Part shown: one piece after another, positions 1 to 64,000 of the stretch
How the letters are laid out: each line of letters starts with the position of its first letter
How positions within the stretch are numbered: position 1 is the first letter of the stretch
Source: Haliotis cracherodii
Lineage: Eukaryota
Direction: 5' to 3'
DNA length: 64,000 nucleotides
Assembly (NCBI RefSeq): GCF_022045235.1
Contig: NW_027266266.1
Coordinates: 4,953,848-5,017,847, forward strand
The notes under the pieces: generated by a model
Seen by the model: only the letters and a program-made list of their open reading frames with translations
Told to the model about the DNA's origin: nothing
The model's database searches: none
Program-made: the position numbers and the translations under genes

Positions 1-639
1 AGTATTACAGATATATGAGTGAGTGAGTGAGTTAAAGTTTAACGTCACATCGGCAATATTTCAGCCATATCGTGACGAAACAATGAATGATATGAACAAT
101 ATATATTAAACTGTTTAAAATTCTGCTGACAAAGAGCAGTATAATAACTAGAACATCACAGACATTCGTAAAACTGGTTTGAGAACAAGTTAAAATAGAT
201 AACTAACTAATCATTTAACAACACGTTATAAAAACAGGCTATAGATCGTCACCAACCGAAGGTTGATCACCGCGCTGGGGACCATGGGGACTTACAGTAC
301 TTTTGCTATCTGCATGGACCCCAGTCGGATTTACATCATCCCTTTAGTTGTTGGCGATGACTGACAAATTTAGCCAAACAGTAAAATTACACATATACTA
401 CTATTAAAAACGTGGAAGAAGTAAATATACCTTGAAAGACTCGGTCTTACATACCCCCTCAGGGGGACAATAATTTTACACTACTTTAACCCCCTTCGAG
501 GATATAGCCACTAACAATCTCAGTTATTGATTTATTCAACCAATTATAAAATGCATTTATTTATTTACAAAACATAATAATCAAAACTTATGAAGCAATT
601 CAATTTCCTTTAAAAACGCATACAGATATATGAAGGTGT

Positions 640-770
640 GTTAGCTGGAATGGGAAGGAAAGCCCTAAGTAATGCGTGTCTCAGACGCTTACCACATGGA
701 TGAAACCCATGCAGTCAGGGCCAATCTGGGATTCGAACCCGCGATCATAGATGTTTCAACATGCATCAAT
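640..770 (-). mobile_element. SINE family C (tRNA-derived), partial copy
   Basis: about 80% similar to 2136-2420 and 48633-48870 (ggaaagccc..aatg..gtctcagacg..ttaccac..gatgaaaccca..gggattcgaaccc). Confidence 0.6.
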
Positions 771-851
771 ATATTGCGAAAACAGACAAACAACGTCTTT
801 GTAAACCAAGTGTAGAATGTTGTGAGTAAGGTTGACTGAGAGAGGATTTTG

Positions 852-913
<62 letters not shown>

Positions 914-926
914 ACACACACACACA
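852..926. repeat. (CA)n microsatellite, about 37 units with two interruptions
   Basis: direct read of an acacac... run. Confidence 0.95.
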
Positions 927-2135
927 CTTTAGTGTCGGTCTCCATTTAATTAAAATGAATACCGAAGCGCGGTTTAACAGTTTTGACTGCACAGTGTATA
1001 TACTGCGGTTCTGTATCCACACGGCGCTCCCTGTCGTTAACTACTGCATACAACGTACCGCTCTGAACTAAACACCAACACAACAACCACCAGCTTGTAT
1101 GTCATTCCCCGATTCCATCATGTTGTGGTTGGCCGACATTCTAAATAATGAGCATCACTTATGTGCTATCTGTTTTATCGTTCGACGCAATTGGGTCATT
1201 TCGGAATCCGCTCACACAGGTAACCCCTTGTTCCTGTCGCCATGGAAACACTATGCTCGGTTTACAGCTGCTGGTTCTGGATTAAGTGCTTTCCCACATG
1301 ACATTTCTAAAGTTTCTTTGTATGTAATTAAGATTGGCTATATTACACTTTACCTTATAATACATTACTGATGTATGGATCATACGATAGCCTTCTGATA
1401 TCAGGTAGGAAATGTTTCTGTGGGTAAAGTAACGAGATTTTACGCCGCTTTATCTGCTTTGTTTGAATATTATGCGGAGTGGAATATGTCTAAGTAACTC
1501 GCCATTCTTTAAAAATAATGGAGCCGAGGCCTCGCCGGGGATGTGGCCCATTATTTTTAAGGAATGGAGAGTTACGAGGATTCCCCTACTTAAAACACAT
1601 CCCTACTTTTACACTTTGACAAAACATTTTCTTGGGGGAAATATTTGAAAAATAGACCAGAACTCTTTGTAGACTTTTTCCACTTTTATCGACGAGTGTT
1701 GATATCAAAAGACACGTACGAGGGTGAAACTTTATTTATCATCCAACATTATTCTTCCAACTTTTTCAGTTTGTAGACAGCAATAAGCAATGTCTTAAAG
1801 GGACATTTCACACGAAAATAAACCTATTTTTCTTGTACTTTTTCATCATGAAAACTATTTACCTAATAGGTTCATAGCCAAAACAAAACAAATATCACAA
1901 GTAACTAATTTATTTTATTCGTTAAATTGGTTCATATTTTTCACATTTACGGATCTTAATCTTAACAACTTACGTTCAGAGATAAGATATCTTAAGTTTA
2001 AGATAAAATACATTTTCGAAACTATCGTAAACTCTGACAAGGAACTCATTTGTGTTGGAGATAGAAAAGCGGGGTGTTTTTCCCAATGACGTCACGGGGA
2101 TTCCCCAGCCGCTGACGATAACAACAACGTGGAGA

Positions 2136-2420
2136 GTGAGTGAGTGAGTGAGTTGGGTTTTACGCCGCTTTTAACAGTATTCCAGTTATATCACGGCGTG
2201 TCAGCTTAATGTGGGAGGAAAGCCCGAAATGATGCAGGTCTCAGACGTTTACCACTTCGATGAAACCCACGAGCACGGGTATGGTGCTGACAAACCTAGA
2301 AACATAATCGGGGCGAACCGGGATTCGAACCCACAATCATAGGTTTCTGGCGTGCCCAAGGGACGCAACTCTGCATAGCGAATCGCGGCGCCTTAGACCA
2401 CTGGGCCACCAGTGCCCCCA
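2136..2420 (-). mobile_element. SINE family C; the reverse complement has a tRNA-like head (GGGGGCACTGGTGGCCCAGTGGTCTAAGGCGCC...GGTTCGAATCCCGG) and a (gagt)n tail
   Basis: near-identical copy at 48633-48870; flanked by an 11-12 bp target-site duplication caacgtggaga at 2125-2135 and 2421-2431. Confidence 0.85.
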
Positions 2421-2724
2421 CAACGTGGAGAAGTGACACGGAATTCACGATCACATTGTCAGTTTACACTGTTAACACGCAACTTTGTGAGTGAAATTCC
2501 GTGCAATCCTACATATATGTCCTACATGTTGACGTTTTGTTCTTGTGATAAAAGATGCCATGACTACCCGAACGCAAATCGCACTCGTGCAATCGAGACA
2601 TTTTTCAAACCCAATAAATGTTATGATCAATAAGTGTAGTGTTGCCACGTTATAGCTATAAGAATTGAAATAATGTGCAAAAAGATACTTCACTATTTCC
2701 CTTCAAATGGTCCTCTCACGAGCG

Positions 2725-2890
2725 GGGCGGTCGGGTTGCCTAGTGGTTAAAGCGTTCGCTCGTCATGCCGAAGACCCGGGTTCGATTCCCGACATGGGTA
2801 CAATGTATGAAGCCCATTTCTCGTGTCCCCCGCTGTGATATTGCTGGAATATTGCTAAAAGTGGCGTATAACCATACTCAGTCAGTCAGT
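2725..2890 (+). mobile_element. SINE family B (tRNA-derived head GGGCGGTCGGGTTGCCTAGTGGTTAAAGCG...GGGTTCGATTCCCG; tail module plus (agtc)n)
   Basis: copies at 24621-24785, 26643-26805, 42644-42785 and inverted copies elsewhere; target-site duplication cctctcRcgagcg at 2712-2724 and 2891-2903. Confidence 0.85.
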
Positions 2891-3469
2891 CCTCTCGCGA
2901 GCGCGCAGAACTTTATGTAAACACATTGCGTACAAAGTCAAGAACGAAAGTAAGGGACGTTATTCTAAATGACAATGACTGGACATGATCGACATGATCG
3001 AACAGCAGGCGTTCAGAATTTAAGATGCGTGTTCAAGTCTGATGTTACGTGATGTATACTGGATCTATCTAGATCCATAATTCTTTACAAAATTTAAAAG
3101 TGACACTAATTTTCGTTCGCAAAGAGAGATAATTTGGGAATTGACAAGTTATGATGTCTCATGGAACACGCCACAAGTTAACGTGAACATACATATAATG
3201 TAGTCCTTTTCTATCCTTTTAAATTAAGTAGAGCTCATAAACTGATTTGTCTGATTTGATTTAAATCTGTCTGAGGAGATAAATACTTTGTAAATGTGTC
3301 ACATCTATTCCAGAACTGTAGTTCGATGATGTTTGGCTTGGTTGACAGTATTGCTGAGGATCATCTACTAATATTTGTCCGTGGACAATATACTTTACAA
3401 CGATTTTATTATCTGAATGGTCTCAAGTATCAATATCAATCTCATTAAATTCATATCTCATATTAAAAT

Positions 3470-3870
3470 CAGTTCTTGCTGCTGCCAAACAAAGATCTGA
3501 GGACATCCCAATTGGGGTCACGTCAGAACGACCTTTCGCGAACTTTGACCGACCACTGAAACGACTTACAAGAAGTCGACCTCAGTCAATTAGAAAGCAG
3601 CTTTCTCGAGCTTTACGGCAATCGTTTCAACCTGGCGACTTCCGTTTCAGAACAAATATGTTGACACAGTTCTCAATTGAAACTTTGAATACTGAACAAA
3701 CGAACATTTCTGAATGTCTAATATATGGTTGTGATTGTATGGCAGTGCTTCCCACGTACTGTGCTACGCCTCCTCTGTTCAAATGTTTATCCCAAGGAAG
3801 CGAGAGATAGACGATAATATTGACGGGATCAGCCGTACGGGCCGTAACTGTCGTTTGGAATAACCCGTGT
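3470..3870 (+). mobile_element. MITE family 1, 5' TIR plus internal region; 3' end truncated by a SINE-A fragment
   Basis: about 90% identical over roughly 400 bp to 59474-59880. Confidence 0.7.
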
Positions 3871-3904
3871 GAACATTGTCAATTTCAACCGATTCATGTA
3901 ATAG

Positions 3905-4012
3905 GTAGCCTGACCACCCGATGACCTTATAGTCGCCTTTTCCGACAAGCATCGTTGCCTTTTACGGCCAGCATCGGTTTGCTGAAGACCTATTCTACCC
4001 CGGATCTTCACT
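3905..4012 (-). mobile_element. SINE family A fragment (body end)
   Basis: matches the cctgaccacccgatc...ttgctgaagacctattctaccccggat part of family A copies. Confidence 0.6.
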
Positions 4013-4763
4013 AATTGTATGCCCGTCATTTACAAATGTAATGTAATGTTACCAATTCTCAAATTTCCATTGGCAACAAAATAAGATACATGGTTTCTAA
4101 GTAATCATAAAACCTTACTGAAACACAAAACATTGGTAAACAAATATATTTACAAGGGTACACACGAGTATCTCAGTTGTAAAGTCAAGGAAATTACAGT
4201 CACATCATGCTTCTGCTGCATAACTCAACTCATATGCACAGCCTGTAAAACTTATCTTATGCATGTTATTAATTATTTGAAATATTATTTGAAATATTTA
4301 AAATAAATACTATTCTGTCCAAACTCATCACAGGTACAGCCACTGAAACATCGCTTAGAAAACCCAATTTTGCAATTGTTACTTTAGATTCCGACAAAAG
4401 AAGTAATTACGCCCAATTTCATTTATTTCCTATTCTTCACTTGAAGCGTTTTGTTTATAGATTTTGGAATAGAGAAGGGATTTTTATGTAGTGAGTTGTA
4501 TGGTACAACAGTCATGCAAACAACTTGTAGGATGACTTGCCTACTATAAAATAGAAATCATTGAGGGATTCTGTCGTCAAATCACTGTCATGCAAAGCAG
4601 AAGCTTGGACGTCTTCTGAAATCTTTCTACAAATGTCGATATGTTGGTAGTTATCAAAACAAAATGGCAGAAAAGCAATACAATTCTCTTGATATTCCTT
4701 GAGAGCAATTTCATCGCCATTTTTACTGAGAATTATGATTTCATATCTCTGCTTTCTGACGTG

Positions 4764-4921
4764 GGTTGGTTGGTTTGTTGTTTATCGCCTCACTCAGCAA
4801 TATTCCAGCTATATGACGGCGGTCTGTAAATAATCGAGTCTTGGCCAGACAATCCAGTGATTAATATCATAAGCATCGATCCACGCAATTGGGATAGATG
4901 ACATGCGTCAACCAAGTCAGC
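4764..4921 (-). mobile_element. SINE family A copy (strand is relative to the shared tail module)
   Basis: cgcctcactcagcaatattccagctatatgacggcggtctgtaaataatcgagtct... shared with more than 15 copies in the window. Confidence 0.75.
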
Positions 4922-5260
4922 TAAATCATCGTTACTGAAGGTGGTACTTTCAATATAGACTACAGAGTCTTGATTTTGTTTTCACAATGATTCTTTGGCA
5001 GTGATACGCGTTATAAACCTCCACAACGTTACTTTTCGGAACGGTTACACACCACAGAGGACCATAACTCTAAATCATTGCACTGACTATTGTGCTAAAT
5101 TAATGGTTAAATGGAGACAGGGTATCTCTTCATTTTAATATGAAGCTGAGAGCTTTTTAATATCTATCAGTATACTTGCTCTGGAGATCAGACTTCCAGA
5201 CGACCTCGGCTGACACTACAACTGCCTTTCTACGGTAACTGGGATAAATAGATAAATTTT

Positions 5261-5806
5261 GATAATAAGTATTGTAAAAAGTATGCGATTTTAATTTGGT
5301 AAAATGATTATATAACTGTTTGTTAGTGGCTGTACCTTCAAAGAGGGTTAAAGTAACGTAAAGTAATTGCCCCCCTGAGAGGGTACTACTTCATTCAAAG
5401 TATATTTCATTTTCCTGGATTTTAATCGTAGAATACTTGTTGTTTTTTAATGCTTTGGCTTACACTTACTAACAATCACCAGTAGCCTGCGGGATGGTGT
5501 AAATCCTGCTGGGGAACCATGCAGGAAGCAGATGTACCTTAAGTCCCCGTGGTCTCTTGTATGGTGGCCTAACTTTGGTTGCTGGTGATCTCTAGCCCAG
5601 CTTTACAATCTATTATTTAGAATAGTCACTTTTTTATGGTAACATGCAAGTTTTAAATCTATATCTGTGATCGTCTAGTTATTTTACTGTCCTTTGTCGA
5701 CAGATTATATAGTCTATATTTATATCTTATTCCTGTACAACTTGATTTAGTCATGATATGGCTGAAATACTGCCGATGTGACTATAAATCTTAACTCACT
5801 CACTTG
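5261..5806 (+). mobile_element. 3'-terminal fragment (3' UTR only) of the same LINE family as 38846-42544, ending in a ctca-type tail
   Basis: collinear similarity to 41950-42544, including the terminal ggctgaaatactgccgatgtgactataaatcttaactcactcac. Confidence 0.75.
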
Positions 5807-5929
5807 TACAATATTCCCTCAAAATTACAAGACGCTGGTAGAATAGGAGTTGTTGTTCTTGTTTGAAGCGCCATCTGGTGTTCATGCCACTCCATCACTT
5901 CGAGGGTCACCAGTCTCCATTTGAGTGGA

Positions 5930-6090
5930 ATTTTCCCCCTAGCCTAATTTCCCCCGGAAAAGGGGCTATATAGCCAGATTTCCTCCCGGAAAACTGGCTA
6001 TATAGCCATACGTCCCACGGAAAGCACACTATATGGTCATATTTCCCACCCGGAAAATACCCTATATAGCCAATTTTCCGCTTCGGAGTC
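5930..6090. repeat. tandem repeat, about 40-bp unit x4 (cccggaaaa..ctatatagcca)
   Basis: direct read. Confidence 0.7.
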
Positions 6091-7614
6091 AGATTTCCCC
6101 CATCATTAAATACATGTCTATTATCAAAAGTACCTAGATGTACAGTTGGCTGATGGAGTAATCTACAAGAGAAACCATGATTAAAATTTTGTGTTTTTTT
6201 GCGCCATACATTCTTAATTTTTATAAATAGAGGATAGTTCATTTCGACAGTGAGATATGGCGGATCTGTCACTCAACAGATCAGATCAGCCTTTTGTCAC
6301 TGACGAAATGAAATGTTTTATTTATTATATATTTATTTAGTAGGGTATGTGTTGTTTTTGTTTTTTATTTTGTTGTGTATTTGAGGTAAATCAGCGAATC
6401 TAAAATCTTCCAACTGTCTTCAGTAACAATACGTCACATTGCTAGTTGAAACACACTTTGCTAGTTGATTTCTATCAGGTCTGCACTGTAAACATGAACG
6501 GCAGTCGTTCTCCTTATCATGGTTGCAGTGACATATCACTTTTCTGTCATCGAGAATCCGCAGTCTCTCACTGCCAAGTATATTATAAAGTATATTTACA
6601 ACGTATATAGCGCATATATATGTGCTTGCTCATGGCGTTTCTTGCCCCGATCAGAGGTCCGTATATTTTGCATTCCAGAACTTCCCAGCTACATGTGAAA
6701 TATGCAACCAAAGCTGCCTGTCGGGCGCTAGAAGATTACCCATTCCCATTACCATTACCACATTACCTCCTTGGTACCCATTTACTGTTTGTGGACAGAG
6801 GCATGCATGAACAAGATCACTTGCCAAAGGTGACGCCGCAAGTTTTTCAACTCGTGTTTCAGTGGAAGATATATACGTGAGTACTGTTTCCGTCATCTGT
6901 TCATTTACCAACTGATGAGCGGATTCTGTTTAGTGCACAGGGTTGTGAACTGCAGGCTATGCTTGCCACAACACTTTTAGGACCTGTACTAATGTCAGCC
7001 CTTAGGTTAAATAACTAAAATAACTACAGTGGCTAGCAAAATCTCAGGATGCAAATTCAACAATCTGGACTCTCTTTACAATCAACGTGTTTTACATCAT
7101 GTCCCTTGTTTTAAATCAAATAGAGCCAAATCTTCATTTGTTCCAGTTGAAGGTATTTCCTGGGAACATACAATTCGGATGAGGTTTGGAGTTCAAGCTG
7201 GTCTATTGCGCCAGAAACACAGGACAAAAACTTTGTCCAGAAATTCTCAAATATAACTGTCTTCCACTGTTTTGCTGTTTGTTGATTCCAACACATCCTT
7301 AATCACTGCATTGTAGAAAATCACTAACGTGAAGTATTTACTAGTATCCAGCAACAGTTCATAAATAAGTTCTCTGGCATGAATAACAAGTGGCAAGTCG
7401 GAATCGTCTATGTTTTCAGCACTAAACTTGTTATACAGGATTCCTAAAAGCTTGTTTTCAATTGAGACAAGTTTAACTCCAATTTCTCTGTCAAATATGG
7501 CACGCAAGAAGTTCGCTTTTGCCATTGCTGTTTGATCAAACTTTGTTGAATGGTGCAGTAGGTTATTTTTTTTAATACTGCATTGAAAAATCTGAGGGAT
7601 AAAGGGGAAATGCT

Positions 7615-7753
7615 TCTATATCGCCATACTTTCACCCTTGTGTTAAGGGGGGAAATCTTAATGGGCTTCCCACATTGTACCCATGACGGGAATAGAACCA
7701 GGGTCGTCGGCGTGACAAGCGCACGCTTACCCACTACGCTGTCCCGACCGCCC
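7615..7753 (-). mobile_element. SINE family B, inverted copy; head intact, tail degenerate
   Basis: reverse complement of GGGGCGGTCGGGACAGCGTAGTGGGTAAGCG..GGTTCTATTCCCGTCATGGGTACAATGTGGGAAGCCCATT. Confidence 0.75.
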
Positions 7754-7811
7754 CCAATTTGCAGAATAGGAATTTGGCATTGATATTGATTGTTTGGTTG
7801 ATACACGTTTC

Positions 7812-7940
7812 CGTATCCCAATTGTGTGGATTGATGCTCATGATGTCAATCACTGGATTGTCTGATCAAGACTGGATTATTTACAGACTGCCGTCATATA
7901 GCTGGGATATTGCCGAGTGTGGCGTTAAACAAACAAGAAA
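7812..7940 (+). mobile_element. SINE family A copy
   Basis: ...ccgtcatatagctgggatattgccgagtgtggcgttaaacaaacaa tail module. Confidence 0.7.
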
Positions 7941-7969
7941 AACGCTCTCACATTGTAGTCATTGATGTT

Positions 7970-8127
7970 GGAGAAAGCCTGAAATGATGTAGGTCGGACA
8001 CGTTGAGCACTGGTGAAACCAGTCAGAAGGAGCGTGGTGCTTACAAGCTGGGATCTGGGATTCAAACCCACGATCAGGGATCCTGGCACGACAAAGGGAC
8101 GTGACAGTGAATTGCGGCGCCACCAGG
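7970..8127 (-). mobile_element. SINE family C copy, diverged
   Basis: similarity to 2136-2420 (gaaagcctgaaatgatg...gggattcaaaccc...gaattgcggcgccacc). Confidence 0.65.
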
Positions 8128-10059
8128 TAACAACTTGACAACATAGCTTATTTTAAAACTTTATTAAAAAGAAATTTACAAATGTCATGAGGGACAGCAC
8201 CACATTTAAACAGCCACGTGTTCTTACAAGATGTTTTATCATGGTTTTGTGGCACCGTGACATGTTAACAATCGAACCTAACCCTTCAACGAGGATGATG
8301 TCACCTCAAGGTAAAACGTTTATACTTATTGAATGTATAGATATGAAATATTTATCGTCATTAATATCACTGGAATTTGCAGATCAAATCTGACAAGATC
8401 AAATGTGACCCAGATCAACTTTTCGATTGACTTGTTTGTACAGTTTAATTATGGTTTGATATCCCTGTGAAGACTATGCTTGTTTAGAAGGTATCAAATG
8501 AATACATCCAGAGCAGCATGGCTCAACCACATCTGTATATATCCATTCTCACGAAAGGCCGAAAGAAAGTTTACAAATTAAAATGACAAATGCAGACAGA
8601 ATTTGAAGCATGGCGGCAACCTGTGTGTATCCTTATCTATAAACACTAAACTTTTGAATTTTGAAACATTTGATCTGTACTTATTTGTATTCAGATGTAT
8701 ATATCCAGGGCAGCATGGCTCAACTACACCTGTATATATCCATCCATCTGATAGAGATCAAAATAAATTTCATATGACTGTTTTGGAGTAAGTGGTAATA
8801 GAACAGGGAAGTAAGAATTACGTTGTACAGGTGACGTTGAAAGACAATTATAACTGATTTGATTTGAAGATACTTAGTTAATTGTATCAACTGATATCTG
8901 ATGTTGTCAGCATCCTTTGTAACTATGATTATACAGATTGTTGTGTTGTCTTCATAGTGACAAGCACAGATATTGGAGCAGCACGGCTGAAGGGACACTC
9001 CAGTCCTTCAGAGTTCCTAAACATCGTGGAGGACAGAAGCTGGGTCCGCACTAGTCCATTGGTATTCGGGGGAAATGCCTGTTGGAGAGAGAGATACATT
9101 CGTTTTATATGAACATAGATGGAAGATGGTTATACATGCATGTGTATATTCATATCTCTAGTATCTTTATCTCCATTATCAACATTCGGCCTGTTCTGTC
9201 ATAACGTTAAGAAGTTAAGTCAGATGTAGCACCAAAACGAAACAAGGTAACAATGCATACATATTTCGCCTAAATCCAACTATTTGTGGAGAAGGTTTCA
9301 AGCCGCAGATGTGTAAAAGCATACATATGGCTACTGATCTCGCTTGGCTAGGCCTAGTGCCCTCGCAAAATAGTTTCGAAATTTATATCTCCAAAATTGC
9401 CAAAAAAGTATAAAATGCCTTAGTTACGTCGCAGTTCGACACTGATTTTCAGTATATAAGACCGTTCTTTTGATAACTGTAGGAATTATCCCTGTAGTTT
9501 ATCCAGATTCACGATGGTTAATTCTGATTCGATCGCCGAATTACAAGTGCGACGCCATGTTTGTTTATAAACACTGAAAGTAGTCCCTATTTGAATTTTG
9601 ATATTTGCATCTCTATCCGCATATGACCCCAACGGATATCGTTTTTATCCGTTGGCTTTATCCTGCTGAGAAACCTACCCATTATATGATAAATAATACT
9701 ATCTACTATTATCTACTCAAACCTTTAGCGGAGTTATAACATGATGGAAGCTGAAGAAATCACTCGAATATGTTGTTAGTCATGATTTCTCCATTATGGA
9801 AAATAGGTTAGGAGGTAAAACGTGAATATGAAAGCATGAGAATTAAAAATAAATGATCCGGGTATGTTGTACAAATATGGAAAGGCCAAATAAACACGCT
9901 GCCAAACATTTAAGTAGTAATTAGATAAACTAGGATCGCAACTTCACAAGACAATATTACTGTCTGAGTAACGAAACAAAAATATAATAGTGTAATGGTA
10001 ATATGTTTGGAGACTGGTACTAACATGCTTCCATACTGTGGTGCGCCACAGTGACTGCT

Positions 10060-11070
10060 AGAGCTGGTATACAATCAATACTACAGACATATAAACTGCA
10101 GCGACCGAGCGTTCATATATACACTCACCATAGATTAAGAGCGGTGACGGTTGCAGTAGACGGTTGCAGTAGACGGCTGTGGTTGGCGGTGTACGGTTGC
10201 GGCAAGGGTGCCTGTAAACGTTGAGATTGGATCAGATGTCATTTCTCATATACCTGAACACGAACTTACAACTTAATTGACCAAAGGAGTGTTCTGTAAT
10301 GGGAAAGATAGGTAGGAAGTTTTGTACTTCTTAGTTTACTACTTACTTGTTTGGAACAGTCTGTCTATAAGTGAGTCTAATCATTTGTAACTTACCTTAT
10401 CACTTAGTCCTGTTCAACATTCATGCAAGTCAGTGGTAGACTGATACTGCCAACATCCTATCTTACACCGCACATGATTGGGAATATTTTCCTTTAACTC
10501 ATTATATCATGAATGTCAACCGAAATATTTTGTTGAGGTGACGTTTTAACCAAATGCAATTTGATACGTTCTCGGAAGAAAACTTTCACAACAATCCTCT
10601 GACTAAAGACGTTGACCAAATACAATTACCCTAGAAAATGTTTGTGAATACAACCGAGTCATCGTTCAACTAGAAGGTGTTAGCGGGTGTTTCAGGTAGA
10701 AAATGAGCCATGAAACATGAAACACCCCTTAACACCTCAGAGCTGCCGAGTCATCAGGAGGTACACATGGACAACATCCGGGACTTGTAGGAGGACGATC
10801 GTGTCAAAAGCAGGATGTTGTACCAAGTTTTAAACATACAAAACAGATCCTGATAATTCCAACATGTTAAGTTGGCATCTTTGGATCTTCCTGGTTATGT
10901 GACGATTGATGAAATGCTTTGTATGATGTATAATAACATACATGGATATAGAGTGTATCAGAGGGTGTCAATTCCTGCACATAGAGCGGTGTAATTGGCG
11001 GATGTTGGAGAGGGTAGCCGCACCATACCTGAAGAAAAAAACAATATTTTGTTAATTTCAGAATCAATCA
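10060..11070. repeat. segmental duplication, copy 1 proximal block
   Basis: 85-95% identical in collinear blocks to 13150-13990 (e.g. 10540-10860 versus 13500-13790). Confidence 0.8.
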
Positions 11071-11499
11071 ATTTTTTAAACAAACATGACGATCAATTCA
11101 CATACGTGTGGCATTTTTTGAAGACAAATAATGTAGGAATTGCATGCACTCATATGACAACTGTATCTATATCCATGAACAATTAATTCCTACAGTATAA
11201 ATGATTCCTCTACAGCTTCTGTTTTACTTACTGATGGCGTGAAGAAGTCGGTGACCGTTGGATTGTTGACGGTGAGGCAGCTGGAGGCTGAGGCTGAGGC
11301 TGGTGGAAACTGAGGATGGACGGCAACTACGCCTGGCAACTGTTAAGGTGACGGAGGCTGCGTTCTGGTCAGTCGGAGCGACACCTGAAGTGATGAGGAA
11401 ATTTTCATTAACATATGAAAGAGGCAATTAACAAGCATCAGGATAAGAACATCTATTATTTGCCATCAAGAATCTGCTTTAGAAAGTAAATTTGTTCAC

Positions 11500-12480
11500 G
11501 TCGAGACCATGGACAGCTGGAGATGTTGGCTGGTCCGGATTAGTTTGGTAAGAGAGTCTGACAAGTATGTCAGGGGATGTACCTGAGGCAGGTGGCAACT
11601 GAGGCAGGCGCCTGGTAGGTAACTGAGGCAACGAAGGCTGGTGGCAACTGAGGCAGGAGGAAATCTAGGCTGGTGGCAGGTGGCAACTGAAGTAGGAGAA
11701 AACCTAGGCTGGTGGCAGGTGGCAACTGAAGTAGGAGAAAACCTAGGCTGGTGGCAGGTGGCAAGAGGCTGGTGGCAGGTGGTAATAGAAGCTGGTGGCA
11801 GGTGGTAATAGAAGCTGGTGGCAGGTGGCAACTGAGGCAGGAGAAAACCTAGGCTGGTGGCAAGTGGCAGCAGAGGCTGGTGGCAAGTGGCAGCAGAGGC
11901 TGGTGGCAGGTGGCAAGAGAGGCTGGTGGCAGGTGGCAGGAGAAGCTGATGGCAGGTGGTAATAGAAGCTGGTGGCAGGTGGCAGGTGGCAACTGAGGCA
12001 GGAGAAAATCTAGGCTGGTGGCAAGTGGCAGCAGAGGCTGGTGGCAAGTGGCAGCAGAGGCTGGTGGCAAGTGGCAGCAGAGGCTGGTGGCAAGTGGGAG
12101 CAGAGGCTGGTGGCAGGTGGCAAGTGGCAACCGAGGTTGGTGGCAGGTGGCGACTGAGGCAGGAGAGAACCCAGGCTGGTGGCAGGTGGCAAGTGGCAGC
12201 AGAGGCTGGTGGCAGGTGGCAAGTGGCAACAGAGGCTGGTGGCAAGTGGCAGCAGAGGCTGGTGGCAGGTGGCAAGTGGCAAGTCGCAACTGAGGCTGGA
12301 GGAAACCGAGGCTGGTGGCAGGTGGCAAGTGGCAAGTCGCAACAGAGGCTAGTGGCAGGTGGCAAGTCGCAACAGAGGCTAGTGGCAGGTGGCAGGTGGC
12401 AAGTGGCGACTGAGGCAGGAGGAAACCTAGGCTGGTGGCAGGTGGCAACCGAGGCTGGTGGCAGTTGGCTGGTTGCAACT
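11500..12480. repeat. GC-rich satellite, about 30-bp unit (ggctggtggcaggtggcaagtggcagcagag) x about 30, present only in duplication copy 1
   Basis: direct read; the long ORFs on both strands here are repeat artefacts. Confidence 0.85.
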
Positions 12481-12583
12481 GAGGCTGGACAGAACCTTTA
12501 GAAAATAAATTAATGTTTAAAAAATCTATTAATCTTATTCTGGTTGACTCGTTTGTTATTTCGGCATATGTCAGACAAACAAA

Positions 12584-12990
12584 CTATTCAAAGAATTCCC
12601 TGGCCACACTCGATATACAATGACTTTGTGCTTGGTCTTTACACACTAATATCATATACGTCAGACCTGTTCCTCTTTGGCGAGGTGTATTGAATTGGAG
12701 TTTCTGGAACACGGGTGGTAGAGTAACCATTGCATGTGGAAAGGGTGAATGTTGTAGAACGCCGCAGTCGGCAATATTACATCTAACATGTGACTGACAA
12801 GCGAAAAATGGTCGATGGGAATACCCGGATTGTAGAATGATCAACGTAAGTACAATCACACATGTGACTGGACCTAATTGTATTCAACAGCATTTAGGTA
12901 CTGGGTTATCTATTCTTCCCTGGGTCACCTCGAGAGCATATAGAACCCTGTTAAATGTTGGTGTGTGGGTAAGGCCCAAACTCGCTTAAT
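12584..12990. repeat. segmental duplication, copy 1 distal block
   Basis: about 85% identical to 14480-14830. Confidence 0.75.
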
Positions 12991-13149
12991 GCAATGTCGG
13001 TTCACAATACAGGATATTTATTATCCAAAAATACACTCGCGTGATAATATCAATAAGTAAAAATAGAGGTTATCTGCCAACTGGTGTTAGGTGCAATCGA
13101 GTGGCATCAGGGGACGTTTCCGTTCTTCATTGTGAATATAAAGTATCCA

Positions 13150-13990
13150 GTTAAATTGCATGGATCTAGCGTTCATATACTAGTACTCACCATAGACTAG
13201 AGCGGAGGTGTGGTAGACGGTTGTGAATAGAATTTAGAAAAGTCTGCGAGTTCTGAATGTCTTAAGTTGTTTGGAACGGCCTGTCTATAAAGTAAGTGAC
13301 ACTTTTTAACCATCAACGCACAGTTTGAAACTTACCTTGTCATTTAGTTCTGTTCAACAAACATCCATCTTCGTTGTAGACTGATATTGCCAACACCCTA
13401 CCACAGCACCGCACATGATTAGGAAGAGACGTCTTCAACTCAGTGTATCAAGAAAACAAACTGAAATATTTTGAGGTGACGCAACCAGTAAGGTCTGACA
13501 CGCTCATTTGAATGCTGGTATTAAAATCTTTCACAACAATCCCCTGACTAAAGACGTTGTCCAAATACAAATTACCCGAGAAAATGTTTGTGAATACGAC
13601 CGAGTCATCGTTCAACTAGAAGGTGTTAGCGGGTGTTTCAGGCAGAAACTGAGCCATGAGACATGAAACACCCCTCAACACCTCAGAGCTGCCGAGTCAT
13701 CAGGAGGTACACATGGACACCATCAGGGACTTGTAGGAGGACGATCATGTCAAAAGCAGGATGTTGTACCAAGTTTTAAACATACATGTTAAGTTGGCAT
13801 CTTTGGATCATGCCAGTCAAGATAGAATGTTTTGAATAGTTTATGTATAAGATATATTGATGTCGAGTGTATCAGAGGGTGTCAATTCCTGCACATGAAG
13901 CGGCGTAATTGGCAGGTGTTGCAGAAGGTAACATGTCACCACACCTGAAGAAGAAACAATATTTTGTTAATTTCAGAATTATTCAATCAC
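13150..13990. repeat. segmental duplication, copy 2 proximal block
   Basis: see 10060-11070. Confidence 0.8.
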
Positions 13991-14479
13991 TTCTATAAAC
14001 ACACATGAAGATCAGATCACGTTTGTAAGTTGTTTTAGTGGACGGACGAGTAACGAGAATGTATGCACTAACATTGAACTGTACTATAAAGCATAAAATC
14101 AATCTTGTTTCAAATTGACGGGAAAATGTTTGCTTAATCAATTCCAAGAGAATAAATATATCGTTTATAACTATAGTTTAACTTACCGCATTTGAGGATG
14201 TAACAGCAGATTAACCTTGTCGCCAATGACAGCTTGTGGCCACCGAGGGTGGACACCTATGGCTGCCGGATGAACGAAGTCTGGTTGTTGATTACGATGC
14301 CTGCAGTGGTAAGGAGAAACATACCATTTAAACACCAGGGTGGAAACACCTATTCATTGACCAAGATACACACTAATCTACTAATCGACTAATCATCTCC
14401 CAATATCCATTTTACAATTTAAAGAGAGGTTGCCTCAGTGCCGAACAGTTAATCCATGTAATATATGTCGATGTATTCT

Positions 14480-14830
14480 CATAGAGAACAGAACAGTTTG
14501 ATGTTGGAGGAAAGCCAGAAGTGATGCAGGTCTCAGAATTCAACACTTTGGGCAGAGTCACCATTGCGTGTGGAAAGGTGAGGAGGTGAATGTTGTAGAA
14601 CGCCCCAGGCAGCAATATTACAGCTAACATTTGACTGACAAGCAAACAAGTTGATGGGGTTGTGGAATGATCAACGGGAGAACAATCACACATGTGACTG
14701 GCCCTAATTGTATTCAACAACCATAAGGTACCGGGTTACCTATTCTGCCCTGGGTCACCCCTAGAGCATATAGAAGAACCCTGTTAAATGTTGGTGTGTG
14801 GGTGAGGCCAATGCTCGCTAAATGTTCCCA
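14480..14830. repeat. segmental duplication, copy 2 distal block; further short sub-duplications at 14100-14420 versus 14830-15060 and 15280-15330
   Basis: see 12584-12990. Confidence 0.7.
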
Positions 14831-15069
14831 CAATGACTGGAAAATGTTTGCCCTCAAGAATTAATTATAGTTTAACTTACCGCATTTTGGGATGTCACTT
14901 ATCGTTGCCGCTTCCTTATGAAAGCTACCTGGTCGTTGGTTACGATGTCTGAAGTAGTAAGGAGATGTTCGTTAACATATTTAGAAACATACCATTTAAA
15001 CAGGGTGGAAACACCTCTTCTTGGACCAAGATACACACTAATCTACTTCTGCAACACCATGCTTGCTTT

Positions 15070-15225
15070 AAAAGGCGACTATGCTTGTCGTAAGAGGCGA
15101 GTAACGGGATCGGGATCGATGTTCATGTCAATCACTGGATTGTCTGGTCTAGTCTCGATTATTTACAGACCGCCGTCATATAGCTGGAATATTGCTGAGT
15201 GCGGCAAGCAACAAACTAACTTCTG
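15070..15225 (+). mobile_element. SINE family A copy
   Basis: tail module ccgtcatatagctggaatattgctgagtgcggcaagcaacaaac. Confidence 0.7.
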
Positions 15226-15609
15226 CAACCATCTACTAACACCAATTTCCGAAACATATCAATCCTGTCCGTAAATCTTTAAAATTTGACAATTTAAAGA
15301 GAGGTTGCCTCAGTGCCGAACATTGATCCACGCTATTTGAATACAATGACATGCATCAACTAAGTTACGAGCCTGGCCACCCGATCCCGTTAGATAACTG
15401 TTACAAATATGGGCCGGGTTGCTGAAGGTTACGTCTGGTCCAGATCTTCACGGGACTGAATGTGAGTGGGTGAGTGAGTGCTGTGACTGTATATCATTAT
15501 TCCACCAATATCAGAGACTGGGACAGGAATGGGCACAACACGTGGTGGGATAAGGTAACAATAGTTGTGTATGACAAGCCAGCGGTTGAGACACAAGGTC
15601 AACCCACGT

Positions 15610-16185
15610 AGAATAGGTCGATGTGCATCTTCCCGAGGCAAGAGAGTTAACTGACTATAAAAGTCCAGTTTCAACCCTTGCCGAACTAGGCTGGTATCAT
15701 GGAGTTACATTTTGGCTGGGGTAACGAGTCTATGCATAGTCCAATCAAAATCGCGCACCGAAATTGAAATCTGGTTTGTAAAATGTCGTGCAGATTTCTG
15801 TCGATTGCAGGATTTGCAAAGCATGTGCACCGCCAACGAGTTGTCAACAGATATTTTCCAAGTCTCTTCATGTTTGTAATCAAGGTGCTCACGTGATTTG
15901 ATGTACTTCGCCATGTAAGACCTGTCTTATCACAATATAGATCTTGATTATCAATCAGATCGTTTTGACTGGGCGCCACTATTTTGTTTGAATCAAATGC
16001 ATGTGATACGAGAGGTGGAATCTGATTGGTCCATAGGAGAGGCTTAGCAGGAATATTACTCGTAATAACCACTGGTGGCGCTACGGTCGAGCCCAGGAAT
16101 TACAGCCTAGTTCGGCAAGGGTGGAAACTGGATTTTTATAGTCAGTTAATCGTCTTGCCTCGGGAAGATGGTCGATGTGCCTCCC
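15610..16185. mobile_element. MITE family 2 (foldback type) with TIRs of about 70 bp or more
   Basis: 15620-15690 is the reverse complement of 16100-16185 (..catcttcccgaggcaagagagttaactgactataaaagtccagtttcaacccttgccgaactaggctgg..); related fragments at 26596-27000 and 53875-54115. Confidence 0.75.
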
Positions 16186-16408
16186 TTTGTAAATGATACA
16201 TCTCGACACATTGGGTCAACTTACTGGTGATGCCTCCTCCCAGGGTCATCTGAAGAGCACCAGCAGGCTTGCGGACGCGTCCCCTCCTCTGTAATGAAAC
16301 AAACAATACTTAGACCCTTACTCAATCAAAGGATACACAGTCCCACTTACCAGGAATATATATAAACGATACAAATTATTTATCACGTTCCTATTGTGTC
16401 GGTTTGTG

Positions 16409-16614
16409 ATTTAACGCCGGGGTCAGCAATAGGTCTCTATATAATCGAGTCTGGAACAGACAATCCAGTGATTGACATCATGAACATCAATTGGGATACG
16501 ATGACACGATGAACCTGACCACCCGATCCCGTTAGTCGACTCTGACAAGCAAGTCGCCTTTCATGGCAAGTATGGGTTGCTAAAGATCTACTCTAAACCG
16601 GATGTTAACGGGTC
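16409..16614 (-). mobile_element. SINE family A copy
   Basis: family A body similarity. Confidence 0.7.
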
Positions 16615-16905
16615 TTGTGGACAGTGAGTCGGGGTTTATTGTCGGAGTACATCAGTGTTATGGTGAAGTATCGGATTAAAGTTAGACCAAGTTCTTGTTA
16701 AAGGAAACAGCCACCGTTAAACGGATATATTATCAAAAACGATACTAATCACGTATCGATGGTGTTCCTATTGTAGAAAGTGAGGGAGTTGGGTGTATTG
16801 TTCAAGTATATTAATACAACATTTGAGAACATAGTCCTAGATGTTGATGTTGCAGTTTCAAGCTTGCTGTTGAGACTGGCAGCTATGGAAATACCATTTA
16901 CGATG

Positions 16906-17000
16906 AGTGAGTGTGTATGGTTTTACGCCGTTTTTAGCAATATTCCAGCCATATCACGGCGGGGGACACCAGAAATGGGCTTCACACATTGTACCCACCA
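16906..17000 (-). mobile_element. SINE family B, 3' half, inverted
   Basis: gagtgagtg..ggttttacgccgtttttagcaatattccagccatatcacggcgggggacacc. Confidence 0.7.
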
Positions 17001-17581
17001 TTTACGATGAAAGATAGTATATGTCATAGACGCTTAAATGAGTCGGATTCCTACTCTGAATTGAGGATCAAGTTCATTGGAAAATCAATCAATATCATAC
17101 AAATAAAACTATTATGTATATCATACAGAGTAATAGCATTGCTATTACAAGAAACGTCTGTCTATTGCTTTTTACGTATGTATAGACAAGAAATACAAAT
17201 TGTAAATCTGATGCATAGTCACGCTTTTTGCAGGTATTTTGGAACAAAGACAATTTACTGAATAGAAGTGTATATATATATCGGTATTATGGTCAGGAAT
17301 CAGCTTACAGTTGGTCAGATCGACTTACAACATTTTTTATGATTTTACCGCCGCTTTGATTAATGAACTCTGCACAGCGAATTGCGGCGCCTTAGATGAC
17401 TGGGCCACCCATGCCCCCGAATGTGACAATGAAATACCCTAACACACTATTGTCCTCTGTCGGATTGTTTCATGAACTGATGACAGCGCATTAGGAGTGT
17501 TTGTTGCAGTTGCATGAAGGAGGTACTTCTACAATCGTTGGGTATGGAAGTCAATTGACAAGAGATGAAACGAAATCTCAC

Positions 17582-17800
17582 CGAAGTCCTTTGTGCCTCA
17601 TCTAAAACACGCAGCAGAGCCTGGTATGGTTGTTGTTGCTGCTGCTGCTGTTGCTGACGTTGCTGGTCGCGAGCCAGCCTCTGTTGATCCATCCTTCTTT
17701 GCTGTTGACGCTGTTGCTGCTGTTGCTGTTGCTGTTGACGAATCATGGCTACCGTCCTCTGTCTATGTCGTTGATTTCGCCTATTGTTGGCAGCTTGATT
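17582..17800 (-). CDS. candidate exon, 219 nt, phase 0/0, Q-rich: NQAANNRRNQRHRQRTVAMIRQQQQQQQQQRQQQRR..QPYQALLRVLDEAQRTS
   Basis: acceptor tttttttctctcag| and donor |gtgaga on the minus strand with the ORF open between them; no homology recognised; low-complexity (CAG/CAA) content. Confidence 0.35.
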
Positions 17801-17889
17801 CTGAGAGAAAAAAATACCCAATTATAAGATATAATTATACTATTCTAATGGCGAAATATTTATTTATTCATATAAATTACTGTCTGTAC

Positions 17890-18050
17890 TATATACTGCA
17901 GCTATGTGACGGCGATCTGTAAACAGTACTGACAGTCTGGTGATTGACATCATGAGCATCGATCAACTGAATTGGGATACGAGGACATGCATCAACCAAG
18001 TCAGTGGGCTTGACAACCCGATCCTGTTAGGCGCCTCTCGAGTATTTACA
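17890..18050 (-). mobile_element. SINE family A copy
   Basis: family A body similarity. Confidence 0.7.
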
Positions 18051-18380
18051 GATCGATGTCATGTGGCTGTAGTGAGTGAGTTAATATTTAACGTCACGTC
18101 TAAAAAGCTGTCATCGATGGACAGTACGATCAATAGAATATCACAGATAAATATATAAAACTAGCATACAACCATAAAAAGATATCAATATATGTAATAA
18201 TATTGTCTAAACATCGTCAACAACTGAAGGTAGATCACCATGCTAGGGTCTCGTGTGGCTGGAATATTGCTGAGTGTGGCGTTAAACAACAAACAGATCA
18301 ATGTACAAAATCATGACCATGTGATCGATATTGTGAGCATCGATCCACGGCGTCGAGGTACTATTCAGGAAATCAATTAA

Positions 18381-18540
18381 GTCACCTAGCCTGATCCCCC
18401 GATCCACTACGTCGCCTAGCCTGATCCCCCGATCCACTAAGTCATCTAGCCTGATCCCCCCGATCCACTAAGTCACCTAGCCTGATCCCCCGATCCACTA
18501 AGTCGCCTAGCCTGACCCCCCGATCCACTAAGTCGCCCCT
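18381..18540. repeat. tandem repeat, about 33-bp unit x5 (cctagcctgatcccccgatccactaagtcg)
   Basis: direct read. Confidence 0.85.
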
Positions 18541-18867
18541 AATGAGCAGTATATGTTGCTGTGGGCCATTCTATCCCGGAATCACGAGATGTTTTAGTGG
18601 AACATTGTGTTGTTATACACAGGAGTGTTGAATACGAGATTTAACTTAAATGCTCAGGGGAGGAAGAAAATGCGATGGTGAAGCTAAGCGCCAAATTGAG
18701 GTCCTTTGACTAGGTCATGGGCGATTAATTTCAGGCATCTTAGGCTACATGGCAAGAGAGTTAGTCAAAAAAGATGAATCTTATACTGTCAATGAGAATT
18801 AACTACATAGTATACTCACAGTTGTCTGTGTCGCCAACGAGCCTAAAGTTAATGCTGTCACGGGTGC

Positions 18868-19030
18868 TGCTGTAGCCGAAGTAGACGCTGTAGCCGAAGT
18901 AGACGCTGTAGCCGAAGTAGACGCTGTAGCCGAAGTAGACGCTGTGGCCGAAGTAGACGCTGTGGCCGAAGTAGACGCTGTGGCCGAAGTAGACGCTGTG
19001 GCCGAAGTAGACGCTCTGGCCGATGTAGAC
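18868..19030. repeat. tandem repeat, 20-bp unit x8 (gccgaagtagacgctgtRgc)
   Basis: direct read. Confidence 0.85.
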
Positions 19031-19593
19031 GTCGACGAGAAACCCTAAAAAGGAATGTAAGAGTTGACATTATATATGCATATATACAGACAGTGCACGG
19101 GCTCGTTATGTATATCGTGTAGCGTGCCTGGACAAACTCCAGGTGGCCCAAACAAATGTTTTCCATGCCTGTCACCGACCCTAAAACATGCCTTGTTTCT
19201 TCAGGGAGATTTATATTTGATATATGACTACAACAACTAGCTATAGCCCTGACAATAAAACAACGCTTAGTCACCAATGTGAGTTAAGAACTGAACGTGA
19301 AACCCTTCATTTTGCCCTAGCTCGTTTCCTAAGTACATGTAGACTGGAATACAAATTGATGAGCACATCTCGTTTTCATAATTATAAAGTTTGATTACAA
19401 TTTATCTAGTAGTTATAAAAATAGTCGAAGAGTTATCTCAGACTCGATTACATCATTGTGCAGACAGAAGACGTAGCTCCAACACTGCAGGTACGGTCTG
19501 AGTCAATATCAAGGTGTCACCCACCACAAGACTATTATGATGTTCACATTGGTGTTAAACCTGAATTTATTCTTGTCTCTCACTTACAATTAC

Positions 19594-19812
19594 CTTCAGT
19601 CGCCTGTTCTCCTCCTTCACCTGCCTAATGTCCTCCTTAGCCTGTCGAACCTCCACGGTTGCCTGTCGAACCTCCTCTATTGCCTGCCGGTTCTCCCCCC
19701 TTAGTCGCCGGTTCGCCTCCCTCAGTCGCCGGTTCTCCTCCATTGCCTGCCGGTTCTCTTCCCTCAGTCGCCGGTTCTCCTCGCGGAGCTGGCGGACCTC
19801 GGTCTCGACAAG
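19594..19812 (-). CDS. candidate exon, 219 nt, phase 0/0, coiled-coil-like: LVETEVRQLREENRRLREENRQAMEENRRLREANRRLRGENRQAIEEVRQATVEVRQAKEDIRQVKEENRRLK
   Basis: acceptor tgttgtgtggcag| and strong donor |gtaattgtaagt; heptad-like ENRRLRE repeats; frame compatible with the neighbouring candidate exons. Confidence 0.4.
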
Positions 19813-20053
19813 CTGCCACACAACAAATGTAAGATGTCAGCCTATTGCAGTTATAATGCTTCACCTATGTATTCAAGGCGTATGTACATAGGAGTGAGTG
19901 AGTGAGTGAGTGAATGTACATTAAAATAACTAGAATATCAGACACTGATATGTAAAACTAGCATAGGAGTAAGACGGAGTAGGCATGTATAGAACTAGTG
20001 GAACTCGTTGAATGAGTTGAAGCAGACATATTAAACCCAAACTATTTACTCAC

Positions 20054-20404
20054 ATTCATTGGTGCCGCCCCCCGACGGCCTGGCACTGCTGACCGCCTCC
20101 TTGCTGCCGGAGTCGTCGTCATCGGGGTGGCGAATGGCGTAGAGGAGGTCGATGACATCCTGGATGTTGACGGCGTCTGGTCCGCCTGCTGTGCCTGGGA
20201 GGTGCCCTGGGTCGCTGGAGGTCCCTGGGAGGTGCCCTGGGTCGCTCGGGGTTCCTGGGAGGTGCCCTGAGTCGCTGGAGGTGCCTGGGAGGTGCCCTGG
20301 GTCGCTGGAGGTGCCTGGGAGGTGCCCTGGGTCGCCGGAGGTGCCTGGGAGGTGCCCTGGGTCGCCTGCGGGGCCAATCCGAGAGACGTGAAGAATGAGA
20401 ACAT
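20054..20404 (-). CDS. candidate first coding exon: ATG, then a hydrophobic N-terminus (MFSFFTSLGLA), then six ATQGTSQAPP repeats, then a S/T/P-rich tail; donor |gtgagt after ..PMN
   Basis: acceptor ttgattccag| at 20410-20413 just upstream of the ATG at 20402-20404; 351 nt in phase 0 up to a consensus gtgagt donor; no homology. Confidence 0.3.
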
Positions 20405-20551
20405 GATGGCTGGAATCAAACAGATGGAAATAATCGCTAGAAGTATGGAAGTATGTAGGTGTGCAGAGATCGTTAAACGAGATGCGCGATGCGACTGTGG
20501 AAGTATCCATGTTTTATAGTCCAACCCGAAGGAGCATCCATTTGATTTCAA

Positions 20552-20600
20552 GGGGGTGGGGGTGGGGGGTGGGGGGGTTAGGGGGGTTGGGTTGGTGGAG
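20552..20600 (+). repeat. G-tract cluster (GGGGGTGGGGGTGGGGGGTGGGGGGG...), a potential G-quadruplex; a C13 tract lies at 20740-20752
   Basis: direct read. Confidence 0.8.
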
Positions 20601-21414
20601 GAGCTTGATTAAGGTTTGAGATTAGTTGATTTTACACAGACATTTGACTCCTCGATAATACAATACCCACTTTCTATAAGAAAAAGGCGCATAACTGTTT
20701 TAAATAAAGCAGGGGATTGAGTCTCATTTTAGAAAATATCCCCCCCCCCCTCTCCCGACAATAAGATGGTTGCTCCCTTAGCCACAGTCAAACCAGCAAG
20801 CACGTGCCCAGGGACTATTGGGGTGTTCAGTGACAAGCAACTGAAAGCGTGGAGGTTGATGTATTCTCGTGAAGCTCAAACATTCAGCCGAGTCGCAAGC
20901 GCCTTGAAACAATGGGGAGACGTCACTAACCTCCCGGCCTATCTGACATTATTATGCAACGATGCTCTGGGTGGACATGTCGAACGTGCTCTAATCGAGT
21001 GACAAGCCTTGCACCTTTCATGGGACATCAGCCAGACAATGGAAATCAACATCGTGTAAAAACACACAACGTTTTACCAATAATATTATTTAATTTATAA
21101 GTTGATCATTCTTGATCATTATCCATGTTTCAGCGTCCATTGTCCACACACTATCGCTGCAATATTCAGTCAGTATTGTTAGAATAGTTGTACTTTTCGT
21201 TATTGGCGTGCATGTCATATTAGTAAACTTTATCATCACGTGTTACGGATTTCATTAAAGCACATTTTCAGAAATAACCTGATTGATACAAACTTCTTTA
21301 TTTGATTTGACAGGGATCCCAACAAGTAAGCACTTTAACTTGCAGGGGGAGGGTGGGTAACCTATGGGATAAAGCATTCGCTCGGCCAGCCGAAGACCGG
21401 TTCCATTCCTCACA

Positions 21415-21960
21415 TTGGTGGACCGCCTCCGTGGTCTAGTGGTAGAGCGTCTGTCCGGAGGGCGGAAGGTCGTGGGTTCGATCCCAGGCGGGGTCATACC
21501 AAAAAGGGCTACAAGATGGTACTTGTTGTTTCCCTGTCTGGCGCTCAGCATTAAGGTTGGTTGTTGGTTGGTTTCTTGTTTTACGCCGCACTCAGCAATA
21601 TTCCAGTTATATGACGACGGTCTGTAAATAATCGAGTCTGTACCAGACAATGCAGTGATTGATATCATGAGCATCGATCCACGAAATTGGGATCGATGAC
21701 ATGCATCAACCAAGTCAGCGAGCCTGACCACCCGATCCCGTTAGTCGCCTTTTACGACAAGCATAGTCACCTTTTACGATAAGTATGTGTTGCTGAAGAC
21801 CTATTCTACCTCGGAATCTTCACGGGCTTCAGCTTTAATGGGCTAAAGCAAGGACTGGCCGTCTCGGAGTCAATACACTGTGTCTGAGTGGGGTATTCAT
21901 GTTAAACTGAGGTTTGGTAGCTCAGTAGGCTAGCACTATAAATTCGCCATCAGTCCGGAC
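21415..21960 (+). mobile_element. composite SINE: tRNA-like head (21415-21495), a nested or adjacent SINE family A body (21565-21832, inverted), and a 3' region (21840-21960)
   Basis: head and 3' region re-occur together without the family A body at 35185-35410. Confidence 0.6.
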
Positions 21961-22071
21961 TAACTATATAGGCACGTCGCTATATAAGTACGACCCCATT
22001 TCACCTCACTTCCACTTTATTTGATTTATTTTTAATACAATAACTTTTGAAAATATCGTTTTGTGAGTAGA

Positions 22072-22340
22072 GTTGGTTGGTTGGTTTGTTGTTTGACGCC
22101 GCACTCAGCAATATTCCAGTTATATGACGGCGGTCTGTAAATAATCGAGTCTGGACCAGACAATGCAGTGATTGATATCATGAGCATCGATCCACGAAAT
22201 TGGGACCGATGACATGCATCAACCAAGTCAGCGAGCCTGACCACCCGATCCCGTTAGTCGCCTTTTACGACAAGCAGAGTCGCCTTTTAGGGCGAACATG
22301 GGTTGCTGAAGACCTATTCTACCCCGGATGTTCACGGGTC
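22072..22340 (-). mobile_element. SINE family A, near full length
   Basis: about 90% identical to 21565-21832. Confidence 0.8.
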
Positions 22341-22654
22341 CTGTGAGTATAGAGCCTGATAGTGTGGGATATACTGATACATATACCGCATGAATGTTAA
22401 AACGAACTGTTCATAAACAAATGTCACAGACATGGGTTTCACATGTACATTTGTGTTGTGTATAGAGAATAGCGTAATAGGTCGTTTAGCGTTATATAAT
22501 CCAACATGTGGCACAGACACTGTTATCCTGTTTAATTCATACGTTTCTGTGTTTAGGAAATTTTCAGGTAAGTCTCCCACTTTCATTGCGGGCTGTCAGT
22601 AATCTGAACAGGCAAACCAGCTGCTGATAGAATGATGTACTACGACCGTCGCTG

Positions 22655-22657
22655 CTG

Positions 22658-22712
<55 letters not shown>

Positions 22713-22830
22713 ACTACTACACCACCGCCACAACGACGACGACAACCACCACTACTGTTACTACTACAACAACCAGTATCATCACTACTACTACATCATC
22801 TACCTCTACTACCCACCCGTGAAGATCCGG
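22655..22830. repeat. (TAC)n microsatellite, degenerating into (CAN)n
   Basis: direct read. Confidence 0.9.
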
Positions 22831-22854
22831 TTAGAGTAGGTCTTCAGCAACCCA

Positions 22855-23075
22855 TGCTTGCCGTAAAAGGTGACTATGCTTGTCGTAAAAGGTGACTATG
22901 CTTGCCGCAAAAGGTGACTATGCTTGCCGTAAAAGGTGACTATGCTTGTCGTAAAAGGCGACTATGCTTGCCGCAAAAGGTGGCTATGCTTGCCGTAAAA
23001 GGTGACTATGCTTGTCGTAAAAGACGACTATGCTTGCCGTAAAAGGTGACTATGCTTGCCGTAAAAGGCGACAAA
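22855..23075. repeat. minisatellite, 22-bp unit x10 (ccgtaaaaggtgactatgcttg), derived from the SINE family A sequence gactatgcttgtcgtaaaagg
   Basis: the unit is identical to an internal SINE-A segment; the array is directly preceded by a SINE-A fragment at 22815-22855. Confidence 0.8.
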
Positions 23076-24620
23076 ACTAATACTTCAGATAATTAAGAGC
23101 TACGACAATATCCGTAAACTAGACAAAGACATTGAAATAGTTTGGAAACGAACATGCCGACAAAGCAGCTAAATCAGCACTTAAATTGGAAGAAGTAAGC
23201 ATCAACATTCCAATTGGTGAAAACGAAATTAAAAATACTACTAAGGAAAAAATCTTCCAAAAGTGGCAAAACAACTATCAGAAATCAAAATGCAAACTAA
23301 AACACATGCTACAAAAGCCCCTCCAAAAAAAAAAAAATCTATCATAAAACTAAAAGAATCGACAAGGCAATAATCAAATTACAAACAGGTCACACTAAAG
23401 TACTGTAGGACTATAACAAGAGCATATATCAAAATAACATTTGTGGGTATTGATTTACAGTTTGAGATAATTTCAGCCAGCTGTTCGAAGTCTTAGTCTG
23501 AACCTATTTTCTTAAAGCATGGATGTCGTAGCACTAATCAATCATTCGAGGTTGTTTATTACAGAATACTTCTCCAAAATATTTCTCATACATACTTTTC
23601 TCATTTACTTGATTTTTCTCATTTAAAGATTAAAATTCATTGAAACATAAAATTGAAAAAAAAAATTGTTTCGATAGTCAGCTATCAAAAGGAGCAAAAC
23701 AAGAAAACTTTTCCCGTTAAAGGAGTATGTGGTGAGGAGTTACCTCCCCTCTTTTATTGTCGTAACGTGCAAATGTACACATATAGAGAATCTCATCCGA
23801 GTGTCTTTTGATATCAAATATATCAACACGAGTTGATAAAAGTGCAAAAATTCCGATACCGCCGTCATATAGCTGGAATGTTGCTGAGTGTGGCGTTAAA
23901 CAACAAAAAGTTCATGTGAGCAATTGATTTTGTGAACAATTATGCTCGCGACGGGTGACACCGGTTGGGCAGGATACTGTTGCTTTCGGGAACACTTTAG
24001 TAGCTTCATCGCTTTTGATAGTGATTCATTAACACGTGCTTTGGATATAGTCGGAATCGTACCAAGGATTCTGCTTTTAGTATTTCTTGTGATTATTGAA
24101 ATGGTTTTGTCGCTTTCTATTGTAATAATAAGTATTCATACTGAATAATACGTGACATTGCAGCAAATAGTGTATAAATGGATAGGAAGATACATGCACC
24201 TACAACAATTAATCAGTTCCGATCATGAAAAGTTGAGACTTAACACACGCCGACCCAGAGGGAAGGGTGCAGGGGTGCACCCCTACTATTTGAAGCATGC
24301 TTGTCACGATAGCGTTTGGATGTGATCGATAAAAATAAATTGTCCCGTAAAATTCTTAAAAAGAATATTCAGGCTTCAGACTGTTGGAAAAAAACCTTGT
24401 TTTTTTAGTATTTAAAAAATCTTCAGGCTCATAGTTTTAAATTAAACATTATGTTTTTTGCATCTGTAACTGAAAATATCTTATTTATAGACACAATTCC
24501 AGCCCCACTCCAGAATAGGAAATGGTCGGCCCCTAATATGGTGAAAATATTGACCCTCCCTAATTATTGTCATATTTTTGGATGACCCTCCCCGTGTAAT
24601 TGTGCTTCTTTTCAGGAGAG

Positions 24621-24785
24621 GGGCGTCGGGTGGCCTAGTGGTTAAAACGTTAGCTCGTCACGCCGAAGACCCGGGTTCGATTCCCGACATGGGTACATTG
24701 TGTGAAGCCCATTTCTGGTGTGCCCCGCCGTGATATTGCTGGAACATTGCTAAAAGCGGCGTAAAACCATACTCACTCACTCACT
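24621..24785 (+). mobile_element. SINE family B copy
   Basis: target-site duplication ttttcaggagag at 24609-24620 and 24787-24798. Confidence 0.85.
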
Positions 24786-25031
24786 CTTTTCAGGAGAGCT
24801 TCGACGAAAAGCACTTTATGTTTTATTTTACAATGTCCATGACCCTCCCTAAATATGTATATTATATTCTAAGCCCTCCCCTAGTCGTATGATTTGGTGA
24901 GCCTCCCTTGCTTCCCTCTCTAATAAATGACCAGTGCCTTAAAGTTTGGCGGCCTACCTGCTTCACGTACACTTAGGCCCGACTTTACCGACTGAGAAAT
25001 CCATTATTTACATCCAGCCACAATGTCACAT

Positions 25032-25066
25032 TGGGGTTGGTGGGGGGGGGGGGGGGGGGGGGGGGG
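25032..25066 (+). repeat. poly-G tract of about 30 nt inside a GT-rich low-complexity block (25030-25400)
   Basis: direct read. Confidence 0.85.
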
Positions 25067-25800
25067 AGTGTGTGTATGCGGCGGTGGATTGTTACTTTGT
25101 TGGTGTCTTTGTGCGTGGTTGGTGCTTTTTTGTGGAGGCAGGGAGGGATATGGATGCGAGTGAGGACGTGGTTGATGGTGCGGATGAGGGAGTTGGTGTG
25201 GATGAGGGAATGGATACAGGTGATGGTGTGTGTGAGGGTAATGTGTGGCGGTGAGGGTTCGAGCGAGGGTTCGGGTGTGATTGAACTGATGTCAATGAGG
25301 GTTTGGATGTGTCTGAATGTGCGGGTGTGTTTGCGTGGTTTGCGTAAGCTGCTGTGAGTAAAGGCCTGGATATGGGAATGGATGTGGTTGTGTGTATATA
25401 GGATGTTTGTATGGGGGATAATATTATGAATATTATTTTCATAATTACCATTAAATGTGGTGTGTACATATATAAAATATTGTTTTTATTAGTCTTTTAG
25501 TGTCTCGTAGGCCATTTTGGCAGGCCGCTGAATTTTTATATTCTAGCCTTGTCATTTTATATGTACAGCGGGTGACAATATAATAAAATATTCTTATTCT
25601 TCTTCTTCTTATAAGCATGCGAGTCGGCAACCGTGTTCACTCAACCGTAAACACTTGGGCCACCACACAACATGATCATGTAATAATAATAGTAGTATAA
25701 CTAGTAGCCGTAGTATTAGTAGCTGTAGTTGTCGTTGGGAAATGGCACGTACGCGACTGTTTGTTGTTGTTGCTTCTGGACTACCACACTTATATATAAA

Positions 25801-25935
25801 AGGGGTAGTTGGGTAATGTTCGCCCGTCACGCCTAAGACCCAGTTCGTTTGCGAACATTGGTGTAATAAACTCCCCCGACGTGATATTGCTGGAACATTG
25901 CTGAAAGCGGTGTGAAACTTCACACTCTCCCTCCC
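25801..25935 (+). mobile_element. SINE family B, degenerate copy
   Basis: ttcgcccgtcacgcctaagacccagttcg..ccgacgtgatattgctggaacattgctgaaagcggtgtgaaac. Confidence 0.55.
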
Positions 25936-26595
25936 ATCAGATGTTAGATGAACGTACCAGCCTCCACGAAGGACAGGCAGGCAGTAGAATGTACCAAAGC
26001 CTGGCTACTGATTGTGTCTGTATGTCATATTTGTCTTGAATCCCGTAAATCGATTATCCAGTGTATTTATCTCCTTTCTGTTTTGATAAATATCCTGGTC
26101 CTAATTCGTCACCACAGCATCTCCTCGAAGCAAGGGAGTTAACTGTGCATGTGTACCGTCAACTTAGCGTCAGCTCTATACATGTATCAAGTATTAAGAA
26201 AAATGAATTGTCATTTGAAAAATTTCTGAAGACTTCAATTGATATATTTCGGATAGAGAAATCAATTGCACACAAAATCAATACAGTAAGACAGTTTGAC
26301 AGAAAATGGAAAAATTTGGCAAATGAATTGTCTAGTTAATCTTTTTCAACATGAACAATTTCTAATGTGCTGTAAGGATTTAGCTTCCCACTTAGTTAAT
26401 AAACATGGCAAATTAGCCTGCCCGTTTCACCATTTGTAAACATTGTGAGACACCTGTAGCCAACTTAAATTTGCTGTCTGCTGTAAAGGTATGTAACACC
26501 TAATAAGTATACCACATGACGTGCTACTCATTGTATAACTCTGTAATATCATATACTGAATTGAATAAACAATATTTAAAAAAAGAAAGATCGTC

Positions 26596-27000
26596 CAGAG
26601 ATATTTTCCAAATATTTTAATGTTTTTAATCTTGGTGCTCATGGGGCGGTCGGGTAGCCTAGTGGTTAAAGCGTTTGCTCGTCACGCCGAAGACCCGGGT
26701 TCGATTCCCGACATTGGTACAATGTGTGAAGCCCATTTCTGGTGTACCCCGCCGTGATATTGCTGGAATATTGCTAAAAGCGGCGTAAAACCTCACTCAC
26801 TCACTTGGTGCTCATGTGATTTTATGCACTTCGCGAAGTAAGAACCGTTTATTACAATATAGATCTTGATTATCCATCAGATCGTCTTCACTGGGAGCCG
26901 CCATTTTGTTTGAAGCAAATGCAAGGGATATGAGGGGTGGAATCTGATTGGTCAATTGGAGGGACAAAGAACTCAAAGTACCAGATTGGCCCATGAGCCA
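26596..27000. mobile_element. MITE family 2 fragment carrying a nested SINE B
   Basis: 26815-26990 is about 80% similar to 15880-16060; 26600-26642 is similar to 15860-15895. Confidence 0.6.
26643..26805 (+). mobile_element. SINE family B nested in the MITE-2 fragment
   Basis: target-site duplication tggtgctcatg at 26632-26642 and 26806-26816. Confidence 0.85.
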
Positions 27001-27439
27001 CCGCCTTCTGGCGTAAGACTCTAGGCAATTTATTCAATCCAAAATTGAGAATTCACACATGTTATGCACGGCCAAGACCAAAATATACATTAAAATACAA
27101 CACAGGTGTGCATATACAATATTACGCACAGGGCCTGGCATGACCAGCCGATTGATAAGACCGGGCCCATCTTACCACCCGTCTGGGCGAAGTAAGGGTC
27201 GAAGTAGTGTGTTGGGCAAAGGAACACAGTTCCTAGAACCAGTGCCCTCAACTACCAGACTCCCGTCCTCCGCCGACACAGGGACGCAACCCACGGCAAA
27301 CGGGCTGCCCACTTTGGTCGCCTCTTACGACCAGCTATGGGGTGCTGTGGAAATATTCTACCCCGGTTCCACACGGGGGAAGAGCTATTAGCGCTACCCA
27401 GCACTCACCACGAGGAGGTTCCTCTTCACGAGTGCCGAC

Positions 27440-27985
27440 ACCACTGGGAACGAGGCACCAGTAGGTACTACACACCACTAGGGACGAGGCACCAGTAGGT
27501 ACTACACACCACTAGGGACGAGACACGAGTAAGTACTAGACACCACTAGGGACGAGGCACCAGTAGGTACTAGACACCACTAGGGACGAGGCACCAGTAG
27601 GTACTACACACCACTAGGGACGAGACACCAGTAGGTACTAGACACCACTAGGGACGAGGCACCAGTAGGTACTAGACACCACTAGGGACGAGGCACCAGT
27701 AGGTACTACACACCACTAGGGACGAGGCACCAGTAGGTACTAGACACCACTAGGAACGAGGCACCAGTAGGTACTAGACACCACTAGGGACGAGGCACCA
27801 GTAGATACTAGACACCACTAGGGACGAGGCACCAGTAGGTACTAGACACCACTAGGGACGAGGCACCAGTAAGTACTAGGCACTACTAGGGGCGAGGCAC
27901 TAGTTGGTACTAGACACCACAAGGGACGAGGCATCAGTAGGTACTAGACACCACTAGGTACGAGACACCAGACGGTACTAAATTC
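27440..27985. repeat. tandem repeat, 34-bp unit x about 16 (ccactagggacgaggcaccagtaggtactagaca)
   Basis: direct read. Confidence 0.9.
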
Positions 27986-28559
27986 CACCATGTACTAGAC
28001 TTAATTGTGTTTCAAAATGGCGGTCAGCTCACTTGTTCCCAGCAGTTTGGACAGTGATACCTTGTTACTATTGTGTGGGACCTACACGGTTCTGACAGGA
28101 GTTGCAGCAAATAGCCTTCGACGTCTCCCTGAAAGGTCTGTACAGCTTGAGGACGTACTAGGAAGAGTCAACAGCCCGGAAAACTGCCTTGACACCTTGT
28201 ATCTGAACCTTGGTGGAGATGATGATAAAGAAGGGGATGAAGGGAGGAGGTAGATGATGGTCATGATGTGGACCATCTGAGAAAGCTGCAGCTTATTCAT
28301 GTTGTGAGGACCTATGGTGGACATGGTAGGACATTTCATAAAGGAACGAATTCACAGGTAGCAAGCCGCTGCTGTGAAAATTGGGCTGAGCAGTATGTTG
28401 AGAACCAGCAGAAGATAGAACCAGCAGTTGGAGGGCGTTACATCCATGTACAAGATACCTGAACGTGACTTGAGGTCAACTGTGTAGAGGCTGCTGATCG
28501 CAATGCTGATGGTCCAGGAACAAGCCATGAAGGCAAAGACCCGTTTCCATGCTTAAACT

Positions 28560-29985
28560 GCTGCTGCCTGCATATAGCCAGGTAGAGGTTTACTGAAATG
28601 GCGCTTAAGAGACCACGCCACTGAGACTAAATAAGGAAAGTCGAAGGTGTATGTCAAATTGATCCATTCCAGGACGAATAACAAACAAAAATATACTCCT
28701 CACAAAAAGTAAGCAACAAGTATTATTTTCCGTTCAACATTCTCATCAGTGTTGAATGCCATCCATTTAGAACAAATTCAGGCAGGAGAATTACCTACGA
28801 ACACTCGACTTAAAGCCTTTTCCATGTAGATTTTCCTGATAACACTGATAACATCGCCTGAACACAACCACCCTCAAAACACACATGCAAAATGCACGAC
28901 ATCCATGTTTTACACACTTCACCCAAGCACCCTGATAGCTTAAAAACTGCCAGCAAGGGCAATTTGTCGACATTAACACTTTAGACATGGCTAGGTGTCA
29001 CTTAACGCCAATTGAGGTTGCTCAGATTGTTGGAATGGTACAGGGGGGTCTCACCCAAACTGCTGTTGCCAATCAGTGTCATCTCAAGAGCGATAACTCG
29101 ATACCATCAAACTGGACTGATGACAGAGAGACCACGCACAGGTCATCCAAGGGTGACAACTCCTCGTGAGGACCGGTATTTAGCCACTCTAGCCCGGAGA
29201 AACAGGTTTACTACGGCCGGGCTCTCCAGAATGACCTTCAGAGAATTGCAGGAAGCAGAGTCTCAACACAGACTGTAAGAAACAGACTTCACGCTCAGGA
29301 TCTGAGGTCCAGACGATCAGTACGACGTATCCCACTGCCTGCACACCATCGACAACAGAGACTTGCTTGGGCCAATCAACGCCGTAACTGGAGGGTGAAT
29401 AGCTGGCGTAACGTTCTCTTCACAGACGAGTCAAGATTCTGTAGGTAGGGCACGTGTGTGGAGAAACCGTAATGAACCGTAATGAACGACACGTCAACTG
29501 TACAATTGCTGAACACGACCAGTACGGAGGTGGAAGTTTGATGATCTGGGCTGGCATCAGGGTCATCAGACGTGGTACCATGACTGGAGTACGGTACAGG
29601 GACGAGATTCTCACACATGTGATCATTCCCCTGGCACAACAAGCAGGTCCTAACTTCATCTTTATGGATGATAATGCTCGTCCACATCGAGCAAGAGTTG
29701 TCACTGATCTTCTTCAGACCAACAATATCACGCATATGGACTGGCCTGCAAGGTCTCCGGATCTTAATCCCATTGAACATGCATGGGACATTCTTGGAAG
29801 GCGTGTTTATGGTCTTCATGTTCGTCCTCAGAATCTGGATCAACTTGAACAGGCCTTAAGGAGAGAATGGCAGAACATTCCACAACAGACACTTGATAGG
29901 CTTATCTGATCAATGCCAAGACGTGTAGAAGCTTGCATTCAAGCCAATGGTGGACTTGATGGTTGTTCATGATCCAAGCCTACCA
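28560..29985 (+). mobile_element. Tc1/mariner (Tc1-like) DNA transposon remnant; outer boundaries and TIRs not identified
   Basis: contains the transposase pseudogene; the 5' limit is a guess. Confidence 0.45.
28987..29909 (+). pseudogene. Tc1-family DDE transposase with at least two frameshifts. N-terminal HTH: MARCHLTPIEVAQIVGMVQGG...RYLATLARRNRFTTA. C-terminal DDE domain: ...ERHVNCT..GGGSLMIWAGI...FMDDNARPHRARVV...MDWPARSPDLNPIEHAWDILGRR...
   Basis: three overlapping ORFs in different + frames carry the classic Tc1 motifs (LFTDESRF, DDNARPH, SPDLNPIEH). Confidence 0.85.
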
Positions 29986-30275
29986 TGATGGTCGTTCATG
30001 ATCCAATCTTACCATTATGGTTGTTCATGATCCACACCCACAGTGATGGTTGTTCATGATCCACCCCCACAGTGATGGTTGTTTATGATCCACACCCACC
30101 GTCATGGTTGTTCATGATCCAATCCTACCGTGATGGTTATTCATGATCCACACCCACCGTCATGGTTGTTCATGATCCAAGCCTACCGTGATGGTCGTGC
30201 GTGATCCAAGGCTACCGTGATTGATGATCATGATCCACACCCACCGCGATGGTTGTTGGTGATCATTATCCCAAG
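29985..30275. repeat. minisatellite, 29-bp unit x about 10 (catgatccacacccaccgtgatggttgtt), starting inside the last codons of the Tc1 transposase
   Basis: direct read; the first unit overlaps ..GGLDGCS*. Confidence 0.85.
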
Positions 30276-30319
30276 ATTGTTGTTCATGATCCATACCCAT
30301 CATGATGTGATTATGTGTG

Positions 30320-32460
30320 TCCTTCATGACGGGTGTTCATGACCCATCATGAGGGGTTTATAGTGATCCCTATGATGGGATGGTGGGTGTTCATTGTGAT
30401 CCCTATCTGGGACGGTGGGTGTTCATTGTGATCCCTATCTGGGATGATGGGTGCTTATTGTGATCCCTATCTGGGACGGTGGGTATCCACCTTGATGGGT
30501 GTTCATTGTGATCCCTATCTGGGATGATGGGTGCTCATTGTGATCCCTCTCTGGGACGGTGGGTGTCCATCATGATGGGTGTTCATTTAGATCCCTATCT
30601 GGGATGGTGGATGTCCAACATGATGGGTGTTCATTGTGATCCCTATCTGGGACGGTGGGTGTCCACCTTGATGGGTGTTCATTGTGATCCCTATCTGGGA
30701 CGGTGGGTGTCCACCATGATGGGTGTTCATTGTGATCCCTATTTGGGACGATGGGTGTCCGTCATGACGGGTGTTCATTGTGATCCCTATCTGGGACGGT
30801 GGGTGTCCATCATGACGGATGTTCATTGTGATCCCTATCTGGGACGGTGGGTGTCCGTCATGACGGGTGTTCATTGTGATCCATATCTGGGACGGTGGGT
30901 GTCCACCATGATGGGTGTTGATTAGGATCCCTATCTGGGACAGTGGGTGTCCACCATGATGGGTGTTGTGATCCCTATCTGGGCACGGTGGGTGTCCGTC
31001 ATGATGGGTGTTCATTTAGATCACTATCTTGGGCAGTGGGTGACCATTATGACGGATGGATGTCCACCATGATGGGTGTTCATTGTGATCCCTATCTGGG
31101 ACGGTGGGTGTCCATCATGACGGATGTTCATTGTGATCCCTATCTGGGACGGTGGGTGTCCATCATGATGGGTGTTCATTGTGATCCCTATCTGGGACGG
31201 TGGATGTCCATCATGACGGATGTTCATTGTGATCCCTATCTGGGACGGTGGGTGTCCATCATGACAGATGTTCATTGTGATCCCTATCTGAGATGGTGGA
31301 TGTCCATCCTGACAGATGTTCATTGTGATCCCTATCTGAGACGGTGGGTGTCCATCATGACGGGTGTTCATTGTGATCCCTATCTGGGACAGTGGGTGTC
31401 CATCATGACGGGTGTTCATTGTGATCCCTATCTGAGACGGTGGGTGTCCACCATGATGGGTGTTCATTGTGATCCCAATCTGAGGCGGTGGGTGTCCATC
31501 ATGACGGGTGTTCATTGTGATCCCTATCTGAGACGGTGGGTGTCCATCATGACGGGTGTTCATTGAGATCCCTATCTGAGAGGGTGGGTGTCCACCATGA
31601 TGGGTGTTCATTGTGATCCTTATCTGAGACGGTGGGTGTCCATCATGAAGGGTGTTCATTGTGATCCCTATCTGAGAGGGTGGGTGTCCATCATGACAGG
31701 TGTTCACAGTGATCCCTATCTGGGACGGTGTATGTCTGTCATGATGGGTGTTCATTGTGATCCCTATCTGGGACGGTGGGTGTCCGTCATGTCAGGTGTT
31801 CATTGTGATCCCTATCTGGGATGGTGGGTGTCTGTCATGATGGGTGTTCATTGTGATCCCTATCTGGGACGATGGGTGTCCGTCATGACGGGTGTTCATT
31901 GTGATCCCTATCTGAGACGGTGGGTGTCCACCATGATGGGTGTTCATTGTGATCCTTATCTGAGACGGTGGGTGTCCATCATGACGGGTGTTCACAGTGA
32001 TCCCTATCTGAGACGGTGGGTGTCCATCATGACGGGTGTTCATTGTGATCCCTATCTGGGACGGTGGTTGTTCACCATGAAGGGTGTTCATTGTGATCCT
32101 TATCTGAGACGGTGGGTGTCCATCATGACGGGTGTTCATTGTGATCCCTATCTGGGATGGTTGGTGTCCACCATGACGGGGGTTTATTGTGATCCCTATC
32201 TGTGACAGTGGGTGTCAGTCATGACGGGTGTTTATTGTGATCCCTATCTGGGATGGTTGGTGTCCACCATGACGGGGGTTTATTGTGATCCCTATCTGTG
32301 ACAGTGGGTGTCAGTCATGACGGGTGTTTATTGTGATCCCTATCTGGGACAGTTAATGTCCACCATGATTGGTGTTCATTGTGATCCCTGTCTGGGATGA
32401 TGGGTGTTCATAGTGATCCCTATCTGAGATGGTGGGTGTCCATCACAACGGGTGTTTATT
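30320..32460. repeat. satellite, 60-bp unit x about 36 (ggtgggtgtccatcatgacgggtgttcattgtgatccctatctgggac)
   Basis: direct read; the unit resembles the adjacent 29-bp minisatellite; the long ORFs on both strands are artefacts of the 60-bp (3n) period. Confidence 0.9.
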
Positions 32461-33454
32461 AGAACTATGTAGTTATCTAATGACTCGGCACAACCAAACA
32501 CATAACAACTGGAAGGAATGATGTAAACATGTTTACTTTTTGATATTACCAGTGTATGAAAATAGGGGAAAGTTGGAATATGAATACAAAATAACTAGGC
32601 TGTGACAAAAATATATGCATACATTGGAGACTGGTGACACTAAAACATCTTAACAATGTGACGTTAGAAGGTCAATAAATGATATAAATAATGATGACAA
32701 TAATGATGAACTTAGTCACAAAATTCTGCTACACATCAGAAGATGGCAGACACATCACCTCACACACCAATAAATAATAGTATACAACAGTATATCTAAC
32801 ACATACATACATAAACAGTCCCATCTCAGGGGGCAAGGAACATGCCAATTCCAATCCTGACTGGGCACTAAATCATGGAGCATTGTTATAAACATAACAA
32901 GCAAACAGTATATATCTATTATACATATACAAGTCTTTGATAGGCATTTGAGGTCCTTCCATGTGTCAGACATCCAGTTGTCAGACACTGGAATATTTTG
33001 TAACTGCCAAACACCCCTTTACTCATAATGGAATGACCCAGATCTCTTTGCAGTTTTAAATGGCTTGGCTGAACTGTAACTATATTTGGTTTTTGAGATA
33101 GTGCAATTCCTGGATGCAGCAGGTTACATTCCAACTCTGGCTTGAATGGCTGACAGTACACTGACATTGATGTGGAAGTAAATGTTACTATTTCATAATG
33201 ATTGATGGTCAGTATATATCATGTATATGTTATGTATTATAGTTCATGTATACAATGTAAACCTCCTTTAACTGAGCAATATATTCCAAAGTATAAAGTA
33301 ATAATATATCAAGAATAAGTACTGATTTGTATAAATTTGGTTTCTTTTGTACCAGTTGTCAGACAGTTGTTGACGACAGGACTAGTCTATTTGGATTTAA
33401 GGGAATATATCACACACCTCATGTGCCCTCAACTATACAAGTTGTTTTAAGTTG

Positions 33455-34055
33455 TCTGACTAATGGGGTGTCTGACAAATGGGGTGTCTGACAAGTGGGG
33501 AGTCTGACAAATGAGGTGTCTGACAAATGGGGTGTCTGACAAATGAGGTGTGTGACAAATGAGGTGTCTGACAAATGAGGTGTCTGACAAATGGGGTGTC
33601 TGACAAATGGGGTGTCTGACAAATGGGTAGTCTGACAAATGAGGTGTGTGACAAATGGGGTGTCTGACAAATGAGGTGTCTGACAAATGGGGTGTCTGAA
33701 AAATGGGGTGTCTGACAAATGGGTAGTCTGACAAATGAGGTGTGTGACAAATGAGGTGTCTGACAAATGGGGTGTCTGACAATTGGGGTGTCTGACAAAT
33801 GAGGTGTCTGACAAATGGGGTGTCTGACAAATGAGGTGTCTGACAAATGGGGTGTCTGACAAATTGGTAGTCTGACAAATGAGGTGTCTGACAAATGAGG
33901 TGTCTGACAAATGGGGTGTCTGACAAATGAGGTGTCTGACAAATGGGGTGTCTGACAATTGGGGTGTCTGACAAATGGGGTGTCTGACAAATGGGGTGTC
34001 TGACAAATGAGGTGTCTGACAAATGGGGTGTCTGACAATTGGGGTGTCTGACAAA
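33455..34055. repeat. tandem repeat, 20-bp unit x about 30 (gtgtctgacaaatgRggt)
   Basis: direct read. Confidence 0.9.
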
Positions 34056-35002
34056 TGGAAGTGAACAGGCATATATATTAACATGATTAACATTATTAAC
34101 TCAATACAATTACTCAGTATTCACCTGAAGGAGTTCTGAAGTAGCTCTAAAACATTGCTACAAACAATAATAAAGTCATTATCCATAACAGTGTCATATG
34201 ATCCTGTACATACACAGCTGACAACTCTCATTAAGTACACTTTGCCCACATCCACACAACAGTATAGCTCCTTCATAAATCATAATTCAACTGAAGAACA
34301 AATCTGGAATAAAACAGTATTATTTAAACACATTCATGGGATTTTATCAAAAAGCAGTAAAACCTCTTCACAGCCATCAGCTACAAATATCATGGACGAA
34401 CAGTAACAAAACAAAGGAAGCATTGGATCCTGCTTCTGTTACAGACATTACTGAGACTTGGATGGTTGTTCAAACAGAATCAATAGCTATGTGGTTTAAT
34501 CCAATGCCTGCTTTTGTCACCACAGCCCTTCCTTTCCATGCACATCCCTGTTTCGATGGTTACCAGTGGATGGCTTGTCTACTTATAACTATTGTAAACT
34601 TAGAGACATGAAAGTCTTAATAAGGGAGCACCAATTTGATTTAGGGGGTGGGTCTGAGAACAATCTCTTTTTATCCTGCCTGTGACAAACTATTTATTTC
34701 CTAAGCACCATCAAACAATGCATTCATTTTCACTATTAACACAAAAAATGACGTTTGGATATTTTCCACAAAACAAGCTATTCATTTTTTTCACTAGTGC
34801 CAACAACCTTTTTATTTTGGGCATATTTATGGACTTTTCATTTTAAAAATCTTGCCACCCAACAACCCCCCGAAATAAAATGGATGCTCCCTAAACTAAA
34901 TCAGTTTTTGACTCTCTTTCATAAATATTTTTTTTTTTAAATCTAACAATAAACTTGATCTAAATTAGTAGCATGAGACTATTTTCAAGATGACTGAGCG
35001 AA

Positions 35003-35120
35003 TGTTGTTTTACGCCACAGTCAGCAATATCACCATTATATCACAGCAGCCTGTAAATAATCTAGTCTGGATGGGGCATACTAGTGGTTGATAGCATGAG
35101 CAACCCCTAGTCTGTCCAAG
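35003..35120 (-). mobile_element. SINE family A fragment
   Basis: cgccacagtcagcaatatcaccattatatcacagcagcctgtaaataatctagtct. Confidence 0.55.
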
Positions 35121-35184
35121 CATGATGACCCATAATGACCAGGGTCTCCATTGTAATCACATACTTATCAGTAATCTATCATAG

Positions 35185-35410
35185 GCCTCCATTGCCTAGA
35201 GGATAGAGTGTCTGCCTGGAGAGCGCAAGGTCTGGGGTTTCATTCCCGGACCCTGACACATCAAATGACAATAAAAAAGGGTACTTGTTGTTACCCTGCC
35301 TGGCATTCGGCACTAAGGGGATAAAACAAGGACTGGTCTGATCAGTCAGTCTAATGTGTCTGAGTAGGGTATCCATGTTAAACTGCGGCATGGTCAGTGG
35401 GCTAGCACTG
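35185..35410 (+). mobile_element. second copy of the composite SINE (tRNA-like head plus 3' region) without the family A body
   Basis: similarity to 21415-21500 and 21840-21960. Confidence 0.55.
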
Positions 35411-35639
35411 TGAAAATGGTATTAATCCAGACTAGTACAAGCAGCCACACACATGCACATGTACCCGTACATGAATGCATGTAGCTACTTAAGTGCAATA
35501 ATCTTGAAAGCGAAGTTAAATCCCATTTCTTGCAACCTCATTTACCCTTTTGATAAGATTGGGAACTGGGACCTTTCTTTGAATCTCTCTCTGTGGAGAA
35601 GTCAATACACTTATGGTATTCCCTGTTCAATGAACAGTG

Positions 35640-35810
35640 CTAATGCAGCAAGTTAAGACCTTCATGGTGTTCCCCCGTGCAATGACAGGTGCACACTTAG
35701 CAAGTGAAGATGTTCATGGTGTTCCCCCATGCCATGAACGGTGCTCATACAGCAATGGTGCAATGAACAGTGCTCATGCAGCAAGTGAAGACGTTCTTGG
35801 TGCCCATGGG
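35640..35810. repeat. tandem repeat, about 48-bp unit x3.6; the KCTD-like CDS terminates inside the first unit
   Basis: direct read. Confidence 0.8.
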
Positions 35811-36514
35811 TAAAATATGATTTGCAACTTGTAGACAAATTTCTGACAGGTTTGTCCATAGTAATATTTACACTTCCGTTTACCCTCATGTGGCTTGACA
35901 TTGAATCCATCCTCCATGAGATCATTCTCCAGACATTTCATAAACACTTCTTCGTCAGCCTGTGTTTCCCATGGCCCAATACTAACATGAGCTGATTCCA
36001 CGATGCATCCGTGGAGGGGGTTAAAGTTCTGAACTTTCGCCTTGAACTCTGTTCTGAAAGCACATATCAACACTTCACCGATTCTGTTAACCGATGCATT
36101 AGCAACTGCTGCTTGGATGACGTCATGCTTGGCATCTTGGTACCCTGGAAACTGGGATCGATGGGATTTTTTTACGATAATAGAAGCAATTTCAGGTCGA
36201 AGCTGTAGCTTTTCGACCATGGAGTGTAGGCCATAGTACTCGGCATCTCTGTAGACAGCAGTGGATAAGTCTGACGGCGGAACTGTCCCATAGCGGAGGT
36301 ATTCCAGAATGTGGCCAAACACGGCACCGTTGGTGTCCAAGAAGTAGTGGCCATCCTTGTCTTGGTCAACCTTGTGACGGCCACTGAACATGGCCGCTAG
36401 CATGGAGTCCGAGTACTTCAAAAGCGTGGAGAGTCGTGTCTGGTACACCACCCCGCCAACATTCAGTGATATGATTGGTGGAAACTGCCCCAGTTTTACA
36501 ACATTGTCTCGTGG
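35774..36514 (-). CDS. BTB/POZ (T1-type) domain protein, TNFAIP1/KCTD10/KCTD13-like. Main coding exon (246 aa plus stop): PRDNVVKLGQFPPIISLNVGGVVYQTRLSTLLKYSDSMLAAMFSGRHKVDQDKDGHYFLDTNGAVFGHILEYLRYGTVPP...
   Basis: 741-nt open frame bounded upstream by the acceptor ttatttttcag|CCA (36515-36517); a BTB_2/K_tetra signature (LNVGG..Y.T...TL....DSML.AMFSGR...D..G..F.D..G..F..IL.YLR) is aligned from memory to KCTD10/KCTD13/TNFAIP1. Confidence 0.8.
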   Translation of the reverse strand, partial: PRDNVVKLGQFPPIISLNVGGVVYQTRLSTLLKYSDSMLAAMFSGRHKVDQDKDGHYFLDTNGAVFGHILEYLRYGTVPPSDLSTAVYRDAEYYGLHSMVEKLQLRPEIASIIVKKSHRSQFPGYQDAKHDVIQAAVANASVNRIGEVLICAFRTEFKAKVQNFNPLHGCIVESAHVSIGPWETQADEEVFMKCLENDLMEDGFNVKPHEGKRKCKYYYGQTCQKFVYKLQIIFYPWAPRTSSLAA

Positions 36515-37672
36515 CTGAAAAATAAATAATCTGCAAGTGACATAGCGTGAGCAAATTAAACTTTAACGTCACATCAGCATTATTTCAGCCATAGAGCAAC
36601 GCCGGTGACATAGAAATTTGCAAGTTTTGTATAACCCACTGCCCCAGCATTTGAAGAAGTTACTGAGATTGACAAGCAGGGAATTAGTTGGGATTTTATC
36701 ATCAATTGATGTCCCTGTCACACTTAGCACTAAAGTTTAAAATTTGAGCATCCCCAGATTCAAACAAGGACAGGAAAACTTTGTTCGTTTTTCTTAAATT
36801 TTTCAAAACTGACTAGGTTGGTAGGGAAGACTTTTTTATTTCATTGTATTTCTGATTACAAATCTATAAAAGTAAACTGGATTCAAATGTGCTGCCCACT
36901 GCGGCCTGATCGAGTATGAAAGTATGAGGCACCGAGGTCATGGCGACCTCAGCCATGTTCTCCTGCAGTTCTGACATACCTTCAGTTCAAAATGTACTCT
37001 GTGGCCCAAAAATCAAAATTCTGCTTCCAATTTTTGTAAATTCTGCAACCAAAATTTTATAATGTCTGCAAACTTTTAAACTTTGTTTTCATGAATTTCG
37101 TAGTTTTGCAACTGTTGGACCTGTGGAAGCATTTTTTGTATAAACTTATCTGTGGCTAGAATAGCTCACTGAAGTGAATCTGGTGATCTGGGTTTTGCTA
37201 AGAAATGATACAATAGTCAACTTGACTTTAAAATGAAACTGATTCAATTAACCATTTATCAAAACGTAAAATGTTCAAAAGATCCATTTATAAACTCTTT
37301 TTTTCTTTTTTTTCCCGTAGAAAACAAACACATTATATAATTATTTGGAGTGATTTAATGAATTAAAACAATGCACAATTCAAATAATGACTTCGTTTCA
37401 GTAAACCTATGCAACTTTTACTCGTGTTATTTTCTGCAACAGCGGTACATTTCTGCACGGAGTTGGCATTTCTGCAAATTATTGAACTCAGCAGGGACAA
37501 CGGGACACTATGAGTGGGTCAAGTATGAACATAATTTGTATTCCTGGTGCATGTGAGCTGAAAAAAATTGTTTCTGTACTATATTTTCAGTGATTAAATA
37601 TATTTTAAATATGTATATATAATATGTTTTTTATCAAGCCTAATATACAGATAATACAGCATCAATCCCCAC

Positions 37673-37858
37673 CTGAACACCTGGCTGTCGGGGCATGGAG
37701 TCTGTGTGAGACTGTTCGTATCCTTCCCTGACATGCGTGATGAAAGGATGCTTCGCCCTTGGAACAGGCCTTGGTGCGATTTCTCGTATTGAAATATTTT
37801 CCTCAACGGAAGAATCGTCTTCATCTGTCATTTTCAACATTTCTTCAGATATGTACAT
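37673..37858 (-). CDS. candidate first coding exon of the KCTD-like gene (62 aa): MYISEEMLKMTDEDDSSVEENISIREIAPRPVPRAKHPFITHVREGYEQSHTDSMPRQPGVQ, donor |gtgggg
   Basis: an ATG-initiated ORF ending at a phase-0 CAG|gt donor that joins in frame to the phase-0 acceptor at 36514; the combined length of 308 aa is typical for KCTD10/13; no independent homology. Confidence 0.3.
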
Positions 37859-37959
37859 GTTTTGACATGCTGATGTGTTGTCTCCCTTCCCAACAAATTT
37901 AGCAAGCTCTTCCCCAGCGCGTGACACCTTACCCTCGGTAACTTATTATGGAGAGCTAG

Positions 37960-38026
37960 GCGAACGGGCTATCGCTGTGAGGAGCTTGCATAGTTAGCAA
38001 GGTCCTCACAGCGATAGCCCGTTCGC
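37960..38026. repeat. 67-bp near-perfect palindrome: 24-bp arms gcgaacgggctatcgctgtgagga with a 19-bp spacer that is itself palindromic
   Basis: 37960-37983 is the reverse complement of 38003-38026; about 100 bp upstream (transcript sense) of the candidate KCTD exon 1. Confidence 0.8.
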
Positions 38027-38845
38027 GGAGCTCTCTAGCCGGTTCGCTGGGAAGGATCGAGCTTGCATATTTAGACGTAGACTAGTTTCATAATTACTGG
38101 TATTTCATTATTTTGAGACACAGAACTACTGCCGATATAGGAACAAATATCGCCTTCCATTTCACACAAGCACAAACATATTTCCATTATTTAAAGATGA
38201 TCGTTTTAGTAGTCAAGCAACTACATCAAAATTATTTAAAACTGTATTGCAATCTCAGGTACTCGTACTACATGTATCACAAAGGCCAGTTAAGCCGTTA
38301 AACAACAATGGCGAATGCCCGGGTTCTATTCCCACATGGGTACAATGTGTGAAGCATTCCCGAAGCATGCATGGCTTCTGTTTCTCCAACCTCAGCAGTG
38401 TCCTAAATGCATCCCTGCCAAATCTGTCATGTCTGTTGAATGCCACACCGATATTATTTGGGTCTCAACAGACGCCTATTCTTTTCTACAATCCAGTTCA
38501 TCTTCCCAAACAGGTGAGATATCACTCTCAGCTTCAGTCTCAACTCAAATGGCCACAACGCCTATGCCAACAATATGGCACCAGCGCCTATGCCAACATT
38601 GGCACCAGAGCCAGAACTAGCATCACCACCAGCCTCTGTTAAAAGTGCAAACAAAAACGTTGACTGCGCAATAAAAAAACAAGATCGTGTACCAAAGGGT
38701 CACCGTGACCCTATTCAAATATATAATCGGTATCAAACTTTGGAGGACATGGATGTCTCTCCACATTCCCAAGTAAGTCGCCTCGAAATGGGACAAATAG
38801 ATCTCCTGTTCACCCACCCGTAACATGAACATTTCCACTCCACTA

Positions 38846-41800
38846 GTTCAGTGGAATTGCAGAGGTCTTCGAACCAATTTTAACGAGTTACAACTTTTAA
38901 TACAAGAGTTTACGCCATCAGAAATCTGTCTTCAAGAGACGTATCTCTAACAGACCGAAACCTTTTTGCGTCGGTACAGTTCTTATCATTCATTTTCTCG
39001 GCCAGGTGTTAAATCTACTGGATGATCCACTGTTTTGGTGAAGCAGGACGTGATCCACAGCCCTGTTTCACTTCAAACTCATCTTCAAGCTGTTGCAGTG
39101 CGACTAACTTTACACATAACCTTTACACTGAGTTCTCTGTATAGTTTCTCCCTCCTCTGTGCTTCAGAGATCGGATCTTCAAGCCTTATATGATCAGTTC
39201 CCTAAGCCCTGCATGATCATGGGTGACTTTAACGGATATAACCCATTATGGGGAAGTGTTAAAGTTAATGTTAAGGGGGAAGTACTTGAAGATCTTATTC
39301 CGATAACAATTTATGCATTTTCAATGATGGGTCTGTCACATCTGTCACTAACAGATTCAAATCTATTAAACAAATTTACTTGGTCGGTCCACGATGACTT
39401 GTGTGGATGCGACCATTTTCCTACAATATTAACAGCAAATGATCCATCTGGTGGAATTACTTTAGGATTAACACCTGATATGTTCAGGACTGTTACCGAC
39501 CCTTTTCAATCGTTTTCGGATAAGCTGAATGAAATTGCTCATATAACCATTCCTAAGTCCTCTGCAAATCCACACATTTGAAAACCATGGTTTAATAAAG
39601 AGTGCAAACAGAATAGTAAGTGCAGGAAAAAAGCGTAGAAATATTTCCGCAAATATCGAACTGTACACAATTTAAATCATGTTAAAAACACAAATGTCAT
39701 GGCAAGCCGTACATTCAAACAGAATAAGCGTAAGTCCTTGAGGAATTTTGTCACTAAAATTAATTCTCGCACACCAATATCCAAGGTGTGGAACACGATT
39801 GCAAAATTAAAGGCAAAGTATCAAAATCGAGCGTCCACCATCTCAAGGAAGGTGACCATTCTGTTAACAGATAAATTGGATATTGCTAATAAATTGGGCG
39901 AAACGCTGGCCAAACACTCTTCATCATCGAACTATGATGCTAAGTTTCAAAAATATCAGAAACAACAGGAAAAGAAGAGGTTTGGTTTTATTTCGGTAAA
40001 TGGAGAAGATTACAATGAGGTATTTTCGCTCCACCAGCTAAATACTGCCCAAGGTCAAGCGCACGATACTGCAGCGAGAGTGGATAATATTCACTATCAG
40101 CCTGAAGCATTTGCCTGATTCATGTTTAGAGACACGTCTTGATATATTTGATCGGATCACGACGTCAGGAGATTTTCCTCCATCGTGGCGTAATGCAATA
40201 GTTTTTTCCCATACCTAAACCTGGTAGGGACCATACTTTTGCATCTAATTATAGACCAATATCACCAACCAGCTGTGTGTGCAAAACCAAGGGAACGAAT
40301 AGTAAATAATCGGCTGGTGTGGTACTTGGAAACCAACAATATCTTAGCTAACATTCAGTGTGGTTTCCGTCAAATAGAAGTACCATTAACCATCTGGTAC
40401 GTTCAGAATCGTTTGTCAAAAATGCCGTTGTAAATAATCAGCATGCATTATCAATCTTTTTTTTATTTAGTAAAAAGCGTATGATACCACATGGAAGCAT
40501 GGTATTTTAAAAGATCTACATGATTTGGGATTAAGAGCTTGTCCGCCTCAATATATATCCCTTTCTTTAACAGACCGACATTTTCATGTTCGTGTGGGTT
40601 CCACCCTGTGTGACCATTATAATCAGGATCAGGGTGTCCCACCAGGCTGTATTTTGTCGGTGACTCTGTTTAGCATAAAGATTGATAGTCTGTCAAAGGT
40701 TTTAAATGATTCAATTGATGGTTCCCTTTTTGTGGACGATGTTAATATTCCATGTCGTGGCAAAAATATGCATACCATCGAGAGACAGTTGCAGCTGTGT
40801 CTCAATAAAATCCCAAAATGGTGTCTTGAAAATGGTTTTAATTTTTCAAAAGCTAAGACCAATTGTAGTCATTTGTGTAGGAAATACAAGCACCACAAGG
40901 ATCCAGAAGTATTTTTACATGGCACTCCTATCAAGGCTGTAGAAGAGTCCAAGTTCCTGGGTCTCATTTTCGATCATCATTTGACTCTTGAGCCACATAT
41001 TAATTATCTCAAAACTAAATGCCTGAAGGCTCGAGATTTGTTGAAAGTTGTTGCTGATACAAAGTGGGGAGGTGATCAGACAAGCCTCCTCCACTTGTAT
41101 AGGTCTCTGATCCGCTCTAAATTAGATTATGGCTCCATCGTTTATGGTGGAGCCTGTAAGAGCAATTTACACAAATTAGATTCAAGTCACCACCAGGGCC
41201 TAAGATTATGTCTTGGCGCATTTCGAACATCTCCCGTGGATAGCCAATACGTAATGTAGAAGCTGATGAACCATCTTTGAATCAACGGCGCTTTGAATCA
41301 AATTATCGCTTCAATACATTACAAAATTACATTCTAACCCATTAAACCCTGCTTACAAATGTGTTTTTGAACCCCTTTACGACGAACTTTTTCACAGTAA
41401 GTCTAAGCTCCACTAGGAATACGAATTAAACCCCACAGTACAGCTGCCAATATTGATTTAGATAATATTTCTCCTGTCAGTCTTTAATCTTCAACTTCTT
41501 GGCAACTTATCAGACCGGGAGTAGTCTTTACTTACACATTTTTAAAAATCAGACACAAATAATATATCAACAAGAATATATACAAGTTAGAACTAAATAT
41601 GAATCCCACCATTCTATTTTTAAAGATGGATCCAAGGATGGTGGCAGTCTCCAGTGCTGCTGTTATTATGCCGCATCATCCCGATTACCAGACCATAGCT
41701 CAATTTTTACTGCTGAAGCCAAGGCCATTTCAAAGGCTTTAGAATATATTCAAAAACAATCTAGCTGCAAAGGGTTTATCATCTTGTCAGATTCACTAGA

Positions 41801-42544
41801 TTGTCTACAGGCAATAAAAACGAACTCTTCAAGTCATCCATTCATTTAAGTTATTTTAGAATTATACAATGAACTTGCAACTGGCCAATACATCGTCTTT
41901 TGCTGGTTGCCCAGTCATGTTGGAATTGCAGGTAACACTATGGCTGATACATTTTGATAATACGCATTGTAAAAAGTAAGTGATTTCAATTTAGCAGAAT
42001 GATTATATAACTATGATTGTTAGTGGCTGTACCTTCAAAAGGAGTTGAAGTAACGTAAAATAATTGTCCCCCTGAAAGGGTACGTTAGTCCCAATACATT
42101 CAAAGTATGTTTCATTTTCCATGGTTTTAATCGTAGAATAATTGTAGGTTTTAAATCTTTCTAACAATCATCAGTAGCCAGAGGAATGGTGGAAATCCTG
42201 GTACCAAGCAGGAAGCAGATGTACCGTAAGTCCCCATGGTCCGTAGTATGGTGCGACTATGCTTGTCGTAAAACTAACCAACCAACCAACCGTAGTATGG
42301 TGGTCTAACTTTGGTTGCTGATGATCCATAGCCCATTTGTATAGTGTATCGTTATTTGTAGTTACATTTTTATGGTTACATGCTAGTTTTAAATCTATCT
42401 CTGTATTAATATAATCCTTTTACCGTCCCTCGTCAACAGATTTTATAGTCTATAATTATGTATAATTACTGCACAACTTGATTTAGTCACGTTATGGCTG
42501 CAATATTGCCGATGTGACTATAAATCTAAACTCACTCACTCACC
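38846..42544 (+). mobile_element. non-LTR retrotransposon (LINE), 5'-truncated and frameshifted. Contains an APE endonuclease (VQWNCRGLRTNFNELQLL..ICLQETYL; ..IMGDFNGYNPLWGS), a reverse transcriptase (..FVDDVNIPCRGKN..; 40525-41259), an RNase H (..IFTAEAKAISKALEYI..IILSDSLDCLQAIK; ..CWLPSHVGIAGNTMAD), a roughly 600-bp 3' UTR, and a tail ending (ctca)n
   Basis: domain motifs read from the ORFs at 38846-38950, 39159-39581, 40525-41259 and 41499-41960; the 3' UTR matches 5261-5806. Confidence 0.85.
42254..42289 (-). mobile_element. 36-bp SINE family A tail fragment (cgactatgcttgtcgtaaaactaaccaaccaaccaa) inserted in the LINE 3' UTR
   Basis: perfect 13-bp target-site duplication ccgtagtatggtg at 42241-42253 and 42290-42302. 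Confidence 0.75.
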
Positions 42545-42643
42545 TGTTTGGTGCACACAGTTTACTAAAGCGCCACACAGCGTTATTGTCTCCCATGTCA
42601 GAATCAAGTACTTCAGTGGCTCTCATCGGGCAAGGGGGCGGGC

Positions 42644-42785
42644 GGGTAGCCTGGTGGTTAAAGCGTTCGCTCGACACTCCGAAGTTCCGGGTGCAATGTC
42701 CGAAGCCCATTTCTGGTGTCCCACGCCTTGATATTACTAGAATATCGCTAAAAGCAGCGTAAAACCATACTGACTCACTCACTCA
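42644..42785 (+). mobile_element. SINE family B copy
   Basis: target-site duplication catcKggcaagg flanking the insertion. Confidence 0.75.
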
Positions 42786-42964
42786 TCTGGCAAGGTACGT
42801 GACTGACAATGGGAGCAAATTGTAAGAACTCTATACAGAAACAGTATTGTGGAGAAACAGGCTCAATGACACCCCTTGTCACATTGACTGGTTCTTGATT
42901 GTATTTGCGTTGCGTCATTTTCATGTTACACTTACGGAGATGTATTGTTATTCTGGTGATCGAA

Positions 42965-44166
42965 ACTATCTAGTCGTCACTTTCGTTGGGATTTACTATC
43001 TAGTCGTCACTATCGTTGGGATTTACTATCTAGTCGTCACTTTCGTTGGGATTTTCTATCTAGTCGTCACTATCGTTGGGATTTACTATCTAGTTGTCAC
43101 TATCGTTCGGATTTACGATCTAGTCGTCACTATCGTTGGGAATTACGATCTAGTCGTCACTATCGTTGGGATTTACTATCTAGTCGTCCCTTTCGTTGGG
43201 ATTTACTATTTAGTCGTCACTATCGTTGGGATTTACCATCTGGTCGTTACTATCGTTGGGATTTACTATCTGGTCGTCACTATCGTTGGGATTTACTATT
43301 TAGTCGTCACTATCGTTGGGATTTACTATTTAGTCGTCACTATCGTTGGGATTTTCTTTTTAGTCGTCACTATCGTTGAGATATACTATTAGGTCGTCAC
43401 TATTGTTGGGATTTACTATTTAGTCATCACTATCGTTGGGATTTACTATTTAGTCGTCACTATCGTTGGGATTTACTATTTAGTCGTCACTATCGTTGGG
43501 ATTTACTATTTAGTCATCACTATCGTTGGGATTTACTATTTAGTCGTCACTATCGTTGGGATTTACTATTTATTCATCACTATCGTTGGGATTTTACTAT
43601 CTAGTCGTCACTATCGTTGGGATTAACTTTTGAGTCAGCACTATCTTTGGATTTACTTTTTAGTCCTCATTATCATTAGGATTTACTATTTAGTCATCAC
43701 TATCGTTGGGATTTACTATTTAGTCGTCACTATCGTTGAGATTTACTATTTAGTCGTCACTATCGTTGGGATTCACTATTTAGTCATCACTATCGTTGGG
43801 ATTTACTATTTAGTCGTCACTATCGTTGGGATTTACTATTTAGTCATCACTATCGTTGGGATTTTACTATCTAGTCGTCACTATCGTTGGGATTAACTTT
43901 TGAGTCAGCACTATCTTTGGATTTACTTTTTAGTCCTCATTATCATTAGGATTTACTATTTAGTCGTCACTATCGCTGGGATTTACTATTTAGTCGTCGC
44001 TATCCTTGGGATTTACTATTTAGTCGTCACTATCGTTGAGATTTACTATTTAGTCGTCGCTATCCTTGGGATTTACTATTTAGTAGTCGCTATCCTTTGG
44101 ATTTACTATTTAGTCGTCACTATCGTTGGGATTTACTATTTAGTCATGACTATCACTGGGATTTAG
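42965..44166. repeat. satellite, 30-bp unit x about 40 (ctagtcgtcactatcgttgggatttactat), with a roughly 270-bp higher-order repeat (43600-43870 matches 43870-44140)
   Basis: direct read; variant units gattaacttttgagtcagcactatctttgg recur 270 bp apart. Confidence 0.9.
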
Positions 44167-44509
44167 TTCCCCTTGTCAAACGCTCAGCATTTTGGGCCAT
44201 AGCCTGTGACCCAGCAATCCCCAAATCAGTCAGGGTACTGTGGACTTATTCTGCCAAGAATTCCAACCAGTTCAGACAAACATAAGAATATGTTTTTTTG
44301 TTTGGTTTATAATCAAATCTAATTCAAATCCTTGTGATGCAATTCTCTTTCACAAAAGCCATTTTCACTTCACATGGGCTATTTCTCATCCTTGCCCTTT
44401 CTGACAATAACCACAAAGTGTGTTGCCTCTCAACGTGTTTATTAATACATTTAACCATCACAACTGTCTGTGTACATATGATGCACACTTGGCAGGCTTC
44501 ACCAATGTA

Positions 44510-44830
44510 AAACAAATCACATGCATTTAATCAATACACAAATAACAAGCATTTAATCAAAACACAAATAACAAGCATTTAATCAATAAACAGATCACAA
44601 GAATATTATTATTTAACATTACAGGCATTTAATCATTAAAAGAATTACAACCACTTAATCAATAAACAGATCACAAGCATTTATTCATTAAACAATTCAC
44701 AAGCATTAAATGATCATATTTTTCACAAGCATTTAATTATTAAACAATTTACAAGCATTTAATCATGAACACAAACCGCAAGCATTTAATCATGAACACA
44801 AATCGCAAGCAATTAATCACTAAACAGATC
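44510..44830. repeat. tandem repeat, about 30-bp unit x10 (acaagcatttaatcaRtaaacaga)
   Basis: direct read. Confidence 0.8.
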
Positions 44831-45308
44831 TTGAGCATGTAATCAATAATAAAAAAAATATCACATGATCTGATCAGCTATGAAAGCCATTTCGACACAG
44901 TATATGTGCCGAATATATCTCCACGATGTACAGGACGTGTAACTCATATAAGCCAAGATTAACGTCTGGGAAAGATGATACAGCAAACAGCAGTTTAAAC
45001 ATGGGAAGTAAAACGATGGCAGTAAATTAAGTACAGGTACAAAAACAAATCACAGCAATGCGAAGTTATGATTTAAAAAAGGACATTGTATGCCTCTTAA
45101 CAATCAAACATACTGTAGTTATACACAGAGATGGGAGTTTGATAATAAAATTCTGAATAAGTGCAAACAAAATACCCTATTTGGTCCTAATACAAATGTT
45201 CTCGGTTCTCATTCTGTTGAGATAACAAACTTTAACAACAAAAACAGCGCCAAGGTATTGAAGCTCACCTTTCTAAGCTAACCCAACAAGACAAGATTAA
45301 TGTCAGTA

Positions 45309-45390
45309 CATGTTATTTACTAGGAGTGAATGTTATTTACTAGGAGTGAATGTTATTTACTAGGAGTGAATGTTATTTACTAGGAGTGAA
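45309..45390. repeat. tandem repeat, 20-bp unit x4 (taggagtgaatgttatttac)
   Basis: direct read. Confidence 0.9.
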
Positions 45391-45900
45391 ACAATGCAGT
45401 AAGGTCACGGAACGATATGTATCCCGATACACAGGTCACGCATGGAAACTTCTTGACTATAAATATTTCAGAGCAGGTTCCAAAGAAAGTGCTAGCTATA
45501 GATTCATGTATGTAGCGGCTATTTTTAGTGGTAAACTTCAAAAGTTAATTACAACACATTATGTAATATTTGACTGACCAAAACGCCTGGGTGGGAGTAG
45601 AGGTGTGGTTGTGGATAGGGGCGGGGCTGGGGGGTCATTAGACAAGTAGTAAGTAATTTATTGTAGCAAGTGTATCGACTTGTATCGATATGGAAAGAAA
45701 AACGTATCATATCATTGCATGAAAACTCACGGTGCACCGGTGCACCGATGTACCGTTTCAGCCCTATTATTTACCAATATGAAAATTACTGAAATAAACA
45801 ACAAGACTTTTCAAAAGAGTGAACACATTACCACAGGCAAGGTAACTACAGAAATAGCATGTAAAAATACTTGTCGTGAGTGGTTTGAATAAACTTCTTC
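45370..45900 (+). mobile_element. unclassified interspersed repeat R1, copy 1
   Basis: about 80% similar to 57310-57900, including an internal G-rich tract. Confidence 0.6.
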
Positions 45901-46959
45901 CTTGTCAATTGTCCATGTGCCCTAGACACTTATCATAGTACATAGGTCCTTCATGCTGACGTCCATAAGCATACAGCCGTTCCACTTAAACTGGGGGTAA
46001 TCATTTCCCCCACTCACACACATCTTCAAGCCATTGCCTTTATCAGTTTAGGAAGAGAAAAGTGTTTCAGCTTCTGGGATAGACATAGCTGTGGTAACAG
46101 CATCTCTGTGCTTTTCCCTGTAAACATTGTTGATATGGACTTGTTGCTACGGCTCTCCCATAGTGTATTCCTAGGATATACAGACTGTTATAAATATGGC
46201 AGTGTATCTTATTGTTAAACAGTGATTGTAACTGTGTTACATTGTTTCTGTTGAGATTCGGTAGACACTCATTGCATTGTGCTTGGACAGTGATCAGTCG
46301 TCAGGATACTTCCGGTCCCGTATACCGGGGACGGTGATAATATGTTACCGAAATTTCTGTAATGTTTCATGTTGAGAGGGGTACCATGTGGAACTTTCCA
46401 GTATCTGGTTAGACTACATAAGCCGACAAGAGCGTGTTTGTGTATCACTCACACATTTTCATCATATTGGAACCAGCTTTCACGTGAGGATCGCTCATCA
46501 TCCCTGATTCCCTGCCTAGCTCATCACTGAAGCTTGACCAGTGTTGCCGTTGGGTGAATATATATATTATCACTGACTTTTGCTATCACCATTGTATCTT
46601 TTGTATTTGATACTGACCACTGCCATCATATTATTATACTGTTATAGAATATTGTACTACCACTTGATTGTGTACTGCCATTGTAATTGCTGTGTAGTAA
46701 TTTGTGTTGATTTGTAAAACCTAGTGATTTTTTGTAATACATTTGTAGATTTATACCACATGTTGGATATTTGTGGGTTCTTTTACTTTGAGATTTCTGG
46801 GTTAATATATTGTTTCAATTTGGGAATCAATGTGTAACAAGACCAACAGTGACCCACGACAAAGGTCACACTGAAGGTATCAAGATGAACGAAAACTAAA
46901 AGTTTATCCTAAGAAAAAAATATATCATCTCAACTTTTAACCTTGGCACATGATGATGG

Positions 46960-47104
46960 TTATAGGTGGCTGCTGCGGAGCCAGGTTTCCAGGTTCGAGA
47001 TCTGTTTCTCCACGCTCGACTTGGCGGTTCCTCCGTACGCTGTGTACTGGTCCACCGAGTTCTCATAGTTCCACACATTGGCCACATCACTCTCGAACAG
47101 TGGG
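46960..47104 (-). CDS. ASL: argininosuccinate lyase, last coding exon (S)[47 protein letters not shown]
   Basis: aligns with the human ASL C-terminus ..[39 protein letters not shown].. (recalled from memory); acceptor cag| at 47105-47107. Confidence 0.9.
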
Positions 47105-47310
47105 CTGCCGGTACAAACGGAGTGAATGAGTGACATGGAATTTGAACTGCTTTTACAGTGACAAATAATGTCAAATTGAGAACACCACAAACCTGGGCAT
47201 TCAACATTTTGAGCAATATTGCTTTAACCACTTGACTACCCCACCACCCCTTCAATGGAACAAGTCATGCAGAACTAATTCAGAAACAGCTACGGTCGTT
47301 TCGGTCGTTT

Positions 47311-47468
47311 GCTGTTTAACGCCACACTCAGTAGTATTCCAGCTATATGACGGCGGTCTGTAAATAATCGAGTCTGGACCACACAATCCAGTGATGGATA
47401 TCATGAGCATCAATCCACACAATTAGGATACGATGACATGTATCAACCAAGTCAGCGAGCCTGACCAC
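47311..47468 (-). mobile_element. SINE family A copy in an ASL intron
   Basis: family A similarity. Confidence 0.7.
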
Positions 47469-47636
47469 AATAGCTTTTGGACTCCACTATGACATCAAAT
47501 GATATAGTTCTGATCATGCAAACATGCCTACTTTAAATGCTCTGAAATATATTGGAATTATTACATGACGGAGATCTACACATCAACGTGCTGGCCGCGA
47601 CCCTCGGGGACGGCTCACTTCACTTTAGTGCTCTAC

Positions 47637-47743
47637 CTGACAGTCTTGAGGTCTTCCAAGAGGAGCTTCTCCATGACGCAGCCCTTCCTCTCCGCCAGCG
47701 CCACACAGCCGCCAGCCAATGAGTGGGCCTCACGGAACGGAAC
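47637..47743 (-). CDS. ASL: ASL exon: VPFREAHSLAGGCVALAERKGCVMEKLLLEDLKTV(S)
   Basis: matches human [29 protein letters not shown]; acceptor tttccctgtgcag|, donor |gtagag. Confidence 0.9.
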
Positions 47744-48249
47744 CTGCACAGGGAAACACAGAATCTCACCCAAGTGTCGAAAAACTATTTCTTTGTCATG
47801 TCCCTGAACAGGCTTTGTGATTACAATACTTCACTGTATTTCAAAAGTTATCCAGTATATCTCAATTAAGTTTTAAGTCTTGTACCGTTAATCCGACATG
47901 GTTGATTACATATGATTACGTTGGATTAACGAGTATGTCGGATAAATGAAATTAAGTAGAATCAATGTTCATGATGGAAAATCGGACAACTACATGATAG
48001 ATAATGTTGTAATAAAAAAAGGAAAAAGAAATATTCAAATTGTTGTATTACATTGTCAGCGGAATGTGTTTTTTGTAATCATGTAACCTCTAAAGTTCAA
48101 CACAAAACAACTGTTACGGGCTGTATGAGTGATTGAAAATACTTTTAAAAGCATAGTCTGGAATGGAAGTCATCAGTATGGAACTTGTGCCGCAATGCTT
48201 AAGAAAGCTGCTTTCTTATTGGCTAATGTCAAGGTCATTATGATGTGAC

Positions 48250-48312
48250 CTGTAATGGGATATCCTCAGCGGTAGCGATAACTTGTATCTGATTTTAATT
48301 AGATTGAGGTAA
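48250..48312. mobile_element. solo TIR fragment of MITE family 1
   Basis: cctgtaatgggatatcctcag..gatctgattttaatt matches the 3' TIR at 59980-60048. Confidence 0.5.
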
Positions 48313-48632
48313 TATAAGCATGTGATTAAACCTGTTTTGTTTATTTAAAGTATTAATTGTTAATTGTATCAAAACACGGGCTGCATACTTGCGGGCAGAT
48401 GACCACAGAGAATGCTGATCACTGTGTCGGATTATCGAGACTGATTAATGAGTGATTCAGCAATTCTTTGCAAATTAGGTGTTTCTGAGTCGGAGTGCGA
48501 GACTTCGGATTAATGGGTCTAAATAGCACTGATTTAATCGGTTCCCATCATTAGTGTCGGATAAAGCCGATTGTCTTATTAACGAGACTTGATTGTAGAT
48601 GGTTCATGTATATGACATAGAGGGATAATGGG

Positions 48633-48870
48633 TGGGTGAGTGGGTGAGTTGGGTTTAACGCCGCTTTTAACAGTATTCCAGTTATATCACAGCGTGTCAG
48701 CTTAATGTGGGAGGAAAGCCCGAAGTGATGCAGGTCTCAGACGTTTACCACTTCGGTGAAACCCACGAGCACGGGTATGGTGCTGACAAACCTAGAAACA
48801 TAATCGGGGCGAACCGGGATTCGAACCCACAATCATAGGTTTCTGGCGTGACCAAGGGACGCAACTCTGC
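48633..48870 (-). mobile_element. SINE family C copy in an ASL intron
   Basis: about 97% identical to 2136-2420; target-site duplication agagggataatgg at 48619-48631 and 48871-48883. Confidence 0.85.
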
Positions 48871-48964
48871 AGAGGGATAATGGATGCAATATTACAACCT
48901 TATTGTAATCGGCACGGAAATCAGTGTCTCACAAGCGCACAATGACATGGCCACTACCCTACTT

Positions 48965-49135
48965 GAGTGAGTGAGGGAGGGAGCGACTGATATTTTATGC
49001 CGCTTTTAGCAATATTCCAGCAGCATCACGGTGGCTGACACCAGAGATGGGCATCACACATTATACCAATGTAGGGAATCAAACCCAGGCCTGTGTGTAA
49101 CGAGTGAACTCTTTCACCACTAGGCTGCCCGACCA
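48965..49135 (-). mobile_element. SINE family B inverted copy in an ASL intron
   Basis: gagtgagtgaggga..ccgcttttagcaatattccagcagcatcacggtgg...ggaatcaaacccagg...ctaggctgcccgacc. Confidence 0.75.
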
Positions 49136-49287
49136 TCCCTACCTGCTAGAACAGTAACTACTGAAAAACAAAATTTGTATTCTCCCTCCATGAACCACTG
49201 ATGAGAAAGCCTGCTGGATCTAACTGACGACATACATTCTAAACTACTACAGCTCTGGGCGATTATTTGGCTTAAATCTAAAACATG

Positions 49288-49368
49288 GAGACCTTACCCC
49301 TTTCCTGACGAGGTAGTAGGCCACATCGGTTGCCAGCATGTCGGAGCTGAGCGCTGCACTCATGGAAT
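49288..49368 (-). CDS. ASL: ASL exon: [27 protein letters not shown]
   Basis: matches human [27 protein letters not shown]; acceptor atatgtttcag|, donor |gtaagg. Confidence 0.85.
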
Positions 49369-49486
49369 CAGGGTAGATCTGAAACATATCAATCGTGGAT
49401 TCTGCACCATTATATTCCTGCAACATCATGAGGCAAGATGAGTGAACGCTTTAACCACACGGGCACCTCACTGCTTCACAACAACA

Positions 49487-49845
49487 ATAAAGCTGAAAAT
49501 AAATATACTCACCGCCAAAAGAGACGCGAACCATAGAAACATATAGAGAAGTATGTACGTTAAGAAGAGATTTTCAAATGTGTACCACTTAATGACAAAA
49601 CTTACAATCAGTCAAGTGTTACCACAGAGTGTCTTTATTCTTATCACGATATGCCGCATGTGAATTCCAAATTTCACACGCTAATCCTGCACGAGACAAA
49701 TGGTGCATCTGGATTCATGGATCTATGACGTTACATGTGATGCGTTCGTCAGCGTCGGTTCACACACCGTACCAGTATGTTCGTTTGTGCATTGAACCAA
49801 TCTTATATCTCTTGAATATGAGTAATTCTTCATATTAACCAATGC
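49487..49845 (-). mobile_element. MITE family 3, partial inverted copy
   Basis: reverse-complement similarity to 63440-63790, including the TIR actcaccRccaaaagaRacgcRaa..catatagag. Confidence 0.6.
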
Positions 49846-50012
49846 GTATTAAGCTGACACGCCGTGATATAACTGGAATACTGTTAAAAGCGGCGTTAAA
49901 CCCAACTCACTCACTCACTCACAATAACACAGGGCCCGGCAAACTTTTGGCAAACTGTGTGTGTGTGATAAACATATGCTCTATTTATATTTCAATGCAA
50001 ACAGTAACATAC

Positions 50013-50096
50013 CTTCAGGGTAGAGAGGACACCCGTCGCCACCTGTAGAATGCCAGCCAGGGTGTCATAGGTGTCAAACATGGCCTCCTTGTCTTC
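50013..50096 (-). CDS. ASL: ASL exon: [28 protein letters not shown]
   Basis: matches human [28 protein letters not shown]; donor |gtatg, acceptor ag|. Confidence 0.9.
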
Positions 50097-51506
50097 CTAA
50101 GTAAAGCAATAGGGCAACTGGTCAGTCAGTGATCTCATCACCAGGGTGGGGTCAACCACGCCTCAACAATCACGAGAATTACTCATCCTCATGTACTGTA
50201 CATTGATGATATTATATTTGTGTTCATGTCATACTATGTTCACGACATCAGTGTCTAAATCCCGTTATTTCCTGAGTGGGAGCTTAAACATAGTATGACA
50301 TGAACACAAATATAATGTTCTATTTATTAACGAAGAAGATGTCTACATACAAAGACAAATTTTAGTGTTTACTTAAAAGGACAGCAAGTCGCAACAGTAG
50401 CAGAATCACAATTTATCGACGTCTTCAGCTATGATGTCGTGTCTCGTGTTACGTCATTCCAACCTCACTTCACAATAAGATTTGAATGACGTCAACAATG
50501 CCATCCGTATGACGGAGAAATACACTGTTGTCTCGTGACATGATCACACACTACGAGCACATATGATTTTATGAACTCTTATATGTTTGCCCTCTTAGGT
50601 AATTAAAATAATTACCCTTGACGAAGTCAAAATGAGAAAACAATGACCCGAGCCATGAGGAGGTCAGACCAGACCGAGGCTGAGGTCCGGTAAAACCGCT
50701 GAAGGGGTTGGGTCCGAGGGTCCTTGTTTTCGCATATTGACCTTGTCATTTTAATCAATCGTTATGTTGTACTGAAATTCACTTGAAAGTTTATGAAGTC
50801 TTTCAACCCTTCTCTGTTTCATTACAGTAACATAGCTGCGAACCGTAAAATGTTAATATGCTAGATGCCATCTTGTTTTCTAGCAGATGAGTCAGTATTC
50901 ATCACATGACAGGTCAATACTGATCATGTGACAGGTCATTCTTCGAGGTCAGTGTCAGTCACATGATTTGGGGGTCTACATTGAAATGTATTGTTTCGTT
51001 ACGTGGTACAGATTAATGAATGGAATTGCAAGATTCTTAATAGAGGTATAACAAGAATCATTGTCTGTAAACATTTAAATTTCTGAGAAGAGTGACTTTT
51101 CTCTAACATTGTTATTTTCCCAGTATCCATGACTACATAATGGCGGCTACTGATCTTGCGGACTTTCACATCGTAATATTTACTTTAATATGTAGAAAAT
51201 ACCAGCGATTTGTGTCAAACACTTCAGCTCCAGATATATCGCAATACATCGCAATACAGAAACTATCACAATATATTTCAAACACTTAATTATAAGTCAT
51301 ACTTCCAAATTTCATGTTTTCTAATTGCTTAAAATTTATATATATGATGAGTAGTTGTGCTGTACACAATTTATTTTCCAAAAACAGTAGTGTCATGAAA
51401 TAATATCAATCACTTTGAAAAAAGTTTGCCAGGCTTGAAGTTGTCAGACAAAATGGCATGTATTGTACCACTTAGGATTTTACTACTAGTCTCTCAATAG
51501 AAAATG

Positions 51507-51762
51507 TCAGTAAATGACCTGTAAATGACCTGTATATGTCCTGTAAATGTCCTGTAAATGTCCTGTAAATGTCCTGAATATGTCCTGTAGATCTTAATGT
51601 CTTGTAGAGGTCGCCTAAATGACCTGTAAATGACCTGTAAATGTCCTGTAAATGTCCTGTACATGTCCTGAATATGTCCTGTAGATCTTATTGTCTTGTA
51701 GAGGTCGCCTAAATGACCAGTAAATGTCCTGTAAATGTCCTGTAAATGTAGATGTAAATTAC
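51507..51762. repeat. tandem repeat, 11-bp unit (cctgtaaatgt) within a roughly 120-bp higher-order unit, starting at position +6 of the ASL intron
   Basis: direct read; the intron begins gtaatttacatctacatttacaggacatttacagg... Confidence 0.85.
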
Positions 51763-51822
51763 CTGGAGGTCCTTGTTATAGGTGCTGGGAATCCCCTTCA
51801 GGGACATCATGAACCCCGAACA
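51763..51822 (-). CDS. ASL: ASL exon: [20 protein letters not shown]
   Basis: matches human [20 protein letters not shown]; acceptor gttgcag|, donor |gtaatt. Confidence 0.9.
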
Positions 51823-52056
51823 CTGCAACATCACGGACAATACATCTGTCATGGGACTCATCACACAAGCAAGGGAGTAAACTCATGCTGCTTTCTAATT
51901 ACTCTTTATTGATTCTATTAGGACTCGTTGTTCAAGTGCTACACTGTGATCTCAGGCAGAACAGGGGAGTAATACAATCATCCCTATTTATCACAGTTTA
52001 ATTTGACTCATTTAAAAAACCAATCACTACAAAAACGACTTTTCCTAAAGTAACGT

Positions 52057-52216
52057 GTAGCGGCCATAAAATTTTCGAGTCCCGTGATGGGATTCGAACC
52101 ACGGACCTTCTGATCCGAGGTCGGACGCCTTGTCCACATGACCAAAGAGGTTAACCCCGTCAGCAAGCTGACAAGGTAAGGATGTCATCTGTGGGATGAC
52201 TCCACGCCCTGCTACA
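52057..52216 (-). mobile_element. SINE family D; the reverse complement has a tRNA-like head (..GGTTAACCTCTTTGGTCATGTGGACAAGGCGTCCGACCTCGGATCAGAAGGTCCGTGGTTCGAATCCCATCACGGGACTC)
   Basis: four copies, all in ASL introns in the same orientation as the gene. Confidence 0.7.
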
Positions 52217-52320
52217 TACTCCCCCGTCAACAGAAGGCACGTCCCGGGCCGCATAGTAGGGTACTGAGGCTTATTTTGCTCAAATTTGATATGAACGTGC
52301 TCAGCCCCACGTTGGGCGCC

Positions 52321-52483
52321 AATGTAGCGGCCATAAAATTTCCGAGTCCCGTGATGGGATTCGAACCACGGACCTTCTGATCCGAGGTCGGACGCCTTGT
52401 CCACATGACCAAAGAGGTTAACCCCGTCAGCAAGCTGACAAGGTAAGGATGTCATCTGTGGGATGACTCCACGCCCTGCTACA
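52321..52483 (-). mobile_element. SINE family D, second adjacent copy (a tandem pair about 275 bp apart)
   Basis: about 99% identical to 52057-52216. Confidence 0.75.
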
Positions 52484-52521
52484 AACGCATTAATTGAAGT
52501 AGTCATGAGAGTGATGATTGC

Positions 52522-52612
52522 ATGTTGTTTTATGCTTCAGTCAGCAATATTCCAGCTATATCATGGTAGCCTGTAATAGTTGCGTTGAGGCCAGGCAGAC
52601 CAGTGACTGCAA
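52522..52612 (-). mobile_element. SINE family A fragment
   Basis: ttgttttatgcttcagtcagcaatattccagctatatcatggtagcctgtaat. Confidence 0.55.
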
Positions 52613-52661
52613 GCAGACTTCTAGGGACTTATAGAACTCCTGAATCACTGCAGGCACAATG

Positions 52662-53760
<1,099 letters not shown>

Positions 53761-53874
53761 TCATTAACTCAGTCACATCATCATCATCATCATACTGACA
53801 GACTGATTGTGGCCCACAAGGCCTTACTGACATTTAATGTACATCCATGAGTGAGTGAGTATGGTTTTACGCAT

Positions 53875-54115
53875 CTTCTTGAGGCAAGAGAGTTAACTGA
53901 CTATGAAAGTCCAATTTCCACCCTTGCCGAACTAGGCTGGAATTCCTGGGCTCAATCGTAGCGCCACCATTGGCTATTATGAGTTATGTCCCTTCTAAGC
54001 CTCTCCTATGGACCAATCAGAGTCCACCTCTCGTATGACTTGTATTTGCTTCAAACATAATGGCGGCACCCAGTCAAGACGATCTGATCGATTGGGAAGA
54101 TTTGGAAAATTACTG
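53875..54115. mobile_element. MITE family 2 fragment (TIR plus internal)
   Basis: gaggcaagagagttaactgactatgaaagtccaatttccacccttgccgaactaggctgg.. similar to 15640-15900. Confidence 0.6.
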
Positions 54116-54223
54116 TTGATAAACACACTTTTTGCTTATTACTATGCATCAGTGAATCTGACAAAACTACTGATGAATCATTCCATTCCGACAAAACTAC
54201 TGACTGAATCATAATTTTGAAAC

Positions 54224-55603
54224 AAAGCTCCACTATTGCTACAACACTGATCCATACTGACCTGTATGCGTCCGAGAGCGTGACAAAGCTCCACTACTGC
54301 TACAACACTGATCCATACTGACCTGTATGCGTCCGAGAGCGTGACAAAGCTCCACTACTGCTACAACACTGATCCATACTGACCTGTATGCGTTCGAGAG
54401 CGTGACAAAGCTCCACTATTGCTACAACACTGATCCATTCTGACCTGTATGCGTCCGAGAGTGTGACAAAGCTCCACTATTGCTACAACACTGATCTATT
54501 CTGACCTGTATGCGTCCGAGAGTGTGACAAAGCTCCACTATTGCTACAACACTGATCCATACTGACCTGTATGCGTCCGAGGGTGTGACAAAGCTCCACT
54601 ATTGCTACAACACTGATCCATACTGACCTGTATGCGTCTGAGAGTGTGACAAAGCTCCGGTATTGCTACAACACTGATCCATACTGACCTGTATGCGTCC
54701 GAGAGTGTGACAAAGCTCCACTATTGCTACAACACTGATCCATACTGACCTGTATGCGTCCGAGAGTGTGACAAAGCTCCACTATTGCTACAGCACTGAT
54801 CCTTTCTGACCTGTATGCGTCCGAGAGCGTGACAAAGCTCCACTATTGCTACAACACTGATCCATACTGACCTGTATGCGTCCGAGAGTGTGACAAAGCT
54901 CCGCTATTGCTACAACACTGATCCATACTGACCTGTATGCGTCCGAGAGCGTGACAAAGCTCCACTACTGCTACAACACTGATCCATACTGACCTGTATG
55001 CGTCCGAGAGCGTGACAAAGCTCCACTACTGCTACAACACTGATCCATACTGACCTGTATGCGTTCGAGAGCGTGACAAAGCTCCACTATTGCTACAACA
55101 CTGATCCATTCTGACCTGTATGCGTCCGAGAGTGTGACAAAGCTCCGCTATTGCTACAACACTGATCCATTCTGACCTGTATGCGTCCGAGAGTGTGACA
55201 AAGCTCCACTATTGCTACAACACTGATCCATACTGACCTGTATGCATCCGAGGGTGTGACAAAGCTCCACTATTGCTACAACACTGATCCATACTGACCT
55301 GTATGCGTCCGAGAGTGTGACAAAGCTCCGCTATTGCTACAACACTGATCCATACTGACCTGTATGCGTCCGAGAGTGTGACAAAGCTCCACTATTGCTA
55401 CAACACTGATCCATACTGACCTGTATGCGTCCGAGAGTGTGACAAAGCTCCACTATTGCTACAATACTGATCCATTCTGACCTGTATGCGTCCGAGAGTG
55501 TGACAAAGCTCGACTATTGCTACAACACTGATCCATTCTGACCTGTATGCGTCCGAGAGCGTGACAAAGCTCCACTAATGCTACAACACTGATCCATACT
55601 GAC
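54224..55603. repeat. minisatellite, 60-bp unit x about 23; each unit is the last 29 nt of the ASL exon at 55604-55718 plus the first 31 nt of the intron
   Basis: unit ctgtatgcgtccgagagYgtgacaaagctccactaYtgctacaacactgatccatactgac versus the exon end ctgtatgcgtccgagagcgtgacaaagct|GAACTCC. Confidence 0.9.
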
Positions 55604-55718
55604 CTGTATGCGTCCGAGAGCGTGACAAAGCTGAACTCCTTGGTGGAGTAGAGGATGAGGTCCTCCGCCCAGCGGCTGAGGTGAGTGCTGAGCAGTGACG
55701 CCCAGAACAGAAACTCCA
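55604..55718 (-). CDS. ASL: ASL exon: (V)[37 protein letters not shown](S)
   Basis: matches human [39 protein letters not shown]; acceptor tgtttcag|, donor AG|gtcagt. Confidence 0.9.
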
Positions 55719-55868
55719 CTGAAACATGGCGGAACAGGACGCAAACTCAGCAACAGATACAGAGACGCCCCAGCTTAAGGCAATTAGGAATATCTGGGAT
55801 AATTGGCTTCTAAATTAGCAAAAGTTAATCAAATATTCATGATTGTTCGACTACTTAAAGCAATGAAC

Positions 55869-56095
55869 CCGTGAAGTTCCAGGGTAGAATAGGTCTTCAG
55901 CAACCCATGCTTGCCATAAAAGGCGACTAAGGTGATCGGGCAGTCAGGCTCGCTGACTTGGTTGATGCATGTCATGGATCCCAATTGCGTAGATCTATGC
56001 TCATGATATCAATCACTGTATTGTCTGGTCCAGACTTGATTATTTACAGACCACCGTCATATAGCTGGAATATTTCTGAGTGCAGCAAACCAACC
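55869..56095 (+). mobile_element. SINE family A copy
   Basis: family A similarity plus tail module. Confidence 0.7.
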
Positions 56096-56214
56096 TTTAA
56101 ATCATGAAATTAACGCATTACAAATTAAAGATGAGCAACAGCCCCTAGCCTAAAATGAGTCCCGAAATTATTGCGAGTAGCCCTATCTTTGAAATTTAAA
56201 AAACGACAACACTA

Positions 56215-56300
56215 TTTGTTGTTTGTTGTTTAATGCCGCCCTCAGCAATATTACAACTATATGACGACGGTCTGTAAATAATCCAGTCTGGACCAGACAA
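56215..56300 (-). mobile_element. SINE family A 3' fragment ending 6 bp from the ASL splice donor at 56306
   Basis: cgccctcagcaatattacaactatatgacgacggtctgtaaataatccagtctggaccagacaa. Confidence 0.65.
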
Positions 56301-56305
56301 CTCAC

Positions 56306-56368
56306 CGACAAAGTCTCGGTCACTGACTGCATCCAAACTGTTTCCTGTCACATCCCCAAGGCCAAGTT
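56306..56368 (-). CDS. ASL: ASL exon: (E)LGLGDVTGNSLDAVSDRDFV
   Basis: matches human [21 protein letters not shown]; acceptor ggtttcag|, donor |gtgagt. Confidence 0.85.
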
Positions 56369-56544
56369 CTGAAACCAAAGATCGATTCATTGACACCACA
56401 TTCTATATATTCATGCTGAGTGATATGTATTTAGTCTTTTTGTTTGTAACATGGCTAAACATTATTTTTTCACTTCTGCTTCCAGTCAACAAATAAAATG
56501 TGTAAAGAACTGACTTCAATACTTTTCGCTTTAAAGGAGCAACA

Positions 56545-56658
56545 TCACGATGGGGAACACCAGAAAGGGGCTTCACACATTGTACCCATGTCGGGAATCA
56601 AACCCGGGTCTTTGGTGTGACGAGCGAATGCTTTAACATCTAGGCTACCCCACCGCCA
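56545..56658 (-). mobile_element. SINE family B head, inverted
   Basis: reverse complement of GGCGGTGGGGTAGCCTAGATGTTAAAGCATTCGCTCGTCACACCAAAGACCCGGGTTTGATTCCCGACATGGGTAC. Confidence 0.7.
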
Positions 56659-56755
56659 ATCGCTTTAATGGATGCCACAAAGTTACTAGAAATTTAGACA
56701 TTCTTGTCTAAACACCTTTTGAAACATGACACAGAAATAAGAACACTCGTTTTAC

Positions 56756-56808
56756 CTTTAGCAAGGAAGTCTCTGTCAACATCGAACGGATTCCCAGCCA
56801 GTGCACCA
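56756..56808 (-). CDS. ASL: ASL exon: (S)GALAGNPFDVDRDFLAK
   Basis: matches human SGAIAGNPLGVDRELLRA; acceptor ttgtttag|, donor |gtaaaa. Confidence 0.85.
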
Positions 56809-56825
56809 CTAAACAAGAACAACAA

Positions 56826-57070
56826 GTGAGTGAGACTAGTTTAACACCGCTTTGAACCGCATTTCAGTTATATCACGGCATGACAAAACTGAAATAAGAT
56901 GTTTACCACCTTGTTGAAATGCAGCCACACAGGAATGGTGTTGACAATCTTAAAAATGCTATCAGTGTGAATCTGTAAATCAACCCCGCAATCACAGATT
57001 TCTCTCATACATAAGGGACACAACTCTGTACAGCAAGTTGTTGGGCCTTTGACAACTGGGCCACCTGTGA
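56826..57070 (-). mobile_element. SINE family C, diverged copy
   Basis: gagtgagac..ttaacaccgct...atcacggc..ccac..ggaatggtgttgacaa similar to 2136-2420. Confidence 0.6.
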
Positions 57071-57309
57071 CCTTGAAAAGATTGATGATCTCAATACCAG
57101 GTAATTATGTGTTAAGAACACACAAAAATTGAGTGAACAATTTCTAAACTACAAATACACATGTACATTTGTAAAGTGCTTATTTCCCACTGAAAATCAG
57201 CACCTGGACAATATTTTAATAGTATTAAAATTTAAATATTTTAATCAACTGTTTTTATGACATGATTTACTGCTTTTTCAAATGCAGACCATAGGCATGT
57301 GATAACATG

Positions 57310-57900
57310 AATTAGTATATAATAGGGGTGAAACGATACAGCAAGGTCATGATATGATACTTATCCCAATACATAGGTCACTATACGATATGTATCGCGG
57401 TACGCATATTTACGTCAATTCGCATGGAAACTTCTTGACCATAAATATTTCAGAGAAAGTTCCAAGGGAAAAGCAACATGTAGACACATGTTTGTAGCGG
57501 CTGTTGTGAATAGTGAACTTGAAAGGCTAATTACAACACATTTTGCAATATCTGACTGACAACACCACTGGGATTAAGGTGGGGGTGGGGCAGTGGATGG
57601 AGGTGGGTGTGTTGGGGTGTGGGTGGGGGTAAAGGTGTGGTTGTGGATAGGGAGGGGGTGAGGGTGTGGTTCGGGGTGGGGATAGAGGTGTGGTTGTGGA
57701 AAGGGGCGGGAGTGGGGGTGGATGGGGGTGGGGGTGGGGTTGGGGGTAAAGGTGTGGTTGTGGATGGGGGCGGGGGTGTGGGTCATTAAACAAGTAGTAA
57801 GTAACTTATTTTAGCAAGTGTATCAACTTGAATGAAAAATGAATTGTGTATTGCATAGTCACATGAAAACTCCCGATGCACCGATGTATCAGTTCACCCC
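57310..57900 (+). mobile_element. interspersed repeat R1, copy 2, with an internal G-rich minisatellite (57570-57790) expanded
   Basis: collinear similarity to 45370-45900. Confidence 0.6.
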
Positions 57901-57944
57901 TGGTATATAAAATCCCATGATGGTCATAAGAAGTGACAAACAGG

Positions 57945-58060
57945 ATCGGTGGTCAGTGTGTCCATCACTGGATTGTCTGGTCGTGACTCGATTATTTACA
58001 GACCAACATCATAAAGCCGGAATATTGTAGAGTGCAGCGTTAAACAACGAACGCACAAAT
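57945..58060 (+). mobile_element. SINE family A fragment
   Basis: ..cactggattgtctggtcgtgactcgattatttacagacc..gccggaatattgtagagtgcagcgttaaacaacgaacg. Confidence 0.6.
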
Positions 58061-58127
58061 GATACAAACATATCATCTATTTCAAACTGCATGCTCTCTT
58101 CAGAGGAGACAACTCTGTCAGTACTGA

Positions 58128-58205
58128 CCTGCCAAGGGGCAAAACTGCTGTTCTCTCCCTCAACTGGTCAAGTCTCTTCAGATCTCGCTGCAACATCCAC
58201 CCATA
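58128..58205 (-). CDS. ASL: ASL exon: (S)YGWMLQRDLKRLDQLRERTAVLPLG(S)
   Basis: matches human [27 protein letters not shown]; acceptor gtgttcag|, donor |gtcagt. Confidence 0.85.
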
Positions 58206-58254
58206 GCTGAACACAACAGGGACGAAGAAGTGGTCATACAAGTTTAGAGTTAAG

Positions 58255-58467
58255 AGAGTTGGATGAGATGACACTTTGAAGAATATTTCACATCATCACG
58301 GTATATCAGCTTCATGTGAAGGAAAGCCTGAAGTGACATAGGTCTTGGACGTTTATCACCTTGCAAAAACCACGAGAAAGGATATGGTGCTGACAAACCT
58401 TGAAACATAAGCAGAGAGAACCAATGACGATAATTTTCTGGCACCCTAAGGGATGCAACTCTGCCCT
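58255..58467 (-). mobile_element. SINE family C, diverged copy
   Basis: ..gaaggaaagcctgaagtgacataggtcttggacgtttatcacc...ggtgctgacaaacc..gaaacataa. Confidence 0.55.
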
Positions 58468-59256
58468 ATGAACTGGGGTGCTTCAGGTAACTGAGGGCCC
58501 TCTTGCCCTACCCTGATGCTAGAAATAAGGGCTGGGACGAGTCCACATTTACTACCCGGGTACCCACCCCGCTATTACCTGACCCTACCTGGTAACTGCT
58601 GCAGGCCTCAAGAGCTTGGAACATAATGTGTCATTGGGAATTGTCTTACATGAGCCCTGGCAAAAACTGAACTTGACTGAAGCTTTATCTTTATTCAAAA
58701 ACATAAAAGTCAGAAGGAATGTGTGCATAGTCAGAAAAAATGGGGACATCAGAGTTTTGTAGTGTAACCATGGAGTTACAGTGAGTTTTTGTCATTAAAC
58801 AATATATCATGTGACTAACATGGGTCCGGGTTGTACCGGAGTTACCTGTCCAGCACCTAGCTAAAACAGAACATAATCACAACAACTTCTACTCATAAAA
58901 TTCTATCAAATGAACGTCAGTTTGGAAGGGATTTGCCATCTCCATGACAACAATCATGTACCCATTGGGCATACCAGTACATAACCTAAATAACAAAGTA
59001 TCATTTGATACTTTGACCATGTTTATGTTAATCAAACTGCATAAAAAATATTCCAAAGGGCTTACATATCAGAAATAACATTTTTTCAATTTATACACCT
59101 TTATCACAAATTACTTAATTTTATAATAACTCTGATAAATGATCAATAAAACTGTTCTCTTTCCCACTGCTATACTCTAACTCAAGCTTATTCTATTAAT
59201 ATTATTTCTTTAGAAACTATTTTTGCAGCCACCGACTCAAACTCACAAAGACTCAC

Positions 59257-59334
59257 CTAAGCAACCAGTGGCTCCATCTGATTGGCTGTGCTCTCTGCAG
59301 GTGTGTGTAACCAGGTAGTAAAATGTCAATTTCT
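59257..59334 (-). CDS. ASL: ASL exon: (S)[25 protein letters not shown](S)
   Basis: matches human [26 protein letters not shown]; acceptor atatttttcag|, donor |gtgagt. Confidence 0.9.
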
Positions 59335-59473
59335 CTGAAAAATATTTCAAACAAATTATTGGCAAAGTTAAAAGAAAAAAACATTTGAAGAAAAAGGAAA
59401 GCTGGTATCATTTATTGTGATTGTGTCAATACAGAAAGCTATCACCACTAACTTCACAGTTGATTTGCAATCT

Positions 59474-60048
59474 CATTAAAATCAGATCTGAGTTCTCGCT
59501 GCTGCTAAACAAAGATCTGAGGACATCCCATTTACGGGTCACGTCAGACCGACCTTTCGCGAACTTTGACCGACTACTGAATTGACCTACAAGAAGTCGA
59601 CATCAGCCAGTTACAAAGCAGCTTTCTCGAGCATTACGGCAATCGTTTCAACCTGGTGGCTTCCATTTCAGATTACGCTTGAAAAATATGTTGACACAGT
59701 TCTCGATTAAAATTTTGAAAACTGAACAAACGAACATTCCGGAATGTCTAATATATGGTTGAGATTGTATAGCAATGCTTCCCACATACTGTGCAACGCC
59801 TCCTCCGTTCAAATGTTTATCCCACTGAAGCAAGAGATAGACGATAATTTTGACGAATCAGTCGTACGGGTCGTAACTGTCGTTCGGAATACTCCGTGTT
59901 GACGTTTTCAAGGTTGCATGATTAGAAAACACATTTCAACGGTCACTTTCATGATCCGGTCGGATGAAAGGTCGTTCTGACATGCCCCGTAATGGGATGT
60001 CCTCAGATCTTTGTTTAGCGATAGCGAGAACTAGGATCTGATTTTAAT
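59474..60048. mobile_element. MITE family 1, complete copy of about 575 bp with TIRs of about 75 bp (cattaaaatcagatctgagttctcgctgctgctaaacaaagatctgaggacatcccatttacgggtcacgtcagaccgacctttc)
   Basis: 59474-59550 is the reverse complement of 59975-60048; the internal region is about 90% identical to 3470-3870; no coding capacity. Confidence 0.8.
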
Positions 60049-60456
60049 TGGGATTGGGTTGATTTGCTGTGTAGTCAAATCAAGACGCAGCCTGATTCAA
60101 GCAAAAAGGAAGCCAGCGTATGCTCAGATTAAATCACAGGAACAACAATGTGTGTCAGTGAACATGTGCCATAGCTTTACAGTCTCATCTCCTTAATACA
60201 CTGTTTCTGTATCAGGCAATGGTAGGGTTCTCAAAAGATATGCCCAGAGCATGACTCATTTGATTTCTGTGATCATTTAGTGAACTAAAAATAAATACAC
60301 ATTAAGCGACATTATTGAAACCTGTAAACCCTCACTTTCTTGGTGTACTGGTATTGCTTGTTTGTTCTGGTTGCTGTTAAACACTTCACTCAATAAACAA
60401 TTGGCCAGTAAATAATCAAGTCTGGACCTGACAATTCAGTGAATCGATATTGTGAC

Positions 60457-60618
60457 TGTAGCGGTCAAAAGATTTCAGAGTCCCGTGATGGGATTCGAAC
60501 CACGGTCCTTCTGATCATAGGTCGGACGCCTTGTCCATGTGACCAAAGAGGTTAACCCTGTCAGCAAGCTGACAAGGTAAGGATGTCATCTGTGGGACAA
60601 CTCCACGCCCTGCTACAT
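60457..60618 (-). mobile_element. SINE family D copy
   Basis: similar to 52057-52216. Confidence 0.7.
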
Positions 60619-60792
60619 GAGCAACTATGTCATCGGGGTCTGAAGACACACAATCAACCATGTCAGCAAGCTTGACCACTCAATCCATGATCACCTCTTA
60701 CGACCAGCGTAGGTTGGTGGGGGCCAATACAACCTGGATTCCCCAATGGGCGACTCGCATTAAGCTGACATTCTCTTCATCAGTGTACTCAC

Positions 60793-60947
60793 GACTTGGC
60801 CCTGTTGAGGATGACGCTGATGAAGTCGGTGAGGTAAGTGCGGAGCTGCAGCTGGGCGTCTCTCATCCACAGCCTCATGTCGGTGGCCACCTGGTCATTG
60901 CGGCTCCGGCCCGTGTGCAGCTTGCCTCCTGCTGCACCGATCAACTC
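60793..60947 (-). CDS. ASL: ASL exon: [51 protein letters not shown](S)
   Basis: matches human [30 protein letters not shown]....LLWELIRTMVDRAEAE; acceptor tgtttcag|, donor TC|gtgagt. Confidence 0.9.
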
Positions 60948-62150
60948 CTGAAACATTCACACCATCGTCACCTGCACTGACGCTTCTCTTAATTTAGTCA
61001 TCCTGCTGCACCGATCAACTCCTGAAACATTCACACCATCGTCACCTGCACTGACGCTTCTCTTAATCTAGTCATCCTGCTGCACCGATCAACTCCTGAA
61101 ACATTCACACCATCGTCTCCTGCACTGACGCTTCTCTTAATTTAGTCATCCTGCTGCACCGATCAACTCCTGAAACATTCACACCATCGTCTCCTGCACT
61201 GACGCTTCTCTTAATTTAGTCATCCTGCTGCACCGATCAACTCCTGAAACATTCACACCATCGTCTCCTGCACTGACGCTTCTCTTAATTTAGTCATCCT
61301 ACTGCACCGATCAACTCCTGAAACATTCACACCATCGTCACCTGCACTGATGCTTCTCTTAATTTAGTCATCCTGCTGCACCGATCAACTCCTGAAACAT
61401 TCACACCATCGTCTCCTGCACTGACGCTTCTCTTAATTTAGTCATCCTACTGCACCGATCAACTCCTGAAACATTCACACCATCGTCTCCTGCACTGACG
61501 CTTCTCTTAATTTAGTCATCCTACTGCACCGATCAACTCCTGAAACATTCACACCATCGTCTCCTGCACTGAAGCTTCTCTCAATTTAGTCATCCTGCTG
61601 CACCAATCAACTCCTGAAACATTCACACCATCGTCACCTGCACTGACGCTTGCTTCTCTTAATTTAGTCATCCTGCTGCACCAATCAACTCCGGAAACAT
61701 TCACACCATCGTCACCTGCACTGACGCTTGCTTCTCTTAATTTAGTCATCCTGCTGCACCGATCAACTCCTGAAACATTCACACCATCGTCACCTGCACT
61801 GATGCAGCTCTTAATTTAGTCATCCTGCTGCACCAATCAACTCCTAAAACATTCACACAATCGTCACCTGCACTGACGCTTCTCTTAATTTAGTCATCCT
61901 GCTGCACCAATCAACTCCTGAAACATTCACACCATCGTCACCTGCACTGACGCTTCTCTTAATTTAGTCATCCTGCTGCATGATCAACTCCTGAAACATT
62001 CACACAAGCATGTCTATCGCCACCTGCACTGACGTGTTTCTTAAGTTAGTTATCTTGTTGCACCGATAAGCTCCTGAAGCATTGACAAAACAATGTCCAT
62101 CGTCTCCTGCACTGAAGTTTTTCTTAACTTAGACCTTATCCTAATCCTGA
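60948..62150. repeat. minisatellite, about 62-bp unit x about 17 (degenerating after 62000); each unit is the last 14 nt of the ASL intron (the acceptor) plus the first 20 nt of the exon at 60928-60947
   Basis: unit ctgaaacattcacaccatcgtcacctgcactgacgcttctcttaatttagtcatcctgctgcaccgatcaactc versus the junction ..cctgctgcaccgatcaactc|ctgaaacattcac. Confidence 0.9.
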
Positions 62151-62223
62151 TCAACATAGTAAAAAAACATGAACATGTTCTGTTCCAAAAATTTTTTGTC
62201 CCTGAATAACTCTGAATAACAAC

Positions 62224-62307
62224 CTTGAGCCTCCTCTCATTGGCAGTGTGGATGTCTTCGTCCCCTGGCTTCAGCTCAAACTCATCTTTCTGCCACTCCT
62301 CTTTAAC
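62224..62307 (-). CDS. ASL: ASL exon: [28 protein letters not shown]
   Basis: matches human [28 protein letters not shown]; acceptor tgtttgcag|, donor |gttgtt (weak consensus). Confidence 0.85.
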
Positions 62308-62729
62308 CTGCAAACACATCAAATTCCCGAGTCAGTGATTAACAATGGTCCAGCAACATCAGAGGGCCAAGACAAAAGTGAGTTATCCGCCCATGAGTGG
62401 AGGTCCTATTTCATTCCCCAAACTGGTAGTACATTCTTCACTGATACCTACCAAAGACCGTCTTTCTCGATGATTTGTCTGAATCTCCATAAATGCAGTT
62501 TACTGGCATTCAAAATGACACTTCCAGCCATATCTCGCTGTAAATTGTGAACCAGACCATACTTTCTAAAGACTTCTAAATTGCATCCTCAAATGTAAGA
62601 ACATATGAACTTTACAATCATTAGTAATTTTAAACTGTTTCCCAGTTTGCCTATCATGGGCGCTTAGCTTAAGATCCTAGATAAATCTCTGAGACACACA
62701 CCAGAGACCCTTCAGGTTGTAAACGTCAC

Positions 62730-62816
62730 CTTCTCCAAGCCACCAAGTATGGAGTCCCTCTCGGCCGCCGTCACAATGCCCACCTTCTCCAGGGCCTTCA
62801 CATACGCCTGACTTCC
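62730..62816 (-). CDS. ASL: ASL exon: GSQAYVKALEKVGIVTAAERDSILGGLEK
   Basis: matches human [29 protein letters not shown]; acceptor ttgtttcag|, donor |gtgacg; the exons for the first 50 or so residues were not found and are probably beyond 64000. Confidence 0.85.
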
Positions 62817-62847
62817 CTGAAACAATGTCAGCAGATGGAAAGACCCG

Positions 62848-62995
62848 AATCACAGTTTCCAGTCCCGTTATGGGATTCGAACCACCTTCTGATCCGAGGT
62901 TGGTCAACATGAACAAAGAAGTTAATCCTGTTAGCAAGCTGACATAGTAGAGATGTCATCTGTGGGACTTATTTTGCTCATTTAATATGGTCGTT
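62848..62995 (-). mobile_element. SINE family D, degenerate copy directly upstream (transcript sense) of the 62816 exon
   Basis: cagtcccgttatgggattcgaaccacc..ctgatccgaggt..gttaatcctgttagcaagctgaca. Confidence 0.55.
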
Positions 62996-63012
62996 CCCAT
63001 GCTAGACAACAT

Positions 63013-63220
63013 GTTTGTTTGTTGTTGGTTAACGCCAAACTCAGAAATATTCCAGTTATATGACGGCGATCTGTAAAAAATCAAGTCTGGACCAGAAAAT
63101 CCAGTGATTGACATCATGAGCATTGATCCACGCAATTGGGATACAATGACATGCATCAACCAAGTCAGCGAGCCTGACCACCCGATCCTGTTAGTCACCT
63201 ATTACGGCAAGCATGACACA
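63013..63220 (-). mobile_element. SINE family A copy
   Basis: family A similarity. Confidence 0.7.
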
Positions 63221-63227
63221 ACAGAGT

Positions 63228-63790
63228 AACATATCAAACTATACTCACCACCAAAAGAAACGCAAAAAAACATATACAGTAAACTACGGTTATAACGAAC
63301 TCAAAGGGACTACTAATTTTAGTTCGTTATAACTGCAGTTCGTTATAAGCATATACAGCATAACTACAGCAAATGGACGGGACCAAGAAACAGTTTGTTA
63401 TATCCATCAGTTGGTTATAAGCGTGTTCGATATAAATGTAGTTTACTGTATGTCGGTTAATATATGAAGAATTACTCATATTCAAGAGACATTAGATTGG
63501 TTTCAAGTACAAACGAACATACTGGTTTGTTGTGTGAACAGACACTCATAAACACATCACATGTGACGTCATAGATCAATGAATGCACCTTTTGTCTCGT
63601 GCAGGATTAGGGTGTCAAGTTGGGAAATCACGTGCAACATATTATGAAAAGTAAAAAGACACTCTGCGGTAACACTTGACTGCTTGTTAGTTTTGTCATT
63701 AATTGATACACATTGGAAACATCTCTTCTTAACAAACATACTTCTCTATATGTTTCTATGGTTCGCGTTTCTTTTGCAGTGAGTATAGTT
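63228..63790. mobile_element. MITE family 3, about 560 bp with TIRs of about 40 bp (actcaccaccaaaagaaacgcaaaaaaacatatacag ... ctatatgtttctatggttcgcgtttcttttgcagtgagt)
   Basis: terminal inverted repeat read directly; partial copy at 49487-49845. Confidence 0.65.
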
Positions 63791-64000
63791 CTGATCGAAA
63801 CATACTGTGACTAGTGTATTCAATATTTGTTGAACCAAGGAACCACCCTAGCATGTCTAGGTGCATGTGTAGTTTAACATGAACATTTTTTCACTTACAG
63901 CAAATTTGTTGTGGTTGTTTCTTATAATTGGTTTTCCTTGGACACAAAATGTAAACAAAACTATTTTATAAAAGCAACATCTTAAACAAACAGTTTCAGA

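Follow-up and report, generated by a model that had tools for sequence, protein, structure and literature searches.

The window analyzed here, a stretch of 64,000 nucleotides from the black abalone Haliotis cracherodii, carries on its minus strand what is very probably a derived paralogue of abalone KCTD7, marked by a history of two deletions and still maintained. A cluster look-up returned two KCTD7-like proteins in H. rufescens and two in H. cracherodii: a canonical copy, hereafter copy A, which ends in ...IIFD* (XP_046337859.2 in H. rufescens and XP_071092920.1 in H. cracherodii), and a derived one, hereafter copy B, which is the gene of the window. As a gene, it holds nothing new: judged by its sequence, it is the already annotated black-abalone KCTD7-type ubiquitin-ligase adaptor, catalogued as KCTD7-like, and the biology of KCTD7, a pentameric BTB adaptor that recruits Cullin-3 and the EPM3/CLN14 epilepsy gene, is established. 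Its value is modest and appears to lie in offering a clean and datable case of a fresh duplicate surviving gross structural damage, in which the loss of a splice donor was answered by a usable donor on the deletion junction and the loss of a stop codon by 12 codons and a stop supplied by a minisatellite, both repairs being conserved across a speciation event.

The existence of the two-exon gene is confirmed (table 1). On the minus strand, 36514-35774 translates into 246 amino acids followed by TGA and 37858-37673 into 62 amino acids, and the spliced 302-aa product starting at 37840 was found by exact-sequence look-up to be identical to RefSeq XP_071092921.1, “KCTD7-like,” of H. cracherodii, RefSeq XP_ models being predictions. 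RefSeq models of the two H. rufescens paralogues splice at the same acceptor as the window gene, ttatttatttttcag|CCA (36515/36514), and exon 1, which terminates in phase 0 at CAG|GTGGGG (37673|37672), joins exon 2 in frame. The H. rufescens copy A protein (P0001) matches 37831-37673 at 92% identity in tblastn, and the protein encoded by exon 2 is 98% identical to H. rufescens copy A across 234 residues. An initial annotation, made from the letters of the window alone, had already read much of this structure: the 246-aa exon that it described is reproduced by translation, with its T1/BTB domain recovered by Pfam as BTB_2 (E 3.8e-15), the acceptor that it called clean is the one shared by the two paralogues, and the upstream open reading frame that it proposed as exon 1, through the junction 37673|36514, is joined identically in the RefSeq model. 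Of its 308-aa protein, however, only the exon join stands firmly, the start at 37858 being uncertain: RefSeq starts at 37840 (MLKM), the ATG at 37858 is in frame in H. cracherodii only and forms a 4-codon out-of-frame uORF in H. rufescens copy B, and the sole start common to copy B, copy A, and the outgroups or other Haliotis is at 37831 (MTDEDD). Neither the 308-aa nor the 299-aa start variant has an exact entry in the protein collection searched.

Table 1. Features of the copy B locus, in positions of the window (L001, locus sequence of H. rufescens copy A; L003, locus sequence of H. rufescens copy B).
Feature	Positions	Strand	Basis
Copy B-specific insertion, 168 bp	37903..38069	-	Absent from copy A (L001 9937-9941), present in L003 9784-9945
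Exon 1, coding part, MLKMTDEDD...PRQPGVQ, 56 codons	37673..37840	-	RefSeq XP_071092921.1
5' deletion junction with 6-base filler TTCAGG	37672..37677	-	blastn blocks and junction alignment against copy A
Intron, 1,158 nt, GT...AG	36515..37672	-	Aligns to L001 12633-13829 and L003 10225-11306
Exon 2, coding part, 246 codons and TGA at 35776-35774	35774..36514	-	Translation, homology
T1-type BTB domain (Pfam BTB_2), carrying M94, R102, H103, and Y149	36215..36472	-	Pfam, KCTD7 alignment
KCTD C-terminal domain (Pfam PF25611)	35828..36175	-	Pfam E 4.1e-22, AF2/Foldseek match
Tail YPWAPRTSSLAA and stop, in place of ancestral D and TGA	35774..35812	-	Comparison with copy A
52-bp minisatellite	35599..35809	-	TRF period 52

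Sequence searches and a predicted structure both designate KCTD7 as the closest relative of the encoded protein among solved KCTDs. Besides BTB_2 (PF02214, residues 15-100 of the 246-aa exon), Pfam recognizes KCTD_C (PF25611, residues 114-229), and these matches are far beyond chance. When the full-length protein is compared with the PDB (phmmer), the best match is KCTD7 (127.5 bits, E 6e-36, residues 10-233), which covers both domains, whereas KCTD10 and KCTD13, for which the PDB contains BTB domains only and alongside which KCTD14 is absent, score at most 55.4 bits and over the BTB only. The C-terminal domain alone matches KCTD7 as the sole KCTD of the PDB, but weakly (E 0.0098), so that the support for this domain comes from Pfam and from the fold match. 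The AF2 monomer model has a mean pLDDT of 75.7, mostly above 90 in both domains, with helices 153-194 linking the BTB to the C-terminal domain, and its top Foldseek match is KCTD7 (8i79, E 2e-19, the next match being at 6e-10), with 228 columns aligned to the cryo-EM chain 8i79_A across both domains and a TM of 0.77 normalised to the target. In the phmmer alignment, M94, R102, H103, and Y149 (302-aa numbering) are the equivalents of KCTD7 M76, R84, H85, and Y131, which are Cul3-contact residues whose mutation impairs Cul3 binding (PMC10348674); three of them, M94, R102, and Y149, are invariant in a 27-sequence alignment, and the M76 position is altered in Cul3 non-binders such as KCTD14 (PMC10348674).

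The likeness to vertebrate KCTD7 thus extends to the succession of BTB_2, helical linker, and KCTD C-terminal domain, to the Cul3-contact residues, and to an acidic disordered N-terminus of about 50-65 residues, although identity in the structural alignment is only about 32%, and vertebrate KCTD7 ends in ...WW whereas the mollusc proteins end in ...FD. In invertebrates, the gene is probably a co-orthologue of both KCTD7 and KCTD14. The last residue of mammalian KCTD7 is gripped at the contact between subunits (PMC10348674); at that place, the window copy carries a 12-residue tail. This YPWAPRTSSLAA ending, which replaces the terminal D, departs from the KCTD7-type ending right after the last beta-strand, found in copy A and in the other mollusc orthologues; it is a departure of copy B and does not exclude the protein from the KCTD7 family.

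From the perspective of the two paralogues, copy A is the one that occupies the ancestral locus and keeps the canonical ends, and its neighbor there is a Y_phosphatase3 gene, an arrangement also seen in H. rubra. In H. rufescens, copy B is inverted relative to copy A and about 139 kb away from it, beside an argininosuccinate-lyase gene; apart from the gene itself, the homology of copy B to copy A is limited to about 280 bp upstream and several kb downstream. Collinearity between the window and H. rufescens copy B extends over 21 kb. The two copies share their acceptor, their intron phase, and a homologous downstream 52-bp array, but exon 1 of copy A extends 15 residues further (ARSLPSSPHTGVNHIS region) to a native donor, and copy A has a 3.6-kb intron and 4.2 kb from its stop to the array. 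We considered whether the differences between the window and L001 were species-specific deletions in one orthologue, and rejected this on the grounds that each species has two paralogues and that L003 is collinear with the window. The divergences identify copy B as a young duplicate: dS of A or B against H. rubra is about 0.39-0.40 and that of A against B about 0.08-0.10, and intron divergence is about 10% between A and B and about 6% between the B copies of the two species, which share the same state at 70 intron sites, vs 33 and 33 for the other two patterns. A literature search on KCTD7 in abalone found nothing relevant.

On the 5' side, copy A has 2,478 bp (L001 10155-12632) where the window has the filler TTCAGG; the lost sequence comprised the last 15 ancestral codons of exon 1, the native donor TCG|GTGCGT, and a 5' portion of the intron. 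CAG|GT, the donor that replaces the native one, lies on the deletion junction itself, its GT at 37672-37671 straddling it, and the same CAG|GTGGGG is found in H. rufescens copy B. The segment missing from the N-terminal linker is a Ser/Pro-rich stretch of 15 residues in copy A. A tblastn search (word size 2, E 10) found no mini-exon encoding RSLPSSPHTGVNHIS in the window intron, and the idea of a missing mini-exon was rejected, as the locus comparison puts this segment in exon 1 of copy A and shows it to be deleted in the window copy.

A second junction, on the 3' side at 35813|35812, shows microhomology (TCAT(A)TTT) and marks the loss of 4,221 bp that copy A retains (L001 14532-18752), namely its last codon, its stop, and downstream DNA. 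As this deletion removes the stop, translation continues for 12 codons into the first unit of the minisatellite. The junction and the stop are identical in H. rufescens copy B, and the tail has 12 residues in both species, with W/L as the sole difference; among 24 other full-length orthologues aligned, all but one read-through model end 0-1 residue past ...IIF. AF2 predicts the tail to be disordered (pLDDT below 50 for residues 294-302). The array starts with a divergent unit 1 (35809-35758), followed by a partial 29-bp unit (35757-35729), two full units (35728-35677 and 35676-35625), and a degenerate remnant that reaches about 35599, for a total of about 4 units. The homologous array of H. 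rufescens copy B counts 10 units and that of copy A 8. The initial annotation had located the stop in the first unit of a 48-bp array of 3.6 units, with the last 9 or so codons inside the repeat: the stop does fall in unit 1, and codons do fall in the repeat, but there are 11 of them, and the period is 52. A true 48-bp array exists separately in the window, at 30524-32411, and is unrelated to the gene. The first AATAAA, at 34816, occurs 957 nt past the stop, which weighs against a maintained copy B, as does the reduced and interrupted upstream DNA described below.

On this basis, KCTD7 was duplicated, and both deletions struck copy B before H. cracherodii and H. rufescens split. The 5' step, in one or more events, removed the 15 codons together with the native donor, and the new phase-0 donor on the junction restores the frame; the 3' step was a microhomology-flanked deletion, after which the reading frame enters unit 1 of a minisatellite that was already there and reaches its TGA. 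Copy B may well be a still working Cul3 adaptor, with a disordered N-terminal linker 15 residues shorter and a new, putatively disordered C-terminal tail, and purifying selection, possibly aided by conversion from copy A, would keep it intact.

An altogether different reading, that of the initial annotation, had seen in this gene a TNFAIP1/KCTD10/KCTD13 (BACURD) protein whose C-terminus may have been remodelled by the repeat, taken here to mean that the array reshapes it by gaining or losing units. BACURD1-3 indeed have a T1-type BTB with a ...MFSGR... motif and a Cul3 adaptor role, the BTB of the window protein does find both KCTD10 and KCTD13 (E about 1e-13 to 1e-14), and the stop codon truly lies within an array unit. 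Yet the BTB alone (96 residues) scores 100.7 bits against KCTD7 vs 56.8 against KCTD10 and 53.1 against KCTD13, no similarity to BACURDs was detected outside the BTB, their only domain represented in the PDB, KCTD7 is the only solved KCTD to match the C-terminal domain, and every named homologue is KCTD7-like, so that the homology searches, which the annotation had itself named as able to refute it, put the protein with KCTD7, as do Foldseek and the Cul3-contact residues; in an AlphaFold-based clustering, KCTD7/14 and KCTD10/13/TNFAIP1 fall in separate clusters (PMC8699099). For readings made free of annotation, the lesson is that ...AMFSGR... is not diagnostic of the BACURD subfamily. As for the C-terminus, it is lineage-specific, as had been suspected, but a 4.2-kb deletion next to a pre-existing array, rather than the repeat, accounts for its remodelling: unit 1, with the tail and stop, has orthologues at copy A and at H. 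rufescens copy B, the array predates the fusion, the stop sits in this stable first unit, upstream of the variable part of the array, and protein length does not follow copy number, the tail being equally long at about 4 and about 10 units. We give this reading next to no credence. It is likewise most improbable that assembly produced copy B by misjoining or collapsing a haplotype of a single KCTD7 gene, with deletions that are mere errors, even if abalone genomes are described as highly heterozygous and rich in structural variants, and even if the region is full of minisatellites. Indeed, two species with independent assemblies each have both copies annotated, the window and H. rufescens copy B have identical junctions, the H. 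rufescens copies are 139 kb apart, inverted, and flanked by different neighbors, and the introns of A and B diverge by about 10%.

The rival that bears directly on the maintenance of copy B is that of a non-functional or decaying duplicate, whose reading frame would look healthy through repeated conversion from a constrained copy A. In favor of this are both deletions and the truncated upstream homology, the gene having lost its native donor, its stop, its 3' region, and most of its promoter. Moreover, exon 2 is a mosaic: 6 of its sites ally the A and B copies of H. rufescens, and 3 ally the two B copies. Between these H. rufescens paralogues, exon 2 has just 3 synonymous differences (dS 0.02), with a dN/dS of 0.66-0.78; changes private to copy B of that species comprise 4 that are nonsynonymous and 1 that is synonymous; and 10 residues differ between the copy B proteins of the two species, vs 1 for copy A. 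From the grouping of sites in particular, the integrity of the reading frame could owe something to conversion, which confounds any inference of maintenance. However, the junction donor, the 12-codon tail, its TGA, and the MLKM start are beyond repair from copy A, and these B-specific parts are intact and in frame in both species despite the divergence of their introns. Similarly, four B-specific changes (I->N, R->P, M->V, and E->K) persist in both species, and conversion has therefore not been wholesale. In exon 2, the window copy has 6 private substitutions at third codon positions and 1 that is nonsynonymous. The two B orthologues, compared with each other, show a dN/dS of 0.17 (Fisher p 5.5e-5), and indel events number 23 in 1,127 intron columns vs 0 in 702 exon-2 columns, the B lineage having undergone 12 intron indel events after speciation. 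Taken together, the intact reading frame, the indel-free exon 2, and the low dN/dS argue for the maintenance of copy B, and we consider decay masked by conversion to be unlikely.

Beyond maintenance, one may wonder whether copy B has been neofunctionalised into an abalone-specific modulator of a Cul3 ligase, a possibility that we hold to be quite doubtful. If this were the case, the 12-residue tail could alter the stability of the pentamer or allow co-assembly with copy A, the loss of the 15-residue linker stretch could add to this effect, and two deletions would at once have created a splice donor and turned minisatellite DNA into coding sequence.

Upstream of the gene, the copy B-specific insertion lies 45-210 bp from the coding start, in the 5'UTR or promoter region, and includes a near-perfect palindrome of about 85 bp; it splits the approximately 280 bp of ancestral upstream DNA left in copy B, which abut a dead LINE.

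From its sequence, the minus-strand locus in the window appears to be a real gene, previously annotated in RefSeq. A pyrimidine tract and a CAG lead into its exon 2, in whose product Pfam recognises BTB_2, a T1-type BTB domain (E 3.8e-15), and PF25611, a KCTD C-terminal domain (E 4.1e-22). The exon 1 ORF closes in phase 0 (CAG|GTGGGG), which keeps the join 37673|36514 put forward by the initial annotation in frame. An exact-sequence look-up found the 302-aa model that starts at the second ATG (37840; MLKMTDEDD...) to be XP_071092921.1, [quoted passage not shown], so that this junction and the in-repeat stop, which had likewise been proposed, are already those of the RefSeq model and black abalone is the most likely source of the window; the same look-up returned no exact match in the protein collection for the 308-aa (start 37858) and 299-aa (start 37831) variants. 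The repeat is a 52-bp array, to which a consensus scan adds a divergent first unit, with the final 11 codons and the stop codon inside it. It had been described as 3.6 units of 48 bp, when the unit is in fact 52 bp and is present about four times; a true 48-bp array lies elsewhere in the window (30524-32411).

Features of the window and of the two H. rufescens loci
Feature	Position	Strand	Details
Exon 2 ORF	36514-35774	minus	246 codons, TGA end
Upstream ORF (exon 1)	37858-37673	minus	62 codons, begins MYISEEMLKMTDEDD
52-bp array	35628-35755		TRF
Divergent first unit of 52-bp array	35809-35758		consensus scan
Out-of-frame upstream ATG	37885-37862	minus	7-codon uORF ATGTCAAAACATGTACATATCTGA, overlaps ATG at 37858
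Copy B-only insertion, 168 bp	37903-38069		45-210 bp upstream of coding start
Frameshifted non-LTR retrotransposon (LINE)	~38825-41900	plus	divergently upstream of gene; RVT_1 match at 40525-41259
Argininosuccinate-lyase gene, 3' end (by orthology)	~47000-47900 and beyond	minus	Lyase_1/ASL_C2
Long minisatellites	27437-27980; 30524-32411; 33453-34058; 42965-44165; 52662-53656; 54222-55632; 60927-62005		
SINE-like repeat, ~165 bp	2724-2888; 24619-24793; 26641-26805; 42635-42781		dispersed
Copy A, H. rufescens	JALGQA010000021.1 2,424,792-2,429,328	plus	neighbour Y_phosphatase3 gene
Copy B, H. rufescens	JALGQA010000021.1 2,568,304-2,570,353	minus	neighbour argininosuccinate-lyase gene

The initial annotation assigned the protein to the BACURD group (TNFAIP1/KCTD10/KCTD13), an identity refuted by the criterion set out with it, as phmmer, Foldseek and the homologue search all point to KCTD7. 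A search with the 308-aa model retrieved KCTD7-like proteins only, the best matches being from Haliotis. With phmmer against the PDB, the full exon-2 product matched KCTD7 over both domains (query residues 10-233, E 6e-36, 127.5 bits) and KCTD10/KCTD13 over the BTB only (E ~1e-13, at most 55 bits), and the BTB alone scored 100.7 bits with KCTD7 versus 56.8 with KCTD10 and 53.1 with KCTD13. An AlphaFold2 model from a 27-sequence alignment (mean pLDDT 75.7, both domains mostly above 90, below 50 at residues 1-63 and 294-302 of the 302-aa product) gave in Foldseek against the PDB the KCTD7 structure 8i79_A as top match (E 2e-19, TM 0.77 normalised to target, 228 columns), the second-best match of any kind having an E of 6e-10. 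In an AlphaFold-based survey, KCTD7/KCTD14 form a cluster separate from that of KCTD10/KCTD13/TNFAIP1 (PMC8699099). Mutagenesis in the 8i79 paper showed that Cul3 binding by KCTD7 needs M76, Y131, R84 and H85, and that Cul3 non-binders, KCTD14 among them, differ at M76 (PMC10348674). In the phmmer alignment, the 302-aa product has M94, R102, H103 and Y149 opposite M76, R84, H85 and Y131, and the conserved methionine would favour the Cul3-binding KCTD7 type over KCTD14. Domain architecture, fold and Cul3-contact residues are shown to be those of a KCTD7-type adaptor; by analogy with the family (PMC10348674), we infer that the product may form a pentamer, its BTB ring binding Cul3 and its C-terminal ring presenting substrates.

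A 90%-identity cluster contains two proteins each in H. rufescens and H. cracherodii, namely a canonical copy A (XP_046337859.2, XP_071092920.1) and a derived copy B (XP_046353831.2 and the product of the window). Copy A starts with MTDEDD, closes exon 1 with ...QPGARSLPSSPHTGVNHIS|PRDN and ends in ...IIFD*, as do H. rubra, H. asinina and other molluscs at this end in the 27-sequence alignment, whereas copy B starts with MLKMTDEDD, closes exon 1 with ...QPG(V/G)Q|PRDN and ends in ...IIFYP(W/L)APRTSSLAA*, which bears out the suggestion of a lineage-specific C-terminus. Among the annotated proteins of H. rubra and H. asinina there is none of the B type. The Y_phosphatase3 neighbour of copy A is also found in H. 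rubra, so that copy A occupies the ancestral locus. Collinearity of the window with the copy B locus of H. rufescens (L003) extends from ~26.8 to 47.9 kb; against copy A, the window matches only across the gene itself, the ~280 bp ahead of the start and several kb on the downstream side. In H. rufescens, the argininosuccinate-lyase gene that is situated upstream of copy B lies at L003 1-1552. As to H. rubra, its RefSeq protein XP_046548988.1 has an aberrant N-terminus (MLCHQAPCRFSAATDRCSF...), and tblastn finds the canonical exon 1 in two frames at 10412-10617 of the locus (L002), with a break at ~10573 that would point to a one-base assembly indel or a real frameshift.

Compared with the H. 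rufescens copy A locus (L001), two deletions lie behind the odd ends of copy B. On the 5' side, window 37700-37678 aligns with L001 10132-10154 and window 37671-37615 with L001 12633-12678, six bases (TTCAGG) replacing 2,478 bp of copy A, a stretch with the last 15 exon 1 codons, the native TCG|GTGCGT donor and the initial 2.4 kb of intron sequence; the present donor CAG|GT straddles the junction. On the 3' side, window 35840-35813 perfectly matches L001 14504-14531 up to ...ATATTT, where copy A continues with GAT TGA, and the counterpart of window 35820-35757 is L001 18746-18808, unit 1 of the 52-bp array; in copy A, 4.2 kb separate the stop from this downstream array. Here 4,221 bp are missing, with the overlap TCAT(A)TTT as junctional microhomology, and the fusion of ORF and array adds 12 codons into unit 1, ending at the unit's own TGA. 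Donor, junction and stop are shared with H. rufescens copy B, so both deletions are older than the species split.

On this basis, the C-terminus of copy B is explained by a deletion that recruited the first array unit as coding sequence and stop, and not by repeat dynamics as initially proposed: the array has ~4 units in the window, 10 in H. rufescens copy B and 8 in copy A, yet the tail of copy B keeps a constant length. Mammalian KCTD7 ends in W289, a residue held between R184 and R183 of the adjacent subunit, and its mutation is pathogenic (PMC10348674). In copy B, a changed last residue and an 11-residue disordered extension fall at this sensitive position, where they may affect assembly. 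The finding is ordinary in kind and adds a neat evolutionary anecdote.

In the intron, both B copies agree against copy A at 70 sites and each has 33 private ones (divergence ~6.3% B-B, ~9.8% A-B). The low dS between the window and copy A (0.08-0.10), relative to ~0.39-0.40 to H. rubra, makes the duplication recent, and it is probably restricted to north-east Pacific abalones as a lineage. The B orthologues have a dN/dS of 0.17 over 284 codons (Fisher p 5.5e-5), and private exon-2 changes of the window copy comprise six at third codon positions and one nonsynonymous. Indel events number 23 in 1,127 intron columns and none in 702 exon 2 columns; 12 of the 23 are post-speciation in the B lineages, predicting ~7.5 in the exon. 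However, the H. rufescens copies speak against a simple selection story, A and B differing at only three synonymous sites of exon 2 (dS 0.02, dN/dS 0.66-0.78) and copy B having four nonsynonymous private changes and one synonymous. The dS between B orthologues is 0.085 versus 0.02 between these paralogues, and the derived sites of exon 2 (36514-35813 versus L001 and L003) form a mosaic, six joining H. rufescens A and B and three joining both B copies, a pattern suggestive of interlocus gene conversion restricted to the coding exon. Ten residues distinguish the copy B proteins of the two species, and one residue the copy A proteins. The B-specific elements are intact in both species although copy A offers no template for their repair, which is the strongest reason to think that copy B is itself maintained.

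The codon preceding AAA ATG ACA is ATA in copy A and H. rubra and ATG in copy B, hence MLKM. Of the two B copies, only that of the window has the ATG at 37858 in frame, one extra base in H. rufescens turning its equivalent into a 4-codon uORF, and the choice of ATG depends on the transcription start. The window also has a uORF that matters only if transcription begins further upstream. Copy B has a short upstream region, abutted by a LINE (endonuclease-like start MNISTPLVQWNCRGL...; RVT_1, E 1.6e-11) that also occurs at the H. rufescens copy B locus. Its 168-bp insertion, single-copy within the window, is found at L003 9784-9945 and has no counterpart at L001 9937-9941; with a near-perfect palindrome of ~85 bp (predicted hairpin ~-103 kcal/mol), it may represent a MITE-like element or act as a foldback on the 5'UTR/promoter. 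Past the stop, the nearest AATAAA is 957 nt downstream. The SINE-like repeat recurs at L001 8255-8419 and 18050-18214 and in L002. The window is unusually rich in long minisatellites (periods 34, 48/144, 16, 30, 32, 61 and 74 bp; up to ~40 copies), several of which are homologous, with differing copy number, to H. rufescens arrays downstream of copies A and B.

What the first reader, a model, noticed from the sequence alone, without database searches (positions are those of the whole stretch)
51507..51822. An 11-mer microsatellite with a higher-order unit starting at position +6 of a fourth ASL intron
The intron after the exon at 51763-51822 begins gtaatt|tacatctacatttacaggacatttacagg... An 11-bp (acatttacagg)n array, organised in a roughly 120-bp higher-order repeat, starts directly at the donor. 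Four of the 13 ASL introns in this window therefore have tandem arrays abutting a splice junction. Combined with the arrays that begin inside the KCTD-like and Tc1 stop codons, this suggests a locus-wide or genome-wide tendency for slippage arrays to be seeded at junction sequences, or that arrays are tolerated there.
Basis: partly seen in the sequence, partly recalled or inferred. Interest (0 to 1): 0.55.

Follow-up and report, generated by a model that had tools for sequence, protein, structure and literature searches.

The report
Splice-site-seeded minisatellite in abalone ASL intron
An 11-bp tandem repeat in an abalone argininosuccinate lyase intron grew out of the splice donor itself, one of four such arrays in this gene; the type is known from lancelets and a few human genes, and I found no mollusc report.

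Summary
On the minus strand, exon 51763-51822 ([20 protein letters not shown]) ends CAG|GTAATT. An 11-bp array (TRF 51502-51749, 23.5 copies) runs in register through the donor to the last exon base: G|GTAATTTACA matches the unit variant GGTCATTTACA at 10/11. The higher-order period is 94 bp, not about 120. With an 11-bp unit it is a minisatellite, not a microsatellite.

The window is most likely Haliotis cracherodii (ASL protein 100% identical). H. rufescens has the same array at the same donor, five times longer. H. rubra and H. asinina have only a single proto-unit there (CAG|GTAATGTACAGG), so the array was seeded from the donor sequence.

The other three ASL arrays also contain their junctions: 61 bp (28 exon nt plus donor, 22 pseudo-donors), 32 bp (starts at intron +1) and 74 bp (acceptor plus 21 exon nt). 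Four of six arrays lie within 14 nt of a junction (shuffle P about 1e-4; generous null P = 0.002). H. rubra has three further two-copy junction duplications. Littorina and Pecten ASL have none. Amphioxus ASL has four.

This is the known "mirage" or F7-IVS7 type of boundary-spanning minisatellite. It is probably neutral. A genome-wide bias remains untested.

The parts
51763..51822 (-). ASL exon (10th of 14 in the window; coding exon 12 of 16), 60 nt, phase 0/0, encoding [20 protein letters not shown]
   Evidence: The translation is 100% identical to P0001. The same 20-aa exon is present in Littorina and Pecten.
51753..51763 (-). Junction unit G|GTAATTTACA: the last exon base plus intron +1 to +10. 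It is the authentic donor (CAG|GTAATT, 8/9 match to the U1 consensus) and also unit 0 of the array.
   Evidence: It matches the array variant GGTCATTTACA at 10/11 and the consensus unit at 9/11.
51502..51752 (-). 11-bp minisatellite, consensus GGACATTTACA (= ACATTTACAGG). About 20 recognisable units plus two 39-bp divergent blocks. Four units carry CAG|GTCATT pseudo-donors.
   Evidence: TRF, parse, donor scan, motif search.
51522..51749 (-). 94-bp higher-order repeat, 2.4 copies at 95% identity. Each copy is a 39-bp block (GGTCATTTAGGCGACCTCTACAAGACAATAAGATCTACA) plus five 11-mers.
51431..51500 (-). Distal flank (ctattgagagactagtag...gacaacttcaagcc), homologous to the sequence about 22 nt (H. 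rubra) to about 80 nt (H. asinina) downstream of the donor. It marks the array as an insertion of about 250 bp.
   Evidence: Alignment A1.
52662..53656 (-). Sister array of 32 bp x 31. The first unit begins at intron +1 (AAT|GTATGT) of the preceding exon's donor. It holds 8 identical and 12 near-identical pseudo-donors.
54222..55632 (-). Sister array of 61 bp x 23. The unit is the last 28 nt of the exon (..SFVTLSDAY) plus CAG|GTCAGT plus 33 intron nt. It holds 22 pseudo-donors.
60927..62005 (-). Sister array of 74 bp x 14.5. The unit is about 53 intron nt plus acceptor tttcag| plus the first 21 exon nt (ELIGAAG). It holds about 12 pseudo-acceptors, and the authentic site is the last copy.

Best explanation
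The feature is a boundary-spanning ('mirage'-type) minisatellite. It arose in the common ancestor of H. cracherodii and H. rufescens by tandem duplication of the first ~11 nt of the intron. In the ancestral sequence these 11 nt were bracketed by the 4-nt direct repeat CAGG (CAG|GTAATGTACAGG). The likely birth event was slipped-strand mispairing or a microhomology-mediated tandem duplication. The array then grew by replication slippage or unequal exchange into species-specific higher-order forms: 94 bp in cracherodii and 22/44 bp in rufescens. It most likely has no function. It would be tolerated because the spliceosome uses the exon-proximal donor, most cracherodii units have lost the GT, and any use of a pseudo-donor gives a premature stop and so, presumably, nonsense-mediated decay. 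Shown here: the position and register of the array, its local origin, its absence from outgroups, its copy-number divergence, and the same architecture at three other junctions of the gene. Inferred: the slippage mechanism, neutrality, and exclusive use of the authentic site.
For: The array runs in register through the donor. H. rubra and H. asinina have one proto-unit flanked by CAGG...CAGG, and both flanks are homologous. H. rufescens has the same first 27 intron nt, but its array is 1257 bp against 248 bp, while array-free introns are about 92% identical. The motif occurs nowhere else in the window. There is no Rfam hit and the RNA fold z-score is +0.40. All pseudo-donor uses give premature stops. 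The sister arrays contain exon sequence plus splice sites. Junction enrichment is P about 1e-4 under a block shuffle and 0.002 under a seed model. There are three independent two-copy junction duplications in H. rubra. The known mirage-rich amphioxus shows four junction arrays in its ASL. Literature: PMC3087553, PMC3902484, PMC1557585.
Against: No RNA data were available, so exclusive use of the authentic donor rests on gene annotation and on reading-frame logic. Only 1-4 exon bases are shared with the unit, so the 'spanning' is minimal compared with the sister arrays. The exact birth event is blurred: cracherodii and rufescens have GTAATTTACA+TCTACATTTACA where the outgroups have GTAATGTACAGG. 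Persistence of the array across about 8% intron divergence could also reflect a function.
Confidence: 0.8

Rival explanations
1. Chance adjacency: an ordinary intronic minisatellite that happens to lie next to the donor and has no causal link to the junction.
For: The window is very rich in tandem arrays (140 TRF rows). The gene was picked out after the fact. Under the generous seed model the P value is only 0.002.
Against: The junction itself is an in-register 10/11 unit. The outgroups show the progenitor unit at the donor. Three sister arrays contain their junctions. There are further independent events in H. rubra. Littorina and Pecten have 0 arrays spanning or overlapping an ASL junction among 17 arrays.
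Confidence: 0.07
2. A functional cis-element: the array acts as a splicing enhancer or decoy, a U1-recruiting platform, or a set of recursive splice sites that modulate ASL splicing.
For: The array is retained in two species. Units of the form tttacag|GTCATT juxtapose acceptor-like and donor-like motifs.
Against: It is absent from H. rubra and H. asinina, which have the same exon and nearly the same donor (CAG|GTAATG against CAG|GTAATT). Length differs five-fold and the unit variants differ between species. Acceptor scores of the units are 4.3 or less, against an authentic median of 10.7 and a background 95th percentile of 7.6. There is no stable RNA structure.
Confidence: 0.08
3. A satellite carried in by a transposable element that inserted next to the donor.
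For: The window holds Tc1-like and LINE elements with attached arrays, and SINE-like copies lie in ASL introns.
Against: The unit is derived from the local ancestral sequence. There are no other copies in the window. No extra non-homologous sequence separates the array from its flanks.
Confidence: 0.02
4. An assembly artefact: the repeat was mis-assembled or expanded during assembly.
For: Tandem arrays are error-prone in assemblies. PMC3087553 reports a mis-assembled mirage in the amphioxus draft genome.
Against: The same array is found at the same junction in two species assembled independently. Only the copy number could be wrong.
Confidence: 0.03

Closest known systems
Amphioxus 'mirage' minisatellites (Adh3, TnC, globins BflGb6/9, PGBD5)
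   Same: These are tandem repeats whose units span an intron-exon boundary at either a donor or an acceptor. Units are 10-160 bp, and many but not all carry GT/AG. Copy number is unstable, and splicing is reportedly unaffected (PMC3087553, PMC3902484). Amphioxus ASL itself has four such arrays, one at the acceptor of the orthologous exon.
   Different: The present case is in a different phylum (gastropod mollusc). The target unit shares only 1-4 exon bases with the exon, and most cracherodii units lack GT. Here the origin is resolved by outgroup species that lack the arrays.
Human F7 IVS7 37-bp VNTR (and IFI6/6-16, CBS IVS13, LMNB2, PDGF)
   Same: The first monomer contains the exon-intron junction (4 exon nt in F7). 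The authentic donor is followed by pseudo-donors, and only, or mainly, the most upstream site is used (PMC1557585).
   Different: The F7 pseudo-sites are exact copies. In the 11-mer array none is exact in cracherodii (four CAG|GTCATT) and one is exact in rufescens. The human genes each have a single such array, whereas this gene has four. No splicing data exist for abalone.
Intron gain by tandem duplication across AG|GT proto-splice sites (the Rogers model, as cited in PMC3087553; PMC3265369)
   Same: A tandem duplication that includes AGGT creates extra usable splice signals.
   Different: No new intron is created here. The intron position is old, being shared with Littorina and Pecten. The duplications only lengthen an existing intron.

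Membership tests
Boundary-spanning minisatellite ('mirage' / F7-IVS7 type) | Head-to-tail tandem array with a unit of about 10 bp or more inside an intron | tested here: met
   TRF finds period 11 x 23.5 and period 94 x 2.4. The motif occurs 11 times against 0 expected.
Boundary-spanning minisatellite ('mirage' / F7-IVS7 type) | The terminal monomer contains the authentic exon-intron junction | tested here: met
   Unit 0 is G|GTAATTTACA, in register and 10/11 to a unit variant. Only 1-4 exon nt are included, comparable to the 4 nt in F7 (PMC1557585).
Boundary-spanning minisatellite ('mirage' / F7-IVS7 type) | The unit is derived from the local junction sequence, not imported | tested here: met
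   H. rubra and H. asinina carry a single proto-unit, CAG|GTAATG(T/G)ACAGG, with homologous flanks.
Boundary-spanning minisatellite ('mirage' / F7-IVS7 type) | The splice-site sequence is reiterated in internal monomers (many, not necessarily all) | tested here: inconclusive
   In cracherodii 4 of about 20 units are CAG|GTCATT and none is an exact copy; most are CAG|GACATT. In rufescens about 48 units carry GT, one of them exact. This meets the amphioxus definition but not the strict F7 description of identical pseudo-sites.
Boundary-spanning minisatellite ('mirage' / F7-IVS7 type) | Copy-number instability or polymorphism | tested here: met
   The array is 248 bp in cracherodii and 1257 bp in rufescens, while flanking introns are about 92% identical. 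Within-species polymorphism is not testable here.
Boundary-spanning minisatellite ('mirage' / F7-IVS7 type) | Only the exon-proximal authentic site is used in mRNA | not testable with these tools
   No RNA data were available. The NCBI protein model uses the authentic sites, and pseudo-site use gives premature stops.
   The unit is 11 bp.
Recursive splice site (ratchet point) | A strong 3' splice site juxtaposed to a 5' splice site | tested here: not met
   Unit acceptor PWM scores are 4.3 or less, against an authentic range of 4.0-15.2 with median 10.7.
Transposon-borne satellite | Dispersed copies or terminal element structures | tested here: not met
   There are no other copies in the 64-kb window, and the flanks are contiguous with the outgroup sequence. 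The genome-wide distribution is not testable here.

The most novel reading that the evidence does not exclude
Abalone genomes, at least the north-east Pacific lineage, may share with amphioxus a genome-wide mutational bias that preferentially generates and expands tandem duplications spanning splice junctions. This would imply a mechanistic coupling between splice-site sequence or co-transcriptional splicing and DNA breakage or slippage. It would have arisen convergently in two distant phyla and would be a significant driver of intron growth.
Probability: 0.3. Interest if true: 0.75.

Novelty: new member of a known kind. Interest (0 to 1): 0.45.

Why it matters
One abalone gene carries four natural arrays of decoy splice sites: 22 and 20 pseudo-donors, about 12 pseudo-acceptors, and the degenerate 11-mer array. 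That makes it a ready-made system for studying splice-site choice outside vertebrates. The four arrays make up about 25% of the intron sequence of this ASL gene, and they largely explain why the coding span is about 16-18 kb in cracherodii and rufescens against 12.6 kb in asinina. Repeated exon fragments also mislead spliced aligners; my own mapping was fooled in H. rufescens and amphioxus. The arrays are probably hypervariable markers in H. cracherodii. Recurrence in Haliotis and in amphioxus, but not in Littorina or Pecten, suggests a lineage-specific propensity that a genome-wide scan could settle.

Tried and rejected
- **Amphioxus origin.** I first suspected amphioxus because of the mirage pattern. 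The homolog search rejected this: the ASL protein is 100% identical to Haliotis cracherodii ASL.
- **Recursive splice sites.** Rejected, because the unit acceptor scores are weak.
- **Structured or known RNA.** There are no Rfam hits, ARAGORN finds no tRNA, and the fold z-score is +0.40.
- **Selection disarming pseudo-donors.** The idea that GT was selected to GA is suggested by cracherodii, but rufescens has about 48 GT-bearing units.
- **Failed look-ups.** P0001 (cracherodii) and P0010 (Gigantopelta) are not on record. The original mirage paper (Canestro 2002, PMC117041) is not held.
- **Literature.** Searches found no mollusc report of boundary-spanning arrays.
- **Exon mapping.** A greedy exact exon mapper mis-placed exon pieces into array copies, so nucleotide-based exon maps were used for Haliotis.
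- An off-by-one printed +75 for the nearest pseudo-acceptor; the true offset is +74, a frameshift.
- **Genome-wide test.** It was not feasible, because no whole abalone genome or annotation is reachable with these tools.

Full report
**Observation.**
The gene lies on the minus strand. The exon at 51763-51822 is preceded by ttgcag| and followed by |gtaatt. I assembled 14 exons in the window, all with GT-AG borders, into a 424-aa open frame. This frame hits Pfam Lyase_1 and ASL_C2. It is 100% identical over its whole length to 'argininosuccinate lyase-like [Haliotis cracherodii]', 99% to H. rufescens, 97% to H. rubra and 96% to H. asinina. The window is therefore abalone, most likely black abalone.

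TRF reports an 11-bp array at 51502-51749 (23.5 copies) and a higher-order array of period 94 at 51522-51749 (2.4 copies, 95% match). Autocorrelation peaks at 94 (0.82); the value at 116 is 0.67. The dimer motif occurs 11 times in the window, all inside the array, against 0 expected.

**Anatomy.**
Read from the last exon base, the sequence is G|GTAATTTACA, then TCTACATTTACA, then GGACATTTACA units. These units are interrupted twice by a 39-bp block, GGTCATTTAGGCGACCTCTACAAGACA(A/T)TAAGATCTACA. One such block plus five 11-mers makes the 94-bp higher-order unit. The junction 11-mer matches the common variant GGTCATTTACA at 10/11. The array therefore begins at exon position -1, not at +6, and the authentic donor is its first unit. 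In cracherodii only four internal units keep a donor-like CAG|GTCATT, and most are CAG|GACATT.

**Origin.**
I fetched the orthologous loci of H. rufescens (L001), H. rubra (L002) and H. asinina (L003) and mapped all exons.
- H. rufescens has the identical first 27 intron bases. Its array is 1257 bp, organised as 22/44-bp dimers (GGACATTTACA / GGTTATATACA).
- H. rubra starts the intron CAG|gtaatgtacaggccagctag, and H. asinina CAG|gtaatggacaggacag. Neither has an array.
- The sequence that follows the cracherodii array (ctattgagagactagtag...gacaacttcaagcc) aligns to the outgroups about 22 nt (H. rubra) to about 80 nt (H. asinina) downstream of their donors.

The array is thus an expansion of about 250 bp from the donor-proximal 11 nt, which in the ancestral state were bracketed by CAGG...CAGG. 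The 20-aa exon and this intron position are shared with Littorina and Pecten, so the donor predates the array. Array-free introns of cracherodii and rufescens are about 92% identical, whereas array length differs five-fold.

**The other three arrays.**
- The 61-bp array (54222-55632) repeats the last 28 exon nt (..SFVTLSDAY) plus CAG|GTCAGT, and holds 22 pseudo-donors.
- The 32-bp array (52662-53656) starts exactly at intron +1 (AAT|GTATGT). It holds 8 identical and 12 near-identical pseudo-donors.
- The 74-bp array (60927-62005) repeats the acceptor tttcag| plus the first 21 exon nt, and the authentic site is the last copy.

All three are shared with rufescens at different copy numbers and are absent from rubra and asinina, whose single-copy sequence is recognisably the progenitor for the 32-bp and 74-bp units. 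Any use of a pseudo-site gives a premature stop.

**Is the junction association more than chance?**
Six TRF arrays (score 50 or more) lie in the window's ASL gene, and four are within 14 nt of a junction. In 100,000 within-intron block shuffles, 11 reached four (P about 1e-4). A more generous null assumes a seed unit dropped uniformly that may straddle a junction; it gives P = 0.002.

Two caveats apply. The 14-nt threshold and the choice of gene were both made after seeing the data. The cracherodii and rufescens arrays are one set of events, not two.

Independent support comes from H. rubra, which has three separate two-copy duplications:
- 46 bp spanning the donor of coding exon 2, with 17 exon nt;
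- about 44 bp spanning the same acceptor that carries the 74-bp array, with 10 exon nt and different breakpoints;
- a perfect 33 bp x 2 ending 4 nt before another acceptor.

ASL orthologues of Littorina and Pecten have the same 16-exon structure. None of their 17 arrays spans or overlaps a junction; the only one within 14 nt is a 4-bp microsatellite 12 nt from a Littorina donor. Amphioxus has four of seven arrays on junctions, one of them at the acceptor of the orthologous exon.

**What it is and how it works.**
The structure matches a described class. [quoted passage not shown] 2002). In humans, the minisatellites of F7 IVS7, IFI6, CBS, LMNB2 and PDGF have a first monomer that spans the exon-intron boundary (PMC1557585). 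In F7, only the most upstream donor is used, through 5'-to-3' oriented scanning (PMC1557585).

I infer that the abalone array arose by slippage or a microhomology-mediated tandem duplication, and that it grew by slippage or unequal exchange. I also infer that it is neutral, because the exon-proximal donor is chosen and mis-splicing would be cleared by nonsense-mediated decay.

I found nothing pointing to a function:
- no Rfam family;
- no tRNA;
- no unusual RNA structure (z = +0.40);
- weak acceptor scores, which argue against recursive splicing;
- no sign of a mobile-element origin.

**Novelty and limits.**
Literature searches found no report of such arrays in molluscs. This is therefore a new member of a known kind. 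It is notable for four arrays in one gene, for recurrence within the genus, and for a clean outgroup-resolved origin. No RNA evidence was available.

Noticed in passing
window 54222-55632 (-): A 61-bp array of 23 copies whose unit contains the last 28 nt of an ASL exon plus the donor CAG|GTCAGT. This gives 22 near-perfect decoy donors directly downstream of the real one.
   Followed up: yes
window 60927-62132 (-): A 74-bp array of 14.5 copies, plus a degenerate 83-bp extension, whose unit holds the acceptor tttcag| and the first 21 exon nt. The real acceptor is the last copy. Each unit also contains a donor-like GTGCAG|GTGACG.
   Followed up: partly
window 52662-53656 (-): A 32-bp array of 31 copies that starts exactly at intron +1. 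Its first unit keeps the ancestral 'ggaagag' seen in the outgroups, while internal units have 'ggtagag' (the array edge is not homogenised).
   Followed up: partly
window 35628-35808 (-): A KCTD gene (BTB_2 + KCTD_C) ends ...SSLAA-TGA at 35776-35774. A 52-bp repeat (about 2.5-3.5 copies) has a first unit that covers the last codons and the stop, so it is a coding-end analogue of the splice-junction arrays.
   Followed up: partly
window 29006-32443 (+): A frameshifted Tc1-like transposase (HTH_32, DDE_3) is followed by about 2.5 kb of 29-, 32- and 48-bp arrays. These arrays begin at 29957, within its last codons.
   Followed up: partly
window 52056-52217, 52323-52483, 60457-60618, 62856-62967: Copies of a tRNA-like, SINE-type element of about 162 bp (containing ggattcgaaccac) lie in ASL introns and upstream of the first ASL exon in the window. 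ARAGORN and Rfam call nothing there.
   Followed up: partly
window 39132-41846 (+): Non-LTR retrotransposon ORF fragments (Exo_endo_phos_2, RVT_1) lie between the KCTD and ASL genes.
   Followed up: partly
L002 4066-4155; about 9360-9433; 13970-14036: H. rubra ASL has three young two-copy duplications at splice junctions. They are independent of the cracherodii/rufescens arrays, and one hits the same acceptor with different breakpoints.
   Followed up: yes
L005 2430-2478, 3800-4004, 4828-5105, 7155-7476: Amphioxus ASL carries four junction-spanning arrays. One is a 31-bp array that includes the acceptor and 18 nt of the exon orthologous to the target exon.
   Followed up: partly
L006 (Patella caerulea ASL): The limpet ASL maps as only three coding exons, against 16 in Haliotis, Littorina and Pecten. 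This suggests massive intron loss or a partly retro-processed gene.
   Followed up: no
window 57578-57783 (-): A low-complexity array (G-rich on the plus strand) in another ASL intron is shared with H. rufescens. It is the only sizeable ASL array that is not at a junction.
   Followed up: no

Follow-up and report, generated by a model that had tools for sequence, protein, structure and literature searches.

The locus examined here raised two questions, namely how an intron that opens with a long run of copies of its own 5' splice site came into being, and which of these copies would be chosen when the gene is spliced. The sequence was a stretch of 64,000 nt from Haliotis cracherodii (contig NW_027266266.1, positions 4,953,848 to 5,017,847 of RefSeq assembly GCF_022045235.1), which is called the window below and to which all coordinates refer. 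A first-pass annotation of the window had described tandem copies of an exon end together with its donor in the ASL gene and had read them as competing donors. In the motifs given here, a slash outside brackets marks the exon-intron boundary.

The exon 10 boundary of ASL and its 61-bp array

The window encodes residues 48-471 of H. cracherodii ASL with 0 mismatches in 14 exons with GT-AG borders, and the initial coding exons fall past the window end. A human ASL probe located the ASL exons between about 62819 and 46966 of the minus strand, and the conclusions rest on database ASL proteins. Comparison of the concatenated exon translations with the protein database gave 99% for the ASL-like proteins of H. 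cracherodii and H. rufescens, 96% for H. rubra and 95% for H. asinina. Other identifiable genes in the window were a KCTD exon, a non-LTR retrotransposon fragment and a DDE transposase fragment. No known RNA family was found at gathering score in window 51000-63000. The features at the exon 10 boundary were as follows.

55604..55718, minus strand: ASL exon 10, 115 nt, an exact match to H. cracherodii ASL residues 247-284, with flanks tttcag/ and /gtcagt
53741..55603, minus strand: ASL intron 10, 1863 nt, of which the array makes up 72%
54222..55632, minus strand: 61-bp minisatellite with 23 complete units and a final 8-nt partial unit
53741..54221, minus strand: unique remainder of intron 10 with a single acceptor ..ccatcgacag/
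53656..53740, minus strand: ASL exon 11, a 28-residue peptide after a split S codon

The annotation had named as a possible refutation that the 29 nt shared by exon and array might not be exonic. The boundary was upheld, since the ASL protein match is exact and the intron position after SDAY-AG/ is conserved across phyla, being common to amphioxus, Pecten (scallop), Littorina (periwinkle) and all four abalones, and the 29 nt are therefore truly exonic. All four abalone RefSeq proteins join SDAYS/TGSS, a junction that is not proof of donor choice because RefSeq models are partly homology-driven. The codon differences between H. cracherodii and H. rufescens ASL were 30 synonymous against 3 amino-acid-changing, and those in comparison with H. 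rubra were 100 synonymous against 14 replacement. Judged by these codon counts, strong purifying selection acts on the coding part of ASL in both carriers. That ASL is an essential urea-cycle gene in abalone, as the annotation had put it, is an assumption.

Tandem Repeats Finder reported a tandem array on the minus strand at window 54222-55632 with a period of 61 bp, 23.1 copies, 96% matches and a score of 2563. The CAGGTCAG sites on the minus strand (n=23) followed one another at a constant 61-bp spacing from 55606 down to 54264, and the 32-nt intron part of the unit gave 23 matches in the window at ≤3 mismatches against 0 expected by chance, which bore out the tandem array of about 23 copies noticed after the ASL exon. 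In register the unit reads AGCTTTGTCAC(G/A)CTCTCGGACGCATACAG/GTCAGTATGGATCAGTGTTGTAGCAATAGTGG, and each unit consists of 29 nt of the 3' end of ASL exon 10 and 32 nt of the start of intron 10. In unit 0 the exonic share belongs to exon 10 itself (55604-55632). The annotation had given a 60-bp unit with 29 nt of exon and 31 nt of intron. Its exonic part was correct, while the intron part has 32 nt, as does the string of letters that it had quoted, and both the repeat finder and the donor spacing replaced its 60 bp by 61 bp. The unit length is thus not a multiple of 3, as had been stated (61 = 3x20+1), so that each retained unit shifts the reading frame.

The unit carries ASL's own exon sequence. 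A dispersed or transposon origin was considered for it and gained no support within the 64-kb window, where its 32-nt intron part (≤3 mismatches) has no copy outside the array. Beyond unit 22 there is only AGCTTTGT, followed by unique sequence, and a 31-bp repeat of 2.2 copies lies at 54161-54226 in the intron 10 remainder. Mismatches between units reached their minimum at an offset of 11 units (1.25 vs about 2.85), and the array has the following higher-order parts.

54962..55632, minus strand: higher-order block A, units 0-10, 671 bp
54291..54961, minus strand: higher-order block B, units 11-21, 671 bp, a duplicate of block A
54222..54229, minus strand: terminal partial unit AGCTTTGT, the proposed seed microhomology of the first duplication

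Blocks A and B showed 97.9% identity, and the unit subtypes that had been seen to occur in blocks were accounted for by this 11-unit (671-bp) higher-order duplication.

Donor copies and the consequence of their use

The donors of exon 10 and of the array were the following.

55598..55606, minus strand: authentic exon 10 5' splice site CAG/GTCAGT, matching the consensus at 8/9 positions
54256..55545, minus strand: 22 pseudo-donors at exact 61-bp spacing, 15 with CAG/GTCAGT and 7 with CAG/GTCAGA

Every unit had been said to carry an intact copy of the authentic donor. This was true of CAG/GTCAG, which is kept in 23/23 units, but not of the exact 9-mer CAG/GTCAGT, which is present in 16/23 with GTCAGA in the other 7/23. 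The U1 duplex of CAG/GTCAGT was about -9.9 kcal/mol. The local context is alike for all donors (29 nt upstream, 32 nt downstream), and the first donor differs from the rest by its distance to the exon 10 acceptor and by the exon body upstream of -29. Masking of the pseudo-donors by RNA structure was not seen for exon 10 with 3.5 units, which folded no better than shuffles (z = +1.27). Variants inside the 9-nt donor accounted for 7/37 in the window and 7/50 in H. rufescens, near the 9/61 expectation, and the variant counts per unit in the window and in H. rufescens gave no sign of selection on the pseudo-donors. The GT is retained in all pseudo-donors of both species.

Only the authentic donor gave the in-frame SDAYS junction to exon 11. 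Donor 1 or 2 joined to exon 11 produced a frameshift with a stop inside exon 11. From donor 3 onward the reading runs into an in-array TAG within the third unit (codon 85 of the exon-10 frame), so that each of the 22 alternative donors leads to a premature stop. The longest open frame across the array was 60 codons (~3 units) on the gene strand and 32 codons on the other strand. The frame that had been described as open over several units is therefore open for up to this length and no further. The first-pass annotation had proposed 23 competing in-frame donors that would produce ASL length variants with 20 aa added per retained unit. The units do hold intact donors, and human IFI6 is a precedent for an in-frame donor minisatellite (as cited in PMC1557585). 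With a 61-bp unit, premature stops from 22/22 alternatives and no open stretch longer than 60 codons, the addition of 20 aa per unit was refuted and the proposal is left with virtually no probability. A protein-database query with exons 8-10 plus the read-through peptide returned distant ASL fragments only and no Haliotis fragment.

Origin of the array and the other junction arrays in ASL

The orthologous loci of H. rufescens, H. rubra and H. asinina were compared, which was one of the checks that had been suggested for this intron. H. rufescens (assembly GCA_023055435.1) carries the 61-bp array at the identical junction in 20.5 copies, made up of 20 full units and a 29-nt partial unit, and H. 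rubra and H. asinina have one donor, CAG/GTTAGT, in introns of 623 and 571 nt. Copy number thus varies between the two carrier species (23.1 in H. cracherodii vs 20.5 in H. rufescens). The H. rufescens array has private variants, including CAT/GT in 7 units, its periodicity is 2 units vs 11 in H. cracherodii, and its true exon copy has two private synonymous changes. Since the +26G variant is common to the arrays of both species and the remaining variants are species-specific, the array is older than the split of H. cracherodii from H. rufescens and underwent turnover after it. The H. cracherodii intron 10 remainder was 88% identical to the H. rufescens intron. When the array was collapsed to one unit, the H. 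cracherodii intron was colinear with the outgroup introns, and in this collapsed-intron alignment the array end AGCTTTGT corresponded to AGGTTGTTT in H. rubra at about intron +33.

In H. rufescens an insertion of ~440 nt, whose head is weakly tRNA-like, has reshaped the distal flank. The idea that a tRNA-derived SINE stands at that end of the array was considered and rejected (ARAGORN returned nothing; the Rfam tRNA hit was weak, with 17.5 bits and E = 0.65).

Tandem arrays are error-prone in assemblies, and collapsed or expanded reads that put an exon fragment into the intron had been named by the annotation as an outcome that would overturn its description. The array was upheld in the independent assembly of a second species, where it stands at the identical junction with another copy number and private variants. 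In addition, its 61-bp spacing is strict, its variants are structured in higher-order blocks and its flanks are colinear with the outgroup introns. An assembly artefact is accordingly regarded as highly improbable, because two independent assemblies hold arrays of different content.

Overall, the sequence comparisons show that the 61-bp array originated at its present site in an ancestor common to H. cracherodii and H. rufescens, that the duplicated segment was exon -29 to intron +32, and that growth and turnover followed independently in the two species. The earlier proposal of a tandem duplication across the exon 10/intron 10 boundary, amplified in several rounds, agrees with the unit anatomy, the higher-order blocks and the single-donor outgroups. 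The first duplication was probably seeded by an 8-nt microhomology, as judged from one short and diverged alignment, and would have taken place between similar 8-nt motifs 61 bp apart, the exonic AGCTTTGT and the intronic AG(G)TT(T)GT. Growth of the array may then have proceeded by unequal exchange or replication slippage.

The 61-bp array is accompanied by other junction arrays in the same gene.

52662..53656, minus strand: second junction array, 32-bp unit, 31 copies, starting at the exon 11 donor AAT/GTATGT, with GTATGT in 26 units and GTATTT in 5
60927..62005, minus strand: third junction array, 74-bp unit, made up of 53 nt of the intron 4 end with tttcag/ and the first 21 nt of exon 5 (GAGTTGATCGGTGCAGCAGGA)
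51763-51822, minus strand: ASL exon 12
51502..51749, minus strand: fourth array, degenerate, 11-bp unit CAGG(T/A)(A/C)ATTTA, junction-derived, 14 nt past the exon 12 donor CAG/GTAATTTA

The 32-bp array has 64 copies in H. rufescens. The 74-bp array contains 15 acceptor copies, of which the authentic one is the last (exon start 60947), with more degenerate copies extending to about 62132; an earlier acceptor copy, if used, would read GGA TGA and give an immediate stop. In H. rufescens this array has 6.5 copies. The 11-bp array contains 5 CAG/GT sites in the window, and its counterpart in H. rufescens spans ~1.25 kb with 53 CAG/GT sites, while the outgroup abalones have CAGgtaatgtaCAGG only at that site. 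None of the 74-, 32- and 11-bp arrays was present in H. rubra or H. asinina, and all four junction arrays arose on the short branch that leads to H. cracherodii and H. rufescens, neither outgroup abalone having any of them.

A total of 4/5 arrays in H. cracherodii ASL lie on or beside junctions. The probability that at least 3/5 arrays overlap a junction was 0.012, and that at least 4/5 overlap one or lie ≤14 nt away was 0.0016, under a generous null in which seed duplications were free to overlap exons. Allowing for the fact that the gene had been picked by one such array gave a rough estimate of P about 0.007-0.06, and the clustering of arrays at the junctions of ASL is suggestive, not conclusive. 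For the control ASL loci, 0/4 arrays in H. rubra and 0/1 in H. asinina were at junctions, Patella and Littorina had no arrays, and Pecten had one array, which lies 26 nt from a donor and is not donor-derived. In amphioxus ASL, used as a positive control, 2/3 arrays were true junction repeats (a 24-bp donor and a 31-bp acceptor repeat). It is possible, though only as a tentative reading, that the four ASL arrays reflect a lineage-specific process that seeds minisatellites preferentially at splice junctions, convergent with the amphioxus mirages. If true, this would mean a mechanistic link of splice-site sequence or co-transcriptional splicing to tandem-duplication mutagenesis, and not chance plus tolerance.

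The position of 4/5 arrays on or beside junctions, together with the GT kept in all pseudo-donors of both species, could also be taken for a selected function, in which many U1-binding or acceptor-like sites aid exon definition or shield a long intron from premature cleavage and polyadenylation. However, the outgroup abalones, Littorina, Patella and Pecten do without junction arrays, variation in the donor is as frequent as elsewhere in the unit, and the sister species differ 2- to 5-fold in copy number, which is what neutral turnover would produce. Such a function is therefore considered very unlikely.

Splicing of the array and its relation to known systems

The abalone array belongs to an already described class, that of the amphioxus mirages and the human junction minisatellites. 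It has at least three similar head-to-tail units, a terminal unit that spans the authentic boundary, and a repeated splice signal. Amphioxus mirages were described in Adh3 (units of 10-72 bp), troponin C, the globins BflGb6 and BflGb9, and PGBD5 (Canestro et al. 2002, as described in PMC3087553 and PMC3902484). The mirages affect donor and acceptor boundaries, are unstable in length and leave splicing undisturbed by RT-PCR (PMC3087553, PMC3902484). At amphioxus Adh3, copy-number polymorphism and somatic instability have been seen. The abalone arrays resemble them in units that span an exon-intron boundary, in the repetition of the splice signal and in affecting 5' as well as 3' boundaries. Several arrays per gene are found in both, with units of 10-72 bp in amphioxus Adh3 and of 11, 32, 61 and 74 bp in abalone ASL, and length instability is common to both, as are inner units that evolve in concert and a boundary unit left out of the homogenisation, the abalone length variation being seen between species. 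Unlike the amphioxus mirages, the abalone array is hosted by a gastropod mollusc and not by a cephalochordate, and its origin is datable to one short branch, as it is present in H. cracherodii and H. rufescens and not in H. rubra and H. asinina. Normal splicing by RT-PCR is a feature of amphioxus, and that of the abalone gene would follow by analogy. No report of junction-spanning mirage minisatellites from abalone or another mollusc was found in the literature searched.

In human F7, a 37-bp VNTR of 5-9 copies occupies intron 7, and the upstream-most donor alone is used (Borensztajn et al. 2006, PMC1557585). An oriented 5'-to-3' scanning was proposed in the same paper (PMC1557585). As in F7, the first monomer of the abalone array lies across the exon-intron boundary, with identical pseudo-donors downstream of the authentic donor. 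F7 repeats 4 exonic nt in 5-9 copies, whereas the abalone array repeats 29 exonic nt in 23 copies with far more identical context; F7 is backed by minigene and patient evidence, the abalone case by sequence comparison. PMC1557585 also lists IFI6 (6-16), with 25 pseudo-sites, and CBS intron 13, with 15-20 repeats, in both of which the authentic donor and the first two pseudo-sites are used, as well as LMNB2 (100-bp unit) and PDGF intron 4 (81-bp unit), in which the authentic donor alone is used. These four minisatellites are junction-spanning with 10-26 reiterated donors, and LMNB2 and PDGF are near the abalone array in unit size and copy number. The IFI6 unit reported by Turri et al. in 1995 is said to measure 12 nt, and its three used donors reportedly add amino acids in frame. 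The abalone array differs from this type in that its unit is not a multiple of 3 and every alternative donor leads to a premature stop, so that in-frame products cannot come from it. A tandem duplication that copies splice signals within a gene is also the basis of the Rogers 1989 model, in which introns are gained by duplication across AG/GT (discussed in PMC3087553). Unlike in that model, no new intron or exon was formed in abalone, and the copied exon pieces are contained in an intron that was already there.

Overall, the array is likely to be a mirage-type minisatellite born in place, of which the first donor would be used and the pseudo-sites would be mostly silent, and which would be tolerated and roughly neutral. 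The spliceosome would pick the first, exon-proximal donor, either by exon definition or by the 5'-to-3' order of appearance, because only that donor stands at the normal 115 nt from the exon 10 acceptor and adjoins the exon body. The 22 downstream copies would then be mostly silent pseudo-sites, and a leak through one of them would give a premature-stop transcript for which nonsense-mediated decay is expected. The array would thereby be a by-product of minisatellite formation and not a source of protein isoforms. We infer this mechanism of first-donor use, silent pseudo-sites and decay of the leak from the precedents and from purifying selection.

Against silence of the pseudo-sites stands their strength, which equals that of the authentic donor, with the identical 9-mer in 16/23 units and the same 61-nt context, and they are not masked by RNA structure. 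In the in vitro experiments with duplicated donors that are attributed to Reed & Maniatis 1986 and Eperon et al. 1993, the intron-proximal downstream site was reportedly often favoured when U1 was on all sites. The use of the first two pseudo-sites in IFI6 and CBS points the same way (PMC1557585), and substantial use of pseudo-sites in abalone is conceivable. Such use would be a starting point for regulated unproductive splicing, in which pseudo-site transcripts from all four arrays would be destroyed and array length would tune ASL output in the manner of an expression-modifying VNTR. Every alternative donor is indeed non-productive, the pseudo-donors are structurally unmasked and equal in strength to the authentic one, the two human genes provide a precedent, and at each of the four arrays the sister species are far apart in copy number. 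However, the authentic site only is used in F7, LMNB2, PDGF and the amphioxus mirages, and within the units donor integrity showed no trace of selection in either direction. In addition, NCBI names one ASL product with no isoform label in both H. cracherodii and H. rufescens, which is weak evidence. Regulation of this kind is considered unlikely, and a tolerated array with its first donor in use remains the preferred reading.

The finding adds a mollusc to amphioxus and the few human genes in which mirage minisatellites were described. The array provides a natural test of how the spliceosome chooses among identical sites, as its 23 donors share 61 nt of context and long-range position is their sole distinction. 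The 74-bp acceptor array requires the last of its 15 copies, which is not predicted by a simple first-come-first-served rule. As the birth of the array is datable and the outgroups keep the pre-duplication sequence, its origin is open to direct study. Arrays of this kind can also cause errors in gene prediction and in exon-capture or PCR markers for H. cracherodii and H. rufescens, two abalones of conservation concern. Finally, the main point of interest is the cluster of four arrays in ASL, as a possible junction-targeted mutational process in this abalone lineage.

Arrays at the exon 5, 11 and 12 junctions of ASL

Minisatellites were also located at exons 5, 11 and 12 of ASL in the window, as follows.

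60927-62005, with degenerate copies to approximately 62132, minus strand: 74-bp minisatellite at the intron 4 acceptor and exon 5 start
52662-53656, minus strand: 32-bp minisatellite of 31 copies, with the exon 11 donor (AAT|GTATGT) as its exact starting point
51502-51749, minus strand: 11-bp degenerate array (CAGGACATTTA / CAGGTCATTTA), onset 14 nt past the exon 12 donor

The 74-bp unit (n = 15) consisted of the intron 4 acceptor (tttcag|) and the first 21 nt of exon 5, and the authentic acceptor (exon start 60947) was the final of the 15 copies. From the earlier acceptor copies, GGA TGA (stop) would be read. Just upstream of the acceptor, the intronic part carried CAG|GTGACG in 7 of the 15 copies, including the authentic one, and CAG|GAGACG instead in 7 others. 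The array had 6.5 copies in H. rufescens and no copies in H. rubra or H. asinina. The 32-bp array begins at the exon 11 donor and therefore places GTATGT or GTATTT every 32 bp; H. rufescens had 64 copies, and no copies were found in the outgroups H. rubra and H. asinina. Upstream of the 11-bp array, the exon 12 donor reads CAG|GTAATTTA and appears to be its source. In H. rufescens this array was expanded to approximately 1.25 kb with 53 CAG|GT sites.

Surroundings of the 61-bp array in intron 10

A 31-bp repeat of 2.2 copies (CAGTAGTTTTGTC.GAATGGAATGATTCAT; window 54161-54226) directly adjoined the 61-bp array and showed a loose likeness to the intron part of its unit. Intron 10 of H. rufescens carried an insertion that was not present in the window.

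L001 (H. rufescens ASL locus), approximately 21570-22010: insertion of about 440 nt at the distal end of the 61-bp array

At its head, the insertion was weakly similar to a tRNA (Rfam tRNA 17.5 bits, E = 0.65), with a negative ARAGORN result. A tRNA-derived SINE is its probable identity, and intron 12 of H. asinina contained similar sequence.

Minisatellite content and neighbours of ASL

The whole window was very minisatellite-rich (68 TRF rows), with 16-, 30-, 34- and 48/144-bp units building arrays that reached 0.5-1.9 kb. Downstream of ASL, the 30-bp array ran to 40 copies in the window, compared to 13 in H. rufescens. Example minisatellites and the neighbours of ASL were:

42965-44165, 33453-34058, 30524-32411, 27437-27980 and 11583-12469: minisatellites
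35774-36451, minus strand: KCTD-family exon (BTB_2 and KCTD_C)
39159-41259, plus strand: non-LTR retrotransposon fragment (endonuclease and RVT_1)
29454-29909, plus strand: DDE_3 transposase fragment

Arrays in amphioxus ASL

The amphioxus orthologue (Branchiostoma, locus L004) contained two arrays.

Approximately 3800-4004: donor-spanning array, 24-bp unit (AAAG|GTCAGTTGG...)
Approximately 7155-7476: acceptor-spanning array, 31-bp unit (ggctttcag|TGCTCAGGTTTCATGATG...)

Both are textbook mirages, i.e., minisatellites with units spanning an exon-intron boundary. They sit at junctions of ASL other than those with arrays in abalone.

Follow-up and report, generated by a model that had tools for sequence, protein, structure and literature searches.

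The window analyzed here, a stretch of 64,000 nt of Haliotis cracherodii DNA, carries on its minus strand 14 exons (W1-W14) of the gene for argininosuccinate lyase (ASL); two further coding exons, recognized from the upstream exons seen in orthologous loci, lie beyond the end of the window. Exons were placed by tblastn with an ASL probe and the junctions were then set by hand. In the resulting 14-exon model every intron is of the GT-AG type and the frame remains open for 424 codons up to the stop. The original prediction had identified this gene as ASL, and rightly so, as the model protein contains the Pfam domains PF00206 and PF14698 and in protein searches matches the RefSeq entry "argininosuccinate lyase-like [Haliotis cracherodii]" with 100% identity along its full length. 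Identity to the corresponding proteins of H. rufescens, H. rubra and H. asinina is 99, 97 and 96%, respectively. The protein collection held no transcript-derived ASL protein from Haliotis. Protein homology may have served as a guide for the RefSeq ASL model.

The rest of the window contains a KCTD gene, consisting of a single 262-codon ORF that covers both of its domains, as well as a Tc1-like transposase remnant and LINE fragments. The window as a whole is very rich in minisatellites, with approximately 25 arrays; those in its intergenic and transposon DNA are of many kinds, a wealth that is consistent with a general mutational process. A 52-bp repeat located by the KCTD ORF was considered and set aside, as it sits in the 3′ end of that ORF and involves no splice site. 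In H. rufescens, no gene other than the KCTD gene was found within 10 kb of ASL. The features of the ASL locus are listed in Table 1.

Table 1. Exons, intron and junction-associated arrays of the ASL locus, in window coordinates.
Feature	Position	Strand	Description
ASL, part inside the window	46960..62816	-	14 exons W1-W14, stop included
Exon W1	62816-62730	-	
Exon W2	62307-62224	-	
Exon W3	60947-60793	-	coding exon 5, the exon of array A; translation and RefSeq match
Exon W4	59334-59257	-	
Exon W5	58206-58129	-	
Exon W6	56808-56756	-	
Exon W7	56368-56306	-	
Exon W8	55718-55604	-	
Exon W9	53740-53656	-	
Exon W10	51822-51763	-	
Exon W11	50096-50013	-	
Exon W12	49378-49298	-	
Exon W13	47743-47637	-	
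Exon W14	47104-46960	-	includes stop
Intron W2/W3	60948..62223	-	1,276 nt
Array A, young part	60927..62005	-	Tandem Repeats Finder (TRF), anchor search, unit alignment
Array A, old part	62006..62152	-	TRF 83-bp row (copies to 62132) and unit alignment
Array A, decoys 1-8 (first exon-like base)	62073, 61990, 61917, 61843, 61769, 61691, 61613, 61539	-	
Array A, decoys 9-15 (first exon-like base)	61465, 61391, 61317, 61243, 61169, 61095, 61021	-	
Array A, real acceptor	60947	-	last unit
Array B	54222..55632	-	61 bp x 23.1 (TRF)
Array C	52662..53656	-	32 bp x 31.1 (TRF), from the W9 donor AAT|gtatgtgg
Array D	51502..51765	-	11-bp unit acagg[a/t]cattt x ~23

The acceptor array in intron W2/W3

Exon W3 begins on the minus strand with GAGTTGATCGGTGCAGCAGGAGGCAAG, encodes a peptide stretch ending in ...NRAK(S), and is bounded by the real acceptor tttcag|GAGTTG and by a strong donor, GTC|gtgagt. 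The intron preceding it opens with a weak donor (AAG|gttgtt), continues with approximately 60-70 nt of unique sequence, and is then occupied by a tandem array (array A) as far as the real acceptor. A tandem array directly upstream of this exon had been predicted, and we found it to be present and contiguous with the exon. The proposed unit of 62 bp has to be corrected, as TRF returned a period of 74 bp for the young part of the array (14.5 copies, 95% matches) and the older copies measure 78-83 bp. The young units, of 74 bp apart from two of 78 bp, span positions -53 to +21 around the acceptor, such that each combines 53 nt of intron ending in tttcag with 21 nt identical to the start of exon W3. 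Read on the minus strand over 60500-62500, a unit has the form ...gtgacgatggtgtgaatgtttcag|GAGTTGATCGGTGCAGCAGGA tgactaaattaagagaagcgtcagtgcag..., with tgaatgtttcag placed ahead of the exon start in each unit. The expectation that every unit would carry the acceptor together with the exon start was therefore correct, although the exon part common to all units, GAGTTGATCGGTGCAGCAGGA, is 21 nt long rather than 20. The old part of the array is made of degenerate copies of 81-83 nt and holds the decoy acceptor at 62073 plus a 5′-most, ancestral-like copy. The old copies retain a 9-nt segment that is still found at the real acceptor in H. asinina and H. rubra.

By anchored search, the array has 16 acceptor-bearing copies, 15 decoys and the real site, which upholds the predicted multiplication of the acceptor while lowering its count from about 17. 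The AG is intact in 14 of the 15 decoys, the exception at 61691 reading CG. The array ends 21 nt within exon W3, at 60927, and abuts the real junction with the authentic unit as its terminal copy; the remainder of the exon follows this last copy only. In unit alignments, identity between the copies and the real unit amounts to 92-99%, with young decoys differing from it at 1-6 positions, and six decoys show a single-nucleotide difference and are identical from -22 to +21. Judged from these alignments and from the presence of the array in an independent H. rufescens assembly, its resemblance to the splice site is not due to chance. The commonest variant, a T to A change at -23 present in 7 of the 16 copies, abolishes both a pseudo-donor GT and the U of the best-placed branch-point-like gUGAC. 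In 9/16 copies, CAG|GTGACG lies 50 nt past the decoy AG, and its hexamer is the one used as the real donor of exon W1 (GTGACG). Each of these nine units can be read as a pseudo-exon of 50 nt that includes a TGA in frame and is flanked by an acceptor and by a plausible donor; adjacent pseudo-exons are only 24 nt apart. Local folding predicted an accessibility of 0.44 for the real acceptor and of 0.25-0.57 for the decoys; structural masking of the decoys is not supported, as their predicted accessibility equals that of the real site. In the real exon alone, at +9..+36, a hairpin of -17.5 kcal/mol is predicted.

The consequences of decoy use were assessed in silico. The array A units contain TGA and TAA in frame, as the original prediction stated, and joining exon W2 to any of the decoys gives ELIGAAG followed by TGA, with the stop at the eighth codon; the proposed truncation of the protein by cryptic acceptors is borne out on this basis. 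Use of the decoy donors in the three other arrays of the gene, described below, would lead to a frame shift or a stop. The premature stops arising from the decoys of all four arrays fall 316-2061 nt upstream of the last junction, a location of the kind classically associated with nonsense-mediated decay (NMD). The annotated RefSeq protein uses the last array A copy as its acceptor, since the model protein built on that copy is 100% identical to it, and the reading frame is conserved in four species.

Donor arrays and comparison among Haliotis species

Three further arrays in ASL begin at donor sites, bringing the number in this one gene to four. The original prediction had described array A as the mirror of a donor-derived array at 54224-55603. 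That array (array B) is real, with slightly different limits (Table 1), and its unit consists of the last 29 nt of exon W8 and 32 nt of intron starting from CAG|gtcagt; AG|GT is intact in 22 of 22 decoy donors. In array C, GT is present at the start of 30/30 decoy donors, and the single-copy ancestor of the unit, gtatgtggaagagtggttatgccatgtca, was found in H. asinina. The part of array D called by TRF (51502-51749) starts 13 nt inside the intron, and the real W10 donor, AG|gtaatttac, constitutes the first in-register unit, matching aggtcatttac at 10 of 11 positions. All three of these arrays repeat a donor, with the authentic copy lying upstream of all the others.

We compared the orthologous ASL loci of H. 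rufescens, H. asinina and H. rubra after mapping their exons. H. rufescens, represented by an independent assembly, carries all four arrays at the same junctions and with the same exon overlaps, but with other copy numbers: 6.5-8 copies of array A (74/73 bp) compared to 16 in H. cracherodii, 20.5 compared to 23 of array B (61 bp), 64 compared to 31 of array C (32 bp), and ~114 compared to ~23 of array D (11 bp). None of the four arrays is present in the ASL locus of H. asinina, where the single-copy ancestors of the units are found instead, and arrays A-D are likewise absent from that of H. rubra. In both species, the end of the intron and the start of the exon, present there as a single copy, can be aligned with the array A unit. 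In H. cracherodii, H. rufescens, H. rubra and H. asinina, intron W2/W3 has a length of 1276, 672, 243 and 153 nt, respectively, and the exon maps of these species show that array A created no new intron position.

In array A, H. cracherodii and H. rufescens have an orthologous oldest 5′ unit, with 93% identity between the species and 82% within. The exon-proximal units, in contrast, are more alike within species than between species; units 5-15 of H. cracherodii share 97-100% identity among themselves, compared to 88.5-96% with any unit of H. rufescens. At its real acceptor, H. cracherodii shows a derived form of 74 nt, without the 9 nt that are kept by the old copies and by the other species, and from this loss we conclude that the authentic acceptor itself takes part in the homogenization of the array. 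With respect to how the array began, CAGGA occurs at exon positions +17..+21 and also in the ancestral intron of H. asinina, which is no more than suggestive of a clean microhomology origin, the 5′-most copy being too degenerate to serve as proof.

H. rubra was found to have junction duplications of its own. In this species, the W3 acceptor together with 10 nt of exon forms part of a perfect 31-nt repeat at 40-nt spacing, the W2 donor region contains a 79-nt duplication, and the donor of coding exon 2 is spanned by a perfect 46 bp x 2 repeat. As read from its locus, H. rubra has independently duplicated three ASL junctions, in two copies each. A 33 bp x 2 repeat in the same gene ends 3 nt before the AG of the W7 acceptor.

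Boundary-spanning repeats in other systems

Arrays of this construction have been described in amphioxus under the name of "mirage" minisatellites, in Adh3 (Canestro et al., 2002, as cited in PMC3087553 and PMC3902484), the globin genes BflGb6 and BflGb9, TnC and PGBD5, in both donor and acceptor types (PMC3087553, PMC3902484). Published mirage units range from 10 to about 160 bp. Amphioxus mirages are of variable length and undergo concerted evolution while splicing is undisturbed (PMC3087553, PMC3902484), and RT-PCR on acceptor-type mirages showed regular splicing (PMC3087553). As in the abalone arrays, a splice site and an exon fragment are repeated within the intron with the outermost copy being authentic, several arrays may occur in one gene, and length varies by haplotype or species. 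Array A is built head-to-tail of units of minisatellite size, the exon boundary lies within the unit, the array is contiguous with the authentic junction, and length instability of the array and concerted evolution of its units are seen between species. It therefore belongs to a known class, that of mirages or boundary VNTRs. It differs in that its host is a gastropod mollusc and not a cephalochordate, in being described here from genomic sequence, and in its 15 decoy acceptors, compared to the 3-6 units of the acceptor-type mirage of BflGb6. What makes array A unusual within this class is its total of 15 decoy acceptors, together with the presence of three more such arrays in its host gene. 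We found no earlier report of such an array in the literature on molluscs or Haliotis, the nearest case being an ordinary polymorphic intronic minisatellite in TSSK1 of H. discus hannai, and as far as the searchable literature shows, a mirage-type array is new for molluscs.

The second close relative is a 37-bp VNTR in intron 7 of human F7, with 5-9 copies, in which the first unit spans the donor of exon 7 (PMC1557585). Across fifty constructs the pseudo-donors proved functional, and yet the most upstream donor was always chosen (PMC1557585). Arrays B, C and D share this arrangement, an authentic donor followed by identical pseudo-donors. Array A is the mirror case, as its repeated sites are acceptors and the authentic copy is the most downstream, for which reason 5′-to-3′ oriented selection cannot explain it. 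The abalone arrays are also longer, with 15-30 copies compared to the 5-9 of F7.

Other phenomena resemble array A in part. Intron gain through tandem duplication of AG|GT (the Rogers model; potato RdRp, PMC4974935; the globin model, PMC3087553) likewise provides extra splice signals and leaves the duplicated sequence within an intron, but there the duplication takes place within an exon and yields a new intron, whereas array A spans an existing junction and lengthens an existing intron. NAGNAG acceptors similarly offer serial AGs to one donor. However, those AGs are 3 nt apart, keep the frame and are both used, whereas in array A they are spaced by 74 nt, the decoys lead to an immediate stop, no in-frame isoforms result, and the annotated ASL product uses the last site alone. 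The 9/16 units having an acceptor, an in-frame TGA and a plausible donor are reminiscent of poison or decoy exons. Those are typically conserved, whereas the ASL arrays are limited to two sister species, being absent from H. asinina and H. rubra and differing in copies and variants where present. Finally, the unit of array A matches local single-copy sequence, unlike that of a dispersed satellite.

The association of the arrays with junctions was evaluated for the six TRF arrays inside ASL. Four of them are no more than 13 nt away from a junction, including three that overlap it, and the two located away from junctions are repeats of only about two copies. With uniform placement in non-array intron sequence, such clustering has a post hoc P of ~2e-5, which becomes ~0.01, also post hoc, if all ~25 arrays of the window are charged against it. 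As controls outside Haliotis, the ASL loci of Littorina, Pecten and Patella contained no array spanning an exon edge, and that of amphioxus contained four junction-spanning arrays. One Pecten array, located 25 nt from a donor, was not accepted as a mirage, its sequence being unrelated to the donor.

Origin of the arrays and choice of the acceptor

Starting from the observed anatomy, local single-copy origin, timing and turnover of the arrays, the consequences of decoy use in silico and the annotated protein's use of the last copy, we consider it probable that array A is a mirage-type intronic minisatellite that arose in black abalone ASL by local junction duplication, turns over, and persists as a tolerated by-product whose decoys are silenced by exon definition and NMD. 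A 74-bp segment comprising positions -53 to +21 around the 3′ splice site underwent tandem duplication, and unequal exchange or replication slippage then multiplied it. These events postdate the divergence of the lineages of H. rubra and H. asinina and predate the separation of H. cracherodii from H. rufescens. An ancestral intron of approximately 150-250 nt grew in this way to 1,276 nt, with 15 decoys ahead of the real acceptor. The array is still changing, with 16 copies versus 8 in the sister species and with species-specific unit variants, and even the 53 nt upstream of the real acceptor have been homogenized with the array. Array A is most likely a neutral or slightly costly by-product of frequent junction-spanning tandem duplication in this lineage, which is tolerated, and not a functional device.

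Because the best decoys are locally identical to the real site and have equal predicted accessibility, the choice of acceptor must depend on context outside the unit. Exon definition could supply this context, as the last copy alone precedes the remaining 134 nt of the exon and the donor GTC|gtgagt, and it is probably what keeps splicing correct. Transcripts joined to a decoy (ELIGAAG-TGA) would be removed by NMD, and in the donor arrays B-D the authentic site, as the most upstream copy, would be favored by 5′-to-3′ selection of the F7 type. Some observations speak against this explanation. Classical duplicated-site experiments, as cited in PMC1557585, predict use of the upstream copy, as does a first-come-first-served view, and nothing in the sequence explains why it should be otherwise. 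In addition, the exon-definition argument is weakened by the presence of CAG|GTGACG 50 nt past the decoy AG in 9/16 copies, which could themselves be defined as 50-nt pseudo-exons. Neutral tolerance also leaves unaccounted for the location of four of six arrays near junctions and the three independent junction duplications of H. rubra. It is possible, if on balance doubtful, that splice junctions are preferred birthplaces of minisatellites in no fewer than two animal lineages far apart from each other, abalone and amphioxus, through duplication coupled to transcription or splicing or through selection for decoy arrays, and not through random placement with subsequent tolerance. On the same footing, and independently of this, array A would show a 3′ site being set in vivo from downstream by exon definition, overriding 5′-to-3′ scanning as well as first-come-first-served choice.

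Alternatively, array A may not be silent, a meaningful share of the pre-mRNA being lost to decoys as a mild load while expansion and homogenization outrun selection. In favor of such leakage are the six decoys that are locally indistinguishable from the real site, the lack of structural masking in terms of predicted accessibility, scanning-type models, which favor upstream copies, and the commonest variant itself, which breaks gUGAC and the pseudo-donor as if weakened decoys were favored. However, amphioxus acceptor-type mirages are spliced regularly by RT-PCR (PMC3087553), and the arrays are older than the split between H. cracherodii and H. rufescens and have survived and grown further since. 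We therefore regard substantial leakage as unlikely. Another possibility is that the clusters are functional decoy or "poison" sites, either because regulated use of decoys or of the 50-nt pseudo-exons produces NMD substrates that tune ASL, or because decoys recruit U2AF/U1 and in this way aid weak neighboring sites. The near-complete integrity of the decoys in arrays A, B and C, the nine copies having an acceptor, 50 nt and a donor hexamer equal to a real ASL donor, the strong tie of the arrays to junctions, the weak real donor of intron W2/W3 and the retention of all four arrays in two species would fit a function of this type. Intact sites are, however, expected anyway in young homogenized arrays. 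The arrays are also absent from H. asinina and H. rubra, in which ASL is equally conserved, their copy numbers are 2 to 5 times higher in one sister species than in the other (16 vs 8, 31 vs 64, ~23 vs ~114), and their units turn over instead of being conserved. Given further that neither the published mirages nor the F7 VNTR disturb normal splicing, we think a functional role quite improbable.

Two more trivial explanations were considered. Assembly errors classically arise in tandem arrays, and a short repeat could have been over-expanded or mis-joined. An artefact of this type is nevertheless very unlikely, as the independent H. rufescens assembly has the same array with the same boundaries and old 5′ copies, the units show an ordered pattern of variants and are not identical, the window is free of N, and HiFi reads with an N50 of 16 kb at 37x went into the reference assembly of H. 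cracherodii (PMC9709981). An unrelated minisatellite or transposon-borne repeat might also have landed by the exon with only a coincidental likeness to its splice site, and some of the ~25 arrays in the window do lie beside transposon remnants. This reading has next to no probability and is already effectively refuted by the 92-99% match of the units to the real -53..+21 segment, by their alignment to the single-copy orthologous intron end of H. asinina, and by the derivation of the three other ASL arrays from their own junctions. Tolerated duplication and turnover at the junctions remains the explanation that we prefer.

The real acceptor of array A is transcribed after 15 decoys, six of which cannot be told from it locally, and this makes the array a natural experiment on 3′ site choice. 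It mirrors the F7 donor array, from which a case for oriented scanning was made; in array A, scanning leads to the wrong site. Mirages are now found outside amphioxus, with four in one abalone gene, independent duplications in H. rubra and none in the ASL of three other molluscs, and the link between splice junctions and the birth of minisatellites, so far unexplained, becomes open to testing by comparison among lineages. Arrays of this type inflate introns (from 153 nt to 1,276 nt in the present case) and can mislead gene predictors and short-read aligners. For a critically endangered species, they probably also offer markers that are polymorphic in length.

Splice-site context of the decoy-acceptor array

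The ASL (argininosuccinate lyase) intron between exons W2 and W3, which carries array A, a 74-bp repeat with decoy copies of the W3 acceptor and exon start, has a weak donor, lacking both the usual purine at +3 and a G at +5. H. cracherodii and H. rufescens share the donor AAG/gttgtt; the orthologous intron of H. rubra and H. asinina has AAG/gtcatt. Beyond the other end of the intron, the real W3 exon is predicted to form a stable hairpin at +9 to +36, with an energy near -17.5 kcal/mol when folded within 48 nt of sequence. The predicted hairpin is missing from the decoys, which do not include its 3′ arm.

Junction arrays in ASL of abalones and amphioxus

Two further ASL arrays that start at donor sites, with units of 32 and 11 bp, were absent from the original observation. 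In H. rufescens each of them is far longer than in H. cracherodii, with 64 copies of the 32-bp unit and about 114 of the 11-bp unit.

In H. rubra, we found independent two-copy duplications at ASL splice junctions. The coding exon 2 donor lies within a perfect 46-bp x 2 duplication, and a duplicated 79-nt stretch takes in the donor region of W2. The W3 acceptor together with 10 nt of the exon lies inside a perfect 31-nt repeat, and a 33-bp x 2 repeat stops 3 nt upstream of the W7 acceptor AG. Because the ASL protein of H. rubra carries a LOW QUALITY flag, there is a residual chance of assembly error in these duplications.

The ASL gene of Branchiostoma contains four arrays that span junctions. 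The exon homologous to abalone W3 bears one of them, of the donor type: AAAG/GTCAGTTGG (24 bp x 8.8).

Other repeats and genes in the window

Two ASL intronic arrays have no association with a junction, and one of these, which is G-rich and appears as C-rich sequence once transcribed, is common to H. cracherodii and H. rufescens. The 30-bp array downstream of ASL is intergenic and, as it also occurs at the matching place in H. rufescens, predates the split of these two species. Long open frames run along each strand of a complex nested array elsewhere; they are composed of repeat only, and no Pfam-type sequence was apparent in them. The 29-, 32- and 48-bp minisatellites that directly follow a transposase remnant may be part of the same Tc1/mariner-like element, and stops interrupt the coding sequence of the non-LTR fragments. 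The KCTD-family gene has an annotated product of 302 aa in H. rufescens; a diverged repeat at its 3′ coding end involves no splice site.

Features by position (window unless a locus is named)
Feature	Position	Strand	Details
Array-A intron donor	62218-62224		Weak
W3 predicted hairpin	60912-60939		GGTGCAGC-N9-GCTGCAC(A)C
ASL 32-bp x 31 array	52662-53656		Begins at donor AAT/gtatgtgg
ASL 11-bp array	51502-51765		acagg[a/t]cattt; real donor AG/gtaatttac is first in-register unit
G-rich array	57578-57783; H. rufescens L001 10791-11163		Mid-intron, ASL
30-bp x 40 array	42965-44165; H. rufescens L001 27309-27588		About 3-4 kb downstream of ASL stop
Non-LTR retrotransposon fragments	39132-41846	plus	Endonuclease-reverse transcriptase domain, RVT_1
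KCTD-family gene	35777-36562	minus	BTB_2 and KCTD_C in one 262-codon ORF
Diverged 52-bp repeat	35628-35806		Starts in KCTD 3′ coding end
Minisatellite arrays (29, 32, 48 bp)	29957-32443		About 2.5 kb
Tc1/mariner-like transposase remnant	29006-29906		HTH_32, DDE_3
Nested array	11583-12469		Periods 7, 23, 30, 53 and 161 bp
H. rubra ASL duplications	L003 4066-4155, 9191-9433, 13970-14036		At splice junctions
Branchiostoma ASL arrays	L008 1930-2116, 3300-3504, 4328-4605, 6655-6976		Junction-spanning
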